Assembly: GCF_003918875.1 (NCBI RefSeq)
Contig: NW_025766983.1
Location: 1,116,001-1,180,000 of the forward strand
Direction of reading: 5' to 3'
DNA length: 64,000 bases
Source of the DNA: Haliotis rubra
Lineage: Eukaryota
The notes under the pieces were generated by a model. The model was not told the origin of the DNA and searched no databases. It saw only the letters and a program-made list of their open reading frames with translations. The position numbers and the translations under genes are program-made. The stretch's first letter is position 1. The number at the start of each line of letters is the position of its first letter. Shown here piece after piece: positions 1 to 64,000 of this stretch.

Positions 1-37
1 GATGTGTAAATAATCGATTTATAACATTAATAATTTA

Positions 38-571
38 CAGAGCTCCAGATAAGGCTTGTATTTGTGTATTTTACGCAAATAAAGATCACATTTACTCAAT
101 TAATTACAAATCAGGGAGTACAAAAAAACGCATAAGAATCACTTAAAACCCAATAGGTCTATAATACCTTGCGTACTTTACTCAATTAACTAAGTTGGCT
201 TGCGTATGATACATTCGTCGTGGCGCCCGAACAGGCTGTCAAACTTTAGGGTTTGTTTGATTTACAATTTGAATGAAGAACGATATTGATTTATAAATGT
301 TTGATTAGTCAAAATACAGATTAAATTTTAGTGCTGAGAAATGAATTGCAACTATTTGAAAATATAAGAATTTTTTAAAACTTAGGTCTTTTGAGAAGGA
401 TGTATCTGTATATAATAAGAAGTGTTAATTACCCAATAAGGATAAGAAAAAAGAACATAATTCTTTAAACTAGTGGGAGTATACAAATTGCTAGTTACTC
501 CTAAAACACGCAATAACATAAACAGACAAGGGAGGAAATACCCAATTGCTTGAAAATTATCTGGAGCTCTG
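38..571. mobile_element. Non-autonomous DNA transposon (MITE), PIF/Harbinger-like
   Basis: 15-bp terminal inverted repeats CAGAGCTCCAGATAA (38-52) / TTATCTGGAGCTCTG (557-571), flanked by TTA on both sides (35-37, 572-574); AT-rich non-coding interior. Confidence 0.75.
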
Positions 572-894
572 TTAGTAATGTTCATGCTGTTGATCACTTA
601 ATTGTCTGGTCCACGATTATTTACATTATTTAAATGAGCATGTTTACTGTACAGACATAGTCTTTATTCGTAGATATCAACTCACTCATTCTGCACTGCC
701 AATTGCTTAGATTGATGCACCTGTTGTAGATCACTTGATTGTCTGGTCCAGACTCAATTATTTACAGACCGCCGCCATGTAGCTGAAATGTTATTATGTA
801 CGGCGTTAAACAACAAACCAACCATCAACCATACTATACTGGTTGTTGTACATGTTTACACTCCATAAACTCTTAATTGTACTTCCTAGAGGGG

Positions 895-1058
895 CACTGG
901 GTACCCTGGTAGTTAAAGCGTTGGCTCATCACGCCGAAAACACGGGTTCGACTCCCCACATGGGTACAATGTGTGGAGCCCATTTCTGGTGTACCCCGCC
1001 GTGATATTGCTGGAATATTACTAAAAGCGACGTAAAGCCATATTAAATCACTCACTCA
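895..1058 (+). mobile_element. tRNA-derived SINE, family A
   Basis: Degenerate A-box, B-box GGTTCGACTCC, body CACATGGGTACAATGTGTG..CCCATTTCTGGTG, tail GCTGGAATATT..(ACTC)n; more than 10 copies in the window. Confidence 0.85.
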
Positions 1059-1182
1059 CATTCTAGTGCAGGTTTCAAAGTCATCACTACATCTTCCAAT
1101 CGTTAAGAAACTAGAACTAAACTGGCTTGGTTTCAGGGCATACGTCGCTGTTTAGCTGCATACGTCATCTAAAGCCCGAAGC

Positions 1183-1303
1183 ATGTGGAGGTGTTCAGTC
1201 TGTACCTACGACAATGCCGACCAGCATCTGCTGTGTGTTGTGTGCAACATTGGAAGAAATGATCAGTATCCAGTTCAACACCAGGTGTCCAGTCATGGTT
1301 GGG
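1183..1303 (+). CDS. RanBP2/NZF-type zinc finger exon (candidate first coding exon of the GIMAP gene)
   Basis: MWRCSVCTYDNADQHLLCVVC matches W-x-C-x2-C-x3-N-x6-C-x2-C exactly, with TY and a hydrophobic residue before the last Cys. ATG has A at -3; acceptor TTTCAG at ~1136; phase-1 donors after 1297 (GTTGGG) or 1303 (GTAATG). Confidence 0.7.
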
Positions 1304-1574
1304 GTAATGACCAGCTGTTTAATATTGTGCGGAAGGGGTGGGGTGCCGGGATGTTTTTCTTAGACATGTATATTCAGAGCCAAGTCTTCTGTACATGTAC
1401 CTTTTCCTCAGAACAAAGTAACCGGACATATGTTTCAACGACAACTTTTGTTCAGGACAGCCAGTAATACGTTTTGTAAAATTGGTTGTTCAAAACGATG
1501 TTTTAATCTTACATTTGATAAGTTTGTAAATGCAATGTACATGTGAAATGGCATCAACACTGTTCCTGATCTTG

Positions 1575-2005
1575 AACCCGTGAAGATCCAGGTTAAAACT
1601 GATCTTCAGCAACCCATGTTTGTTGCAAGAGGCGTGAGTTAGTGAGTTATTATTTAACGTCACATCGGCAATATTTCAGCCATATCGTGACGAGAACATT
1701 TGACATTGAAATAGAATAAAAAAGGTAATGGAAAAACCTGCCGACGAAGGACAGTAAAAGATAATCACAGATGTCAATATAAAACTAGCGAACAAAGCTA
1801 AAATATTCCACAAGAGGCGACTAACATGATCGGGTGGTCGGGCTTGCTGATTTGGTTGACATACATGTTATCATTCATACTCCATTGCGTAAATCGATGC
1901 TCATGCTGTTGATCACTGGATTGTCTGGTCCAGACACGACAATTTACAGACCACAGCCATATAGCTGGAATATTGCTAAGTGCAGCGCTAAACAACAACC
2001 AATCA
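1575..2005 (+). mobile_element. SINE family B, interrupted by a LINE-like 3' fragment
   Basis: ACCCGTGAAGATCC..CAAGAGGCGACTAAC..GATCACTGGATTGTCTGGTCCAGAC..GCTGGAATATTGCT; split at 1635-1810. Confidence 0.8.
1635..1810 (-). mobile_element. 3' terminus of a retroposon (probable LINE 3' UTR, family C)
   Basis: Flanked by a 9-bp TSD CAAGAGGCG (1626-1634, 1811-1819); (ACTC)n-type tail on the minus strand; homologous to 46104-46336. Confidence 0.7.
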
Positions 2006-2159
2006 ACCATTAAAATATTACCCGAAAAAAACCCAACAGTTATTGATGTCAATTTATTTTAAGATATACAAATGCTATGTATGCCGTGTGTAACTGTTCC
2101 CAAACTAAATGGGAATATGTGACGCACATTGCCGGGCTTACAAACTTTCCATTTTTCAG

Positions 2160-2276
2160 GTGCTGGAGCGAGTATGGGGCCATGTCCGTCCTGTATGTTG
2201 CAAAGCGCACTACTTTCCTACATGCTGCATAGCCCTCATATGCATGGTTTCTACGGAAAAACAATTGGTCCTCAAG
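2160..2276 (+). CDS. Predicted internal phase1-1 exon of the GIMAP gene (linker)
   Basis: TTTCCATTTTTCAG acceptor, CAAG|GTAAAA donor, 117 nt, open: AGASMGPCPSCMLQSALLSYMLHSPHMHGFYGKTIGPQ. Confidence 0.55.
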
Positions 2277-3582
2277 GTAAAAGACAAATACAAATGAATG
2301 TAACGTATTCCACAAGCAATATCCATTTAGAAAACCAGTGACGAATGTACGGTTGCCTCAAGCCTTGGATAACTTGGAGGATTTGCATAGATAACGCCAA
2401 AGGTGGATTGTTTACAGTCGTAGTGGATATTATATTTAGTTTGTTGAACTTCTCGCATACGCTGACATTGCCGGCAAGTAACGCGCGGCACTGAACGGGG
2501 ATTCCATGCAGAATTGGTCCCCCTAATCCCTTCCGGGCAAGTGGATCAGATGGTCAGAATAAGTGACCTCACAATAACAATCCCCGGATTGTCTGATAAA
2601 GTACTGTCGGAAATAGATAAAAACTGTTTTTAGCCTGTTACTCTGTATCACTAAAATTCACATAACTGCAAATAGCATATGTTGAAATAACCCACATCGG
2701 CCTAACTTGGCGTTCAGTGGAATGCCTAATTGGATATCCAGAAATGTGTGTTTACTGGTAAAATCGAGCAAAACTTAGAAACAATACGAACAATACGTAT
2801 GACGACGGACCGTCGACTCACACCTGGCATGAAATGCATGTGCTGCCTACAGGTACAAGGGCCATCTCAAAGATATTTATGCCTTTTCATGTGTGTTGAA
2901 TATTTCTCATCTGTTAACATCTTGAGTGTCTTTAGTTCATAAGGATTATGTGAAAGAGTATGATAACCATAGAAACGTTAAATATTAAATGTCTAAAAAT
3001 ATATAGGTGGCATGGCCACAGGAAGATCGACAGGACTGGATATTGTTGTTATGACAATTTTTTCTTCCCAAGTTTAATTCCCCTAAAGGATTATCTAACC
3101 TTAGCTGATATCTCCAGATATCTACCCGGCCAGACCCCAACCACCGTCTGCGACACCCGTCCTGGTTTTGCTTTTGAGACGACCCCTCCTACCTGTTTCT
3201 TTTTATAGTGATAGTGAGGCTCCATGGTAGCTACGCCCTTAATAGTTTCAGTATTAAAGTTAGGATCTTTTACATTAGCTATCGTTTATTATGAAGTTAA
3301 GTCTAATTTCAAAATGGGCAATTTTTAAAAGTGTCCTTTGTAATACAATATCATCGCACACTAATTTGCATAAAACCATGGTCTGTCCAAATAAGTCGCT
3401 TTGGACTGCATTGCTCATTTCTGCACTAATCTCTCATCAGTAAAGTCCTGGTTTACGTTTCCCATCTACCTACCACTGCTTCAGTTAGGCCGAACTTAGT
3501 TTAACGGATATTTCACACTTTCACATATTAACGACATAAGATCTAAATTCTATAAAAGGTTGTTTTTTTCAATTCCGACAGT

Positions 3583-3838
3583 GACCCGTGAAGATCCGGG
3601 GTAGAATAGGTCTTCAGCAACCCATGTGCTTGCCATAAAAGGCGACTATGCTTGTCGTAAGAGGCGACAGTCAGTTTCGCTGACTTGGTTGACACATGTC
3701 ATCGGTTCCCAATTGCGCAGATCGATGCTCATGCTGTTGATCACTGGATTGTCTGGTCCAGACTCGATTGATTACAGACCGCTGCCATATAGCTGGGATA
3801 TTGCTGAGTGCTGCGTAAAACTAAACTCACTCACTCAC
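3583..3838 (+). mobile_element. SINE family B
   Basis: GACCCGTGAAGATCCGGG..TGCTTGTCGTAAGAGGCGAC..GATCACTGGATTGTCTGGTCCAGACTCG..GCGTAAAACTAAACTCACTCACTCAC. Confidence 0.9.
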
Positions 3839-4060
3839 TATTTCCGACAATACTTTAGGACTCGAATATCTACTGGCTGCTGCACCACTCAGCTGTCATA
3901 CTGCCCTTAAACAACAACCACACGAAGAAACATAGTAAGCATGGAAAACACTCATCTTCCTGACTGATAGTTTTATATGATGAATTAATGTTTTCAAGAT
4001 ACCGAAAATTAAAAACAAATCATATTTACAGCATTTAAATGTAAACAGTTGTTACTTCAG

Positions 4061-4132
4061 GAGGGATGTTACAAGGACACGGAGGAGGGATAGACCCATT
4101 TTCAGCCTTTGCGACACCACTCCAATATGAAG
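4061..4132 (+). CDS. Predicted internal phase1-1 exon of the GIMAP gene
   Basis: GTTACTTCAG acceptor, GAAG|GTGAAT donor, 72 nt, open: GMLQGHGGGIDPFSAFATPLQYE. Confidence 0.5.
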
Positions 4133-4381
4133 GTGAATATTGATAAAAGCGGCGTAAAATAAACTCACTCAGTGACCCAATAATGTTGCAGATAGGCAAC
4201 GTTTTCAGAGAGGAAAATTTAAACTCAAGATAATTTGGTTGCTAGTCTTTTTTAAAGGATCAAATAAAATAACAGATCTATCTTATGCAGTTATGTTAAT
4301 ATACTAATTGCATTATTTAGGGAAATAGGTGGTTTAATTATCGCTATCAGTGTGCCTATGTTAGGTCGATTGGCCGAGCCA

Positions 4382-4445
4382 GGGCCCGGTTGCACAAAGC
4401 GATCGTAGTATGATGACAACACGATCGCTTCGTTGGACGGGCACC
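4382..4445. repeat. Short imperfect palindrome (tiny MITE-like hairpin)
   Basis: GGGCCCGGTTGCACAAAGCGATCGT ... ACGATCGCTTCGTTGGACGGGCACC are imperfect reverse complements. Confidence 0.5.
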
Positions 4446-4677
4446 GTTGTTTGATCTGACTGAGAATTGTGGTTTGCCAGCTCCAGTCCTATTCACCAGT
4501 ACTGTTCAATCCGACATTACCACCAAACTCACTCACACGCACAGTCAAGTATATTGCGCATTACAGCGGTAGCTTTAATAAGATGAATAAAAGATGGTTA
4601 TAAATGTCACTAGAGACACTAGAGAGCTTACTCCAGAATGCTGGATACTAACCCCACTTTGTAATCGACACCTCTAG

Positions 4678-4785
4678 CCATGAACAGGGCATCAAATAGG
4701 GAACAGTTCCCCATGGCGGTACCGACAAATCCCACCAATCGACCGAAGTCAGCGCTTAGAGAGGCTCCAAGAACAACAGCGGACG
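4678..4785 (+). CDS. Predicted internal phase1-1 exon of the GIMAP gene (also carries an ATG at 4680)
   Basis: Perfect branch point TACTAAC (4646-4652), CCTCTAG acceptor, GACG|GTAGGT donor, 108 nt, open: MNRASNREQFPMAVPTNPTNRPKSALREAPRTTAD. Confidence 0.65.
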
Positions 4786-4980
4786 GTAGGTCTGTGCAGA
4801 ATCCATTGCCATTGTCTACAGAAGTTGACGCTTGACCTGAATATACGTCCATGCATCTTGTGTATGTGCACCATACAAACCATGTACATTGCTCAGTCCA
4901 GTAAATGTACCACTGAATCCCTGTCGCAGAGACTGACCATGATCCTTAATGAAAGAATGGCGTCCTATGTTTACAAAATA

Positions 4981-5163
4981 TACTCATGGAAACAAAAAAG
5001 GGAACACATGAAAGTACATGTGTTCCTTTATTCTTTTCCAGGTATCTTCACAAGGTTATGTATAATTGCAGTTTGGGTGAAAGTTTGGAAATAAATAAAG
5101 GAACACTTGTACTTTCATTTGTTCCCTTATTTCTACATAAGTACATATTTGTTTCCACAAGTA
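4981..5163. mobile_element. Tc1/mariner-type MITE (TA TSD)
   Basis: TACTCATGGAAACAAA ... TTTGTTTCCACAAGTA inverted ends flanked by TA; same family as 14683-14844, in opposite orientation. Confidence 0.75.
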
Positions 5164-5324
5164 TATATTTGTGACAAGAGAAATTAATATCATTTATAGT
5201 CTCAAAATACTCGAAATCCCAGCTATATCTACTTATTTCGTTACTGCGACACATCTACTTTAAAGCTTCATTCTATGGGACATTTGTCACTAAACCTGAC
5301 ACACTCTATCGTTACAAATTATAG

Positions 5325-5456
5325 CTGCCTCCACGTCCAGTTGGGATCCTGAAGCCGAGAACAATGCCTCCAACATACCACAGCCTACCAGAGTGACTCC
5401 AAGAATAGCCAAAACCTCATCAAGAGTTGCAGAGACGCCAAGAGCATCAGCTCAAG
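5325..5456 (+). CDS. Predicted internal phase1-1 exon of the GIMAP gene (S/T/P/R-rich)
   Basis: TTATAG acceptor, CAAG|GTAAGA donor, 132 nt, open: ASTSSWDPEAENNASNIPQPTRVTPRIAKTSSRVAETPRASAQ. Confidence 0.65.
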
Positions 5457-5586
5457 GTAAGACTGCTAAGAATTTTTAGAAATATTCTTTTAACGTTTCT
5501 CCTATATCTACAACTTTTTATTACTGAATGTTTAAACTTAGAATCTATTCCTCTATTATCTGGATCTACTGAATGTTCACTGTCAG

Positions 5587-5700
5587 CAAGTCTAAATGGA
5601 GGCATCAGAAACGCAATCATAAATCTGTCTAATTCAAACATCTTAGTGACCGAACAACACGGAATTTCGAAAACACCAACACATGAATCCCCAGTGGCAG
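5587..5700 (+). CDS. Predicted internal phase1-1 exon of the GIMAP gene
   Basis: CTGTCAG acceptor, GCAG|GTAATA donor, 114 nt, open: SLNGGIRNAIINLSNSNILVTEQHGISKTPTHESPVA. Confidence 0.5.
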
Positions 5701-5968
5701 GTAATACAACAGTTCATACTCAATGGCCAGGTCTAAAAGTCTCAAAACATAATGGTAGACCTACATTTTAGAAGTTGGTTCCAATATAGAACAATGACAA
5801 TGGCCAGATCTAAAGATCTCAAAAACATAATGTACGAAACGTCGCAGAGAAAAAGAAGTCGTTATCCATAAAGTTTGTTCTATATCATAATGGTATAGAA
5901 AAGTGGTCTGATGAATGACTCTGGACGGTTAGTTCCTTCATATGAAATCAGGGTTTGACTATCCACAG

Positions 5969-7065
5969 TTGATGGACAAGGAACACAACCAGCAGCAAAT
6001 TCGAAAAGTGAAAGAAGAATAGTCTTGCTGGGTAAGACTGGCTCAGGAAAGAGTGCAACAGGAAATTCAATACTTGGGCATAAAGCATTTTTATCAAAAG
6101 CCTTTGGACTCTCAGTTACCAAGACTTGTAACAGAGGAACTGCTGATAGATTTGGACGAAGATTACAAGTGTTAGATACACCAGGGCTGTTTGACACAAG
6201 GATGTCCAATGCTGAGGTTTCCAGGGAGTTGGTCAAGTGTATTGGCATGGCGGCTCCAGGGCCACATGTCTTTGTCCTGGTTCTCAGGATGGATCGGTTC
6301 ACGAAGGAGGAGCAGGACTCAGTGAATCACTTCAAGAAGATGTTCGGTGAGGGGATGCTGAACCACACGCTTGTGCTGTTCACCCGGAAGGATGATTTGA
6401 TCCATAACCAAACAACTTTTCAGAGATTCCTGAATGACGCTTCGATGGAACTCAAAAGATTTCTACAGCTGTGTGACAACCGATGTTTGACCTTTGATAA
6501 CCGAAACCCATCGGATACGGATGTAAAAGCATTCCTTCAAATCGTAGATAGCATCCTTATACAAAACGGTGGCAGTTGGTACAGCAATGAAATGTTTACA
6601 GAGGCTGAAAAGGCAATTCTTCAACGTGAAAACGAAATAAGACAACAATTTCATGATGGTACTGGCGTTACATTAGCGAAATTGAAACGTGATTTTGATG
6701 AACATATGCAGCAATTAAAAAAGAAATGTTCAAGGGAGATTTCAAGGTTGGAAGGGTTACGTCGACAGCAATGTTCTCTTTCACCCGCTATGTCCACACA
6801 GGCAGAGATACAGGGACTGGAAGAACAACTGCAGGAATTGAGGGCTTGTCAAGATGAAGATAAGCGAAGACTTCAAGCAGAATATACAGCCAAGGAGGAA
6901 AAATATCGAGAAATAATTGCAAACGCAAATCGTGATTACAGAGAAATAGTCCGCAAGGAGATACAAACTGAAAACAAACTTACCATGCGAAAATTTGGCA
7001 AAATGATTTTAAAAGTTGTGACTGTTCTCATCCCAGTTATAGCAGGTGCTTTGGGAGTTCTGTAG
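5969..7065 (+). CDS. GIMAP: GIMAP/IAN (AIG1 family) GTPase, terminal exon A
   Basis: RIVLLGKTGSGKS (G1), SVT (G2), DTPG (G3), PGPHVFVLV/RFT-EE conserved box, TRKD (G4), FDN, C-terminal coiled coil and hydrophobic tail ILKVVTVLIPVIAGALGVL; phase-1 acceptor CCACAG at 5968. Confidence 0.95.
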
Positions 7066-7135
7066 ACTAATTGGTTGTCTTCTTTCACGTTGACTTTGGA
7101 GTTCTATAGACTAACTGGTTGTCGTCTTTCACGTT
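7051..7135 (+). repeat. Short tandem duplication spanning the GIMAP-A stop codon
   Basis: GGAGTTCT(G/A)TAGACTAA(T/C)TGGTTGTC(T/G)TCTTTCACGTT occurs twice. Confidence 0.7.
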
Positions 7136-7983
7136 TACCAATTTCAAACTTAAGTCAACTTCAAACTGAACAATAATGCATTATCATACAAACCTACTTA
7201 TTGGCAGTTTAGCGTATGATATACTATCTACCGGCATAATACCATAACAATGACTTCGTCGACATCAACATGATGTGACAACTTGGTCTCGTGGCTATAT
7301 GGCTGGAGAAAGACCCTCACGCAAGCTAATTCAATAGTATTATTCCATGAAAACAATGTACACTACAAGCTGTCTTATACAGGGCGATTGCCTTCAACTG
7401 TAATTATAGTGTCGTTAATGACTTTCCAGGAACATGTATACTGAATACACGTCTATTCCATGCTATGTTTGACATGCTATGCTATGATATTAATATGGTG
7501 TGCGTGTAAGGGTGGCATTCATTATGCTGTCAACGTCTTTCGTAGGGCAATAGTCAGGCAGTATGATCGTTATTTGTTCTATACAGCTTGTCTTGTTACA
7601 ATTTCATAAGAGTACAAGCCTATCATAACGCCAAGGTTCTTCTTGGGCTGTGCTTTCCGGAAAGATTTAATAGGTACGTTTCTGGGTTACTTTCGGCCTA
7701 TATGCACCCAGATATTTCTTAGAAGTATGTCCATTTTCATAGCCATATCCAGTTGTAATCTACATATTGATACACACCTATTGATAAACATCTGTTCCCT
7801 TTCTTAACCAAAATGTTATTCTTAAAAAAGGTCAATTGCAGTGCTATACTTCTACATCTGCGGATCAAGTGATAATTCCATACCAGATATATCATACATG
7901 AATAGAGATTATCCTTGGCAAAATGAATACATTTTATTGTAAGTCCCAATAAAAACCTTTTTTTATATTTGGTGTGCATTCAG

Positions 7984-9088
7984 ACAGCAACACTGAACTT
8001 CTACAGACTACAGAATCTCTGGAGAAAGAAATTCGGATCGTGCTCATCGGTCGCACTGGATCTGGTAAAAGCGCCACTGGCAACACCCTCACAGGAAAGA
8101 AGTTGTTCCACTCCAAAGTGGCAGGTCAGTCAGTCACTAGACAATGCAAACGTACCTCCACTCAGCGATACGGGTACAGTCTCGAGGTAGTGGACACGCC
8201 GGGATTGTTTGACACAGGATTGTCAAACACGGACACGATTAAAGAGGTGGTGAAATGTGTGGCATTGACATCCCCGGGACCTCATGCCATCATTTTAGTG
8301 ACGAGAATAGACCGGTTCACAGAGGAGGAGAAAATACAGTGGAACACTTCAGGGCTGTGTTCGGTGAAGGAATGAATGAGTACCTGTTCGTTATCTTTAC
8401 AAGGAAAGACGATCTTGATGCTGATAGGTCAAGTATAGAAGACTTCGTTCAAGCGGTCCCTCCGGAACTGAAACAGCTCCTTGCTGATTGTAACAACAGA
8501 TACATTGCCTTCAACAACAGACTTCCACGTCAAGATGATGCCCAGGTACGTACATTGTTCAACATGATTTATGCTAATGTAGAGAGAAACAACGGAACGT
8601 GCTACACAAGCGAGATGTACAAGGAAGCTGAGCTTGTGATGAAACGAAGAGAGAAGCAGCTTGCCGAGCAAATGGAGGAACATGCAAAGCAGGAACGGCA
8701 AAAGTTAGAGAAGGAATTTGAGGAAACTGTAAAGAAAATGAAGGAGGACAATGAGAAACATGTCAGTGGTCTTCAAGATCAACTCAAAGTTTTAGAAACG
8801 ACTTCAAAACAATCTGATGAAATAAATGCTCTGAAGAAGGAGATTGCCAATGCAAAGAAACAAGCCGAATTTGACAGGGAAGTGAAGGACCGAGAACACA
8901 AGAAGGAGATGGGGGCAATGGAAAAGAAGCTGACAGAGGATCAGAAAATGGCTCGTGAAAAGGCGCGCGAGGAGATAGAGAAGGAGGAATCACTCGGTAT
9001 TTGGGATGGATTGAAGCAACTTGGCCGAGGAATAAAGAACACGTTCTCACGTATTTTTCAAGAAAGTGACATTGCATACTCAGTGTGA
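7984..9088 (+). CDS. GIMAP: GIMAP/IAN (AIG1 family) GTPase, terminal exon B, with one frameshift (probable sequencing error)
   Basis: RIVLIGRTGSGKS, SVT, DTPG, PGPHAIILV, RFTEEE, TRKD, FNN, long coiled coil. ORFs 7974-8375 and 8255-9088 join if one A is added to the A4 run at 8331-8334 (EEE-K-NTVEH); phase-1 acceptor CATTCAG at 7983. Confidence 0.9.
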
Positions 9089-9619
9089 TATTTTAATGTA
9101 AACAGAAACACTGATATCTTGTACTTTTAGGACTGAAGCAACAATGTTTAACTACACAGATGGATACTGCAGAAAACTATTTATTGACTATATTTATCTC
9201 ATCTCTATAAGTACATATCGTTAGCACATGTAGGTTGGCTTATTGCAAAACAAGTGGCAAAACCCTTTCCACATCTATAACAAATATCCGATAAAAGCAG
9301 AATATTTAATCTGTACTCTGGGAAATGTACATAGAACATGTCATTATCATCATGACAGTGTCTGTGTAGGAACACAGTCATCTGGGAGTTCCAGACCTAC
9401 CCCTAAAGACGACAAAATGGTTAGTTCAAACACTACCATCAAAATGTTTTGTATAAAGAAACATCAGATACCCATTTGAACTCAAAATCTAAACTTTTGA
9501 AAACTGTTTCGCCATACTTAAGATCACAAACAGTCGAAAGCAACCGAAACATTTGAGACAACTGTTCACGTCTTGAGTTTCGAAATGTGGCGTTTCACGT
9601 TGACAACAAACTAACAGAA

Positions 9620-10147
9620 TACATAAACTGAAAGTTCTTCTCTACAGATGACTAGACTCTTTGTTAGACATGCCTCAATTATAACAGCATAAAGTTTGTA
9701 TAGTTTGTATGGTTTTTATATATATACGTAAGTATGTATTTATAAATTGTAATGAAAAGTATAACTACCTGTAAGTACATATATACTCTCCCAAAAAGAA
9801 ACGAATATAGGAATTTCAACTGTATTTTTATGTATATTTTGGAAACATCTTGTAGGCTTTATGTACATAAACTGAAGGTTCTTCTCTACAGATGACTAGA
9901 CGCTTTGTTAGACATACCTCAATTATAACACCATACAGTTTGTATAGTATGTATGTATGTACGTACGTACGTACGTACGTATGTAACGTATGTATGTATG
10001 TATGTATGTATGTATGTATGTATGTATATATTGTAATGAAAAGTAAAACTACCTGTAAGTACATATATACTCTCCCAAAAAAGAAACGCATATAGGAATT
10101 TCAACTGTATTTTTATGTATATTTTGAAACATATTGTAGGCTTTATG
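9620..10147 (+). repeat. Tandem duplication (9620-9863 and 9864-10147) including the left end of the Tc1 element; (TATG)n expansion in copy 2
   Basis: TACATAAACTGAA..ACTCTCCCAAAAAGAAACG..TGTAGGCTTTATG repeated directly. Confidence 0.85.
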
Positions 10148-11578
10148 AGTCAATTAAATATAGCAAAATTGCACACTGGGAATGCAGACATATCCGTCTT
10201 TGGCACCAACTCGAGGAAAGTCAGTTTGAGTGTCACATGGAGACGTGTGGTGGCGCTGAAGTCAATACCTCGTGTGACCACCGTGAGCATCCAGAACTGC
10301 ACGGCATCGCCTCGGCATCGAACGAATAAGTCTCAGAATCACGTGTTGCCCAATCGCAGCCCACTCTGCCTGTGCCTGTACGAGTTGCTGAAGTGTCGTC
10401 GCACCCGTCTGTCCAGGGCATCCCACAGATGTTCGATCGGGTTTAAGTCCGGTGATCTTGAGGGCCAGGGGAGCACATTGATGTTGTGGTTCTGGAGGAA
10501 GTCTCTAGTGTGACGTGCTGTGTGGGGCCTGGCATTGTCCTGTTGAAACAACTCCCTCTGGCGATCAATGATTGGAAGGAGGTGTGGTCGTAGGATTTCG
10601 TCACAGTACCGTTGAGCTGTCAGGTTGCCCTGGATCATCACCGAATCACTTCTCCTACGGCAGGTGATCGCTCCCCACATCATAACACTGTCCCGGCCGA
10701 ATCTGTCCACCTGGGGAACGCAAGCGTCGGCGAAACGTTCACGTCGACGTCTGTACACCCGCATTCTTCCATCGCGTCGTTCCAATAGAAATCGTGATTC
10801 ATCACTGAACCAGATTCTACGCCAATTCGGTAGGTTCCAGGCCTGAACGTTGGTGCACCATTGAACTCGATGTCGACGATGTTGTTGTCGAAGCACAGGG
10901 CCAAAATAAGGTCTTCTGGCACGTAAACCAGCCTCTCTCAACCTGTTCCTGATGGTCTGTGCAGAAAGCCTCCTCAATCCGGGTATTTGTCGAGCGGTAC
11001 TGGTCGCCGTAGCTGTTCGATGACGCAGGTGATGTACCCGGATTTTGCTATAGCGATCCTGCGCCGCAGTGATCGCTCGAGGTCGCCACTACGTGGGGCA
11101 TCTGCTACCGCATTCTGCCGGCGATATCTCTCCCAGAGCCGTGAAATGGTGCTTTGGTGAACATTCATGCGTCGGGCAACTGCACGTTGAGACTGGCCAG
11201 CTTCAAGCAAACCAATGGCGATATGACGGTTGGCTTCACTTAGACGTGGCATTTTGCGTTCGTCAACAATATTCCAAATACAGTGAATAATCGACAGACA
11301 GCGATCAACCTTTTATACCCATCATTGAGACTATCTGATCCCTAACTTTCACGTGCATTGCATGTGAATTGTGTATTCTGTGACCCCTACACGCCGAAAT
11401 TGAAAATCATGCTGTTAAATACGAATATTTTATGGATGGTGCGTTTTGTTGTGATGTTTCAAAACATAAACACCATAGGACTCATAAACAGAGCAAAACA
11501 TTTTGTAAAATGAATCACGTTTTAATTCATTGCTACATGAAATTGCTATTTTCATGATGCGTTTCTTTTTGTGGAGTG
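10068..11578 (-). mobile_element. Tc1-family DNA transposon, decayed
   Basis: Imperfect TIRs (TACTCTCCCAAAAAAGAAACGCA / TGCGTTTCTTTTTGTGGAGTG) with TA on both sides; encloses the transposase. Confidence 0.9.
10262..11252 (-). pseudogene. Tc1 transposase (DD34E), frameshifted
   Basis: Paired-like HTH MPRLSE..RAVARRMNVHQSTISRL; FSDESRF, QQDNARPH and SPDLNPIEHLW with 34 residues between D and E; C-terminus ..HGGHTRY* in another frame; several frameshifts. Confidence 0.92.
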
Positions 11579-11700
11579 TAAACATATGTATTCGTCATCA
11601 GCTAGTAATGAAGTATACAGTGGCATCTATATAAAGGTAGTCTATGATGTATAAATTGTTTATTATGCTTTACTTTTTGTATTGATAAAAACATCAGGTG

Positions 11701-11868
11701 GAGTGAGTGAGTGAGTTCAGTTTTAGGCCGCTTTTAGCAATATTCCAGCAATATCACGGCAGGGGACACTAGAAATGGGCTTCACAGATTGTACCCATTC
11801 GGGGAATCGAACCCGGATCTTCGGCGTGACGAGCGAACGCTTTAACCACTAGGCTACCCCACCGCCCT
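11701..11868 (-). mobile_element. SINE family A, full length
   Basis: Reverse complement GGCGGTGGGGTAGCCTAGTGGTTAAAGCG..GGTTCGATTCCCC..(ACTC)n. Confidence 0.92.
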
Positions 11869-12063
11869 GAATAAATGAATGAATGAATGAATGAACGTGT
11901 TTATTCCCTCAGAGTCGAATCCGAATATCATACACATGCAAATACATTATTCACAATGCATCCATCACTTGCAAACAAAATGGAACAGCATTTGTAGCAA
12001 AATGAAATCATACGTTATGTTGCACTGCACTAAACAGCTCGTGAGCAATAGGGAGATTGTGTT

Positions 12064-13415
12064 TAGTAGATGTACAGTAGATGTACAGTAGATGTACAGT
12101 AGATGTATAGTAGATGTACAGTAGATGTATAGTAGATGTATAGTAGATGTACATAGTAGATGTATAGTAGATGTACATAGTAGATGTATAGATATACAGT
12201 AGATGTACAGTAGATGTATAGATAGATGTACAGTAGATGTAGTAGATGTAGATGTATGTACAGTAGATGTAGTATGATATAGTAGATGTACAGTAGATGT
12301 ACAGTGTATAGTAGATGTATAGTAGATGTATAGTAGATGTATACAGTAGATGTATAGTAGATGTAGTAGATGTATGTAGATGTATAGTAGATGTACAGTA
12401 GATGTACAGTAGTAGATGTATAGTAGATGTATAGATGTAGATATAGTAGATGTATAGTAGATGTAGATGTACAGTAGATGTACAGTAGATGTATAGTAGA
12501 TGTATAGTAGATGTATAGTAGATGTACAGTAGATGTAGAGTAGTAGATGTATAGTAGATGTATAGTAGATGCATAGTAGATGTATAGTAGATGTATAGTA
12601 GATGTATAGTAGATGTACAGTAGATGTATAGTAGATGTATAGTAGATGTATAGTAGATGTACAGTAGATGTATAGTAGATGTATAGTAGATGTATAGTAG
12701 ATGTATAGTAGATGTATAGTAGATGTATAGTAGATGTATAGTAGATGTATAGTAGATGTATAGTAGATGTACAGTAGATGTATAGTAGATGTATAGTAGA
12801 TGTACAGTAGATGTACAGTAGATGTACAGTAGATGTATAGTAGATGTATAGTAGATGTATAGTAGATGCATAGTAGATGTATAGTAGATGTACAGTAGAT
12901 GTATAGTAGATGTATAGTAGATGTATAGTAGATGTACAGTAGATGTAGTAGATGTATGTATAGTAGATGTACAGTAGAGTAGATGTACAGTAGATGTACA
13001 GTAGATGTATAGTAGATGTACAGTAGATGTATAGTAGATGTACAGTAGATGTATAGTAGATGTACAGTAGATGTACAGTAGATGTATAGTAGATGTACAG
13101 TAGATGTACAGTAGATGTACAGTAGATGTACAGTAGTACATGTATAGTAGATGTATAGTAGATGTATAGTAGATGTACAGTAGATGTACAGTAGATGTAC
13201 AGTAGATGTATAGTAGATGTACAGTAGATGTATAGTAGATGTACAGTAGATGTACAGTAGATGTATAGTAGATGTACAGTAGATGTATAGTAGATGTACA
13301 GTAGATGTACAGTAGATGTACAGTAGATGTATAGTAGATGTACAGTAGATGTATAGTAGATGTACAGTAGATGTTTAGTAGATGCATAGTAGATGTATAG
13401 TAGATGTATAGTAGA
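12064..13415. repeat. 11-bp satellite (TAGATGTAYAG)n, ~1.35 kb
   Basis: Direct reading; accounts for the spurious 520 and 468 aa ORFs. Confidence 0.97.
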
Positions 13416-14247
13416 TATTTCTTTAGATACCATACGAAGTGAGAAAATGACAGTATTATGTATTCCCATGTATCATAGTCAATTGTTTCAGTTAAGTCAT
13501 GTATATCTGCGCGAAAAACAATGACAGCATAATCGTCGTCAGTATATAAATATATATATATCAACGTCAAGTTTATCAGTCAAGCAGTAGAATACATTAT
13601 TTGTGTCAGACATAAAACATTCACAGCGCAAGATAACATGCCAATCATAGTCACAGCAATGTCGAGTACAGTGGTTACATTCTTTTGACACATTTGCTCT
13701 TGATCCGATTTGGACACAAAGTTGCAGGGGTTGTCATAAATGTGGACAGAGATGGATCAGGACGTGCATTTGTAGGCGTGTGTGAAGTTTGCAGTATGGT
13801 GAGAAGATCCAGTGTCCAAATGTTTTCCGGTGTACTTATGTAGGGGATTGTAAATGCAATCAAGATGCACCTGTCATGCACAAGAGGTCACTGTATCTGG
13901 CGATACAATGAATTCTCTTTGGCATTTGTGATTTTATGCGAACATTTAATACCTTGTGGAAATAAGTTTGCTTTATATTGCAATGTTTTTACATTTTAAC
14001 TATTCTGTGAAAGACATCGGGACAACTGCAGCATTCAGTCAAGTGAAAATAAATCACAGTTTTACTCACGACCTTCTTAAATAAAGTAAATATATATAAC
14101 ACATTGAGAGTGACTTTTAGCAACATACCCGCAATATCACGGCGTGGGACACCAGAAATGGGTTTCGTACATTGTACCTATGTGGGGAATCCAGGCCTTC
14201 AGCGAAAGGTGAACACTCGTAGGACTGTTGCCTTTGCATACTGGTGA

Positions 14248-14413
14248 GTGAGTGAGTGAGTATGGTTTTACGCTGCTTTTAGCAATATTCCAGCAACATC
14301 ACGACAGGGGACACCAGAAATGGGCTTCACACATTGTACCCATGTGGGAAATGGAACGCCGGTCTTCAGCGTGACGAGCGAACGTTTTAACCACTAGGCT
14401 ACCCCACCACCCC
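14248..14413 (-). mobile_element. SINE family A with 13-bp TSD
   Basis: TSD TGCATACTGGTGA at 14235-14247 and 14414-14426; an older truncated copy lies at ~14110-14200. Confidence 0.9.
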
Positions 14414-14682
14414 TGCATACTGGTGACTCTGACCATTGTCAATGGTCATAAAAAGTTATATCACGTGGACACACATGTGGAGGAGGTCAAGCTTGCCAAT
14501 GCTGGTGATTATCCTCTAACAAAAAATATCTTAGTAATAAGTTGATAGTAACCTTATTTCACTAATTAATAAATAATAGCTCCACACGTCGTCCCTTGAC
14601 TAGAAGAAGAAAGAGAAGAAGAATTGTAGAATGTTTCAGTATAAAAGCCACAGGCACATGTCCATTACACAACAACAATATA

Positions 14683-14844
14683 TACTCATGGAAACGAATA
14701 GGGGAAAACACGAAAGTACAAAAGTCCTTTTATTTATTTCCAGATTTTCACCAACAGTGCAATATAAACCATGACAAGAAACCCGGAAAAAGAGTATTGG
14801 AACACATGCACTTTCGTGTGTTCCTTTATTTGTTTCCATGAGTA
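14683..14844. mobile_element. Tc1/mariner-type MITE (TA TSD)
   Basis: TACTCATGGAAAC..ACACGAAAGT / ACTTTCGTGT..GTTTCCATGAGTA inverted repeats, TA flanks. Confidence 0.8.
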
Positions 14845-16542
14845 TATACATACAATGTGGTGGTGTTGGTGGTTCGAAAGCTGTGCAGATGAAGGGTATT
14901 CTGTCATTTTAATGAATTGCTAAAAAAAACCTCTTCACTTTGATATGTCATCTTAATACACACTGAAGCCCTATCGTAATGAAACGTCTTAACACTACTG
15001 TGTACTGTTCACAAACGGGTGTTTATAGGTATGTGTGTACTTTAAGAACGATGTTGGGGGGGAAGGCTGCTAGCGACCAGAAGTTTAGCATTTCAATTGA
15101 TGAAATGCATGAATAGTGCTGACAGGCTTCTGAGAAATCCGCGTAGGTCGAACATATCCATACCACACTATTCACAGTGTTAGGGTTCGAGAGTACTCAA
15201 CCACGATCAAGAGACGTGATTTACTGCCATCTATTCAAGGACCAGACGCCAAGGACACAAACACGGTTGCAAGCAGAACTACTTACTGCGTAATAGAGAG
15301 AGCCCCAATATACATATGTCAGCTCAAATGACACCTATAACAGGTGTGTTTTTGAAGATGTGCCAAGTAAGGGTATAATATATTACACCTATGCCTGGTG
15401 GTATCAGGGTTATTCCACCCCACCCTCCACACACTCTCGTCATATTACCCCCTGCCAACTGCTCCCAGGTTGATTTTAAGTATAACATGATACAATATCT
15501 ATGTAGCATAAGTTTTATTTGGTTTGCTCAACGCCGCTTTGAACTGTGTTTCAATTACATTACGGCGCATAGCCTCAATATTCAGTACCGTGAAGAGCCA
15601 GGTTATAATCGGTCAGATACAAACCATGCTTGTCGTAAGGGGAGACTAACGGGATCGGGTGGTCACACTCGCTGGCTTGCGGAGTTCGTTGTTCTTTTTG
15701 TTGATCACCGGAATGCGTGGCTGACATTCGATCATTGCCTGCGTGTAGCACTAAACTATTTGAGAGTGACTGCGTGTAACATTTTTACACACGTATATCC
15801 CCAGAGTCCAGCGTGAGAGAGTGAGTTGGGAACTACATCACCTTTAGCAATATTCCAGCAATGTCATGTAGGGAATGGAACCACTAGGGTAAATCACCAA
15901 TCACACATTCCAGAATACAAATATAATTTAGATAAATGCACCAAAAGCCTATAATGATATATGTGGTCTAAAAATATGTATACTCTGATAAATATCCTGG
16001 AACTTTTCTCGTACAGAGGTTCATTTTCAAGCCAAATCATATGAGATGACGCTGAAAATAGATGTCCTATGAAAACACAGTCGAGACAAATCGTGCGATT
16101 TATCGTGCAACATACTCTGCTCATAGAAGAGATTTCTTATAGATATTGAGAGTTTTTTGTGCTCTTTTGGCAAATTAGTTGCAAGTGTCATGGAAATGGT
16201 GGACGTTTTGGACGTTTGAGAAGTCATTCAAGACAGAATAGATATATAATACTCTGTAAATCGAGGTTGTGGCGAGCGCTGCATCATGATTTACTGGCAT
16301 AGATGAATATTAGGATTGTTTTTATGCTATGTACATGTCAAAGGCTAAATTCAACATTCTTTATGAAAGCCTGGAGCTTTCACGGGTTTAAAACGTAAAT
16401 CATCTTTTACAATTTCTTTATTCCTTTTAATACTATGGGCTCGAGAATAAATATACAACATGTCATGTATGAAATCAATCAAGTGCATAACATATAAAGA
16501 TATGAATGATATCTGCGTGGTGACAACGTCAATGGATCAATG

Positions 16543-19500
16543 TTAGGATCTGACTTTGAATATAAGTTTATAGTCTCTCGGCCTGTTTTTCTCTGCCTTG
16601 AAGTTTGGCTCCAGACTTGGTTCAACGCCATCTTCTGGGGATATGTGGAAGTTCTTCAGGAGTCCGGCCAGGATGAGATGCAGCTCTGGCTTGGCCAAGT
16701 ACTCCCCTAAGCACGCTCTGCGTCCAACAGAGAAGGGTAGAAAGTGTGTGATGGTTGTCTTCACCTTCCCCTCCTCTGTAAGGAACCGTTCTGGTTTGAA
16801 GGTTGCAGGGTCCTCCCAGTGGTCTGGGTCGTGGTGAATAGCCCAATGGTTTATCAGAACGTTGGAGTTCTTGGGAACGTCGTAGGGTCCTGTGGAAACA
16901 CCATAAGAGATTTAACAAACATGCCTGGTTACGTGGTTAATATCGAGTCCATACGTTGATAAGGATCTTTTAGAAATAAGTCAGCGTTTCAGCTAATAGT
17001 GCGTGCGTGCGTGCATGAGTTTCTGTGTGCCCATGTTACTCCGTACTAGTACCAGTGTTATACTTCAAGCCAAAGGAGACACCATGACGCAATATACAAA
17101 GTACAGATGGGAGACAAATCGGATTGATGGGGATATTATTGCCGAGACCCAAAACATTTTTTTCCATATCCACCTTTACCTGAAATGTGATACTGACATA
17201 AGTTATAACCAGTGATTATAATAATAATAATAATAAATGTGAACTTATAATGCGCCTTTTCCATGCACAAGGCCCATGCTCAAAGCGCTAACAAAGTGAG
17301 TGGATAATAATACATATATACAATAAGGGACTAGTTGCTAGTCATAATGCAGTGAAAACAGATGAGTCTTGAGAAGTCGTTTGAAGGAATAAAAGTCAAC
17401 TGCTGATTTAATGGTGATAGGGAGAGAGTTCCAGAGTAGAGGGGCAGAGCAGACAAAGGATTTCCTTCCAAAAGTTTGCAGTTTGAACCGAGGCACAGAG
17501 AGTAGGTTCAGATTCTGAGAACGGAGCTGTCTTTCTGGAGTGTACGGGGTAAGGAGTTCCTTCAGGTATTCTGGGCCTATGCCATTTAGGCATTTGTAGA
17601 CAAAACACAATATTTTAAAGTCAATTCTTGATTTAACAGGCAGCCAGTGGAGGTTTTCATGACAGGTGTTATGTGTGAGCGCTTTGAAGTTCTGCTTATG
17701 ATTCGGGAGGCTGTATTTTGGACATTTTGCAATTTTGATAGCAGCTTCTGAGAAATACCAAAAAGGAGGCTATTGCAGTAATCAATTCTTGATATAACAA
17801 GTCCCTGGACCAGACCGTGTGCTGCATCACGACTGATGAGATGGCGTATTCTGCCAATGGCTCGTAGATGAAAGAAGCATATTCTGCAGAGTTGATTTAC
17901 ATGAGTGTCCATCGCCAGGTGTGAGTCAAGTGTAACTCCAAGGTCTTTAACAGAGTCCACTGCTTGTATCTCTGCATCTGCTACCAAAACAGTTTTGGTG
18001 GTAATTTGTTTTTGCATTTGCCTGGATCCAATAACCATCACCTCAGTTTTGTCATCATTTAACTTTAGCAAGTTGTTTGTCATCCATGACTTAACATCTT
18101 TAGTGCAGTCTGTTATTTTATGGAGACCCGTGTGAAAGTCCTTGGGAGTTGAGTTTTTCTGAAGTTGAGTGTCATCTGCAAACGAATGATGGCAAATGCC
18201 ATGTTTGTCAATTACGTCTGCAACATCGGTCGTGTATGCTATGAAAAGAAGCGGACCGAGTACCGATCCCTGGGGTACACCACAGTGGACCAAGGAGGTT
18301 TGTGATTTGATGTTATCTAACAGGACAGTCTGACTTCTGCTTTCGAGATAAGATTGTAACCAGATGAGGGGTACCCCATGGATTCCAAATTGGCCCTTGA
18401 GTCTTTCCAGAAGGAGTTGGTGGTCGATTGTATCGAAGGCAGCAGAGAGGTCAAGCAAGATAAGAGTAGCTAGTTTGCCTTCATCAACAGCTGTAAGTAA
18501 GTCGTTAGAGACTCTGAGGAGAGCTGACTCGGTGCTATGATTTGATCTGTAAGCGGACTGGAATTTATCCAAAAGTGAAAAAGCAGAGAAATGATCCCTG
18601 AGTCGAATATTGACTGCTCTCTGAAGTATCTTTGATATAAACTTCAGGTTAGAGACTGGTCGAAAGTTTTTAAGCAAGTCAGAATAGGTTCAAACAGATG
18701 ATCATCGGATCTTGGCCCGACCAAGGGATGCAACTCTGCACAACCTTTAATAACCGAACCACTCGTGATCCTGGTACAGTTGAAACAGTCAACAGTTTGC
18801 TGTTTTGCATGTTCAAAATTTATACGCAAATCTATGCAGCTAACGTACCGTTTATGACATATTTCAAACTGGAAAACAACAGTAACTTAAATAACCCCCA
18901 AACCGCAGTTCCAGAACTATTTAGTACATTCCACCGGTCCTTGAGAAATCTTACTACCCTGGAGCCAATGGGCAAGCGTAAATATACCTATTTTAGCGTC
19001 CTTTATTGCCCTGTGGGGTAGTCCGAAAGGGACAACAGTGCTGAGTCTCATGCTTTCGTATATCACAGCTTGAAGGTAGCTCAGGTAGGGGCGGTCAACA
19101 ACGTTAGCCATACATCTCGACTCTGGAAACAAATACATTAGTATAAACAGATGTTGATAAGACGTCTTTCGTCTAAATACATAACCCATGACACCTTAAG
19201 ATTGATTTTTTTCCAAAATAATAATAAACATAAACTTTCAAATGCTGACTGATAATATGGTGCGTTTTCCGTCGTCCCTACGATATTGGGTAAAATCTGG
19301 ATGTATCTCAATCATTGACTGTTCAAATCGATTCAACTGCTTTCATCCGAACAAATGAAAGAGATCAGAATTATAGGCTTTGCAATATCCCACTTTGGTT
19401 TCTTCCAAACTGACATTACTACGAGTTGAACACTGAAATTGGTCAGTGGTCAATGTCTCTTACCTAGCACCTCGTCCAGTTCCTGGTGGACCTTCTCCTG

Positions 19501-22500
19501 AATGTCTTGGTGGACAGCCAGATACAGCAGCGTCCACGACAACGTCAGTCGGACAGGGTCGTTACCGGCTGGAGTACAAAGAAGAAACAAGTCTGTGAGT
19601 GTTATCACGTCTTGACGATACTTCATCTTTATGGTGGCAATTCAGGTGGAACTTCAGAAGCTGTGGTATTAGTGATCGAGTGAGTATGGTTTTATGCCGC
19701 TTTTAGCAATATTCCAGCAACATCACGGAGGGCACACCTGAAATGAGGCTTCACGCATTGTGGCCATGTGGGGAGTCGAACCAGGCCTTCGGCGTGGCGA
19801 GAGAACGCTATCCCATTGCGCTTTAGTGACCCACCAGGCTTCATGAGCACTGGCAGCAGAACCTTAAAACCTATTCTGCCCACTGGTACAAATATTGCAG
19901 TCCCTCCTCAACAGATAGTGAGATCGGTACCTGAATCAAATGTGTCAAGACCTATATTATAGAATACCCCAACAACTACATGCACAGTCCTACTTTTGTA
20001 TTACGTATTCTGCATTACTTTTGTAATGCACCCTCTCAAGTTGAGAAAAACGCCGTTAGCATCCAGAAATTGGGCACTTCGTCGACTTACCATTGAACAT
20101 ATCGAGTATGGTATGCACCACGTGATCATCTGTTAGACGCTGAGATACCTCCACTTCCTCTTCCTCATCTTCAAGTTGAGACAACAAGATGGCATCTAAC
20201 ACATCCCGTATGTTCTCTGCAGTAAAAGAGTAACACAATGGTGAATATTGTTCTGGGTATAAGGATTCCCAGTAATACTTCATTTTAATCAAATTCTCGA
20301 GCTGTGAATATGATTTCACGCCGCTTTTAGAAATATTCCAGCAATATCACGGCAGGGGACACCAGAAATGGGCTTCACACATTGTACCCGTGTGAGCAAT
20401 CGAACCCGGGCCTTCGGCGTGACGAGCGAACACTTTCACCACTAGGCTACCCCACCGTGCCGGGTACTTCACAAACAGAACCCAGTAGAGCAAGTTAAAA
20501 GCTTGCTTCCTCTCTAGAAATATATATTCAATATAGCCGATGCAAAAGTCCATCAATTAACATAACATCAGTAAGTAATTCAACCTATAGCTCCCCTCGT
20601 CACTACAGTTGCAGAACAAAGTCCCATAATTCCCATAACAGCCGTGCAGAACCTTCAAAGTAAGTTCATTTGCTGAAAAAAGGTTCACAAAGGTTTTACT
20701 TCCAGAAAATCCAGTCATCAATACTTTGCTTCATAACATACCTGCAGCACATAATGTATGTGCAGACTGTCAGAAGATGAGTAGAACCTGATGGAACTCA
20801 CCTGGGTTAAATGTTTCTTTGTGAATCTCGACTCTCTTTTCAATGTATTTCTTTAATCGCTTGACAGTCGTGAGCATGTTATTAAATCTTGGCGTCGGCA
20901 GCCACTTCAGAGGCGGGACGATATCCTCCCAGAAGAAAGATTCTGTGAGCTTGCTGTAGTCGTCCAAGAGCGCCATATACTTTCGGAAGTCATTACTTCC
21001 TACGTCATGCCTACAATCAACATGACATCATGACAACTGTTGCACACAGACCTACAATCAACATTACGTCATGAAAACTGTTGCACACGGACCTACAATC
21101 AACATGACGTAATGACAACTGTGTTGCACACGGACCTACGTTAATGAGTGAATGAGTTTAGTTTTACGCTGGTTTTAGCAATATTCACGGCGATGGACAC
21201 CAGAAATGGGCTTCACACATTGTACCCATGTTAGGAATGGAACCAGGGCCTTCAGTGTGACCAGCGAACATTTAATTACTGGGCTACCTCACCGACCCTA
21301 CAATAGCATATACACATACAGTCGGGCACCGTTGTCTCGATATTCATGCGACCAAGAAAAAATATCGAGTTATCCGAACTTCGAGACATCCGACCAGGCC
21401 ATATCATCACATATCACTATGAAAGAAAACAAAACGCTTCTCAGTATGGTTTGATTCGAAACTATAATCCCTTATCAGTCGTGTTTAGTCGTAACAGTGA
21501 GTACTTCCTAATTAATTCCTTCTTAATTAATCCTACTTACTAATTACTAATCTACTGTTTGGTAATATATCAGAGTTAGATATGCTTTCTTACATTCTGT
21601 CATTCGTATTGAGAGGAACATCAAACATCAAGTAATTGAATGCGAACAAATCGCTCAAATCACATCTGCTTGAATGAGTGTACGTTAATTAAGGCCGCAT
21701 TTAGTATAGTTCCTACTTAATGACGGTCGAGTCGGGACCCGACAAACCAGTCAGTGGAATCACAACTAACGACCCAGAAGGTGTCTGAAGATGAAGCCAA
21801 GTGCAATGCATCCTTATTAATCAAATGTAACACTCACGTCTTGTCGAAGCAGACGCCACACATGATGTTCGCGTCGATGAGGGCGAGGTAGGGCAGAGGA
21901 TCAACCGCCGTCTTCTCCGTCTTCAGCAGCTCTATCACCTTGGAGACAGACTGGTGAATCTTGTCCTCCAGGTGGAAGCCAGACAAGAACGTGTAGGACC
22001 TAAAAATAAAGACCTTAATTTTAATACCGTAACTACTATTGCTCCTCCACCTCCTACAACAACTACTGCTTCTACTTACTACTATAACTACTACTACTGC
22101 TGCTGTTGCTACTACTAATGCTGCTACTACTACTACTACTACTACTGGATCTTCATGTCGTAAGCTGACTCCCACCAAAACACTTAAGAACTTGAGGCCG
22201 ATTCTTACGGTATCAGGACATATCACGGCAGGAATAGCAAAGAATGGGTTCCTATGTGGTGTCTACCAACACGACACACTACTAAGACAACGGACCAAAT
22301 GTAAAACGTATTCCAGATTCGCAACAGCACGACTGCACCACCCGTGCCCAGATTTGTCACAAACTATCATTTCAGAATATGACTGACTGACTGACTGAGT
22401 TTAGTTTGTAGCACTATTCCAGCAACATCACGGCGGGGGACACCAGAAATGGGATTAACACATTGTGCCCATGTGGGGAATCGAACCCGGGTATTCGGCG

Positions 22501-24596
22501 TGACGAGCCAACGCCTTATCCACTAGGCTACCCCGGCACCAATTTCAGAATATGAACGTCAACAAACTCGATATATGACTAATAGGGATGATAGCCCACC
22601 TTAGTGCCATACTCGTCACCTTCCGCTGGTGCTTGAGTGTCGGCGTGTAGTCCGAGAACTGGATGCCCTTCTGACCACAGGTCATCGCTGCAACTGCGAG
22701 AATATAAAGTCAGAATTAAACGAAAGTAAAGAATGAGTTTGGATAAATGCTGTTTTGGTCAATGTTCCAGCTCAGTCACTGATGTCAGCGTCCAATAGTT
22801 ACCTGAGTGAGACTGTGGACGAGCTGTGAATGCAGACTGTTGTTTGACGAATGTTTCATCCACGGCCTCTCTGGTGTTCAGATACATGGTGGCAACACGA
22901 CCTGCACACATGGATACAACCATTAGAAATACTTATAGACATTTTCATATCCCCTTAAAATACAATTAAATATTGTTAAATTTTTTTACTATAATACTTA
23001 AGTTTTAAATTATTTTCACATGAGGTTTCATTCCTTTATGACGTGTGTCACTGGTGCGGCAGGATACGCTCATCTTTTCGCGAACAGTGGTATCATCGCA
23101 ATTTGTCGGTGAGGTAGCCTAGTGGTCAGAGCGTTCACTCGTCACGACAAGAACTCGGGTTTGATTCCACACATGGGTATAATATGTGAAGCCAATTTCT
23201 GGTGTCCCCGTTTGATATTGCCCATTGATATACGTATAATGCAAAATCCATATTCAGTCAGAAGTCTTGGGAATATCAAAGGGTTTTGTCGCTTATATTT
23301 ATAGGCATATCCCTTAGTGATGAAAACATACAAGCGACCCATTTGTCCGTGGTCAAATGCGTAAAACGACCCTTTGAACGGTAGTATAATATTATCTTTT
23401 TTTATCAAGCATGGCAGGTTAATCTGGAGTGGAAGCCTCAACTCTTTACTTGTATAAGCACAATCGTGCATATGTGGTACTCACAAACCAAGCATCATTG
23501 TCATGAAAAATGATGGATTCGAACACATTGTGACTGGATTCTGTTCAAAGAGATACATCAATTACGGACACAGAGTATCGCCAGACCACCTGTGTCTCCT
23601 TAGAATGAGTGAAAGATTTTGTTTAAAGCAATTTTTAGCAATATTCCCGCAACATCGCGGCAGGGGTCACCAGAAATGGGCTTCACACATTCTATCCATG
23701 TGGGGAATCGAACCCGGGTCTTTGGCAATCAGACTACTGCACCGATAACATTGATACATTCAAATTCAATGGATACTGTAGCGGACCACAAGCATTTTCA
23801 CCATTATGAGGACGGGTCATTTAAAACATTTTTTCAGATCTGACAATACCTTTGTAAACAGTCATATAGGGTCCAAAATATCTTGCCCAGTCATACAGCG
23901 TCTCGACTGTATCATCCTTTAAATCTGTGAACATAAACAACATGCAATGGTCTGTAAAACTGCTTACTGCTCATCGTTCGTATAGAACTCTCTTACAGCA
24001 GCTACACACGGAATAACTGGCATTACTATAACACACACAATGAAAGACGAACTGTTGCTTGTATTTCTGCTTCACTGTTCCTTCAGTTTGCAATTCATCG
24101 AATGTTATCTGCTTTCTCATGTGGAATTATCTATGTTTGTTTGTTGTTTAACGCCTCACTCAGCAATATTCCAGCATATGGCGGCGGTCTGTAAATAATT
24201 GAGTCTGGACCAGACAACCAAGTGATCAACTGTATGAGCATCGATCTACGCAGCTGGGATACGATGACATGTGTCAACCCAGTCAACAAGTCTGGCCACC
24301 CGATCCCGTTTGTGAGAATGAAGAAAAGAAAAGAACTCAATATCTTCTTATGAATGGACAAAGCCAGCCAAACAACAGTAAGGTCTAAAGGTGCATGTTG
24401 TCTCACCGTGGTCAAACGAAACACGTGGGTAGGTACTATACCTACCTAGAAGACTGCCGAGTAACGGAAGGCCCCTGGGCCCCGGGGGTAGTCGTGGGAA
24501 AGGACGGGTCCACCACAGGGTGAACAGCCCGGCCGTGATGCCGATGATGGCACATTGATACATCTGGGACAACTCGGAGAAAGCTGCTAATAGCAT
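16543..24596 (-). CDS. Cytochrome P450, clan 2 (CYP17A1-like), 10 exons, 500 aa (CYP-A)
   Basis: Exons 24596-24446, 23924-23850, 22901-22803, 22693-22600, 21999-21838, 21010-20802, 20216-20091, 19568-19464, 19122-18988, 16889-16543; all GT-AG, 1503 nt, open. N-terminal TM plus PPGP hinge, ESMR (ExxR), KPERF, FSVGRRACLG heme motif; I-helix AGNDPV. Confidence 0.93.
17221..18680 (-). mobile_element. 5'-truncated L2/CR1-clade LINE (RT and C-terminal domain) in CYP-A intron 9
   Basis: NFRPVSNL, QSAYR, LDLSAAFDT, GVPQGSVLGP, FADD, LKLNDDKTE, HITPV/LHWLP; (TTA)n tail at ~17221-17235; single frameshift at the T4 run 17654-17657. Confidence 0.93.
19678..19835 (-). mobile_element. SINE family A
   Basis: Same head, body and tail motifs as 11701-11868, more diverged. 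Confidence 0.8.
20311..20462 (-). mobile_element. SINE family A
   Basis: Family motifs including A and B boxes. Confidence 0.85.
21010..21140. repeat. 41-bp tandem repeat x3 overlapping the acceptor of CYP-A exon 6
   Basis: CCTACAATCAACAT(G/T)AC(A/G)T(C/A)ATGA(C/A)AACTGTTGCACAC(A/G)GA units start at 21010, 21051 and 21092. Confidence 0.85.
21146..21298 (-). mobile_element. SINE family A
   Basis: Family motifs. Confidence 0.8.
22055..22147. repeat. (CTA/CTG)n trinucleotide microsatellite
   Basis: Direct reading. Confidence 0.85.
22383..22541 (-). mobile_element. SINE family A with 14-bp TSD
   Basis: TSD ATTTCAGAATATGA at 22369-22382 and 22542-22555. Confidence 0.9.
23105..23240 (+). mobile_element. 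SINE family A, partial
   Basis: GGTAGCCTAGTGGTCAGAGCG..CACATGGGTATAAT..TTTCTGGTGTCCCC. Confidence 0.8.
23606..23745 (-). mobile_element. SINE family A
   Basis: Family motifs. Confidence 0.75.
24133..24312 (-). mobile_element. SINE family B, 5'-truncated
   Basis: Reverse complement of the family B body with (AAAC)n tail. Confidence 0.8.
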
Positions 24597-24942
24597 GTTG
24601 TCGGGTTTAAATCACTTCAGCATCAATTGCCCATGCAGGTGATCTGTGAAACAGAATGACACATCTCATAGCAAAACCATTTTGAATGCATTCAACTAAA
24701 TGCCTCCCTGAAAATTAATCTGTTATCCATGCAACACGTGCCCCTGCACACGAAGGGTAGTTACCTCTGAAAATATACACTAAAATATACATTATAGAAT
24801 GACCTACCTTTTCATGCTGTGAATGTGCCATGTTAAATAAGCATATTAAGAAGAAATGAGAGTGTTGGAAACCGTCTTTGGAGTAGCATACCTCGGTCTA
24901 TCCGTTGTTCAAGATAACCAAATTGTCAAAATTTGATCATAC

Positions 24943-25245
24943 TGTCACCCATGTTGTTGTTGGGACAACAGTGTATTCTTCTGTTATATGGGGAGGTCGT
25001 TGTTGGGACAACAGTGTATTCATCTGTTATATAGGAGGTTCAGTGTGTATGTCACCCATGTTGGTGTTGGGACAACAGTGTATTCATCTGTTATATAGGA
25101 GGTTCAGTGCGTATGTCACCCATGTTGGTGTTGGGACAACAGTGTATTCATCTGTTATATAGGAGGTTCAGTGTGTATGTCACCCATGTTGGTGTTGGGA
25201 CAACAGTGTATTCATCTGTTATATAGGAGGTTCAGTGTGTATCAC
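24943..25245. repeat. 64-bp minisatellite, ~4.5 copies
   Basis: GTCACCCATGTTGGTGTTGGGACAACAGTGTATTCATCTGTTATATAGGAGGTTCAGTGTGTAT units at 25051, 25115 and 25179. Confidence 0.9.
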
Positions 25246-25328
25246 ACCTTTGTAACTGAAAATAACCCTAATTCATAAAGTAAAACGAACATGCTTTTAC
25301 AACGTTGATCCAGTTATATACACATAAA

Positions 25329-25502
25329 AGGCGATGGGTAGCCTAGTGGTTAAAACGTTCGTTCGTAACGCCGAAGACCCGGGTTCGATTCCCCACATGG
25401 GTACAATGTGTGAAGCCCATTTCTGGTGTCCCTTGCCTTGATGTTGTCTGAATATTGCTAAAAGCGGCGTAAAATCCAACTCACTCACTCACTCACGCAC
25501 TC
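25329..25502 (+). mobile_element. SINE family A, full length
   Basis: A-box TAGCCTAGTGG, B-box GGTTCGATTCC, (ACTC)n tail. Confidence 0.92.
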
Positions 25503-25774
25503 AATGTAAAACATACGAGTCAATTCATCTAGTCCTCTTTATTTCTTGTTCAGGTGGGAAAATCAGTGACAGTGAATTGGCTATTTCGGGAGTCATTAAA
25601 CCATATGAGATCATTGATATACCTGAGGGTCACGTTACACGTCTTGGTCAAGGTATACGTCGTTTCAACGTTCTCTACCCGAGCTGAAAATCCGATTAAT
25701 AGGCATAAAGAAACAGATCAGTATGAAAGGGAGCACAATGCATTCTGCCATTACAGTGACAGTCACTAAACTGG

Positions 25775-26024
25775 AGACCCACAGAGACCCGGTTAGGCAT
25801 GATCTTCAGTAACCCATGCTTGTCGTAAGAGGCGAATAACGGGATCGGGTGGTCAGGCTCGCTGACTTGGTTGACACGTGTCATCGGTTCCCAATTGCTA
25901 AGATCGATGATATGTTCATGTTGTTCATCACTGGATCGTCTGGTCCAGACTAAATTATTTACAGACCGTCGCAATATTGCTGGAATATTGCTGAGTGCGG
26001 CGTAAAACTAAACTCACTCACTCA
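25775..26024 (+). mobile_element. SINE family B
   Basis: TGCTTGTCGTAAGAGGCGA core and shared tail. Confidence 0.88.
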
Positions 26025-26286
26025 CTTTTGTGGATACCCAATACCCGGGAACAGAACAAATATTGCGGATTCATTGTTCGTGACCATGATGATATTAGGG
26101 GATTTTACGTAAGCTTTCCCGACATGATGCGTATTTCGAGACGAGTGGACTGAATCCGTGTGCGAAATACGCCTCATGTCGGGAAGATAACGTAAAATCT
26201 CCAAACCATCATCATCGTCGTCCTGAATGAAACTTGAAGTTAACGTCATCGCGGTGTCACAGTAATGCTATGTAGGTATAAGTGGT

Positions 26287-26441
26287 GTGAGTGAGTGAGT
26301 TTAGTTTTACGCCTCTTTTAGCAATATTCCAGCAATATCACGGCGGGAACACAAGAAATGAGCGTCACCATGTGGGGGAATCGAACGTGGGGCTTCGGCG
26401 TGATGAGCGAACGCTTTAACAACTAGTCTACCCCACCGCCC
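26287..26441 (-). mobile_element. SINE family A
   Basis: Family motifs. Confidence 0.85.
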
Positions 26442-29172
26442 ATCTATGTTGATAGTAACCTTCAATGGTAAAGCCCCTAAATGAAGCTAATGTAGATTTC
26501 CTCGGGTTCGGGATCTGAATCTCTCAACTCACTGGGGCCCCTTTTCAACTTAAATGAGTTTATTTGTTACTATTAAAATAATATAGGCTAAGCGTTCGTC
26601 TAGTCCTGCTTCAGACTTCAAGATACTCGAATACTGTTGAAGTTCAAAATGTTACTGGAGCAAATTACACAACGGTATTTTGATCAAACCAAAATGGTTA
26701 TCGTGTATAAAGGTTAACAGTTATCTGTCTGGCATGTATCAGAGACAACAATGTATCGATTGTGTACACTTCACTTGTAATGTATAAATAGAGCATAGAT
26801 GAAAACAAATTAAGAATTTTCTACCGGTGCCAATGAAATTATATTACCAAGTGACAAGAAATCCTTTAAACATAACATAACATAACATAACATTATTTTA
26901 CAATAAAATACCAAGCAATAAGTCACAAAGATATAGCTATACATTTCACATACCTTTCCCAATATAAACCTCTGCATATATCACGACTGAGCAAGACGTG
27001 CTTCGTTGGACACTGACATCACCTGTATGTATACGCTGAACCAGCAACCTACCCTATCCTGTTAGTTCTAATGCCTGGGGGTAGCCCGGAACTGCGCTCC
27101 CCAAGCCATGATATTTTACCACTCGTGAAATAGACCCTTTGTTGTGTCAGCCATATTTACATCCGATAAGAAATGTACCATATCCCTCACAACTCATAAA
27201 ACAATTTGTCCTCGGGGAAATGGTCGATCTTACGTAACTTCAGCTGCACAAACAACGACGCGAGTCTACCACTAAAATAAAAGCGACTCCGTCATTTCCA
27301 TATTAGTATAAAATATTTGCTGAAAAGGGAGATGTATATCATGAGCCTGCTATTATTAATCCTTATCATACAGTAATGTCAGCGAAAATAACAGCGTTTA
27401 TTGCCCAGTTAAAGGGCAAACGCAACTGTTATGCATTCAATTATATATAACCATTTAATGTAGTTTAGGTACACACCAATAATTATATGAATGCTGTATT
27501 TATTTATCAAAATGTAATGCATCCAGATCAAAAGTAGAACGAATTTCAGCAAGTGGTGGTACCGTATATAAGTAATGACGTTTCTAATAATAAAGAGATA
27601 CTTAAGTCTTTTTACTAAATATTATCTAAACGGTGTCACAAAAAAAACTTAAATCGTGTAAGATTAAATGTATATTGAACAGTAGGTAGCGGTTTCTGGG
27701 GCTGTTCGTTTTGTGCACAGTGTGTACACTGTTTTCCTGTTTTCGTTATCGTCCAGTGACTTCCGCGTGTGAAGATATATCGTCATCAGCACTTGTCATA
27801 TGTGCTGTTTCCATAAAGCTAGACTTTATACAACGTTACGGCAGCGTTTACACACTCGTGTACACCGGTGACCTTGCGCTACCCTCGGGCTATATACCGA
27901 CACACATTGGTGAACCTGTTGTCTCAGGGATCGGATACTGTCACACGTAACCACGTGACATGCATTGAAACTGAGAGCAAAAACCGGTTTAGTCCGTGCT
28001 TTCTGACTGTTTGAAGAAAATGGAATCTTTGAAACCAAACACATATATTTTAACACCACACACACACACACACAAACACACACATACATATATTTATTGT
28101 AAATTTTAAAACTCCCAAGTCGGTACACAGTAAACTTTGAAACGTACATCCATGATATCTAAAATCCTGTATAATTTCTGCAGTCGTTAAGCCGGCATTA
28201 ATTCTTAGCATTATCGAACTTTGTGTGCAGATACTAGATACACTGACGAGCAAAAGTAACCACCCATGTTTGTTGATGGGACACTGAAGCCAACAAATAG
28301 CTGTAATTCAGTGGATTTATTTTAAGGAGTGACATAGTTGTGTTCGGATATTGAGTCCACAGTGCCTCGGGGACTGTTTTCAGCCGAGGAACGTTTTCGT
28401 GGTGGCTATAATTTTCGTCTAATCCAATTTTCACGTGTAAATTTTCTTTTGCGTGCCAATTTACGTAAGTAGACAGAAACAATAATAGCGTATTTCATAA
28501 TGTACTTTTGTACAATGTATGTTTATTATGCAGACAAATATGACCATGGTATTATTACATAGTATTAAAACATTTCAGAACAAAAAGAGAATATTCATTC
28601 AAACCGACGTACGTGTTTTTATCCTTGTCATGCGTATTACGAAAACAACCAGCGTACTGTCGCTGAATTCGCCGACGCAGTAATAGGCAGAGCTACTTGT
28701 AGAGCACGAACTGTCTTTTCTAAATTTAGGATGTATATGTATGTTATATAAGGAGCATATATATGTACAACAGCTCTTGGTTGGCAGTCAAGGATATCCT
28801 CGGGTAGAAGCGCTCCCTTTTGGAACATACTTGATAATAGCGATAGAATATAAAAGACTGTGTTTATGAAACACTCATATCAAGGATTCGAAATCTGACC
28901 ATATATCCACATTTTAGTCTTGAATGTGAGTGGCGAGTAGCAGGCTATGATGACCCTTTTGCCTAACAGCTGGTGTTATCGCCTGTTTTCGTTTATCCAT
29001 CAACACAATTTTCACAGTTATTTTGCCTTTTATTGCGGAAGATAATTATCCTCTGGATTTTACGTGAATGAAACATATTTCATATGGAATGTCCTTAGGT
29101 ATACACATAACTACATGCAAATATAAATTAATAAATCGATGTTACAATTTACAAGTATCACTTATACAGTAT

Positions 29173-29173
29173 A

Positions 29174-29205
<32 letters not shown>

Positions 29206-29231
29206 CACACACGCACACACACACACACACA
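29173..29231. repeat. (CGCA)n(CA)n compound microsatellite
   Basis: Direct reading. Confidence 0.9.
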
Positions 29232-30659
29232 TTATCGATATTTTACATACTTACATCGCTACTTTTGAATAAATTCTTACATCGCACGTGTTATGGTATA
29301 AATGTTACCTGAACGTAAATACAAATAATAGAACATCATTATATTGTGACACTTTTAAGTATGTAATTGAAAGTATTCGCACCGTATGTCTTGAGAATAT
29401 ATTTCACTTAAACAATGAGTATGTGATGAGATGAAAACGTGTTGTATTATATCAGTGTAAATATATGAATAAAATCAGTTAATGAGTCATGGTTATATCG
29501 TTTTACATCTTTGATGTATACAGTATATATGACATGCATGTATACAGACAGCGTACGTCTTTGGTATGTTTTACAGTGAAATGAAATTTAAGCGTGTTGT
29601 ATTACAGGGGGTATAAACAGGGATCGACACTATATAACGTGTTGTAGATTATCCCTGGTATAAATTAATAATTCCTGTTGTCAGAATAGTTCTAGTTATG
29701 AACAAAACCTAACACAACATTTACTCTTGAAAAAGTCAAAACTGGGCTCGGGTTATGACTTAGAGTTTGGTTTAAGTTGGGGAACAGATATTCGTCAGAA
29801 TAGAATACCTTGAAGTCAAAAGCTGTTGATGACTGCTTGTAACAGATATTCGTCAACACCTGACCTGATGACCCTACATTCACCGTGACCCAGGACATTG
29901 CTAGCTTTTCGGTCACGTGATGTCGGAACCTGTCCGCCTGAACACACGTAGCACCTCAATGCTCATATTCAATGCATACACACAGTGTACAATACAATAA
30001 GCGCAGTAGATAGGAACGGTGTATATCGAACAATGTCACTTACTAGTGCGAATTTAGAGTTGTCTCCTCTTCCGTCTACAGCCGCATGCCTATCTCCTCA
30101 GGTGAAATGTACAATTTGTGTCGCTGTTGACATGCTGTGAGCGCCCCGTACCGTGACGAGGGGAACAACTGGGGCCCTATTTGGGTTCTTTCACGAGTGA
30201 CGGAGAATCACGCTTAATTGAACCAATGAAATTAGCATCTGAGGAGAAACGTGCCAGTCGAAAGATGATCTGTGTCAAGGTGATAACTTCTGTACCTCAT
30301 TTTCTGTGTTGATTAACCCCGGAGGCCCTGTAGAGGTTATGTCAAACGTGTTTATTTCAAGAGTTGACAAATACGAAGGGTAATTTATTGGGTGTGCCAT
30401 AAATGTAGAGCAGGTATACTTATACAAATACTGTTGGAAGTTTTACAATGGGGTAATGTAATGTGTAATGTCCACGTGGTGAAGACTACGGCTGAGTCCG
30501 GGAGCTACGTGTAATTCAATCTGTTTCGGGAGATCGGGGTTGTGCCGATTTTGTCTAATGCACCGCAATACGTTGTGCTTTCTTTGGGCTCTCCAGAAAC
30601 GTTGAAAGTACGCTTGCACTCTGTGTCGTCCCGACAAGTACCAAGCCCTGTAACACACC

Positions 30660-32600
30660 GGTACAACACAATAACAATACCACACCAGTACAGTACCATG
30701 ACAGTACCACGCCAGTACAGTACCATGACAGTACCACGTTAGTACAATACCATGACAGTACCACACCAGTACAATACCATGACTGTACCACACCAGTACA
30801 ATACCATGACAGTACCACACCAGTACAGTACCATGACAGTACCACGCCAGTACAGTACCATGACAGTACCACACCAATACAATACCATGACGGTACCACA
30901 CCAGTACAGTACCATGACAGTACCACACCAGTACAGTACCATGACAGTACCACGCCAGTACAATACCATGACGGTACCACACCAATACAGTACCATGACA
31001 GTACCGTGCCAGGACAGTACCATGACAGTACCACACCAGTACAATACCATGACAGTACCACACCTGTACAAAACCATGACAGTGCCAGACCACTACAATA
31101 CTATGACAGTACCACGCCAGTACAATACCATGACAGTACCACACCTGTACTATACCATGACACTACCACGACAGTACCACACCAGTACAATACCATGACA
31201 GTACCACACCAGTACAATACCATGACAGTACCACGCCAGTACAATACCATGACAGTACCCACCTGTGTACAATACCATGACAGTACCACACCAGTACAAT
31301 ACCATGAAACCAGTACTATACCAGTACAGTACCATGACAGTACCACACCAGTACAATACCATGACAGTACCACACCAATACAATACCATCATGACAGTAC
31401 CACACCAGTACAATACCATGACAGTACCACACCAGTACAATACCATGACAGTACCACACCTGTACAATACCATGACAGTACCACGCCAGTACAATACCAT
31501 GACAGTACCACACCAGTACAATACCATGACAGTACCACACCAGTACAATACCATGACAGTACCACACCAGTACAATACCATGACAGTACCACACCTGTAC
31601 AATACCATGACAGTACCACGCCCATACAAATCCATGAAAGCACCACGCCAATACCATGACAGTACCACGCCTGTACATTACCATGAAATCACCACGCCAA
31701 ATACAATAACATGACAGTACCACGCCAATACAATACCATGACAGTACCACACCAGTACAATACCATGACAGTACCACACCAGTACAATACCATGACAGTA
31801 CCACACCTGTACAATACCATGAAAGTACCACACCTGTACTATACCATGACAGTACCACGCCAGTACAATACCATGACAGTACCACACCTGTACAATACCA
31901 TGACAGTACCACACCAGTACAATACCATGAAAGTACCACACCAGTACAATACCATGACAGTACCACGCCAGTACAATACCATGACTAGTACCACACCAGA
32001 ACCACATACCATGACAGTACCGCAACACTACAATCAGTTGACGAGACAACACCTGTACAATTCCCATGACAATACCTCACCAGTACCACAATACCAATGA
32101 CAGTACCACACCTGTACAATACCATGACCATTACCACTACTGTAAAATACCATGACATAACCTCACCTCCACAATACCATGGCAGTACCACACCTGTACA
32201 ATACCATGACCAGTACCACACCTGTTCAATACAATGACATAACCTCATCTCAACAATACCATGACAGTACCACACCTGTACAATACCATGGCAGTACCAC
32301 ACCTGTACAATACCATGACATAACCTCACCTCCACAATACCATGACAGTACCACACCTGTACAATACCATGACCAGTACCACACCTGTACAATACCATGA
32401 CAGTACCACACCTGTACAATACCATGACAGTACCACACCTGTACAATACCATGACCAGTACCACACCTGTATAATCCCATGACATAACCTCACCTCCACA
32501 ATACCATGGCAGTACCACACCTGTACAATACCATGACAATACCACACCTGTACAATACCATGACATAACCACACCAGTACAATAATATGACCAGTACCAT
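30660..32600. repeat. 27-bp satellite (CAGTACCACACCWGTACAATACCATGA)n, ~1.9 kb
   Basis: Direct reading; source of the many MTVPHQYNT and WYCHGIVLV pseudo-ORFs. Confidence 0.97.
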
Positions 32601-33418
32601 TCAAGAACCACACAGGTACAAAAAAAGTACTGCAACACCACCTCAGTGAAGTGAGCCAACACTTGATTCTTTCCCAGCAAAAGTTAATTTACCATGGCAT
32701 GACAGATTGGTCATGTGAAAGTCATGAACGTGTATTCTGTTACGTGGCGCTCTCCACGCTGACTCACCAACACTCACCCAGACCGTCATTTCAGCAGAGG
32801 TCGAGACAACACAGAGTTTATGGTGACCTGGAAGTGTTTTGTGAAGATATACGCGCCTGGCTGACTTGGCTTTTACCTGAGTTCGGTATACCCGACCTTC
32901 GTGCCCGACAAAAGCCGATCCCACCAACCCGGCTTTAGACGAGCTAGTTCGTTCATCATGTCAAGGGGAATCGTTTCTCCTCCAAACAGCCTCCGGTTGT
33001 ATGTGGTCAGCAAAGGCTGTCTTTGCAAAACATTATCATGAACTCTCAGTTTCAGAAATTACGTTAATTTGTAAATGTAATCAATGTGTAGATCATTGTA
33101 GGTACGTGCGTGTGTCAATGCGTGCGTATTAGGGGAAGGGTGTGCGTGCTTGCGCGCGCGTGTGTGTGTGTGTGTGAGAGAGAGGGGTGTTCATACGTGT
33201 ACACAAATACAAAATTTCTACTGTTGATCTTGAACTAGTGCTTCAATATGTTTTGTATTCCTTCTTCGTTTATTGGTGTTGTTCCAGTAAATTTATGACA
33301 AGCAGAACTATTATATATATCAGGGGAACATTTGTTTGTTAAATAAATGTTGGATTTTTTATCTGCACCCTTAACTATTGACCCGTAAAATGATTCGCTC
33401 CCTCGTGAGCGACAGTCA

Positions 33419-33536
33419 GGTCACGTGATCACCCTCAGTCTATATTTATACTCGGTTTTGTTTGTGTCGGTCCGTGTCTCACGGTAGCTGATACCTCGAA
33501 ACATACAGAAGCGGATCTATCTTCATAATCGTAAGT
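33419..33536 (+). promoter_or_regulatory. Candidate CYP-B promoter and non-coding first exon
   Basis: E-box GTCACGTGAT at ~33420, TATA-like TATATTTATA at 33441, consensus donor GTAAGT at 33531; acceptor TTTCAATTTAG just upstream of the ATG at 34637. Confidence 0.4.
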
Positions 33537-34636
33537 TCCCGTCATTTCTCAGCTATTCGATTTGTTTGTCTTGTGAATACTAACCAACCCCACAGAATAT
33601 CTCAGGGATATTTTCACTGCACCAGGTGACACAGTTAGTATCTTGTCGGTGCATTTGACTTTCCAGTCGCCATGCCTACTTACATTCAAATTTTCATGTC
33701 AACTCTGGTATATCTCACTCAGTGAATGTAGGATGTCGTTTAGACGGAGGTTTGGGCGATATCAATTGCCCGTGAACTATTTGCTTGAGGGTCTAAACTG
33801 GTGGCTTACGTCGACTTTTGTCATTTGTAACTTAAGCACGACACGTTACATGTTAACAGGCGCAGTGTATGCGTGCGCGTGTGCGTGTGCGTGTGTGTGC
33901 GTGTATTAAAATTTCAAGGTTTATATTTCAGATATTATCAATTTTGGCTATGTACGTTCTCTGGAGGACGCCCCACTCACTGTTAATGCCACATGTTATA
34001 GGTATAAGAATTTAACCGGGGCTGTCTTGAATCAAACAAAAATCATCAAATTATTAATTTTAATTTATTGTTTAACGAAATTTCGTACATTAGCTGCAAT
34101 TCATTGCTACAATCGAGTCTGACCCTCTCTATAGGAAAAATGGCTTTCATTTGGAACAATTCAGAAGGTGATGAAAGTATTCATTGGAAAACATTTACTC
34201 TAGTAACCAGCCTATAACACACGATAGTTCGTCGAAAAGCCCTTCTCGAAAACGCTTCAATATTTTCCAACGAAAATTGGCAGACATACCAAGCAGATCC
34301 TGAAGCAGTGCCTTTTACTATTTGCGGACTTTTGGGCATTTACTTATTAAACTGTGCCATACCAAGACCAGGTTGTCAAGTTATGGCTTTTGCTATTTGG
34401 GGATTTGTTGAATTTATATATCTTCAGTTTCCATGGCAAGGACTTCCAAATCTCAGTTACATAGTATTTTTTATATAGCTCATACTATTCTTGCATTCGG
34501 ATAGAAATATTAGATAGATCTTCACAGGACTCTCACCAAGGTTGAATTACAGTAATAGTCAGATGATATATTCGTTCGTCTGTACAAGGGATTTGTCTTC
34601 CTCTGGTGACTCTTGTTTTCAATTTAGTCAAACATC

Positions 34637-37600
34637 ATGGCTGGGACTTTGGAATGGATTAGTGCAACTGCTTTGGAGTACCGGATCACACTAATGCTGG
34701 TTTTGGCAGTGACGGTAATGGTGTATTTTATGACCCGGAAACGTTACAAGCTTCCACCGGGACCAAGTGGTCTCCCGTTGCTTGGCAATATTCTAGGTAA
34801 GCTGAACACCAAAGCAGACGGAAAATGTTAAACATATGAAGTCTTCATATTTGAAACTGTCCTGAGTTTAAGTCTGCGCGAATATTCCCTAAAATTTGAA
34901 TTTTAACTCATAATCCCAGGTTTCAAAGTTATATGCTTCTATAACTTAGAATTTTAAGTGTGGCCCTGCCCATATACGTATATATGTTTCAACGTTTACA
35001 AATAATCAGAATACATGTGTTTTGTTACATCAATTGCAGCTATACAAAACAAGTCACTGTTCCGGATGCTGATACAACTGGAAAAGAAGTACGGCCCCGT
35101 GATAACCCTTAACCTTGGTAAAGCGGCTTTGTGATTGGTTCAAATTGTTCTAAGTTTCAAGGATACAACCAATGATGTAACGACAATTAATACGATATTC
35201 TTCCATGGGTGGCACAGTCGTCTGGTGGGCCATATTTCCCTGTAAAGCATAGAGGCCTTTGTGCACGCCACTGGCTCGTGATTGTGGCTTCGAATCCTAG
35301 TTTGTCCCGATTATGTGTTTTGGTGTGTCAGTCCATAATTTTCTCAGAAATGTTTCGTTATTAGAAGTTGATAGGAATTTAAACTTATGATCATTAGGTT
35401 TTTGACAATATACAGATGGTAACTATTTGATCTAAGAGCATTTTAGACATTACAAACAAATAAAAGGTGGTGCTCATCTTCTACTCCTAAATTGCACAAT
35501 GCGTCCCGTTACATTAATATTTTGTCATTTACCTTCATTATACTTTAGTCTCAGTAATCCACATCCAAATGTAATCAATATTGTACGGAGTTTTCTGTGG
35601 ACAATACGTAATAAATATTTTTCAGGAGCTAAAACAGTTTTATATACAATATCCTGAGCATTTATTTAATAAACAAGTCCATGACTCAAAAGACCTAACA
35701 TTAACATGGTATGTTTGTCTGTTGTTTAACATCGCCCTCAGCATTATTCCAGCTACAAGACGGCGATCTGTAGGTGATCCAGCCTCAGTCAGCCTGACCA
35801 CCCGATCCCGAGTCGCCTCAAGCATGGGTTGTTAAAGATTAATTCTAACCCGAATCTTCACTGGTCCAGACTAAGGACTTCTGTTGGTCTGTGAGACCTT
35901 TATGGATTTCACCGTGCACAGGCTGTGGTCTTATAGCTGGGGTATTTTGTACTGCGACAAAATCTGTTTGGTGTTTATTATGAACGACAGTAAACATGGC
36001 TTGTTTCCCGTAGGTCCAATACGCACTGTGTTTCTCAACAACTTGGAAGTTGTGCAGGAAGCGTACGTAGGGAAGTCTGTGGACTTTGCGGGACGGCCGC
36101 AGACGTTCTCAGGTTCGTTCAATAAAAAGCATAATAAAATAATATGATAAAACCAACAAAATAACTTCTTGCAAGCACAATTTATATTTCTCATTCAACA
36201 AGCGATGGTAAACATAGCTAAAGGTTAGGTTTACCATTTCTATAAACTTTGGAAAGTACATTTGCAATCACTGTGAAGTCTTACAATGTCCACATTATCT
36301 GCGAAGATTTCACTGTTCATGTGACTATTTCAGGATTGGCTTTAACCGAGGGAGGCAAGGACATTGCTTTCACAGATTATGGACCGACGTGGCAACTCCA
36401 TCGGAAACTGGCACTGAGGGCCCTCAAGTAAGTCGAGAAACAAATGCAGAGGTTCTTATCTTACTGTATCTTATGCCTTTGTTTCTGACGGGTGCCACCG
36501 GTGGGGCAGGATGCCTTCACGTTTTCGTCAAGACCTGGTATTCTCACACATGCTCATAATATTATTAAATTTGTACAGTTGAGTCTGCATTCATCAGGGA
36601 TTTATTATGGGTGCAGAAAGGGTTTTGTCGCTTATATTTTTATGCTTATGGAAAGCCAGCCAAGAATAATGTCAATACTGAAACACTGGAGACATTTATT
36701 GGGGTGACATCGGTAAACTAGAACTATGAAAGTTTGTTTTGTAGGCACTACATGAAAGGCGAGAGGTTTCAGGACACGATAACTGAAGTTATGGAAGCTG
36801 TGACGATAGAGATGGGGACAGAGACGGGCTCGTTTGACATCTACAGCTACATCAACCTCGCCATCTTCAACATCATCAGCAAGATCTGTTTCAATGAGAA
36901 GTGAGCAACATAAATATTACTCCATATTTCTTACAGTTCAGCTGCATGGTGTTTATTTCCGGTGAAAAGAAAATGGTTTCACAATAATAACAAAATACTA
37001 TTTACCCCATGACTCATTCGGCATACATGAACTGTGATATTAGGATCGTTTAGATATATTCTCATGAAATGTTTTATGTTTGAAAAAGTATATAAAAGCT
37101 CCTCTCTGTCAGTCTTTCGTCTTCCCGTCCGCCAAATGGATCACCTTAATACACTTTTACATTTTGGACGGAACATATTGAATGTACAGATATTGCCCTT
37201 TATTCCGACATTTTTCGGCACCTGGTCAAATCTATTCCTTCTTCTTAGTATGTGGCGGTTATTTTGTGTTTTGTATGTTTCCCGATGTTTGTACCGAAGT
37301 ACTACTTGTGAAGGGATGAGCACAACCACTGCAATATGTACGTTGGCATGTATGTTGATATTTGAAGATATAACGCCCAGAAAGATCCGAATTAGACTGA
37401 CTGACTGAGTTTGGTTTTTACGCCACTTTTAGCAATATTCCATCAAAATCACGGCGGGGACACCAGAAATGGGCTTCACACATTGTACCCATGTAGGGAT
37501 TCGAACCCGGGTCTTCGGCGTGACGATCCAACGTTGGTCAGATCCGAATTAGAACTGATCTTCAGCAACATTTTCTTATCCTTAGGGGTTGACGGGATCT

Positions 37601-40600
37601 GGTGGTCAGGCCCCGCTGACCTGGTTGCCAAATAGCATCGTACCATACTTACGTTATGTTCCTCTCGTCAAACACTGGACTGTCTAGTCCAGACTTATTT
37701 TAACAGACCCTCTCCAGATAGACCTGGAGTAGTATGGATAGCGGAGTGTATTAAAAAGCCAAACAATATTTTGTTTTAGGTTTTCATCGGACAATGAAGA
37801 GTTCCTGAAAATCTGTAAGGCACTTGACATCTTCTCGCAAGAAACAGGAAATGGATTCGCGGAAGATGTATTCCCTCCTTTAAGACTTTATCCAACAGCG
37901 AAATTCAGGAAGTTCATGAAACTAAACGATGGGATACTTAAATTCATGTACAAAAGGATCAACGCACACAGAGAAACGTTTATAGCAGGTAAATATTCTG
38001 AGCATCATGAGCGTCGAACTACGCAATTTGGATACAATGACATGCATCAACCAAGTCCGCGAGCCTGACCACCCGTATCCTGTTAGGCGCCTTTTACGAC
38101 AAGCGTATGGGTTATTGAAGACCGATTCTAACCCGGATCTTCACCGGTCTCAAAAGAGTTACCACGTACCAGTTCTTGTATCTATCCGCGTTTAATCGAT
38201 TAAACTCGACGTCTTTAGAGCAAGACACCTTGTGTCAAGTGGCTACTACAGCTTCGTGAATTAAGCTCCACTTCAATGTAGAACTTTTCTCTCGCACCAT
38301 CGCTTATGTAATTCAATAATATTGTCCGTCACACAAGATCAGCTGTTGTATCTCGTCTACAATGGTCTGTATGTTGTATAACGTCGCTCTTAGGAAAATG
38401 AGGATGCGGGCTTGTATATAATCTAGACTTGTCCTGACTCTACCGTGGTTGATCGATGTTGCGATTGACGAATCCCGGCACAGGGTTACTATGACACGCA
38501 ATCAACAAGGTCTCCCAGTCTGACCACCAGATCACCAAAGTCACCTCTTACAACAAGCACGAGTTGTTTTGGGCCTATAATAATATCCTCGGGAGAACTT
38601 TCAAATTCATTGACATCTCATGAAAATAATTCACGAGCTACTTGTATTTACCGTATGTTTTCCCATAATGATCTGTGACATTAATGGCATCGTATTTTCA
38701 CAGTTTCGAGATGGTTTTATTGCCTTTGGAATAGTAAAATGTACGACAAATGTTAACGTGACAAAGTCCCATCACAAAGGACCTTCAAAATGTCTCGCGT
38801 CCATAATCCAAAACTAATGCATTTCCATGCAGCGGAAAACAAGCGAACTGTTTCGTGCAAAATATCTCGCGATTATTTAATAACTTCGTATGTTTTATCG
38901 CTTACTTACAAAAGCAGTATGCGAATTGGAAGAAACGTGTTATTGCAATTAAATCATTATTACTGTACCAAATGCGAATATACAATTAAGTCAACATCGG
39001 AGAGTGCGGGAATGTTGGTCGGATCAGTCTGCCAATTTTAAAGTTAAAACGTGAACAATTGATGCCAGATATTCTTAGCAGCACTGGATGGTGGATAGAG
39101 GGTGTGCAATATGTATCATAATGCAGATCTTATCCGGAATCAGATTCCAAGTAACTTCTCATTCCATATCAGCGCAGGGATGAACATCTGAAAGAACTGA
39201 CTGGTGGTACTGTCCACAAATGAAAATTCCCCATTACTGAGGCTGTAATACCCTGAATCCGGCTTCCCAGTGGGTGGGAAGACCATCCATATATTCACAC
39301 TCTTGTCTGAAGAAAATAATTTGATAACCACTTAAACCTACATCACATGATGATATATCTGTGTCTATCTGAAAACATTCGTTAGAGTGATTCCCTGCTT
39401 TGAGAAGATTTGAGTCAAGGCCACTGTACAGGTTTTTAACGAATGGTTTACTTTACAGGTATCAATGTTTCTAAAACCACGCATGCCTCATAAAATATCA
39501 ATTTCCTTTTGTAAAACATTGAGCTTGTGTCAATAAGTGTTGCCCTTTACCAAGACTTGGTTTTTCAGATGCACAACGTGACTTCACAGACGCCATGTTG
39601 ATTGCCCAGAAAGAGGCAGAGGAGGAAGAAGACCAGGAGCTGCTAGACCAGATCACCAACACGCATCTCGGCCAGACAGTAGCGGATGTTTTCACAGGTA
39701 ATCAAAACACATATGAAGCTTTTCAAAAGCATCGCGAGAAACTAGGAAGTACGCTACTACTTGAAACAAATATCTTTGAAACATATCGGTAAATTGATCA
39801 GACACAATTATAATAATGTTTGTCAATATAGAATTATGTATCTTCAAGATCGAACGTAACTATATACACAGATATTTAAATTGTGAATATTAAATTCCCA
39901 CTTTGGTTTACATTTTGTTTACCGTTATTTACGATATAAACTTTCACCTGACAGCGGGCTTGGACACGTCTCGACAGACTCTGTATTGGACAGTCCTGTT
40001 CCTTGCAGCCCACCCGGAAGTACAAGCGAAACTCCATGCGGAAGTGGACAGGGTGCTGGGTAGGAAAACCTTCAGAATTCAAATCATTTTCTGTCAGTGC
40101 CATTTTCAAATTTAAGTTTGCCAAGTTTATCACAGGCATTTAGACAGCATTTGACATCGATGCTGAAGGATACAGTATCTACGCCACGCCACGCCACGCC
40201 ACGCCACGCCACGCCACGCCACGCCACGGGTTTTTGTAGCCCTACAACTTTGTAGCGCCTGGTCGCCTTGTTACTTGCAGTGTAACTGATACTCAATCTG
40301 GAGTAACGCATTTACGACATTTTGTACATCAGGACGTCTGTTTTCGTTGATGTATCGCAATACAACCGGCAAAAACCCTTTAAATAATGATGATGCAATA
40401 TTTGTAAGATTCCAACAACATCATGAGGTTTTATTGAATCAGTCAAATAGACACGCATTCTGTATCACCGGTCACAAACACATGAACAGGCAAGTCATGC
40501 ACTTGAAGGAAAAAAACCACACAGAATTATCATGGTTTATGGAATTGCATTGTACTTTATTTTTGTCACTGACTTTAAAATATTCTCGTCATGTCTACCA

Positions 40601-42138
40601 GAGCCTCCTTCAAATTGTAATTGTAATAGAAAAAGCCTTGTCGATTGCACTTTCAAAGGTTGTCAAACTTAAAGCCAAAATCCAACTGAAGTAATACAAT
40701 TGCCAAAATTTGATTTCAACGGCACCAAAAACTGGATTTCACATCTCGTATATTGGGTGTGCATTGCGCGTGATGACCGGATTTGCGGGTAAACACGGAT
40801 ACGGACAAACTTCGACGATCATTTAAATGAAGCTGCCTGTTACAAAACATTATCCAGTTGTAATCAGGTGCTGATTTTCAACTCCTTTGTAAATACCATT
40901 GTAAACAATCACCCTTCTTTGTATTTGTAATGAATCTATCTCTGCTATTTGAAAAGTGACATCTTGCTTTGGTGAAGCCGAACATATTTGTGATAAATAC
41001 CTGATTTGTATTTACTGAATTTGTATCTACTGCTACGACTCGAATTTGGTCAACTAAGATTGCCAATTGTAACCTGTAAATGCATTAGGTGTTCAACTAG
41101 TCCTAGTCGTTTAGAAGTATAAACTGTCAGTAAGGACTGTTTCTAAACAATTTTCATTCACAGGTGAGCGGCGAGTACCGATGCTGTCCGAGCGACACAA
41201 GCTGCCGTACACCGAAGCCGTGCTCTATGAGAGTATGCGGAAAGGGACAGTGGCGCCTCTGGGTCTCCCCCACTCAACCACTTGTGATACAACTGTCGGT
41301 AAGACGGGAGCAGACTGTATGTTAGTCTTTGACTTAACGGCTACGTTTAATATCAGCATTTAAGATTTGCCCTATTATTTGGGTCTGTATATATTGGCAG
41401 TAACATAGTACTGATTGGTCATGGTGATGATATTTACAATATGTTCCTCTTAAGGGCACCACAGTTAGAACTGAAAAAGGACAGAATTATTCACACATGA
41501 ACTGTCCAGGATCAACAAACCGAAGGATCGAACCTCGGACTTGTCCGGATTATGATCCCCTTAGTTTGCTAGTCCGAGACTTACGGATTTCTGCAAGTAA
41601 CATATCTCATTTCGTACATAAACTGAAATAGTGTTCCAAGCTCCTCACTCACCCACCTGCCCTAAACCCACCCAGCCACCCGCTCACTCACTTACCCAAA
41701 ATCCAACCCCCAACCCACTCACTCACTCAGTCGCTCACACTTTTCATCTTTTTTTAAAATTTGTTTTTCTTTTCGACATATTTTCGCAGCTGGCTACGAG
41801 ATTCCAAAGGGACGATGGTGTTTGCCAACATCTTCGCTATCCACCATGATCCAAGACACTGGAAGGAACCGGAAGTGTTTAATCCCGAACGTTTCCTAGA
41901 CGATTCCGGAAGGTTTGCACCGAAGTCAGAAAGTTGGATGCCTTTCTCTGTCGGCAAGAGGGCGTGTATGGCGGAAGCTTTGGCCAAACCGGAACTGCAT
42001 GTTGTCTTGGCCTCGCTCATGAGGTGTTTTGAGATTCGACTGCCGGACGGAGTGACCCCTGACCTTGAACCGGACGAAGGAAGCTTTTCATTTACGCCTA
42101 AGCGCTATCAGGTTGTCGTCAAAAACAGATTTGCATGA
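34637..42138 (+). CDS. Cytochrome P450, clan 2 (CYP17A1-like), 10 exons, ~504 aa (CYP-B); one 1-bp frameshift in the last exon
   Basis: Exons 34637-34796, 35040-35117, 36014-36112, 36334-36427, 36745-36900, 37780-37988, 39569-39697, 39955-40059, 41164-41298, 41790-42138; PPGP, GKDIAF, WQLHR, AGLDTS, ESMR, PERF, FSVGKRACMA; one base missing in AAAGGG at 41806-41811. Confidence 0.92.
37397..37539 (-). mobile_element. SINE family A inserted into a family B SINE
   Basis: 14-bp TSD AGATCCGAATTAGA at 37383-37396 and 37540-37553; the flanks are the two halves of a degenerate family B copy. Confidence 0.85.
38003..38150 (-). mobile_element. SINE family B fragment
   Basis: Reverse complement of ACCCGTGAAGATCCGGGTTAGAA..TTGTCGTAAAAGGCG. 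Confidence 0.7.
40180..40227. repeat. (ACGCC)n pentanucleotide microsatellite
   Basis: Direct reading. Confidence 0.9.
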
Positions 42139-42344
42139 GATTGGAAGATGTGACAATCCAGGTGATGTCCATGTGTACGTGGAGTACTAATTTTACACAT
42201 AACTGAATTATGCTGCTAATATATGTTGTCAGCTTACGTAAGAATAATTTGGTAGAAAGTAATGGTTGATGGAAACATTTTCCCTAGCATACATTAGTTA
42301 TCCATCTTTAAATATAAAAATATGTGTGCTTTGTCATATCTAGC

Positions 42345-43030
42345 TCGTCTGTAAATCGTCGCCTCCAGCTATGTGATTTCATAATCACCTTTTGCCATGT
42401 GGTTCTATCGTTACCTCTTACCATGTGTTCCATCGTCACCTATAGCCATGTGATTCCGTCGTCACCTTTAGACATGTGATTCTATCATCGTCTCTAGCCT
42501 AGCCATGTGGTTCCATTGTCACCTCCAGCCACGTGGCTCTATCTTCTCCTCCAGCCATGTGGTTCTATCGTCTCCTCCAGCCATGTGGCTCTATCGTCTC
42601 CTCCAGCCATGTGGCTCTATCGTCTCCTCCAGCCATGGGGCTCTATCGTCTCCTCAAGCCACGTGGCTCTATCTTCTCCTCCAGCCATGTGGCTCTATCG
42701 TCTCCTCCAGCCATGTGGCTCTATCGTCTGCTCCAGCCATGTGGCTCTATCGTCTCTCTATCGTCCTCCAGCCACGTGGCTCTATCGTCTCCGCAAGCCA
42801 CGTGGCTCTATCGTCTCCGCAAGCCACGTGGCTCTATCTTCTCCTCCAGCCATGTGGCTCTATCGTCTGCTCCAGCCACGTGGCTCTATCGTCACCCTAC
42901 AGCCGTGTGGCGCTACCGTCTCCTCCAACCATGTGGCTCTATAGTTTCTTCCAGCCATGTGTCTCTATCGTCTCCTCCAGCCATCCATGTGACTCTATCG
43001 TCTCCTCCAGCCATGTGGCTCTATCGTCGC
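42345..43030. repeat. 26-bp minisatellite (CTCCAGCCATGTGGCTCTATCGTCTC)n, degenerate at the left edge
   Basis: Direct reading; explains ORFs 42505-43122. Confidence 0.95.
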
Positions 43031-43218
43031 CCTTAATCATCTGTTTTCCAGATCAAATGCTATCACCAAACATCACGCCATATGACGTTCAATATGACTC
43101 TGGAATTTCGTTGCATGGTTGAAATTTCATTCACACGTATTCTCTTTATTAAGGCAAACAGAAATATGCATGATATATACTGAAGTCACTAAAAGGTGTG
43201 TCACCTCCATTTACTTGT

Positions 43219-43853
43219 GACCGCCTCCGTGGTGTAGTGGTTAGAGCGTCCGCCCGGAAAGCGCAAGGTCGTGGGTTCGATCCCCGACCGCGTCATACCA
43301 AAAGACGTTAAAATATGGTACTTGTTGGTCCCTGCCTGGCGCTCGGCATTAATTGGTACAACAAGGACTGGTCGGCTCGGAGTCAGTATAATGTGTCTGA
43401 GTGGGGTATTCATGCTTCACTGCGGCATGGTATCTCAGTGGGCTAGGACTATAAAGCCAGCTTCAGTCTGGGCTAGTACAAGCAGCCGCACCTACACATA
43501 CACACGCATGCACGTCGTCATATGAGCGAAAATTTCTCAAGCACGACGTAGAACCCAATTTCACCTCACCTCACCTCATTGAGCTCGGAAGACGAGGTGC
43601 ATTGGTTGCATTTAACACTGTACATACCGTGTTCACAGCAATAAAGCTTACTCCTCAGAATAGAGACGTCCCTTTCTTATTGATCCTTAATTGTCATTTG
43701 TTCAAATTGTGTGTAAGTAATCCGGAGCAAGCATTTTAGTATTCAATGTGTATTCACTACATGCAACACTACATGTAACAATTGGCTTCAGCCGATATAA
43801 CTAGCACTAGGCTACAATTTTTTCACCTTTTTCACCAATTTCACCTCACCTCA
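43219..43853 (+). mobile_element. tRNA-head SINE (third family) plus ~260 bp extra 3' segment, inside one TSD
   Basis: A-box TGGTGTAGTGG, B-box GGTTCGATCCC, GTCATACCAAAAGAC body, (TCACC)n tail; 12-bp TSD CCATTTACTTGT at 43207-43218 and 43854-43865. Confidence 0.85.
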
Positions 43854-44089
43854 CCATTTACTTGTATGCATGTTTCACCTGTCCCCTGGTACTAAATGGT
43901 ATGTGGTTCTGTGTGGAAAGTATGTATTTCTTAAGTGTACTACTGTTTAATGGACAGAACAATCAATGTGTCTATTTCCCTTTGGAATCTCTGTAAGTGC
44001 TTATATCTGCATCTCTATGTACTTTTGACTGTCATTTTGTACTACATTTTCTAAAAATATCTTGTAATAAAAATCTACCTAAACCTGGA

Positions 44090-46103
44090 GAGGTTTCCTA
44101 TTCCTTGAAGTAATTCTTCCTTGGGTACTCTAGCATTTTTTCACCGAAAACATGTCTAATGGCCGTGCAAAGAGTCTTTAATTTAAAAAAATAATAATTT
44201 AACAACAAACTTAATTTTGTTGATGCGGTATGCAGTGGTGAGCGTATCACCCCCTTTTATGAATAATGATATACAAAGGCCATGACATACTCAATACAAG
44301 ATCACTTGGTGAGGGAGGCATGGCCCTGCCTACTGGAGAGAACCGACTGACCGAAGCAAGCACGCTCTCTCGAGCTTAGGTCATGTTGGTAATGCCTGAT
44401 GAATGTACTCGGTCGGCTCCAAATAGCCGCTGAGCAGATCTCTTCAATGGGCAGGGCAGCTGCGAACGCCTTAGAGGTAGCGACAGCCCTGACCGAGTGA
44501 GCTTTCAACCCCTCAGGGGGAGGCCTACCCCTAAAGTTGTAGGCCGTACAATTTGCAGAGACGAGCCAGCGGGAAATAGTTTGCTTATTGGCTGGCTCGC
44601 CAACCTTCCCTCCGCCATAGCAGCAAAACAATTGAGACCCCTTGCGGATTTCCTTTGTTCTCTTTATGTAGGCATGGAGAACCTGGCGAACATCCAGCGA
44701 GTGAGAGCTCGTTGGAGAGGATCCCGAGGTAGAAGGATGTGTGAAAGCAGGAAGCTCAATAGGAGCTGTCACATGGAAGGTATGAGCAACCTTAGGACGA
44801 TAAGTATCCGGGAGGCGAATGCTTACTCTGTCTTTGTGGAAAACAGTAAGCGCTGGGTCTGCAGACATAGCATGTATGTCACCCACCCTTCTACCAGAAG
44901 TCACCGCCACAAGGAAAGCATTTTCCATGTTAGCAGCTGGAGTGAAAGAGAAGAAAAGGAAGGATCGGAGAGCCAATCTAAAACGATTGTCGAGTCCCAA
45001 GGGGGACTTGTACCTCTTGTAGTAGGGCGCACTCTATCCACTCCCGCTAGAAAGTGCTGTACAAGAGGGTGCTGTCCCAGAAGAGCACCATCGACAGGGA
45101 TGTGAAAGGTAGAAATAGCCGTGGAGTACCCTCGAATAGTCGAGGCCGACAAACCATCGTTCAGACGGGACTGAAGGAACTCCAATACTGTGACTAGATC
45201 TGCAGAAAAGGGATCTGGAAACCCTCTGTTGTCACACCAGCGCGCATAACGGGCCCATCTATCCTCATACTGAACGTTTGTCGAACCCCTCCTCGAAGCC
45301 AGAATTGTGTCTGCAACTGGTGTAGGAATTCCACGTGCCTCGAGTTGAGACCTGACAGAGGCCAAGCCACCCATTGAATGTGGGGATTCGGGTGTGGCGC
45401 TTCGTTCTGAGTTAGAAGGTCCGGTCGAAAAGGTAATAGAACAGGAGGCTGAGCCAGAAACCTGAGAATTACAGGAAACCAGCTCTGGGACGGCCAAAGG
45501 GGTGCGAGGAGCACAAGAAACCGAGCTGGCTGGGTGGAAATCTGAGACGGGACCCTGGGGACTAACGGTAGGGGCGGGAAAGCCCACAGTATCTTGCCCG
45601 TCCAATCCAGTGCAAAGGCGTCGGAAGCTAACGCCCTTGGGTCTGGGATCCGAGAGCAGAACACAGGAATCTGATTTGTCCCCCCAGACGCAAACAGATC
45701 CACCTGGAACGGTCCGTACAACTGGGAAATAACCCTGAATGTCCTTCGATTGAGCATCCACTCGTGTGGGGCTAGGATTCGCCTTGACAGGGCATCTGCT
45801 CGGACATTCTCCAGCCCGGAAGGTACACTGGGATCACAGACACGTTGTACCGGTCGCACCAAAGTAGGAACTGCCATGCCTCCGCGAGTGAGCGGGCCAG
45901 ACACAGTGTCACCTTGCTTCCAGGATACACGTCATTGCCGTCTGGTTGTCCATTTCTAGACGAACCGTCTGGTTCTGAACATGGTCCTTGAAGCTCTCGA
46001 AAACCAGCCTGACTGCTCTCAGTTGACTGCCCAGAACACACACACACCAGCCGGAAAGGGACGCATCTGTCTGAACTGAGAGAGATGGGGTCGAGGCCTT
46101 CAG
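44090..46103 (-). mobile_element. DIRS1-like tyrosine-recombinase retrotransposon, 5'-truncated
   Basis: RNase H end (ENVRADALSR), DIRS methyltransferase-like segment (DLFAS, DAFALDW, AFPP, APLWP), recombinase N-domain (STNVQYEDRW..ARWC) and catalytic motifs GRRVGD, HSVR, W..STFIRHY; RT absent; frameshifts. Confidence 0.9.
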
Positions 46104-46336
46104 TTGTTGGCGATCTATAGCCTGCTTTTATATTGTATTGTCCAAATAGTGCGATCAGTTTTAACTTTCCACACTAGTTTTAGTTGTAACTGTGATATTC
46201 TAGTTGTTTTACTGTCCTTCGTCGACAGGTTTTTTATAATATACATATATTCCATTTCATTGTCAAATATGTTCTCGTCACGATATTGCTCAGATATTGC
46301 CGATGTGACGTTGAATATTAACTCTCTCACTCACTA
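46104..46336 (+). mobile_element. 3' terminus of retroposon family C (probable LINE 3' UTR)
   Basis: Homologous to 1635-1810 (TTTTACTGTCCTTCGTCG.CAGG..TGTTCTCGTCACGATAT..ATATTGCCGATGTGACGTT..CTCACTCAC). Confidence 0.7.
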
Positions 46337-46461
46337 TATTTCAGACATAAGCAGTTTATCATAGGACTAGTTTTTTTTTACTAGATATTCGATTTGCATA
46401 TCCTATTTACCGTTGCTTTGAAACCATAGACCTAAATGTTTATGATAGTCAACTTCTTTAA

Positions 46462-47526
46462 AGGTCACATGCAACGTAAAAAACATAACTTTGCAGATTC
46501 TTATACCTTTCGGTATGGACTTACCGAAACAAATTTTCAAAAATGCAAATTCAACTTATAAAGTTGAAAAATAACGCGATGAAAAAAAACGCGCGAAATC
46601 GGAGTTCAAACGTTTCACTAATTTTCCCCCGACTTTTCTGGGGAAAACAGGTTTCAACAGCTGGGCTGCGCTTATAGCACGTGCGCAGTGAGGTAGGTTC
46701 GCGCAGTTTGGGAGCGGTTGTCCGGTGAATACTCGGTGAAGGCTTTGGTGTGAGCTATTTTTCTAATGTTTTGTTGATATCTCACAGGCGTGAGCTTTTT
46801 ATATGTTATGACAGTAAATTAACTGTTTATATAATTTCATTTGTCTATTTCACCACACGTTCTTCTTACCGAGTCACTTTCTCAGTTCGATACTTAAAAG
46901 CAATGCCATTATTTAGCGTTGACAGAATTTCCAACTGTGATATAGATATGTCGTTGTCACAGACTAAACTCAATGGGTTTTTTTATTGACACCTGTGTGT
47001 CTGCCTGCCTGTCTGCTAATGACAATATTCAATACACAGCTGCTATCACTGACCACATGCAATTTGAACTTAACACCAATCAGGCTATACACCATAAACA
47101 AAATGCATTGATTTATGGCCCGAGTTCGGTCTCTGTCACATTATGTAATTACACAGACAGGCAGGTGTGATACTTGAACACATGACATGTTATGATGTCT
47201 GTTGATTGCAAAATGTTATACCCAAAAAATGAGCATGTATTTACAAAACCCAACATCTCTATATATACACACACAATCAGCCGTGAGGGCATCTGCAAAT
47301 GAACCAGCCGTTACACTTGAGTGCACACCCACCCGCTCTGACTGGGTTCGGTATCCCGGCTGCTTCGTTTCTTGGGAAGTAAACCGAAGTACAATAATAT
47401 TGCACTTTTGATTTGCGATTGTACGCTTATAATTTTGTTTATATGTTTTTCATAACCAGCAATGTTTTTATGTCATGAATAATAATTGTGTTTTAATTAT
47501 GTTTGATTTTTGGTTGCATGCAATTT
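46462..47526. mobile_element. Possible Kolobok-type non-autonomous DNA transposon
   Basis: TTAA|AGGTCACATGCAAC left end and GTTGCATG-containing degenerate right end; right TSD not clean. Confidence 0.4.
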
Positions 47527-47779
47527 ACGTCATATCATTAAATCTGTTTTAGCACTAGGCATTACTTTTTATGAATAACATAGCCGCTGATTTTCAATTA
47601 CCTGTCATTCCTTTGTTCAGAAAGATTAATCATTGTTCAATGTTCTTGTTTCAGCGGGGTTACCTATGATTATGTAAAGGGAGGTATCTTCAATAAATAA
47701 ACGCATGTTGCTTGAGATACCATCAAGTAAATAATTAAAAGTGGAACATAAAGGGACCCAGTGCGGAGCCTTGGCCTAC

Positions 47780-48130
47780 ATTATCTCCTTCGTCATCCAA
47801 CTTAGTCTATCCACCTATCCATCAGGCGTCATCCACCTAGGTGTACATTATCTCAGGCGTCATCCACCTAGGTGTACATTATCTCCTTCGTCACCCAACT
47901 TAGTCTACATCAGGCGTCATCCACCTAGGTGTACATTATCTCAGGCGTCATCCACCTAGGTGTACATTATCTCGGGCGTCATCCACTTAGGTGTACATTA
48001 TCTCAGGCGTCATCCACCTAGGTGTACATTATTTCAGGCGTCATCCACCTAGGTGTACATTATCTCCTTCGTCACCCAACTTAGTCTACATCAGGCGTCA
48101 TCCACCTAGGTGTACATTATCTCAGGCCTC
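47780..48130. repeat. 31-bp minisatellite with interspersed variant units
   Basis: CAGGCGTCATCCACCTAGGTGTACATTATCT repeats alternate with CCTTCGTCACCCAACTTAGTCTACAT units. Confidence 0.9.
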
Positions 48131-48239
48131 ATCAAAGTAGGTCTTCATTATCTTATTCGCGATCAAGCTAGGCGTACATAAACTCGGTCCATCATATAGA
48201 TTAACGATGATCGCTGAGAAGAAGGAAGAATGTGTGATG

Positions 48240-50060
48240 CAGTCATTTAGAAAGACCCACGAGATTGGAGCCCAAATCACGGCCAGCACTGACGGCAGAG
48301 CAGAGGAAAACCCTGGTACATAAAAGTAGGACTCTGAAGTGCGAACTTCATCTTCGGACCACGACTGAGACGCTGCTGCAGAGAATTAGATATCAAGACC
48401 ACGCCATGGATCCAGCGACCTGCATAGATCATAAGCGGAATGCAACCACATCGGCTGCACGGACTGCATGGAATGCACCTGCCACATGGATCACATGGAC
48501 CGCACCGGTCATCCACGCCACAGAGTCGATCTGCATCAGAGTTCAGTTCAGAGTTCCACCATTCGTGATATCAGTGGATCCATGGTTATTCACGATTCTA
48601 GCAGCCATGGTACTTGCATAGCAACATGTGCAACACATAATAATTCATGGTTATCTGGTTTCCTGTCTCCAAAGTCAATTTAGATGACTCTTTAGAAGAC
48701 TCCCGATTTCGTCAGGAATTTTGGTTTGATGCTGTATCAAGACAAACCAGAGCTTCAGCCCAAGAAAATACAGAAATACACAGGGGATGTATTTGACACG
48801 TAAGCCAGGATAACGCAGTTTAAAACTCTCCACACACTCTTCAGCAATGGATGTTGGTATTAGGAGCAATCTCGCATCTTTGCAGGATCTCACATTCAGA
48901 GACCCACTGCATCTAAGATTCATTCAGAATTGGATCAACCAGCATCGAGGGAAACTGCTAGGTTCTGTAATTGTACCTATGGATCTGGTAGTCAAGGACC
49001 ATTGTGGTGGAAGAATCCTGACAACATCACACCCCATACTAAGAATGCCGTGGCAGATTATAATTTCTTCACAAATACTTCACCCGCGGAATGGGGAGTT
49101 CATCTGGAAGACAAGGTGGCATCAAGTCTCGGTGAGTTAGATTCACCAGCCCACATCAATAGCCTGAGATGAGAGCAGTACTATGAGCCATCACGCACTG
49201 GCCACTAATACTCTGGTAATCTTCCTACTACAGCTTGTTCAGCTTGACCTGAGCTACTCTACATATGCATGACCCGAGGAGGTCAATGGCACAAACGGCT
49301 GGTTGAGTTAACTTCATTAAATAGGGGAGCAGAGACTGTTGTTATTGTTGCGTTCGTGCGAAACATGCATACATGGATTCGTTACAGAACTTGTCCCGGA
49401 AAACAACACTTCTGAAAAAACAATTCAATTAAAACATGAATTGTTTTAACAGTCATATGCTATCTAGTTTGGTTTACTAACTTAACGATGTAAAGTCAGT
49501 TACTTTCAGAATCAATTCACTCTCGCTATCACTCTCTCCACCCAGTTCAATTATCATTTTTTTTCTATCGACCTTGTCTCGGCTGTTCGGACATGTTGAC
49601 AATCTGCTGACAAAGGCGCACCCTTCACAGTAATAGACCCAACCAGTTGTGACACGGTCTTGCAATGCATTAGTATTCACTTGATCAGGTCAAGCTGAAC
49701 AACCTGTAGTTGCATTGGGCAATGCCTCAGTAGTTGCCTGTATCAACAGAATTTGAGGCACCCATTCTCAAGTCAACGAGAGAATTTCGCGATCTAGCCG
49801 ACAGTCTGGATTGCAACAGTTTGGTAAGGCACATCAAAGGGAAAATCAACATCTTTGCAGATGCTTTATCATGACAAGACAAGGTCCTATAGACAGATGG
49901 GCTTCATTCAGAAACCTTCATGCCAATAACGATGAAATGGGAACAACCTCATATAAATCTGTTCACAAAATCCCTGAACAATCAATTGCAGACATATATC
50001 AGCAAAGTTCAAGATCTGCAAGCTTATGTATCGGATGCAATGTCGACATATTGTTATGAT
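48240..50060 (+). mobile_element. Heavily decayed DIRS-type retroelement (RT and RNase H remnants)
   Basis: PLHLRFIQNW, FTNTSPAEWGVHL (cf. FTDAS-GWGAHL), HINSL(E), LVALGNASVVACINR and HIKGKINIFADALS across frames; many stops. Confidence 0.65.
49231..49706. mobile_element. MITE (TA TSD) inserted in the DIRS RNase H relic
   Basis: TIRs CAGCTTGTTCAGCTTGACCTGA / TCAGGTCAAGCTGAACAACCTG with TA flanks; removal restores FLLVALGNASVVACINR. Confidence 0.8.
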
Positions 50061-50074
50061 GTCATGCTATTGCA

Positions 50075-50470
50075 CGACTGTGTACAACAATTAACATGAT
50101 GTCATGTTTTAAAAGGTCAGTGTGCAACAGTTGTGATGATGTCATGCTTTGCATGACTAGCAAAGGATTGTGTGCGGGGCTTTACGCATGACGTAGGAAG
50201 TGATGACTTCAGGAAGTTTATGGCGCTCTTGGACGTCTACAGCAAGCTGACAGGATCTTTCTTCTGGGAGGACATATTCCCTCCTCTGATGTGTCTACCG
50301 ACGCGCATATAATATGTGCTGGTATCATGAAGCAAGGTATCAACACAGCGTTCTCGGGGAAGTCTTAACCTGCGTCAGCAAAGGGAACTGTCCTTCTGAG
50401 GTTCATTCCTGATGTTATGTTTGCTAAAGAATGGACTTTGTATTTCGCCTATATAGACGATATATTTATT
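50075..50470 (+). pseudogene. Relic of a CYP-A paralogue (part of exon 6 and flanking introns), inverted relative to CYP-A
   Basis: 50187-50305 reads HDVGSDDFRKFMALLDVYSKLTGSFFWEDIFPPL versus CYP-A HDVGSNDFRKYMALLDDYSKLTESFFWEDIVPPL; flanks match the reverse complement of 21011-21130 and 20520-20760. Confidence 0.85.
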
Positions 50471-50619
50471 GTGGGGAAGCAACCCTTTCAAGTGCTTTAC
50501 TGACGTTATCCTTATTGTGGGACTTTGTGTCGAGCCCATATCCTTTTACTACGTACTTGGAGTACCATTCGTTCCAGATGCTGCTAAATATAGCTGACTT
50601 CCAACCCTCATGTCACAGA

Positions 50620-52210
50620 TCAGTACCACAATACCATAACCAATTACCACACCTGTACAATATCATGACAATTACCACACCTGTACAATACCATGACCAG
50701 TACCACACCTGTACAATACCATGGCCAGTACCACACCAGTCCAATACTATGACAGTACCACACCAGTACAATACCATGACGAGGTACCAACACCTGTACA
50801 ATATCATGACAGTACCACACCTGTACAATACCACGACCAGTACCACACCTGTACAATACCATGACAGGTACCACACCAGTACAATACCATGACAGGTACC
50901 AACACCTGTACAATACCATGACCAGTACCACGTCAGTAAAATACCATGACAGTACCATACCGGGAAAATACCATGACGGTATATTTATTGTGGGACTTTG
51001 TGTCGGACCCATATTCTTTTTACTACGTACTTGGGTGGCCATACGTTACAGATGCTGCTAAACATAGCTGACTTCTAACCCTAATGTCACAGATCAGTAC
51101 CACACCTGTAGAATACCACGATCAGTCCCACACTAGTACAATACCATGAACAATACCACAGCAGTACAATACCGTGAAAAATGCCACACCAGTACAGTAC
51201 CGTGCAAAATACCACACCAGTACAATACCTTGGTCATTACCAAACCAGTACAATACCGTGAAAAACACCTCACCAGTACAATACCGTGACCGTACCACAC
51301 CTGTACAATACCATGACCAGTACCACACCTGTACAATACCATGACCAGTACCACACCTGTACAATACCATGACCAGTACCACACCAGTACAATACCATGA
51401 CAGTACCACACCAGTACAATACCATGACAGTACCACACCAGTACAATACCATGACAGTACCAAACCAGCACAATACCATTACAGTACCAACACCAGTACA
51501 ATACCATGACCAGTACCACACCTGTACAATACCATGACCAGTAGCACACCTGTACAATACCATGACCAGTACCACACCTGTACAATACCATAACCAGTAC
51601 CACACCTGTACAATACCATGACGAGTACCACACCTGTACAATACCATGACCAGTACCATACCTGTATAATACCATAACCAGCACCACACCTGTACAATAC
51701 CATAACCAGTACCACACCTGTACAATACCATGACAGTGCCACACCAGTATAATACCATGACAGTTCCACACCAGTACAATAGCATGACAGTACCATACCA
51801 GTACAATATCATGAGCAGTACCACACCTGTACAATACCATCACCAGTACCACACACCTGTACAATACCATGACGGTACCACACCTGTACAATACCATGAT
51901 CAGTTACCACACCACCACATTATCGTGTCCTGTAAAACAACAGTACAATACCGTGACAGTTACCACACCAGTACAATACCATGACAGTACCACGCCCGTA
52001 CAATTCCATGAAAGCACCACACCAGTACAATACCATGACGGTAGCACACCTGTACAATACCATGACAGTACCACACGAGTACAATTCCATGAAAGCACCA
52101 CGCCAGTACAATACCATGACAGTACCACACCTGTATAATACCATGACAGTACCACACCAGTAAAATACCATGACAGTACCACAGCAGTACAATAATATGA
52201 CCATTACCAT
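50620..52210. repeat. 27/28-bp satellite, same family as 30660-32600
   Basis: Direct reading; interrupted at ~50980-51100 by a second copy of its unique head sequence. Confidence 0.95.
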
Positions 52211-55200
52211 TCAAGAACCACACAGGTACAAAAGTACCGCGACACTACCTCAGTGAAGTAAGACAACACTTGATTCTTTCCCAGCACAAAAGTTAATTTA
52301 CCATGCCATGACAGATTGGTCATGTGAAAGTCATGAACGTGTATTCTGTTACGTTGCACTCTCCACGCTGACTCACCAACACTCACCCAGACCGCCATTT
52401 AAGCAGAGGTCGAGACAACTTAGAGTGTATAGTGTGACCTGGAAGTGTTTGTGTGAAGATATACGCGGCTGGCTGACTTGGCATTTACCTGAGTTCGGTA
52501 TACCCGACCTTCGTGCCCGACAACAGCCGATCCCACCGACCCGTCTTTAGACGAGCTAGTTCGTTCATCATATCAAGGGGAATCGTTTCTCCTCCAAACA
52601 GCCTCCGGTTGTATGTGGTCAGCAAAGGCTGTCTTTGCAAAACATTATCATGAACTCTCAGTTTCTGAAATTACGTTAATTCGTAAATGTAATCAATGTG
52701 TAGATCATTGTAGGTACGTGCGTGCGTACATGCGTGCGTGCGTATTCGGAGGAGGGTGTGTGAGTGCGTGCGTGCGTGCGAGCGAGCGTGTGTGTGTGTG
52801 TGTGAGTGTGAGAGAGGGGTGTTCATACGTGTACACAAATACAAAATTTCTACTGTTGATCTTGATCTAGTGCTTCAATATGTTTTGTATTCCTTCTTCG
52901 TTTATTGGTGCTGCTCCAGTAAATTTATGACAAGCAGAACTATTATATATGTCAGGGGAGCATTTGTTTGTTAAATAAATGTTGGATTTTTTATCTGCCC
53001 CCCTTAACTATTGACCCATAAAATGATTCGCTCCCTCGTGAGCGATTGTAAACAGTCAGGTCACGTGATCACCGTCAGTGTATATTTATACTCGGTTTTG
53101 TTTGTGGGGTCCGTGTCTCACGGTAGCTGCTACCTCGAAACATACTGAAGCGGATCTATCTTCATAATCGTAAGTTCCCGTCATTTCTGAGCTATTCGAT
53201 TTGTTTGTCTTGTGAATACAAACCAACCCCACAGAATATCTCAGGGATATCTTCACTGCACCAGGTGACACAGTTAGATCTTGTCGGTGCATTTGACTTT
53301 CCCAGTCGCCATGCCTACTTACATTCAAATTTTCATGTCAACTCTGGTATATCTCAATCAGTGAATGTAGGATGTCGTTTAGACGGAGGTTTGGGCGATA
53401 TCAATTGCCCGTGAACTATTTGCTTTGAGGGTCTAAACTGGTGGCTTACGTTCCACTTTGTCATTTGTAATCTTAAGCACGACACGTTACATGTTAACAG
53501 GCGCAGTGTATGCGTGTGTTTGTGTGCGTGTGTGTGTGCGTGTGCGTGTGCGTGCGTGTATTAGAATGTCAAGATTTATATTTCAGATATTATCAAATTT
53601 GGCTATGTATCGTTCTCTTCTGAGGACGCCCCACTCACTGTTAATGCCACATGTTATAGGTATAAGAATTTAACCGGGAGCTGTCTTGAATCCAACAAAA
53701 ATCATTAAATTATTAATTTTAATTTACTGTTTAACGAAATTTCGTACATTAGCTGCAATTCACTGCTACAATCGAGTCTGATCCTCTCTATAGGAAAAAT
53801 GGCTTTCATTTGGAACAATTCAGAAGGTGATGAAAGTATTCTTTGGAAAACATTTACTCTATAACCAGCCTATAACACATGATAGTTCGTCGTAAAGCCC
53901 TTCTCGAAAACGCTTCAATATTTTCCAACGAAAATTGGCAGACATACCAAGCAGATCCTGAAGTAGTGCCTTGTACTATTTGCGGACTTTGTTGGCATTT
54001 ACTTATTAAACTGTGCCATACCAAGACCAGGTTGTCAAGTTATGGCTTTTGCTATTTGGGGATTTGTTGAATTTATATATCTTCAGTTTCCATGTCAAGG
54101 ACTTCCAAATCTCAATTACATGGTATTTTTTATATAGCTCATACTATTCTTGCATTCGGATAGAAATATTAGATAGATCTTCACAGGACTCTCACCAAGG
54201 TTGAATTAAAGTAATAGTCAGATGATATATTCTTTCGTCTGTACAAGGGGATTAGTCTTCCTCTGGTGACTCTTGTTTTCAATTTAGTCAAACATCATGG
54301 TTGGGACTTTGGAATGGATTAGTTACAACTGCTTTGGAGTACCGGATCACACTAATGCTGGCTTTGGCAGCGACGGTAATGGTGTATTTTATGACCCGGA
54401 AACGTTACAAGCTTCCACCGGGACCACGTGGTCTCCCGTTGCTTAGCAATATTCTAGGTAAGCGGAACATCAAAGCAGACGGAAAATGTTAAAAAATATG
54501 AAGTCTCCATATTTGAAACTGTCCTGAGTTTAAGTCTGCGCGAATATTCTCTAAAATTTGAATTTTAACTCATAAATACATTTCAGGTTTCAAAGTTATA
54601 TGCTTCTATAGCTTAGAATTTTAAGTGTGGCCCTGCCCATATATGTATATATGTTTTCAACGTTTACAAATAATCAAAATACATGTGTTTTGTTACATCA
54701 ATTGCAGCAATACAAAACAAGTCACTGTTCCGGATGCTGATACAGTTGGAAAAGAAGTACGGCCCCGTGATAACCCTTAACCTTGGTAAAGCGGCTTTGT
54801 GATTGGTTCAAATTGTTCTAAGTTTCAAGGATACAACCAATGATGTAACGACAATTAATACGATATTCTTCCATGGGTGGCACAGTCGTCTGGTGGGCCA
54901 TATTTCCCTGTAAAGCATAGAGGCCTTTGTGCACGCCACTGGCCCGTGATTGTGGCTTCGAATCCTAGTTAGTCCCGATTATGTGTTTTTGTGTGTCAGT
55001 CCATAATTTTTCTCAGAAATGTTTCTGTTATTAGAAGTTGATAGGAATTTAAAACTTAGGATCATTAGGTTTTGACAATATACAGATGGTAACCATTTGA
55101 TCTAAGAGCATTTTAGACATTACAAACAAATAAAAGGTGGTGCTCATCTTCTGCTCCTAAATTGCACAATGCGTCCCGTTACATTAATATTTTGTCATTT

Positions 55201-56252
55201 ACCTTCATTATACTTTTTAGTCTCAGTAATCCACATCCAAATGTAATCAATATTGTACGGAGTTTTCTGTGGACAATACGTACAAATATTTTTCAGGAGC
55301 TAAAAGAGTTTTATATACAATATCCTGAGCGTTTATTTAATAAAAGCAAGTCCATGACTGAAAAGACCTAACATTAACATGGTATGTTTGTCTGTTGTTT
55401 AACATCGCCCTCAGCATTATTCCAGCTACAAGACGGCGATCTGTAGGTGATCCAGCCTCTCAGTCAGCCTGCGACCACCCGATCCCGGAGTCGCCTCGAA
55501 GCATGGGTTGTTAAAGATTAATTCTAACCCGAATCTTCACTGGTCCAGACTTCTGTTGGTCTGTGAGACTCAGGCTATGGATTTCACCTGTGCACAGGCT
55601 GTGGTCTTATAGCTGGGGTATTTTGTACTGCGACAAAATCTGTTCGGTGTTTATTATGAACGACTGTAAACATGGCTTGTTTCCCGTAGGTCCAATACGC
55701 ACTTCGTGTTTCTCAACAACTTGAGGTTGTGCAGGAAGCGTACGTAGGGAAGTCTGTGGACTTTGCGGGACGGCCGCAGACGTTCCCTCAGGTTCGTTCA
55801 ATAAAAAACATAATAAAATAATATGATAAAACCAACAAAATAACTTCTTGCAAGCACAATTATATTTCTCTATTCAACAAGCGATGGTAAACATAGCTAA
55901 AGCTTAGGGTTTACCATTTCTATAAACTTTGAAAGTATATTTGCAATCACTGTGAAGTCTTACAATGTCCACATTATTCGCGTGAAGATTTCACTGTTCA
56001 TGTGACTATTTCAGGATTGGCTTTCACCGAGGGAGGGCAAGGACATTGCTTTCAACAGATTATGGACCGACGTGGCAACCCCGATCGAAACTGGCACTGA
56101 GGGCCCTCTAATAAGTCGAGAAACAAATGCAGAGATTCTTATCCTTGCACAGCGTCTTATGCCTTTGTTTCTGACGGATGCCACCGGTGGAGCAGGATAC
56201 CTTCGCGTTTTCTGTCAAAGACCACCGATACTTCTCACACATGCCTCATAAT
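52190..56252 (+). repeat. Near-identical duplicate of 32575-36560 (CYP-B upstream region and exons 1-4)
   Basis: Colinear over ~4 kb with scattered substitutions; indels become dense toward the gap. Confidence 0.95.
54297..56110 (+). pseudogene. Partial CYP-B copy (exons 1-4), frameshifted as assembled, cut by the gap
   Basis: Exons at 54297-54457 (+1 nt), 54708-54785, ~55691-55791 and ~56015-56110; several missense differences from CYP-B (e.g. PPGPRG versus PPGPSG). Confidence 0.75.
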
Positions 56253-56352
56253 NNNNNNNNNNNNNNNNNNNNNNNNNNNNNNNNNNNNNNNNNNNNNNNN
56301 NNNNNNNNNNNNNNNNNNNNNNNNNNNNNNNNNNNNNNNNNNNNNNNNNNNN
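56253..56352. other. Assembly gap (100 N)
   Basis: Run of exactly 100 N, a typical scaffolding placeholder. Confidence 0.99.
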
Positions 56353-59300
56353 ATGAAGTAGATGTACAGTAGATGTAGTCGATAGATGTCCAGTAGATGT
56401 ATAGTAGATGTTACAGTAGATGTATTGTAGATGTACAGTAGATGAATTTAGTAGATGCATGGTAGATGTATGAACTAAGATGTAAAGTAGGAATGTCTTT
56501 AGATACCACCATACGAAGTGTGAAAATGACAATTATTATGTATTCCCATGTATCATAGTCAATTGTTTCCAGTTAAGTCATGTATATCTGCCTTGAAAAA
56601 CAATATTAGCATAATCGTCGTCAGTATATAAATATATATATATCAACGTCAAGTTTATCAGTCAAGCAGTAGGAGAATGCATTATTTATTGTCAGACATA
56701 AAAACATTCACAGCACCAAGATAACATGCCAATCATAGTCACAGCAATTTTAGTACGATGGTTACATTCTTTTTGACACATTTGCTTGCTCTTGATCCGA
56801 TTTGGACCACAAAGTTGCAAGGGTTGTCATAAATGTGGACAGGGAATGGATCAGGACGTGCATTTGTAGGCGTGTGTGAAGTTTGCAGTATAGTGAGAAG
56901 ATCAGTGTCAAATGTTTTCCGGTGTACTTATGTGGGGGATTGTAAAATGCAATCCAAGATGCACCTGTCATGCACAAAGAGGGTCACTGTATCTGGCGAT
57001 ACAATGAATTCTCTTTGGCATTTGTGATTTTATGCGAACATTTAATACCTTAATGGAAATAAGTTTGCTTTATATTTACGCAATGTTTTTACATTTAACT
57101 ATTCTGTGAAGACATCAGGACAACTGCAGCATTCAGTCAAGTGAAAATAAATCACCGTTTACTCTCGACCTTCTTAAATAAAGTAAATATATATAGCACA
57201 TTGAGTGACTTTTTAGCAACATGCCCGCAATATCACGGCGTGGGACACAGAAATGGGTTTCGTACATTGTACCTATGTTAGAATCAGGCCTTCGAAAGGT
57301 GAACACTCCATTAGGACTATTTGCCTTTGCATACTGGTGAAGTGAGGTGAGTAGTATGGTTTTACGCTGCTTTTAGCAATATTCCAGCAACATCACGACA
57401 GGGGACACCAGAAATGGGCTTCACACATTGTACCCATGTGGGAAATGGAACGCCGGTCTTCAGCGTGACGAGCGAACGTTTTAACCACTAGGCTACCTCA
57501 CCACCCCTGCATACTGGTGACTCTGACCATTGTCAATGGTCATAAAAAGTTATATCACGTGGACACACATGTGGAGGAGGTCAAGCTTGCCAATGCTGGT
57601 GATTATCCTCTAACAAAAAATATCTTAGTAATAAGTTGATAGTAACCTTATTTCACTAATTAATAAATAATAGCTCCACACGTCGTCCCTTGACTAGAAG
57701 AAGAAAGAGAAGAAGAATTGTAGAATGTTTCAGTATAAAAGCCACAGGCACATGTCCATTACACAACAACAATATATACTCATGGAAACGAATAGGGGAA
57801 AACACGAAAGTACAAAAGTCCTTTTATTTATTTCCAGATTTTCACCAACAGTGCAATATAAACCATGACAAGAAACCCGGAAAAGAGTATTGGAACACAT
57901 GCACTTTCGTGTGTTCCTTTATTTGTTTCCATGAGTATATACATACAATGTGGTGGTGTTGGTGGTTCGAAAGCTGTGCTGCAGATGAAGGGTATTCTGT
58001 CATTTTAATGAATTGCTAAAAAAACCTCTTCACTTTGATATGTCATCTTAATACACACTGAAGCCCTATCGTAATGAAACGTCTTAACACTACTGTGTAC
58101 TGTTCACAAACGGGTGTTTATAGGTATGTGTGTACTTTAAGAACGATGTTGGGGGGGAAGGCTGCTAGCGACCAGAAGTTTAGCATTTCAATTGATGAAA
58201 TGCATGAATAGTGCTGACAGGCTTCTGAGAAATCCGCGTAGGTCGAACATATCCATACCACACTATTCACAGTGTTAGGGTTCGAGTACTCAACCACGAT
58301 CAAGAGACGTGATTTACTGCCATCTATTCAGGACCAGACGCCAAGGACACAAACACGGTTTGCAAGCAGAACTACTTACTGCGTAATAGAGAGAAACCCC
58401 AATATACATATGTCAGCTCAAATGACACCTATAACAGGTGTGTTTTTGAAGATGTGCCAAGTAAGGGTATAATATGTTACACCTATGCCTGGTGGTATCA
58501 GGGTTATTCCACCCACCCCTCCACACACTCTCGTCATATTACCCCTGCCAACTGCTCCCAGGTTGATTTTAAGTATAACATGATACAATATCTATGTAGC
58601 ATAAGTTTTATTTGGTTTGCTCAACGCCGCTTTGAACTGTGTTTCAATTACATTACGGCGCATAGCCTCAATATTCAGTACCGTGAAGAGCCAGGTTATA
58701 ATCGGTCAGATACAAACCATGCTTGTCGTAAGGGGAGACTAACGGGATCGGGTGGTCACACTCGCTGGCTTGCGGAGTTCGTTGTTCTTTTTGTTGATCA
58801 CCGGAATGCGTGGCTGACATTCGATCATTGCCTGCGTGTAGCACTAAACTATTTGAGAGTGACTGCGTGTAACATTTTACACGTATATCCCCAGAGTCCA
58901 GCGTGAGAGAGTGAGTTGGGAACTACATCACCTTTTGCAGCAATATTCCAGCAATGTCATGTAGGAATGGAACCACTAGGGTAAATCACCAATCACACAT
59001 GCCAGAATACAAATATAATTTAGATAAATGCACCAAAGCCTATAATGATATATGTGGTCTAAAAATATGTATACTCTGATAAATATCCTGGAACTTTTCT
59101 CGTACAGAGGTTCATTTTCAAGCCAAATCATATGAGATGACGCTGAAAATAGATGTCCTATGAAAACACAGTCGAGACAAATCAAAAGATTTATCGTGCA
59201 ACATACTCTGCTCATAGAAGAGATTTCTTATAGATATTGAGAGTTTTTGTGCTCTTTTGGCAAATTAGTTGCAAGTGTCATGGAAATGGTGGACGTTTTG

Positions 59301-59631
59301 GACGTTTGAGAAGTCATTCAAGACAGAATAGATATATAATACTCTGTAAATCGAGGTTGTGGCGAGCGCTGCATCATGATTTACTGGCATAGATGAATTT
59401 TAGGATTGTTTTATGCTATGTACATGTCAAAGGCTAAATTCAACATTCTTTATGAAAAGCCTGGAGCTTTCACGGGTTTAAAACGTAAATCATCTTTACA
59501 ATTTCTTTATTCCTTTTAATACTATGGGCTCGAGAATAAATATACAACATGTCATGTATGAAATCAATCAAGTGCATAACATATAAAGATATGAATGATA
59601 TCTGCGTGGTGACAACGTCAATGGATCAATG

Positions 59632-62600
59632 TTAGGATCTGACTTTGAATATAAGTTTATAGTCTCTCGGCCTGTTTTTCTCTGCCTTGAAGTTTGGCTC
59701 CAGACTTGGTTCAACGCCATCTTCTGGGGATATGTGGAAGTTCTTCAGGAGTCCGGCCAGGATGAGATGCAGCTCTGGCTTGGCCAAGTACTCCCCTAAG
59801 CACGCTCTGCGTCCAACAGAGAAGGGTAGAAAGTGTGTGATGGTTGTCTTCACCTTCCCCTCCTCTGTAAGGAACCGTTCTGGTTTGAAGGTTGCAGGGT
59901 CCTCCCAGTGGTCTGGGTCGTGGTGAATAGCCCAATGGTTTATCAGAACGTTGGAGTTCTTGGGAACGTCGTAGGGTCCTGTGGAAACACCATAAGAGAT
60001 TTAACAAACATGCCTGGTTACGTGGTTAATATCGAGTCCATACGTTGATAAGGATCTTTTAGAAATAAGTCAGCGTTTCAGCTAATAGTGCGTGCGTGCG
60101 TGCATGAGTTTCTGTGTGTGCCCATGTTACTCCGTACTAGTACCAGTGTTATACTTCAAGCCAAAGGAGACACCATGACGCAATATACAAAGTACAGATG
60201 GGAGACAAATCGGATTGATGGGGATATTATTGCCGAGACCCAAAACATTTTTTTCCATATCCACCTTTACCTGAAATGTGATACTGACATAAGTTATAAC
60301 CAGTGATTATAATAATAATAATAATAAATGTGAACTTATAATGCGCCTTTTCCATGCACAAGGCCCATGCTCAAAGCGCTAACAAAGTGAGTGGATAATA
60401 ATACATATATACAATAAGGGACTAGTTGCTAGTCATAATGCAGTGAAAACAGATGAGTCTTGAGAAGTCGTTTGAAGGAATAAAAGTCAACTGCTGATTT
60501 AATGGTGATAGGGAGAGAGTTCAGAGTAGAGGGGCAGAGCAGACAAAGGATTTCCTTCCAAAAAGTTTGCAGTTTGAACCGAGGCACAGAGAGTAGGTTC
60601 AGATTCTGAGAACGAAGCTGTCTTTCTGGAGTGTACGGGGTAAGGAGTTCCTTCAGGTATTCTGGGCCTATGCCATTTAGGCATTTGTAGACAAAACACA
60701 ATATTTTAAAGTCAATTCTTGATTTAACAGGCAGCCAGTGGAGGTTTTTCATGACAGGTGTTATGTGTGAGCGCTTTGAAGTTCTGCTTATGATTCGGGA
60801 GGCTGTATTTTGGACATTTTGCAATTTTGATAGCAGCTTCTGAGAAATACCAAAAGGAGGCTATTGCAGTAATCAATTCTTGATATAACAAGTCCCTGGA
60901 CCAGACCGTGTGCTGCATCACGACTGATGAGATGGCGTATTCTGCCAATGGCTCGTAGATGAAAGCGCATATTCTGCAGAGTTGATTTACATGAGTGTCC
61001 ATCGCCAGAGTTATTGAGTCAAGTGTAACTCAAGGTCTTTAACAGAGTCCACTGCTTGTATCTCTGCATCTGCTACCAAAACAGTTTTGGTGGTAATTTG
61101 TTTTACATTTGCCTGGATCAATAACCATCACCTCAGTTTTGTCATCATTTAACTTTAGCAAGTTGTTTGTCATCCATGACTTAACATCTTTAGTGCAGTC
61201 TGTTATTTTATGGAGACCCGTGTGAAAGTCCTTGGGAGTTGAGTTTTTCTGAAGTTGAGTGTCATCTGCAAACGAATGATGGCAAATGCCATGTTTGTCA
61301 ATTACGTCTGCAACATCGGTCGTGTATGCTATGAAAAGAAGCGGACCAGAGTACCGATCCCTGTGGGTACACCACAGTGGACCAAGGAGGTTTGTGATTT
61401 GATGTTATCTAACAGGACAGTCTGACTTCTGCTTTCGAGATAAGATTGTAACCAGATGAGGGGTACCCCATGGATTCCAAATTGGCCCTTGAGTCTTTCC
61501 AGAAGGAGTTGGTGGTCGATTGTATCGAAGGCAGCAGAGAGGTCAAGCAAGATAAGAGTAGCTAGTTTGCCTTCATCAACAGCTGTAAGTAAGTCGTTAG
61601 AGACTCTGAGGAGAGCTGACTCGGTGCTATGATTTGATCTGTAAGCGGACTGGAATTTATCCAAAAGTGAAAAAGCAGAGAAATGATCCCTGAGTCGAAT
61701 ATTGACTGCTCTCTGAAGTATCTTTGATATAAACTTCAGGTTAGAGACTGGTCGAAAGTTTTTAAGCAAGTCAGAATAGGTTCAAACAGATGATCATCGG
61801 ATCTTGGCCCGACCAAGGGATGCAACTCTGCACAACCTTTAATAACCGAACCACTCGTGATCCTGGTACAGTTGAAACAGTCAACAGTTTGCTGTTTTGC
61901 ATGTTCAAAATTTATACGCAAATCTATGCAGCTAACGTACCGTTTATGACATATTTCAAACTGGAAAACAACAGTAACTTAAATAACCCCCAAACCGCAG
62001 TTCCAGAACTATTTAGTACATTCCACCGGTCCTTGAGAAATCTTACTACCCTGGAGCCAATGGGCAAGCGTAAATATACCTATTTTAGCGTCCTTTATTG
62101 CCCTGTGGGGTAGTCCGAAAGGGACAACAGTGCTGAGTCTCATGCTTTCGTATATCACAGCTTGAAGGTAGCTCAGGTAGGGGCGGTCAACAACGTTAGC
62201 CATACATCTCGACTCTGGAAACAAATACATTAGTATAAACAGATGTTGATAAGACGTCTTTCGTCTAAATACATAACCCATGACACCTTAAGATTGATTT
62301 TTTTCCAAAATAATAATAAACATAAACTTTCAAATGCTGACTGATAATATGGTGCGTTTTCCGTCGTCCCCACGATATTGGGTAAATCTGGATGTATCTC
62401 AATCATTGACTGTTCAAATCGATTCAACTGCTTTCATCCGAACAAATGAAAGAGATTAGAATTATAGGCTTTGCAATATCCCACTTTGGTTTCTTCCAAA
62501 CTGACATTACTACGAGTTAAACACTGAAATTGGTCAGTGGTCAATGTCTCCTACCTAGCACCTCGTCCAGTTCCTGGTGGACCTTCTCCTGAATGTCTTG

Positions 62601-64000
62601 GTGGACAGCCAGATACAGCAGCGTCCACGACAACGTCAGTCGGACAGGGTCGTTACCGGCTGGAGTACAAAGAAGAAACAAGTCTGTGAGTGTTATCACG
62701 TCTTGACGATACTTCATCTTTATGGTGGCAATTCAGGTGGAACTTCAGAAGCTGTGGTATTAGTGATCGAGTGAGTATGGTTTTATGCCGCTTTTAGCAA
62801 TATTCCAGCAACATCACGGAGGGGCACACCTGAAATGAGCTTCACGCATTGTACCAATGTGGGGAGTCGAACCCAGGCCTTCGGCGTGGCGAGAGAACGC
62901 TATCCCATTGCCCCCTTAGTGACCCCACGGGGCTTCATGAGCACTGGCAGCAGAACCTTAAAACCTATTCTGACCTGGTACAAATATTGCAGTCCCCTCC
63001 TCAACAGATAGTGAGATCGGTACCTGAATCAAATGTGTCAAGACCTATATTATAGAATACCCCAACAACTACATGCACAGTCCTACTTTTTGTATTACGT
63101 ATTCTGCATTACTTTTGTAATCTACCCTCTCAAGTTGAGAGAAAACGCCGTTAGCATCCAGAAATTGGACACTTCGTCGACTTACCATTGAACATATCGA
63201 GTATGGTATGCACCACGTGATCATCTGTTAGACGCTGAGATACCTCCACTTCCTCTTCCTCATCTTCAAGTTGAGACAACAAGATGGCATCTAACACATC
63301 CCGTATGTTCTCTGCAGTAAAAGAGTAACACAATGGTGAATATTGTTCTGGGTATAAGGATTCCCAGTAATACTTCATTTTAATCAAATCCTCGAGCTGT
63401 GAATATGATTTCACGCCGCTTTTAGAAATATTCCAGCAATATCACGGCAGGGGACACCAGAAATGGGCTTCACACATTGTACCCGTGTGAGCAATCGAAC
63501 CCGGGCCTTCGGCGTGACGAGCGAACACTTTCACCACTAGGCTACCCCACCGTGCCGGGTACTTCACAAACAGAACCCAGTAGAGCAAGTTAAAAGCTTG
63601 CTTCCTCTCTAGAAATATATATTCAATATAGCCGATGCAAAAGTCCATCAATTAACATAACATCAGTAAGTAATTCAACCTATAGCTCCCCTCGTCACTA
63701 CAGATGCAGAACAAAGTCCCATAATTCACATAACAGCCGTGCAGAACCTTCAAAGTAAGTTCATTTGCTTAAAAAGGGTTCACAAAGGTTTTACTTCCAG
63801 AAAATCCAGTCATCAATACTTTGCTTCATAACATACCTGCAGCACATAATGTATGTGCAGATTGTCAGAAGATGAGTAGAACCTAATGGAACTCACCTGG
63901 GTTAAATGTTTCTTTGTGAATCTCGACTCTCTTTTCAATGTATTTCTTTAATCGCTTGACAGTCGTGAGCATGTTATTAAATCTTGGCGTCGGCAGCCAC
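59632..64000 (-). CDS. Second copy of CYP-A, exons 6 (partial) to 10; continues beyond the window
   Basis: Exons >64000-63897, 63311-63186, 62659-62555, 62214-62080, 59978-59632; same lengths and the same AGNDPV, ESMR and FSVGRRACLG motifs. Confidence 0.9.
60310..61772 (-). mobile_element. Duplicate of the intronic L2/CR1 LINE
   Basis: Same sequence and position as 17221-18680, with different indels. Confidence 0.9.

Follow-up and report, generated by a model that had tools for sequence, protein, structure and literature searches.

Within the window (the whole 64,000-nt stretch of Haliotis rubra DNA that was analysed) an exon encoding a RanBP2/NZF-type zinc finger (positions 1183-1303) lies upstream of an exon encoding a GIMAP-family GTPase (GIMAP-A, 5969-7068) on the same strand (+), which is also the strand of the linker segments, of GIMAP-B and of the conserved stretch 5′ of the start codon described below. 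The earlier note had placed five GT-AG segments between the two (here e2 to e6) and joined all seven exons into an NZF-GIMAP fusion gene; the finger, its phase-1 donors, the five segments, a TACTAAC branch point and the acceptor of the GIMAP exon are all found at the coordinates it gave. Every junction of the model in the H. rubra window is phase 1 and the joined exons are uninterrupted by stops, giving 584 aa with a donor at 1297 and 586 aa with a donor at 1303. Further downstream lies a second GIMAP exon with a phase-1 acceptor (GIMAP-B, 7984-9088), possibly an alternative terminal exon or a separate gene. In whole-genome contigs the exons occupy single-copy islands with repeats between them. 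These contigs (X10, X11, X4 and X2) are DNA, which does not bear on splicing; they run through the introns, and the predicted joints are absent from them.

The ATG at 1183 has an A at -3 and would open the first coding exon, whose residues 2-21 match the pattern W-x-C-x2-C-x3-N-x6-C-x2-C exactly, a pattern kept in H. asinina. Phase-1 donors follow both 1297 and 1303 in H. rubra, and of these proposed alternatives 1303 (GGG/GTAAT) is conserved in H. asinina whereas 1297 is not. Together with donor 1303, H. asinina keeps the ATG, the W, the N and all four Cys, and in simulation the chance of retaining the key NZF residues under neutral change is 0.004. The H. rubra finger scores 15.6 bits against PF00641 (E = 0.01), short of the gathering cut-off of 27 bits, and aligns with no more than model positions 4-24, since it begins at the first residue of the exon; its H. 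asinina orthologue scores 25.6 bits (E = 7e-6). The phmmer matches of the finger include the NZFs of YAF2, TRABID, HOIP and TAB2 (E = 0.0013-0.6), and the 94-aa ORF obtained by reading through the donor matched 28 multi-finger RanBP2-type proteins across the whole library, with E-values down to 2e-7. These matches support the class of the finger, not the gene model: neither an orthologue nor a fusion of the 94-aa ORF was found by phmmer in the representative library of 1.84 billion proteins, and a search of the H. rubra genome with the NZF peptide gave weak finger matches only. The finger has a dN/dS of about 0.9 with its ligands fixed, and its surface may be evolving fast. Just 5′ of the start codon, positions 1100-1182 are conserved in H. 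asinina (80% identity, one gap column) and have single-copy depth in whole-genome runs, and may represent a 5′ UTR or core promoter.

The segments e2 (2160-2276, 117 nt), e3 (4061-4132, 72 nt), e4 (4678-4785, 108 nt) and e5 (5325-5456, 132 nt) are phase 1-1 cassettes with GT-AG borders. Compared with H. asinina, e2 is gapless and open with AG and GT conserved, carries a conserved C-x2-C-x11-H-x4-H motif and has a dN/dS of 0.18. Likewise gapless and open are e3 (90% identity, identical splice contexts) and e4 (84% identity, AG and GT conserved), the latter containing an in-frame ATG at 4680 and preceded by the TACTAAC branch point at 4646, which is identical in H. asinina. e5 is open with AG and GT retained in H. 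asinina and is also open in a third abalone species (contig L021), where the sole indel is an in-frame one of 6 nt. The fifth candidate, e6 (5587-5700, 114 nt), is open with AG and GT in H. rubra only: its H. asinina homologue has AA at the acceptor, a deleted donor and stops in frame, and in the third species the acceptor region is deleted. Thus the linker exons, which had been picked by eye, are borne out for e2-e5, whereas e6 is doubtful or lineage-specific. The linker encoded by e2-e5 is fast-evolving and rich in Ala, Pro and Ser, and searches of the H. rubra genome with the e2 and e5 peptides found no paralogues, e2 and e5 being single copy.

The GIMAP-A terminal exon runs from a phase-1 acceptor through an AIG1 GTPase domain (PF04548, 213 bits, E = 4e-63, above the cut-off), a coiled coil and a hydrophobic tail to its stop codon. 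It contains the G1 (GKTGSGKS), G3 (DTPG) and G4 (TRKD) motifs and a conserved box (PGPH), and by sequence inspection only its last ~20 residues are uniformly hydrophobic up to the stop, as in the tail-anchored subclass. It is 91% identical to its H. asinina counterpart with a dN/dS of 0.25, and its acceptor context is identical in three species. Upstream of the P-loop the exon lacks an ATG in frame, and H. rubra shows no conserved mini first exon that could supply one; in the H. asinina annotation (P0001) GIMAP-A has a 22-nt first exon of its own, which lies within the e6 homologue, and lacks an NZF. Among proteins of 200-637 aa, none with the GIMAP-A exon was found in the protein set that includes H. 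rubra RefSeq. GIMAP-B has an AIG1 match at 1.7e-37, is preceded by its own conserved candidate for a mini first exon (7923-7938), and is frameshifted in the H. rubra assembly, where A-runs at ~8330 and ~9054 are each 1 nt shorter than in H. asinina. GIMAP-A (5969) and GIMAP-B (7984) have the only conserved phase-1 acceptors downstream of the linker.

Proteins with both zf-RanBP and AIG1, the combination that the earlier note had proposed to look for, do exist: the annotations of H. rubra and H. cracherodii include proteins with PF00641 and PF04548, models from H. rufescens (P0096/P0108) have a finger recognisable by sequence, and a single product from H. asinina matches NZF faintly. The related set comprises P0132 and P0077/P0118 from H. 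rubra, P0131 and P0198 from H. cracherodii, and the two H. rufescens models. P0132 (H. rubra RefSeq) is encoded 40 kb upstream on the same contig by exons of 73, 36, 162 and 1097 nt, all phase 1, the last being equal in length to the coding part of GIMAP-A, and P0077 (H. rubra RefSeq) has a phase 1-1 NZF exon and a GIMAP terminal exon with a phase-1 acceptor. These proteins share with the model an N-terminal RanBP2/NZF finger, AIG1, a coiled coil and a hydrophobic or amphipathic C-terminus, as well as introns that are all phase 1 and a GIMAP domain within one terminal exon. In contrast, their GTPase part is only about 40% identical to that of this locus, their linkers are 30-60 aa compared with about 180-220 aa here (four or five cassette exons), their ATG is not inside the NZF exon as it is here, and they are present in public sets whereas no protein from this locus is found in the public sets searched. 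The NZF+AIG1 design is therefore not unique to this locus. As for its having been called uncharacterised, no paper on a GIMAP with a zf-RanBP or NZF domain was found in the literature searched, so it appears uncharacterised in the literature, although already annotated in abalone databases. A region search with the N-terminus of P0131 matched itself and P0132 only and is uninformative on taxonomic breadth.

The 1310-5968 interval of H. rubra contains 111 AG..GT segments of 60-240 nt that have a length divisible by 3 and are open in phase 1, and with so many in 4.6 kb a phase-1 exon chain alone is within reach of chance. One alternative is that the linker exons are merely stretches of an intron or of intergenic spacer that happen to be open, and that the NZF is a decaying remnant. 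The surrounding introns, as a neutral background, are about 75% identical between H. rubra and H. asinina, with 18% gap columns. Against this, the NZF exon and e2-e5 are all of equal length, gapless and open at the orthologous H. asinina locus and keep every AG and GT. Among 69 alignable segments 16 are fully conserved, and all 16 overlap e2-e5. In neutral simulations the probability that all five exons stay open with the ATG kept is 0.007 and that the 18 splice bases are kept is 0.006, and for frame, ATG, splice sites and zinc ligands to be conserved together the neutral probability is of order 1e-5 or less. A local estimate for indel-free exons is P = 4e-6, an argument weaker than that value since nearby conserved blocks of non-coding sequence also contain gapless runs of 100-330 nt (up to 333 nt). 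Pooled over the NZF exon and e2-e5, dN/dS is about 0.68 and neither a codon-position bias nor a third-position excess is seen, which also speaks for chance, but the low dN/dS of e2 and the in-frame indel of e5 in the third species do not. We consider a chance origin very improbable; by these sequence comparisons, selection acts on the NZF exon and e2-e5 as on genuine coding exons. Somewhat less improbable is that the NZF belongs to a separate small gene, either the 94-aa read-through ORF (1183-1467) or an NZF-linker protein ending before the GIMAP exon. The read-through ORF stays open for 94 aa in H. rubra and 84 aa in H. asinina, and the first approximately 35 nt past the donor are well conserved; but donor 1303 and the donors of e2-e5 are conserved too, no conserved terminal exon precedes 5969, and such a small protein is not found in the representative library. 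An NZF-linker protein that reads through e6 to the stop at 5771 is similarly improbable, as e6 is broken in two species.

Because GIMAP-A has no ATG of its own and the paralogues have the same all-phase-1 design, we infer that the NZF exon and linker are joined to GIMAP-A. Of the proposed fusion, the NZF exon and e2-e5 are thus conserved as coding, the fifth linker exon (e6) is doubtful, and the join to the GIMAP exon is predicted. We favour, at a probability of about 0.6, a modular GIMAP gene in which the NZF exon and e2-e5, with e6 optional, are joined to GIMAP-A. It is possible, though unlikely, that the NZF exon and e2-e5 are genuine but are spliced to GIMAP-B, or to both GIMAPs, with GIMAP-A produced mainly from another start. 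GIMAP-B has a conserved phase-1 acceptor, and the H. asinina gene table lists a product of 521 aa whose range includes GIMAP-A and coincides at its end with the GIMAP-B stop, GIMAP-A being annotated separately; by exon arithmetic NZF+e2+e4+e5+GIMAP-B is open and exactly 521 aa, a single exact fit that has a ~0.2 chance of being accidental. This fit is contradicted by the recorded range of the 521-aa CDS, which begins not at the NZF ATG but upstream of it, before the first position of the H. asinina locus (L008:1), and word searches of proteins with H. asinina GIMAP-B showed no trace of the product. The frameshifts of GIMAP-B, its own mini first-exon candidate and the lack of any conserved start for H. 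rubra GIMAP-A also count against this alternative. The upstream start of the 521-aa CDS maps just downstream of a P0132-like neighbour and, together with the phase-1 compatibility of all exons in the cluster, fits a further model in which e2-e5 are internal to transcripts from the upstream NZF-GIMAP gene or from elsewhere upstream, leaving the 1183 exon unused or a minor alternative first exon. We regard this as improbable, only slightly less so than a separate small gene, as the 1183 exon has a conserved ATG, conserved zinc ligands and a conserved donor, with about 85 nt of conserved sequence upstream of it, and 521 aa is not reached by adding exons of P0132-type sizes to e2-e5 in any combination (arithmetic with H. 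rubra sizes only).

In the favoured modular GIMAP-A gene, transcription would start just 5′ of 1183, exon 1 would encode the N-terminal finger and the four symmetric phase-1 cassettes e2-e5 the linker, and e5, or e6 where used, would be spliced to the GIMAP-A acceptor at 5969. The predicted product, about 548 aa long or 586 aa if e6 is included, is a tail-anchored AIG1 GTPase with a long, flexible arm that bears the NZF finger. As every intron is phase 1, exons could be skipped or swapped with the frame intact, and GIMAP-B might serve as an alternative terminal exon. More tentatively, and with a low probability, the locus may be one transcription unit with a common NZF-plus-linker front end and a choice of GIMAP-A or GIMAP-B terminal exon, the hydrophobic tail anchor of the former and the different C-terminus of the latter giving a ubiquitin-directed family whose arm length would be tuned by phase-1 cassettes. 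Such a locus would provide a family of ubiquitin-directed immune GTPases for different membranes.

In either case the finger may hold the membrane-anchored GTPase at targets that are marked with ubiquitin or otherwise bound by the finger. Ubiquitin-binding NZFs have a Thr-aromatic pair after the second Cys and a hydrophobic residue before the fourth Cys (T-F/hydrophobic, from work on the Npl4 NZF). The H. rubra finger has T8-Y9 after the second Cys, a Thr-Tyr pair as in TRABID NZF1, and V20 preceding the fourth, and shares its Cys4 spacing with the ubiquitin-binding NZFs of Npl4, TAB2/3, HOIL-1L, HOIP, TRABID (NZF1) and YAF2/RYBP. Unlike these it falls below the Pfam cut-off, and in the H. asinina orthologue the signature positions read T-L and A; DNA contigs of a sister taxon have Met at position 20. 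Ubiquitin reading is suggested only by a motif that the H. asinina orthologue does not retain.

How GIMAPs, an expanded family of immune GTPases, are targeted is poorly understood, particularly in molluscs, and a built-in ubiquitin-type finger would, if real, be a direct mechanism of targeting to ubiquitin-marked membranes or signalling complexes. The AIG1 G1-G4 motifs, conserved box, C-terminal helices and hydrophobic tail are as in vertebrate tail-anchored GIMAPs (GIMAP1 and GIMAP5 type), but we know of no zinc finger or long N-terminal linker in vertebrate GIMAPs. Interferon-inducible GTPases (GBP/IRG) are recruited to ubiquitin-coated pathogen vacuoles via separate adaptor proteins; by analogy only, this too couples an immune GTPase to ubiquitin marks, although in a different GTPase family and by adaptors rather than a built-in finger. 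At this locus the NZF-GIMAP design has been maintained by selection between abalone species, and it can include a long, exon-modular linker missed by automated annotation. Its value is tempered by the NZF+AIG1 proteins already in public abalone annotations and by the predicted nature of the splice joins and ubiquitin binding. Joints in the whole-genome contigs are repeat-to-repeat only, one contig record (X10 record 5) has a 170-nt deletion that is intronic and not a splice, and the assembly has an N gap at 56253-56352.

The elements of the candidate gene described in the earlier note are all in the sequence. The first exon begins with the ATG at 1183, which has A at –3, encodes a finger peptide fitting W-x-C-x2-C-x3-N-x6-C-x2-C, and has two phase-1 donors, after 1297 and after 1303. 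It is followed by five GT-AG segments of 117, 72, 108, 132 and 114 nt that are open in phase 1 (e2–e6; 2160–2276, 4061–4132, 4678–4785, 5325–5456 and 5587–5700), by the branch-point sequence TACTAAC at 4646, before e4, and by the phase-1 acceptor of the GIMAP-A exon, which starts at 5969. Joining these exons reproduced the uninterrupted protein that the note had reported (584 or 586 aa, depending on the donor), and the model without e6 encodes 548 aa. Pfam identifies the AIG1 domain in the GIMAP-A exon (E 4e-63), gives a zf-RanBP match below threshold in the first (15.6 bits), and has no domain match in the linker exons. The exon chain alone is not beyond chance, because 111 comparable segments (AG..GT, 60–240 nt, length a multiple of 3, open in phase 1) occur within 1310–5968. 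A search of a 5.8-billion-protein set returned no protein of 200–637 aa from the locus; other H. rubra RefSeq proteins are present in that set.

Comparison between species leads us to conclude that the NZF exon (1183–1303) and e2–e5 behave as real coding exons that are selected for frame and evolve fast. The closest homologue of the GIMAP-A exon is the H. asinina protein P0001 (88% identity), and the orthologous H. asinina locus (L008) is collinear with the window, with 71–74% identity upstream and 90% in the GIMAP exon. In this alignment the NZF exon, e2, e3, e4 and e5 have equal lengths without gaps and retain the same open frame and every AG/GT, and the TACTAAC ahead of e4 is identical. Only 16 of 69 alignable candidate segments share this conservation of length, gaplessness, frame and AG/GT, and all 16 overlap e2–e5. 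In a neutral simulation with as many substitutions as observed and the substitution spectrum of the introns, the probability that the five frames and the ATG all survive is 0.007, that the M, W, N and four Cys of the finger survive 0.004, and that the 18 splice bases are retained 0.006. The locally estimated probability of no indel is far smaller (4e-6) but carries little weight here, since nearby conserved blocks of non-coding DNA can also be gap-free over as much as 333 nt. In a genomic contig of a third abalone (L021), e5 is open and keeps its AG/GT, with one in-frame 6-nt insertion, and the GIMAP-A acceptor is identical. Whole-genome runs additionally reveal the exons as single-copy islands amid highly repeated intronic sequence, and in the DNA contigs of four such runs none of the predicted joints occurs. 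Amino-acid constraint is weak, with a pooled dN/dS of ∼0.68 for the NZF exon and e2–e5 versus 0.25 for the GTPase exon; the exception is e2 (0.18), which alone among the linker exons shows clear purifying selection.

Two details of the proposed model change with this comparison. Four of its linker exons (e2–e5) are selected across species but e6 is not conserved, as its H. asinina counterpart has AA at the acceptor, a deleted donor and stops in frame, and its acceptor region is deleted in the third abalone. Similarly, of the two alternative donors of the NZF exon, 1303 is conserved but 1297 is not. Within e2, a conserved C-x2-C-x11-H-x4-H (2183–2245) without a Pfam match could form a second small metal-binding knuckle. 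In intron 1, a pyrimidine tract and AG at 1395–1411 are perfectly conserved, with conservation falling directly afterwards, and could be an intronic element or else serve as an alternative acceptor.

The donor of e5 is conserved and of phase 1, so this exon must splice onward, and further downstream on the same strand conserved phase-1 acceptors are confined to GIMAP-A (5969) and GIMAP-B (7984); the next called gene at the H. asinina locus is a P450 on the opposite strand. Shortly 5′ of the GIMAP-A acceptor lies an in-frame stop, and the exon offers no in-frame ATG ahead of the P-loop; a search for a conserved mini first exon before it in H. rubra found none. The H. asinina annotation treats GIMAP-A without a fusion, as P0001 begins at an ATG in a 22-nt exon within the e6 homologue; this ATG is absent from H. 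rubra. The proposed exon design also recurs in related H. rubra genes. The RefSeq paralogue P0132, encoded on this contig 40 kb upstream, is split into exons of 73, 36, 162 and 1097 nt with phase-1 introns throughout, its terminal exon being equal in length (1097 nt) to GIMAP-A. P0077 combines an NZF exon of phase 1-1 with a phase-1 GIMAP terminal exon, and has a short ATG-bearing stretch (∼10 coding nt) presumably located in an upstream exon. Given the e5 donor, the available acceptors, the lack of an own start in GIMAP-A and the design of the family, an NZF-linker-GIMAP product is therefore the most economical reading. The predicted gene model is supported by this family design and by cross-species selection on the NZF exon and on e2–e5. 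We put the probability that the locus yields an NZF-GIMAP-A product at roughly 0.6, and consider it quite likely that one GIMAP exon or another is joined to the NZF and linker exons.

The other candidate recipient is GIMAP-B (7984–9088). According to the H. asinina gene table, one product of 521 aa covers the entire orthologous locus (L008, CM074534.1:8718244-8739542), GIMAP-A included, with its end precisely at the stop codon of GIMAP-B, so that GIMAP-B may serve as an alternative terminal exon. Joining the NZF exon, e2, e4, e5 and GIMAP-B gives an open frame of exactly 521 aa, a fit that does not settle the composition of the product because its recorded CDS starts upstream of the L008 stretch; neither of the two protein libraries searched contains this product. 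GIMAP-B could equally be a separate gene, because a candidate mini-exon with a conserved ATG lies at 7923–7938, 45 nt ahead of its acceptor; this candidate comprises five codons and one further base, has a GTAAGT donor, and would be a possible start for GIMAP-B itself. In this assembly the A-runs at ∼8330 and ∼9054 are each one base shorter than in H. asinina and each breaks the GIMAP-B frame, reflecting either a pseudogene or homopolymer assembly error.

The NZF-GIMAP architecture is not unique to the window. The proteome search for zf-RanBP together with AIG1 proposed earlier found PF00641 and PF04548 annotated together in P0077, P0118 and P0132 of H. rubra and in P0131 (two fingers) and P0198 of H. 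cracherodii. The finger is also present by sequence in H. rufescens models (P0096, 22.8 bits), and a 566-aa H. asinina product has AIG1 and a faint PF00641 match. P0132 and P0077 match the window's own genome at 100%, and at least six more pairs of NZF and GIMAP exons occur in that genome, on the window's contig (C2093) and on C426. This architecture is thus widespread among abalone and can be found in databases. The earlier view that it is uncharacterised appears to hold, as a literature search found no paper joining GIMAP with zf-RanBP or NZF, but it is already annotated in several abalone species. What the window locus adds is a divergent and apparently unannotated candidate NZF-GIMAP gene, only ∼40% identical to the other abalone members in the GTPase and, unlike them, with a long, exon-modular linker built of single-copy exons.

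In ubiquitin-binding NZFs, as described in work on the Npl4 NZF, the second Cys is followed by Thr and an aromatic residue, and the fourth Cys is preceded by a hydrophobic one. The H. rubra finger has T8, Y9 and V20 at these positions; its H. asinina orthologue has Thr-Leu and Ala. Among solved structures, the finger is closest in sequence to the NZFs of YAF2/RYBP, TRABID, HOIP, RanBP2/Nup153 and TAB2, of which TRABID shares the string Cys-Thr-Tyr-x-Asn, and a whole-library search with the NZF matched only multi-finger RanBP2-type proteins (best E 2e-7). Outside its ligands the finger evolves fast (dN/dS 0.91). Ubiquitin binding is a reasonable but tentative proposal, somewhat less probable than its alternative. 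Sister-taxon whole-genome contigs (X10/X11) differ from the window at 1206–1286 by at least eight bases within the 121-nt finger exon, seven of the eight listed being amino-acid-changing and all Cys being kept, a pattern suggestive of a finger surface that evolves fast or is diversifying.

Some 23–44 kb upstream of the window are two NZF-GIMAP genes in tandem, P0132 and a 97% copy of it (C2093:1072212-1077939 and 1090261-1093383), which therefore places the locus at the end of a four-GTPase cluster. Within the window, 13289–20905 is repeated ∼43 kb away at 56357–64000 (97.7% over 7.7 kb, reaching the window end), and 31503–36560 at 51095–56252 (91% over 5.2 kb), the latter copy adjoining an N gap at 56253–56352. 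These long repeats are either an assembly artefact of the haplotig type or a segmental duplication that takes in the P450 region. A long tandem repeat array with numerous offset self-matches (84–87% identity) occupies 30630–32600, and two adjoining ORFs on the minus strand at 10342–11252 encode a Tc1/mariner-type transposase (DDE_3 1.6e-16, HTH_Tnp_Tc3_2, HTH_38).

Follow-up and report, generated by a model that had tools for sequence, protein, structure and literature searches.

A proline conserved at the I-helix threonine position of an abalone cytochrome P450

Gene structure and transcription

The window analysed here, a stretch of 64,000 nucleotides of the Haliotis rubra scaffold QXJH01000312.1, contains on its minus strand a complete P450 gene in which the "catalytic" threonine of the I helix, which serves to activate oxygen in nearly all P450s, is replaced by proline (Pro310), and this proline is kept in four Haliotis species. 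Our preferred reading, to which we assign a probability of roughly 0.55, is that the gene encodes a functional orphan clan 2 P450 of the Haliotis lineage, which would still be a redox-partner-dependent oxidase without the canonical acid-alcohol relay. The features of this gene (copy 1) are as follows.

16543-24596, minus strand: whole P450 gene, copy 1; 10 exons, 500 amino acids, spliced model P0196
24446-24596, minus strand: exon 1; start codon, membrane anchor and PPGPRGLP hinge
23850-23924, minus strand: exon 2, from the spliced model
22803-22901, minus strand: exon 3, from the spliced model
22600-22693, minus strand: exon 4; C helix, L128-K-H-Q-R132, with Leu in place of Trp and the Arg unchanged
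21838-21999, minus strand: exon 5, from the spliced model; within the spliced RNA contig X11 record 8
20802-21010, minus strand: exon 6, from the spliced model; within the RNA contig
20091-20216, minus strand: exon 7; N-terminal part of the I helix, D-M-F-N and the first base of Ala306; within the RNA contig
19464-19568, minus strand: exon 8; I-helix core A-G-N-D-P-V; fully inside the RNA contig
19555-19557, minus strand: Pro310 codon CCT at the catalytic Thr position (AGG on the plus strand)
18988-19122, minus strand: exon 9; K helix, E-S-M-R; within the RNA contig
16543-16889, minus strand: exon 10; PERF, heme-binding loop F-S-V-G-R-R-A-C-L-G, L helix and stop codon

All nine introns of the spliced model have GT-AG boundaries, no stop codon interrupts the frame, and the translation of 500 residues is an exact match to the NCBI-annotated protein P0196. 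Exon 8 (105 nt in the minus-strand reading of 19464-19568) is bounded by an AG acceptor and a GT donor. The codon of Ala306 is split across exons: exon 7 ends with G, and exon 8 opens with CC, followed by G-N-D-P-V-R-L-T-L-S-W. An earlier reading made from the letters of the window (hereafter the sequence-only reading) had described proline in place of the I-helix threonine (AGNDPV) in this exon, and its reading of the sequence was correct throughout. The ExxR, PERF and heme cysteine motifs and the frame of 500 residues, which it had called intact, were all found in the spliced model, and its LKHQR in place of WxxxR corresponds to L128-K-H-Q-R132.

The gene is transcribed and correctly spliced, a point that the earlier reading had left to be checked. 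In an RNA contig of 1346 nt (X11 record 8, depth 27), exons 9-8-7-6-5 are connected at precisely the junctions of the model and the Pro codon is the same, and a contig from a second study (X1) joins exons 9 and 8. Nine of the 14 RNA contig variants are synonymous.

Motifs and family placement

The Pfam p450 profile (PF00067) matched residues 37-481 with 349.9 bits against a cut-off of 22.8, which makes the protein a member of the superfamily. The heme-thiolate loop FxxGxRxCxG is present with its cysteine ligand (F438-S-V-G-R-R-A-C445-L-G), together with E363-x-x-R366 and P418-E-R-F421, and these three elements are invariant or near-invariant columns in the P450 alignment. The I-helix motif (A/G)Gx(D/E)T(T/S) is the one that departs from the signature, reading A-G-N-D-P-V (in H. 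asinina, A-G-N-G-P-V). Of the four P450 signature motifs it is the one with the least conservation, and membership does not depend on it (PMC4229089).

An N-terminal anchor and a Pro-rich hinge (PPGPRGLP, residues 37-44) mark the protein as a clan 2 microsomal P450. Its PDB matches are CYP17A1, CYP1A1, CYP1A2, CYP2B, CYP2C, CYP2E and CYP21, and the families found by Foldseek agree. The best matches were CYP17A1 and CYP1A1/1A2 in the phmmer search against PDB chains (E 1e-71 to 1e-63), and CYP1A1 and CYP17A1 in Foldseek (TM 0.85-0.9). Together with the spliced model, these matches bear out the earlier assignment to an intact mollusc clan-2 P450. P450 families are by convention defined by an amino-acid identity of at least 40%. 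The identity to the solved CYP1A1, CYP1A2 and CYP17A1 chains is 27-31%, which places the protein outside the CYP1 and CYP17 families. NCBI labels the orthologues "cytochrome P450 1A5-like"; this automated name is nominal and should not be taken as function. The 54 PDB sequences found by phmmer at E <= 1e-40 belong to CYP17, CYP1, CYP2, CYP21 and two plant families, and CYP5A1, CYP8A1 and CYP74 are absent among them.

In the AF2 model (pLDDT 88.5), from which secondary structure and confidence were read, helix 293-324 is unbroken. The I-helix modelling suggested by the earlier reading has thus shown a confidently predicted P450 fold with a continuous I helix. The conserved basic or heme-contact residues R103, R132, R420 and R443 are retained, and the lysine at 431 near the heme loop, conserved in relatives, is replaced. 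The C-helix tryptophan is replaced by leucine (W128L). Since 5 of the 57 canonical relatives share this leucine, we rejected W128L as a special sign.

In the phmmer alignment, D309 and P310 lie opposite E/T in zebrafish CYP17A1 and D/T in human CYP1A1. The Pro310 column of the alignment of 62 proteins holds threonine in 54 and serine in 3 of the 57 proteins outside the abalone clade, and Pro310 is therefore not a chance variation. Among 83 relatives of about 500 amino acids, proline is found at this site only in the six proteins of the clade.

Second copy and neighbouring paralogue

A second copy and a related paralogue also lie in the window.

59632-64000, minus strand: copy 2 (P0151); the remainder lies past the window end, and the complete gene is in L004
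59632-59978, 62080-62214, 62555-62659 and 63186-63311, minus strand: exons 10, 9, 8 and 7 of copy 2
From 63897, minus strand: part of exon 6 of copy 2, running to the window end
About 34637-42135, plus strand: canonical neighbouring paralogue, gastropod "steroid 17-alpha-hydroxylase/17,20 lyase-like"

The block 56357-64000, which starts just after a gap of 100 N (56253-56352), is 97.66% identical to 13289-20905. The exons of copy 2 within the window are 100% identical to those of copy 1 (0 of 817 exonic bases differ), and outside the exons the copies differ by 1.38%. Copy 2 may be an uncollapsed haplotype beside the scaffold gap. An RNA contig derived from a different sample departs from both H. 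rubra copies at 18 of 740 exonic positions, which indicates that the copies are no more different from each other than alleles. The CCT codons reported at 19555-19557 and, for copy 2, at 62646-62648 were both verified. The sequence-only reading had used the second codon to argue against a read error. Because copy 2 is possibly a haplotype, it lends no independent support for the proline, and we set it aside as a confirmation in view of the N-gap edge and of the differences of 0/817 in exons and 1.38% elsewhere. That argument was weak; its conclusion that the proline is real stands, on the conservation in four species and the RNA contigs.

The canonical paralogue reads ...DVFT / AGLDTSRQTLYW (39565-39711 and 39954-40067, plus strand), in agreement with the difference at exons 7 and 8 noted previously. 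It is adjacent to the Pro gene in all four Haliotis species, which is consistent with an origin by local duplication.

Conservation of the proline in Haliotis

The orthologues in H. rufescens, H. cracherodii and H. asinina (proteins P0195, P0197 and P0001; coding sequences rebuilt and verified from L001-L004) all keep the proline, and its CCT codon is identical in the five Haliotis sequences from four species. In H. asinina the acid residue is lost as well (D309G, AGNGPV), so that of the Asp-Pro pair for which conservation had been considered, the proline is kept in all orthologues and the aspartate is not. Residue 309 is the sole variable site among the five sequences in the I-helix span (residues 288-327). 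Conservation is higher in the I helix than in the remainder of the protein, and exon 8 has the highest between-species nucleotide identity of all exons (93-97%). The dN/dS ratios are 0.09-0.13 (NG86) and 0.10-0.16 (YN00) at dS of 0.25-0.58 (Fisher p < 1e-24), that is, about 0.1 and not near 1. Each of the five genes has an intact reading frame and an intact set of nine introns. As judged from these coding sequences, Pro310 is shown to be fixed in four species under strong purifying selection.

A recent loss-of-function change had been mentioned in the earlier reading, since CCT is one base from ACT. That the proline reflects a loss-of-function allele, a pseudogene in decay or an error of sequencing is in our opinion extremely improbable. 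The assembly may contain a single H. rubra locus twice, in which case the two copies would not count as separate observations. However, the same CCT is found in four species separated by dS of up to 0.58, the low dN/dS accompanies intact frames and introns, and the spliced transcript from another individual has the same codon. On the four-species conservation, the dN/dS ratios and the RNA contigs, we rejected this explanation.

In the gastropod CYP17/CYP1-like tree, the Pro clade has 100% support and a stem of 1.12 substitutions per site, the longest internal branch, and the branches within the clade are very short. Its nearest relatives have 40-43% identity, with threonine or serine at the site in all; synonymous sites are already saturated at 40% identity. 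The full-length query returned zero proteins between 43% and 91% identity, and a search for partial orthologues in other species with residues 235-385 of P0196 gave 41 candidates, none at E <= 1e-20. The cross-species protein identity is 91-94%, as against 76-90% for pairs of the canonical Haliotis paralogues. Such tight conservation points to a specific endogenous substrate more than to a broad role in detoxification.

It is worth noting that purifying selection shows that the protein matters and not that it catalyses, and two heme-pocket residues are changed. The protein could be a conserved but inert P450 fold with a role in heme or ligand binding, regulation or scaffolding. We regard this as improbable: no variation is seen in the cysteine ligand, the heme-binding loop, ExxR or PERF, and the I helix is conserved beyond the rest of the protein. 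We also count against it that, to our knowledge, an inert microsomal P450 has no well-established precedent.

Functional interpretation

Proline at this P450 site is already known from CYP6CM1, CYP134A1 and CYP152. In CYP6CM1 of Bemisia tabaci, Pro326 at the conserved I-helix threonine position was proposed to be part of a hydrophobic substrate cavity (PMC6675907), and the enzyme needs NADPH and CPR to hydroxylate imidacloprid and pymetrozine (PMC4657471). In the oxidase CYP134A1 (CypX) of Bacillus subtilis, the alcohol residue is replaced by proline in an otherwise hydrophobic O2-activation region (PMC7731078). In the CYP152 peroxygenases, Arg-Pro replaces the acid-alcohol pair, and the arginine binds the substrate carboxylate (PMC5818669). 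Since proline occurs at the site in the NADPH/reductase-dependent CYP6CM1 and in CYP134A1, the residue is not diagnostic of non-monooxygenase chemistry, and the step from the proline to such chemistry is weakened by these precedents.

The enzyme might instead have abandoned O2 activation and use a pre-formed peroxide, either as an isomerase or lyase like CYP5A1, CYP8A1 or CYP74, or as a peroxygenase driven by H2O2, as in CYP152. The clade can do without either member of the acid-alcohol pair, with Pro310 in every sequence and Gly309 in H. asinina. A very long stem with tight constraint after it is in keeping with a change of function, CYP152 enzymes have Arg-Pro here (PMC5818669), and two residues that are conserved elsewhere, the C-helix tryptophan (a heme-propionate contact) and Lys431, have been lost. 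The parallel with CYP152, however, fails at its defining residue, the carboxylate-binding arginine, where the abalone proteins have aspartate or glycine. The heme loop has the canonical form FxxGxRxCxG, and in both sequence and fold the protein matches CYP17, CYP1 and CYP2 best, not CYP5A, CYP8A or CYP74. Selection has also preserved the membrane anchor, the hinge and the conserved arginines of the proximal side. Moreover, CYP6CM1 combines the proline with NADPH/CPR-dependent hydroxylation (PMC6675907, PMC4657471). We therefore consider the use of a peroxide possible but doubtful. Somewhat more speculative is an abalone clan-2 lineage, derived from a CYP17/CYP1-like duplicate, that would act on a pre-oxidised lipid (a hydroperoxide or endoperoxide) or with assistance of the substrate, which seems rather unlikely. 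If true, molluscs would have arrived independently at a chemistry comparable to that of CYP5A1, CYP8A1 or CYP74, with a role, for instance, in oxylipin signalling.

The preferred reading, a redox-partner-dependent oxidase, would begin with a local duplication beside the canonical paralogue, within the CYP17/CYP1/CYP2-like group of clan 2. The duplicate would next have diverged strongly, down to 40-43% identity with its closest kin, with the I-helix Thr to Pro and the C-helix Trp to Leu changes placed on the stem, and its sequence would have been held near constant thereafter. The protein would remain microsomal and dependent on a redox partner, with protons probably delivered via ordered water or the substrate and not via the acid-alcohol relay, and Pro310 may form part of the wall of the pocket above the heme and influence its shape, as has been suggested for CYP6CM1. 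The retained proximal basic residues point weakly to a possible dependence on reductase. The D309G change in H. asinina hints that the whole acid-alcohol unit may no longer be needed, and it would fit O2-independent chemistry equally well. A search of one literature library for the abalone gene found nothing specific.

Comparison with known systems

The abalone P450 offers a clean natural example in which the "catalytic" threonine of an animal microsomal P450 was changed to proline and then conserved. Its genus-wide fixation, its transcription, a constraint above that of the canonical sister genes and the loss of the acid partner in one species make it well suited to testing how far an animal P450 depends on the acid-alcohol relay. 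The finding falls short of demonstrating a new kind of chemistry, and the proline alone is no proof of an unusual one. It does flag an abalone-restricted enzyme, probably with a specific endogenous substrate.

CYP6CM1 is likewise an animal ER-type P450 with a natural proline at the I-helix threonine, but it is a xenobiotic-metabolising enzyme of insect clan 3 in another phylum, whereas the abalone P450 belongs to clan 2, is highly conserved, and is without the C-helix tryptophan and, in one species, without the acid residue. The CYP152 enzymes (P450 BS-beta, SP-alpha, OleT) share the proline, but they are bacterial, soluble and H2O2-driven, with arginine before the proline binding the fatty-acid carboxylate where the abalone proteins have Asp or Gly; no closer sequence relationship between CYP152 and the abalone P450 was detectable. 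CYP134A1 has the same replacement of the conserved alcohol residue by proline in a bacterial soluble enzyme of an unrelated family with a cyclodipeptide substrate. The vertebrate CYP17A1 and CYP1A1/1A2 have the overall architecture, hinge and heme loop in common with the abalone P450, but keep the acid-Thr pair and the C-helix tryptophan. The 17-alpha-hydroxylase-like P450s of Haliotis and other gastropods, with 40-43% identity to the Pro proteins, fall in the same gastropod tree group and have the same 10 exons where mapped. In contrast to the Pro clade, they all carry A-G-x-D/E-T/S, nearly all carry W-x-x-x-R, and they evolve faster between Haliotis species.

Gene model and the residue at the catalytic-threonine site

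The minus-strand reading of 19600-19440 shows an AG acceptor followed by CC-GGT-AAC-GAC-CCT-GTC, and the frame remains open to a GT donor at 19463/19462. The remaining exons of the P450 gene were located by means of stop-free stretches and splice sites.

Exons of the P450 gene (copy 1) in the spliced model
24596-24446, minus strand, exon 1
23924-23850, minus strand, exon 2
22901-22803, minus strand, exon 3
22693-22600, minus strand, exon 4
21999-21838, minus strand, exon 5
21010-20802, minus strand, exon 6
20216-20091, minus strand, exon 7
19568-19464, minus strand, exon 8
19122-18988, minus strand, exon 9
16889-16543, minus strand, exon 10

All introns of the 10-exon gene are GT-AG. The CDS of 1503 nt encodes 500 aa with zero internal stops; the translation is identical to the database entry P0196, and its Pfam p450 match scores 349.9 bits. 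The exon 7/8 junction is D-M-F-N-A-G-N-D-P-V-R-L-T-L-S-W, and the plus-strand paralogue reads DVFT/AGLDTSRQTLYW there. The C helix is L-K-H-Q-R, and ExxR, PERF and the heme loop (F-S-V-G-R-R-A-C-L-G) are all intact. The codon of Pro310 is CCT (19555-19557), as it is in copy 2 (62646-62648), whose protein, P0151, is encoded on GCA_003918875.1 scaffold QXJH01000312.1. The sequence-only reading had described this junction, the codon in both copies, the motifs and the paralogue correctly in every statement.

A phmmer comparison with PDB chains placed D309-P310 opposite the acid-Thr pairs of zebrafish CYP17A1 and human CYP1A1. The proline therefore occupies the catalytic-Thr position. In a 62-protein alignment, this column holds T in 54 and S in 3 of the 57 sequences outside the Haliotis clade, and in a set of 83 relatives about 500 aa long, proline is limited to the six proteins of the clade. 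Only 14 replacements are clade-specific at sites with at least 75% agreement among relatives; they include T310P, W128L and K431T/N.

Conservation and expression

The 90% cluster of this protein includes P0195 (H. cracherodii) and P0197 (H. rufescens); P0001 and P0198 (H. asinina) form a second cluster. Every orthologue has the proline, and the CCT codon is the same in all five sequences. At four loci, each CDS was rebuilt on the same 10-exon structure, and the translations matched the deposited proteins exactly. Pairwise dN/dS between species was 0.09-0.13 (NG86) or 0.10-0.16 (YN00), with dS of 0.25-0.58. Between H. rubra and H. rufescens, 120.5 synonymous changes per 337 sites stand against 47.5 nonsynonymous changes per 1160 sites (Fisher p = 4e-48). 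The proteins are 91-94% identical between species; for three canonical paralogues, the best cross-species pairs, which are putative orthologues, are 76-90% identical. Within residues 288-327 (the I helix is 293-324), position 309 alone varies in the clade: the H. asinina motif is A-G-N-G-P-V, so that the acid residue is lost too. The acid-alcohol pair is thus not conserved as a unit.

The H. asinina locus has two NCBI isoforms, X1 (P0198, 505 aa) and X2 (P0001). In P0198 the exon 9/10 junction is longer by five residues, G-L-S-T-G, which fits use of a different acceptor some 15 nt farther upstream; P0001 uses the acceptor common to the other species (exon 10 acceptor near 16482-16497 of the H. 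asinina locus, L003).

RNA contigs of four public runs were placed on 18950-22010. A 1346-nt contig of run X11 (depth 27) lies on 18987-19122, 19464-19568, 20091-20216, 20802-21009 and 21837-22001. Since the pieces follow one another directly along the contig, the transcript is spliced exactly at the modelled junctions from exon 9 through exon 5. A contig of run X1, which belongs to a different study, connects exon 9 with exon 8. These spliced contigs indicate that the gene is expressed and correctly processed. In exon 8 the X11 contig has two differences, both synonymous (Q326, A323), and the same Pro codon; at least one further haplotype thus carries the proline. Of the exonic variants found in contigs, 9/14 are synonymous. 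The protein is a heme-thiolate P450, expressed and constrained. A recent loss of function, raised as an alternative beforehand, is refuted by the proline in four species, dN/dS of about 0.1 and the spliced transcripts, and an error or a decaying gene is hardly credible.

Contigs in the thousands matched stretches of introns 7, 6 and 5 (19671-19780, 20289-20494 and 21113-21320); summed word depths were 1e4-5e5 in each of the four runs. The stretches share a translated motif, CVKPISG.P.RDVAGILLK, with many occurrences across the window. This repeat is SINE-like and very abundant, and RNA-derived contigs contain it as well.

Phylogeny, fold and possible chemistry

In a maximum-likelihood tree of 43 clan-2 proteins, the five proline-bearing sequences form a clade with 100% support inside a gastropod CYP17/CYP1-like group. 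The stem of the clade, 1.12 substitutions per site, is the longest internal branch of the tree; branches within the clade are 0.002-0.046. The closest proteins outside are 40-43% identical, and a search of full-length and fragment sequences found no intermediates between them and the clade. AlphaFold2 (62-sequence alignment) gave a mean pLDDT of 88.5 and a pTM of 0.88, with an unbroken I helix at 293-324 (mean pLDDT 87 at 301-310 and 95 at 311-320). The best solved matches in Foldseek were human CYP1A1, zebrafish and human CYP17A1, CYP1A2 and CYP2C enzymes (TM 0.85-0.9, identity 27-31%). From these results, the predicted fold is canonical. P450 family membership is set by convention at 40% identity; at 27-31%, membership in CYP1 or CYP17 was rejected despite the automated name.

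The sequence-only reading had taken the proline to mean non-monooxygenase chemistry. That step is not compelling, because proline at this site has precedents on both sides, and the proposal is somewhat weakened by them. CYP134A1 of Bacillus is an O2-dependent oxidase. It has proline here too (PMC7731078). Whitefly CYP6CM1, like the abalone protein, carries proline at this site (Pro326), a residue proposed to be part of the substrate cavity wall (PMC6675907), and its hydroxylation of imidacloprid and pymetrozine requires NADPH and P450 reductase (PMC4657471). CYP152 peroxygenases have Arg-Pro at this position (PMC5818669), but the Arg that defines their motif is not in the abalone protein. Among the P450 signatures of the annelid Capitella, conservation is lowest in the I-helix motif, from which 13 CYPs deviate strongly (PMC4229089).

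The abalone protein retains its membrane anchor and hinge as well as the conserved arginines R103, R132, R420 and R443, which weakly favours ongoing dependence on a redox partner. We infer, with a probability of about 0.55, that the protein would still be an oxidase dependent on reductase, with protons delivered by a non-canonical route. Peroxide-type or otherwise O2-independent chemistry, kept alive by the acid loss in H. asinina and by the long stem, is a more doubtful reading, and an inert binding protein would be quite improbable. The abalone protein is an uncharacterised addition to the known class of P450s without the I-helix Thr; what is notable is its conservation, and that one species has lost the acid residue too.

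The second copy and the surrounding region

The block 56357-64000, which starts four bases past a 100-N gap, is 97.66% identical to 13289-20905. Over exons 7-10 and the visible portion of exon 6, 0/817 bases differ; outside exons the divergence is 1.38%, with a further 101 gap columns. Comparison of complete copy 2 (P0151) with copy 1 shows 9 nt and 4 aa differences. The RNA contig, which stems from another sample, differs from both at 18/740 exonic positions, so that the copies are no more different than alleles. Copy 2 may be a recent duplication or an uncollapsed haplotype, which are indistinguishable here. The shared CCT had been offered as evidence against a read error; the codon is indeed identical, but it comes from copies that differ no more than alleles do.

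Intron 9 of copy 1 contains a reverse-transcriptase ORF of 367 aa (17341-18689, minus strand; Pfam RVT_1, 111.6 bits). It is a fragment of a LINE-type retroelement and is also present in intron 9 of copy 2 (59979-62079). Both H. rubra copies have an intron 9 of about 2.1 kb, compared with about 1.0 kb in H. cracherodii and H. rufescens; in H. asinina it measures 0.46 kb. From these lengths, the element appears to have inserted only in the H. rubra lineage, before the two copies separated.

The canonical paralogue adjoins the gene in all four species. The two stand head-to-head in H. rubra and H. asinina but share one orientation in H. rufescens and H. cracherodii. On its opposite flank, the gene has AIG1/GIMAP neighbours in H. 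rufescens and H. asinina. This paralogue (34637-42135, plus strand) is the orthologue of H. rufescens P0157 (68-86% identity per exon). Its motifs W-Q-L-H-R-K and A-G-L-D-T-S are canonical, and its heme loop, F-S-V-G-K-R-A-C-M-A-E, has Ala where Gly is usual after Cys-x.

Older true duplications exist in the region. An older partial duplicate relates 31503-36560 to 51095-56252 (91.5% identity), the latter ending at the N gap. At 54304-56108 the 5' half of the paralogue recurs in partial, degenerate form (exon 1 at 54304-54471, C helix W-Q-P-R-S-K), and at 50184-50303 (plus strand) lies a stray fragment resembling exon 6 of the proline-bearing gene (82.5% over 40 aa). The 51095-56252 duplicate and this fragment are relics of repeated P450 duplication. 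Long tandem-repeat arrays (30634-32599, 50501-52209, 12054-13416 and 42355-43033; self-identity 80-90%) flank duplicated blocks and may have mediated rearrangements. GC skew is strong (0.53) in the array at 12054-13416.
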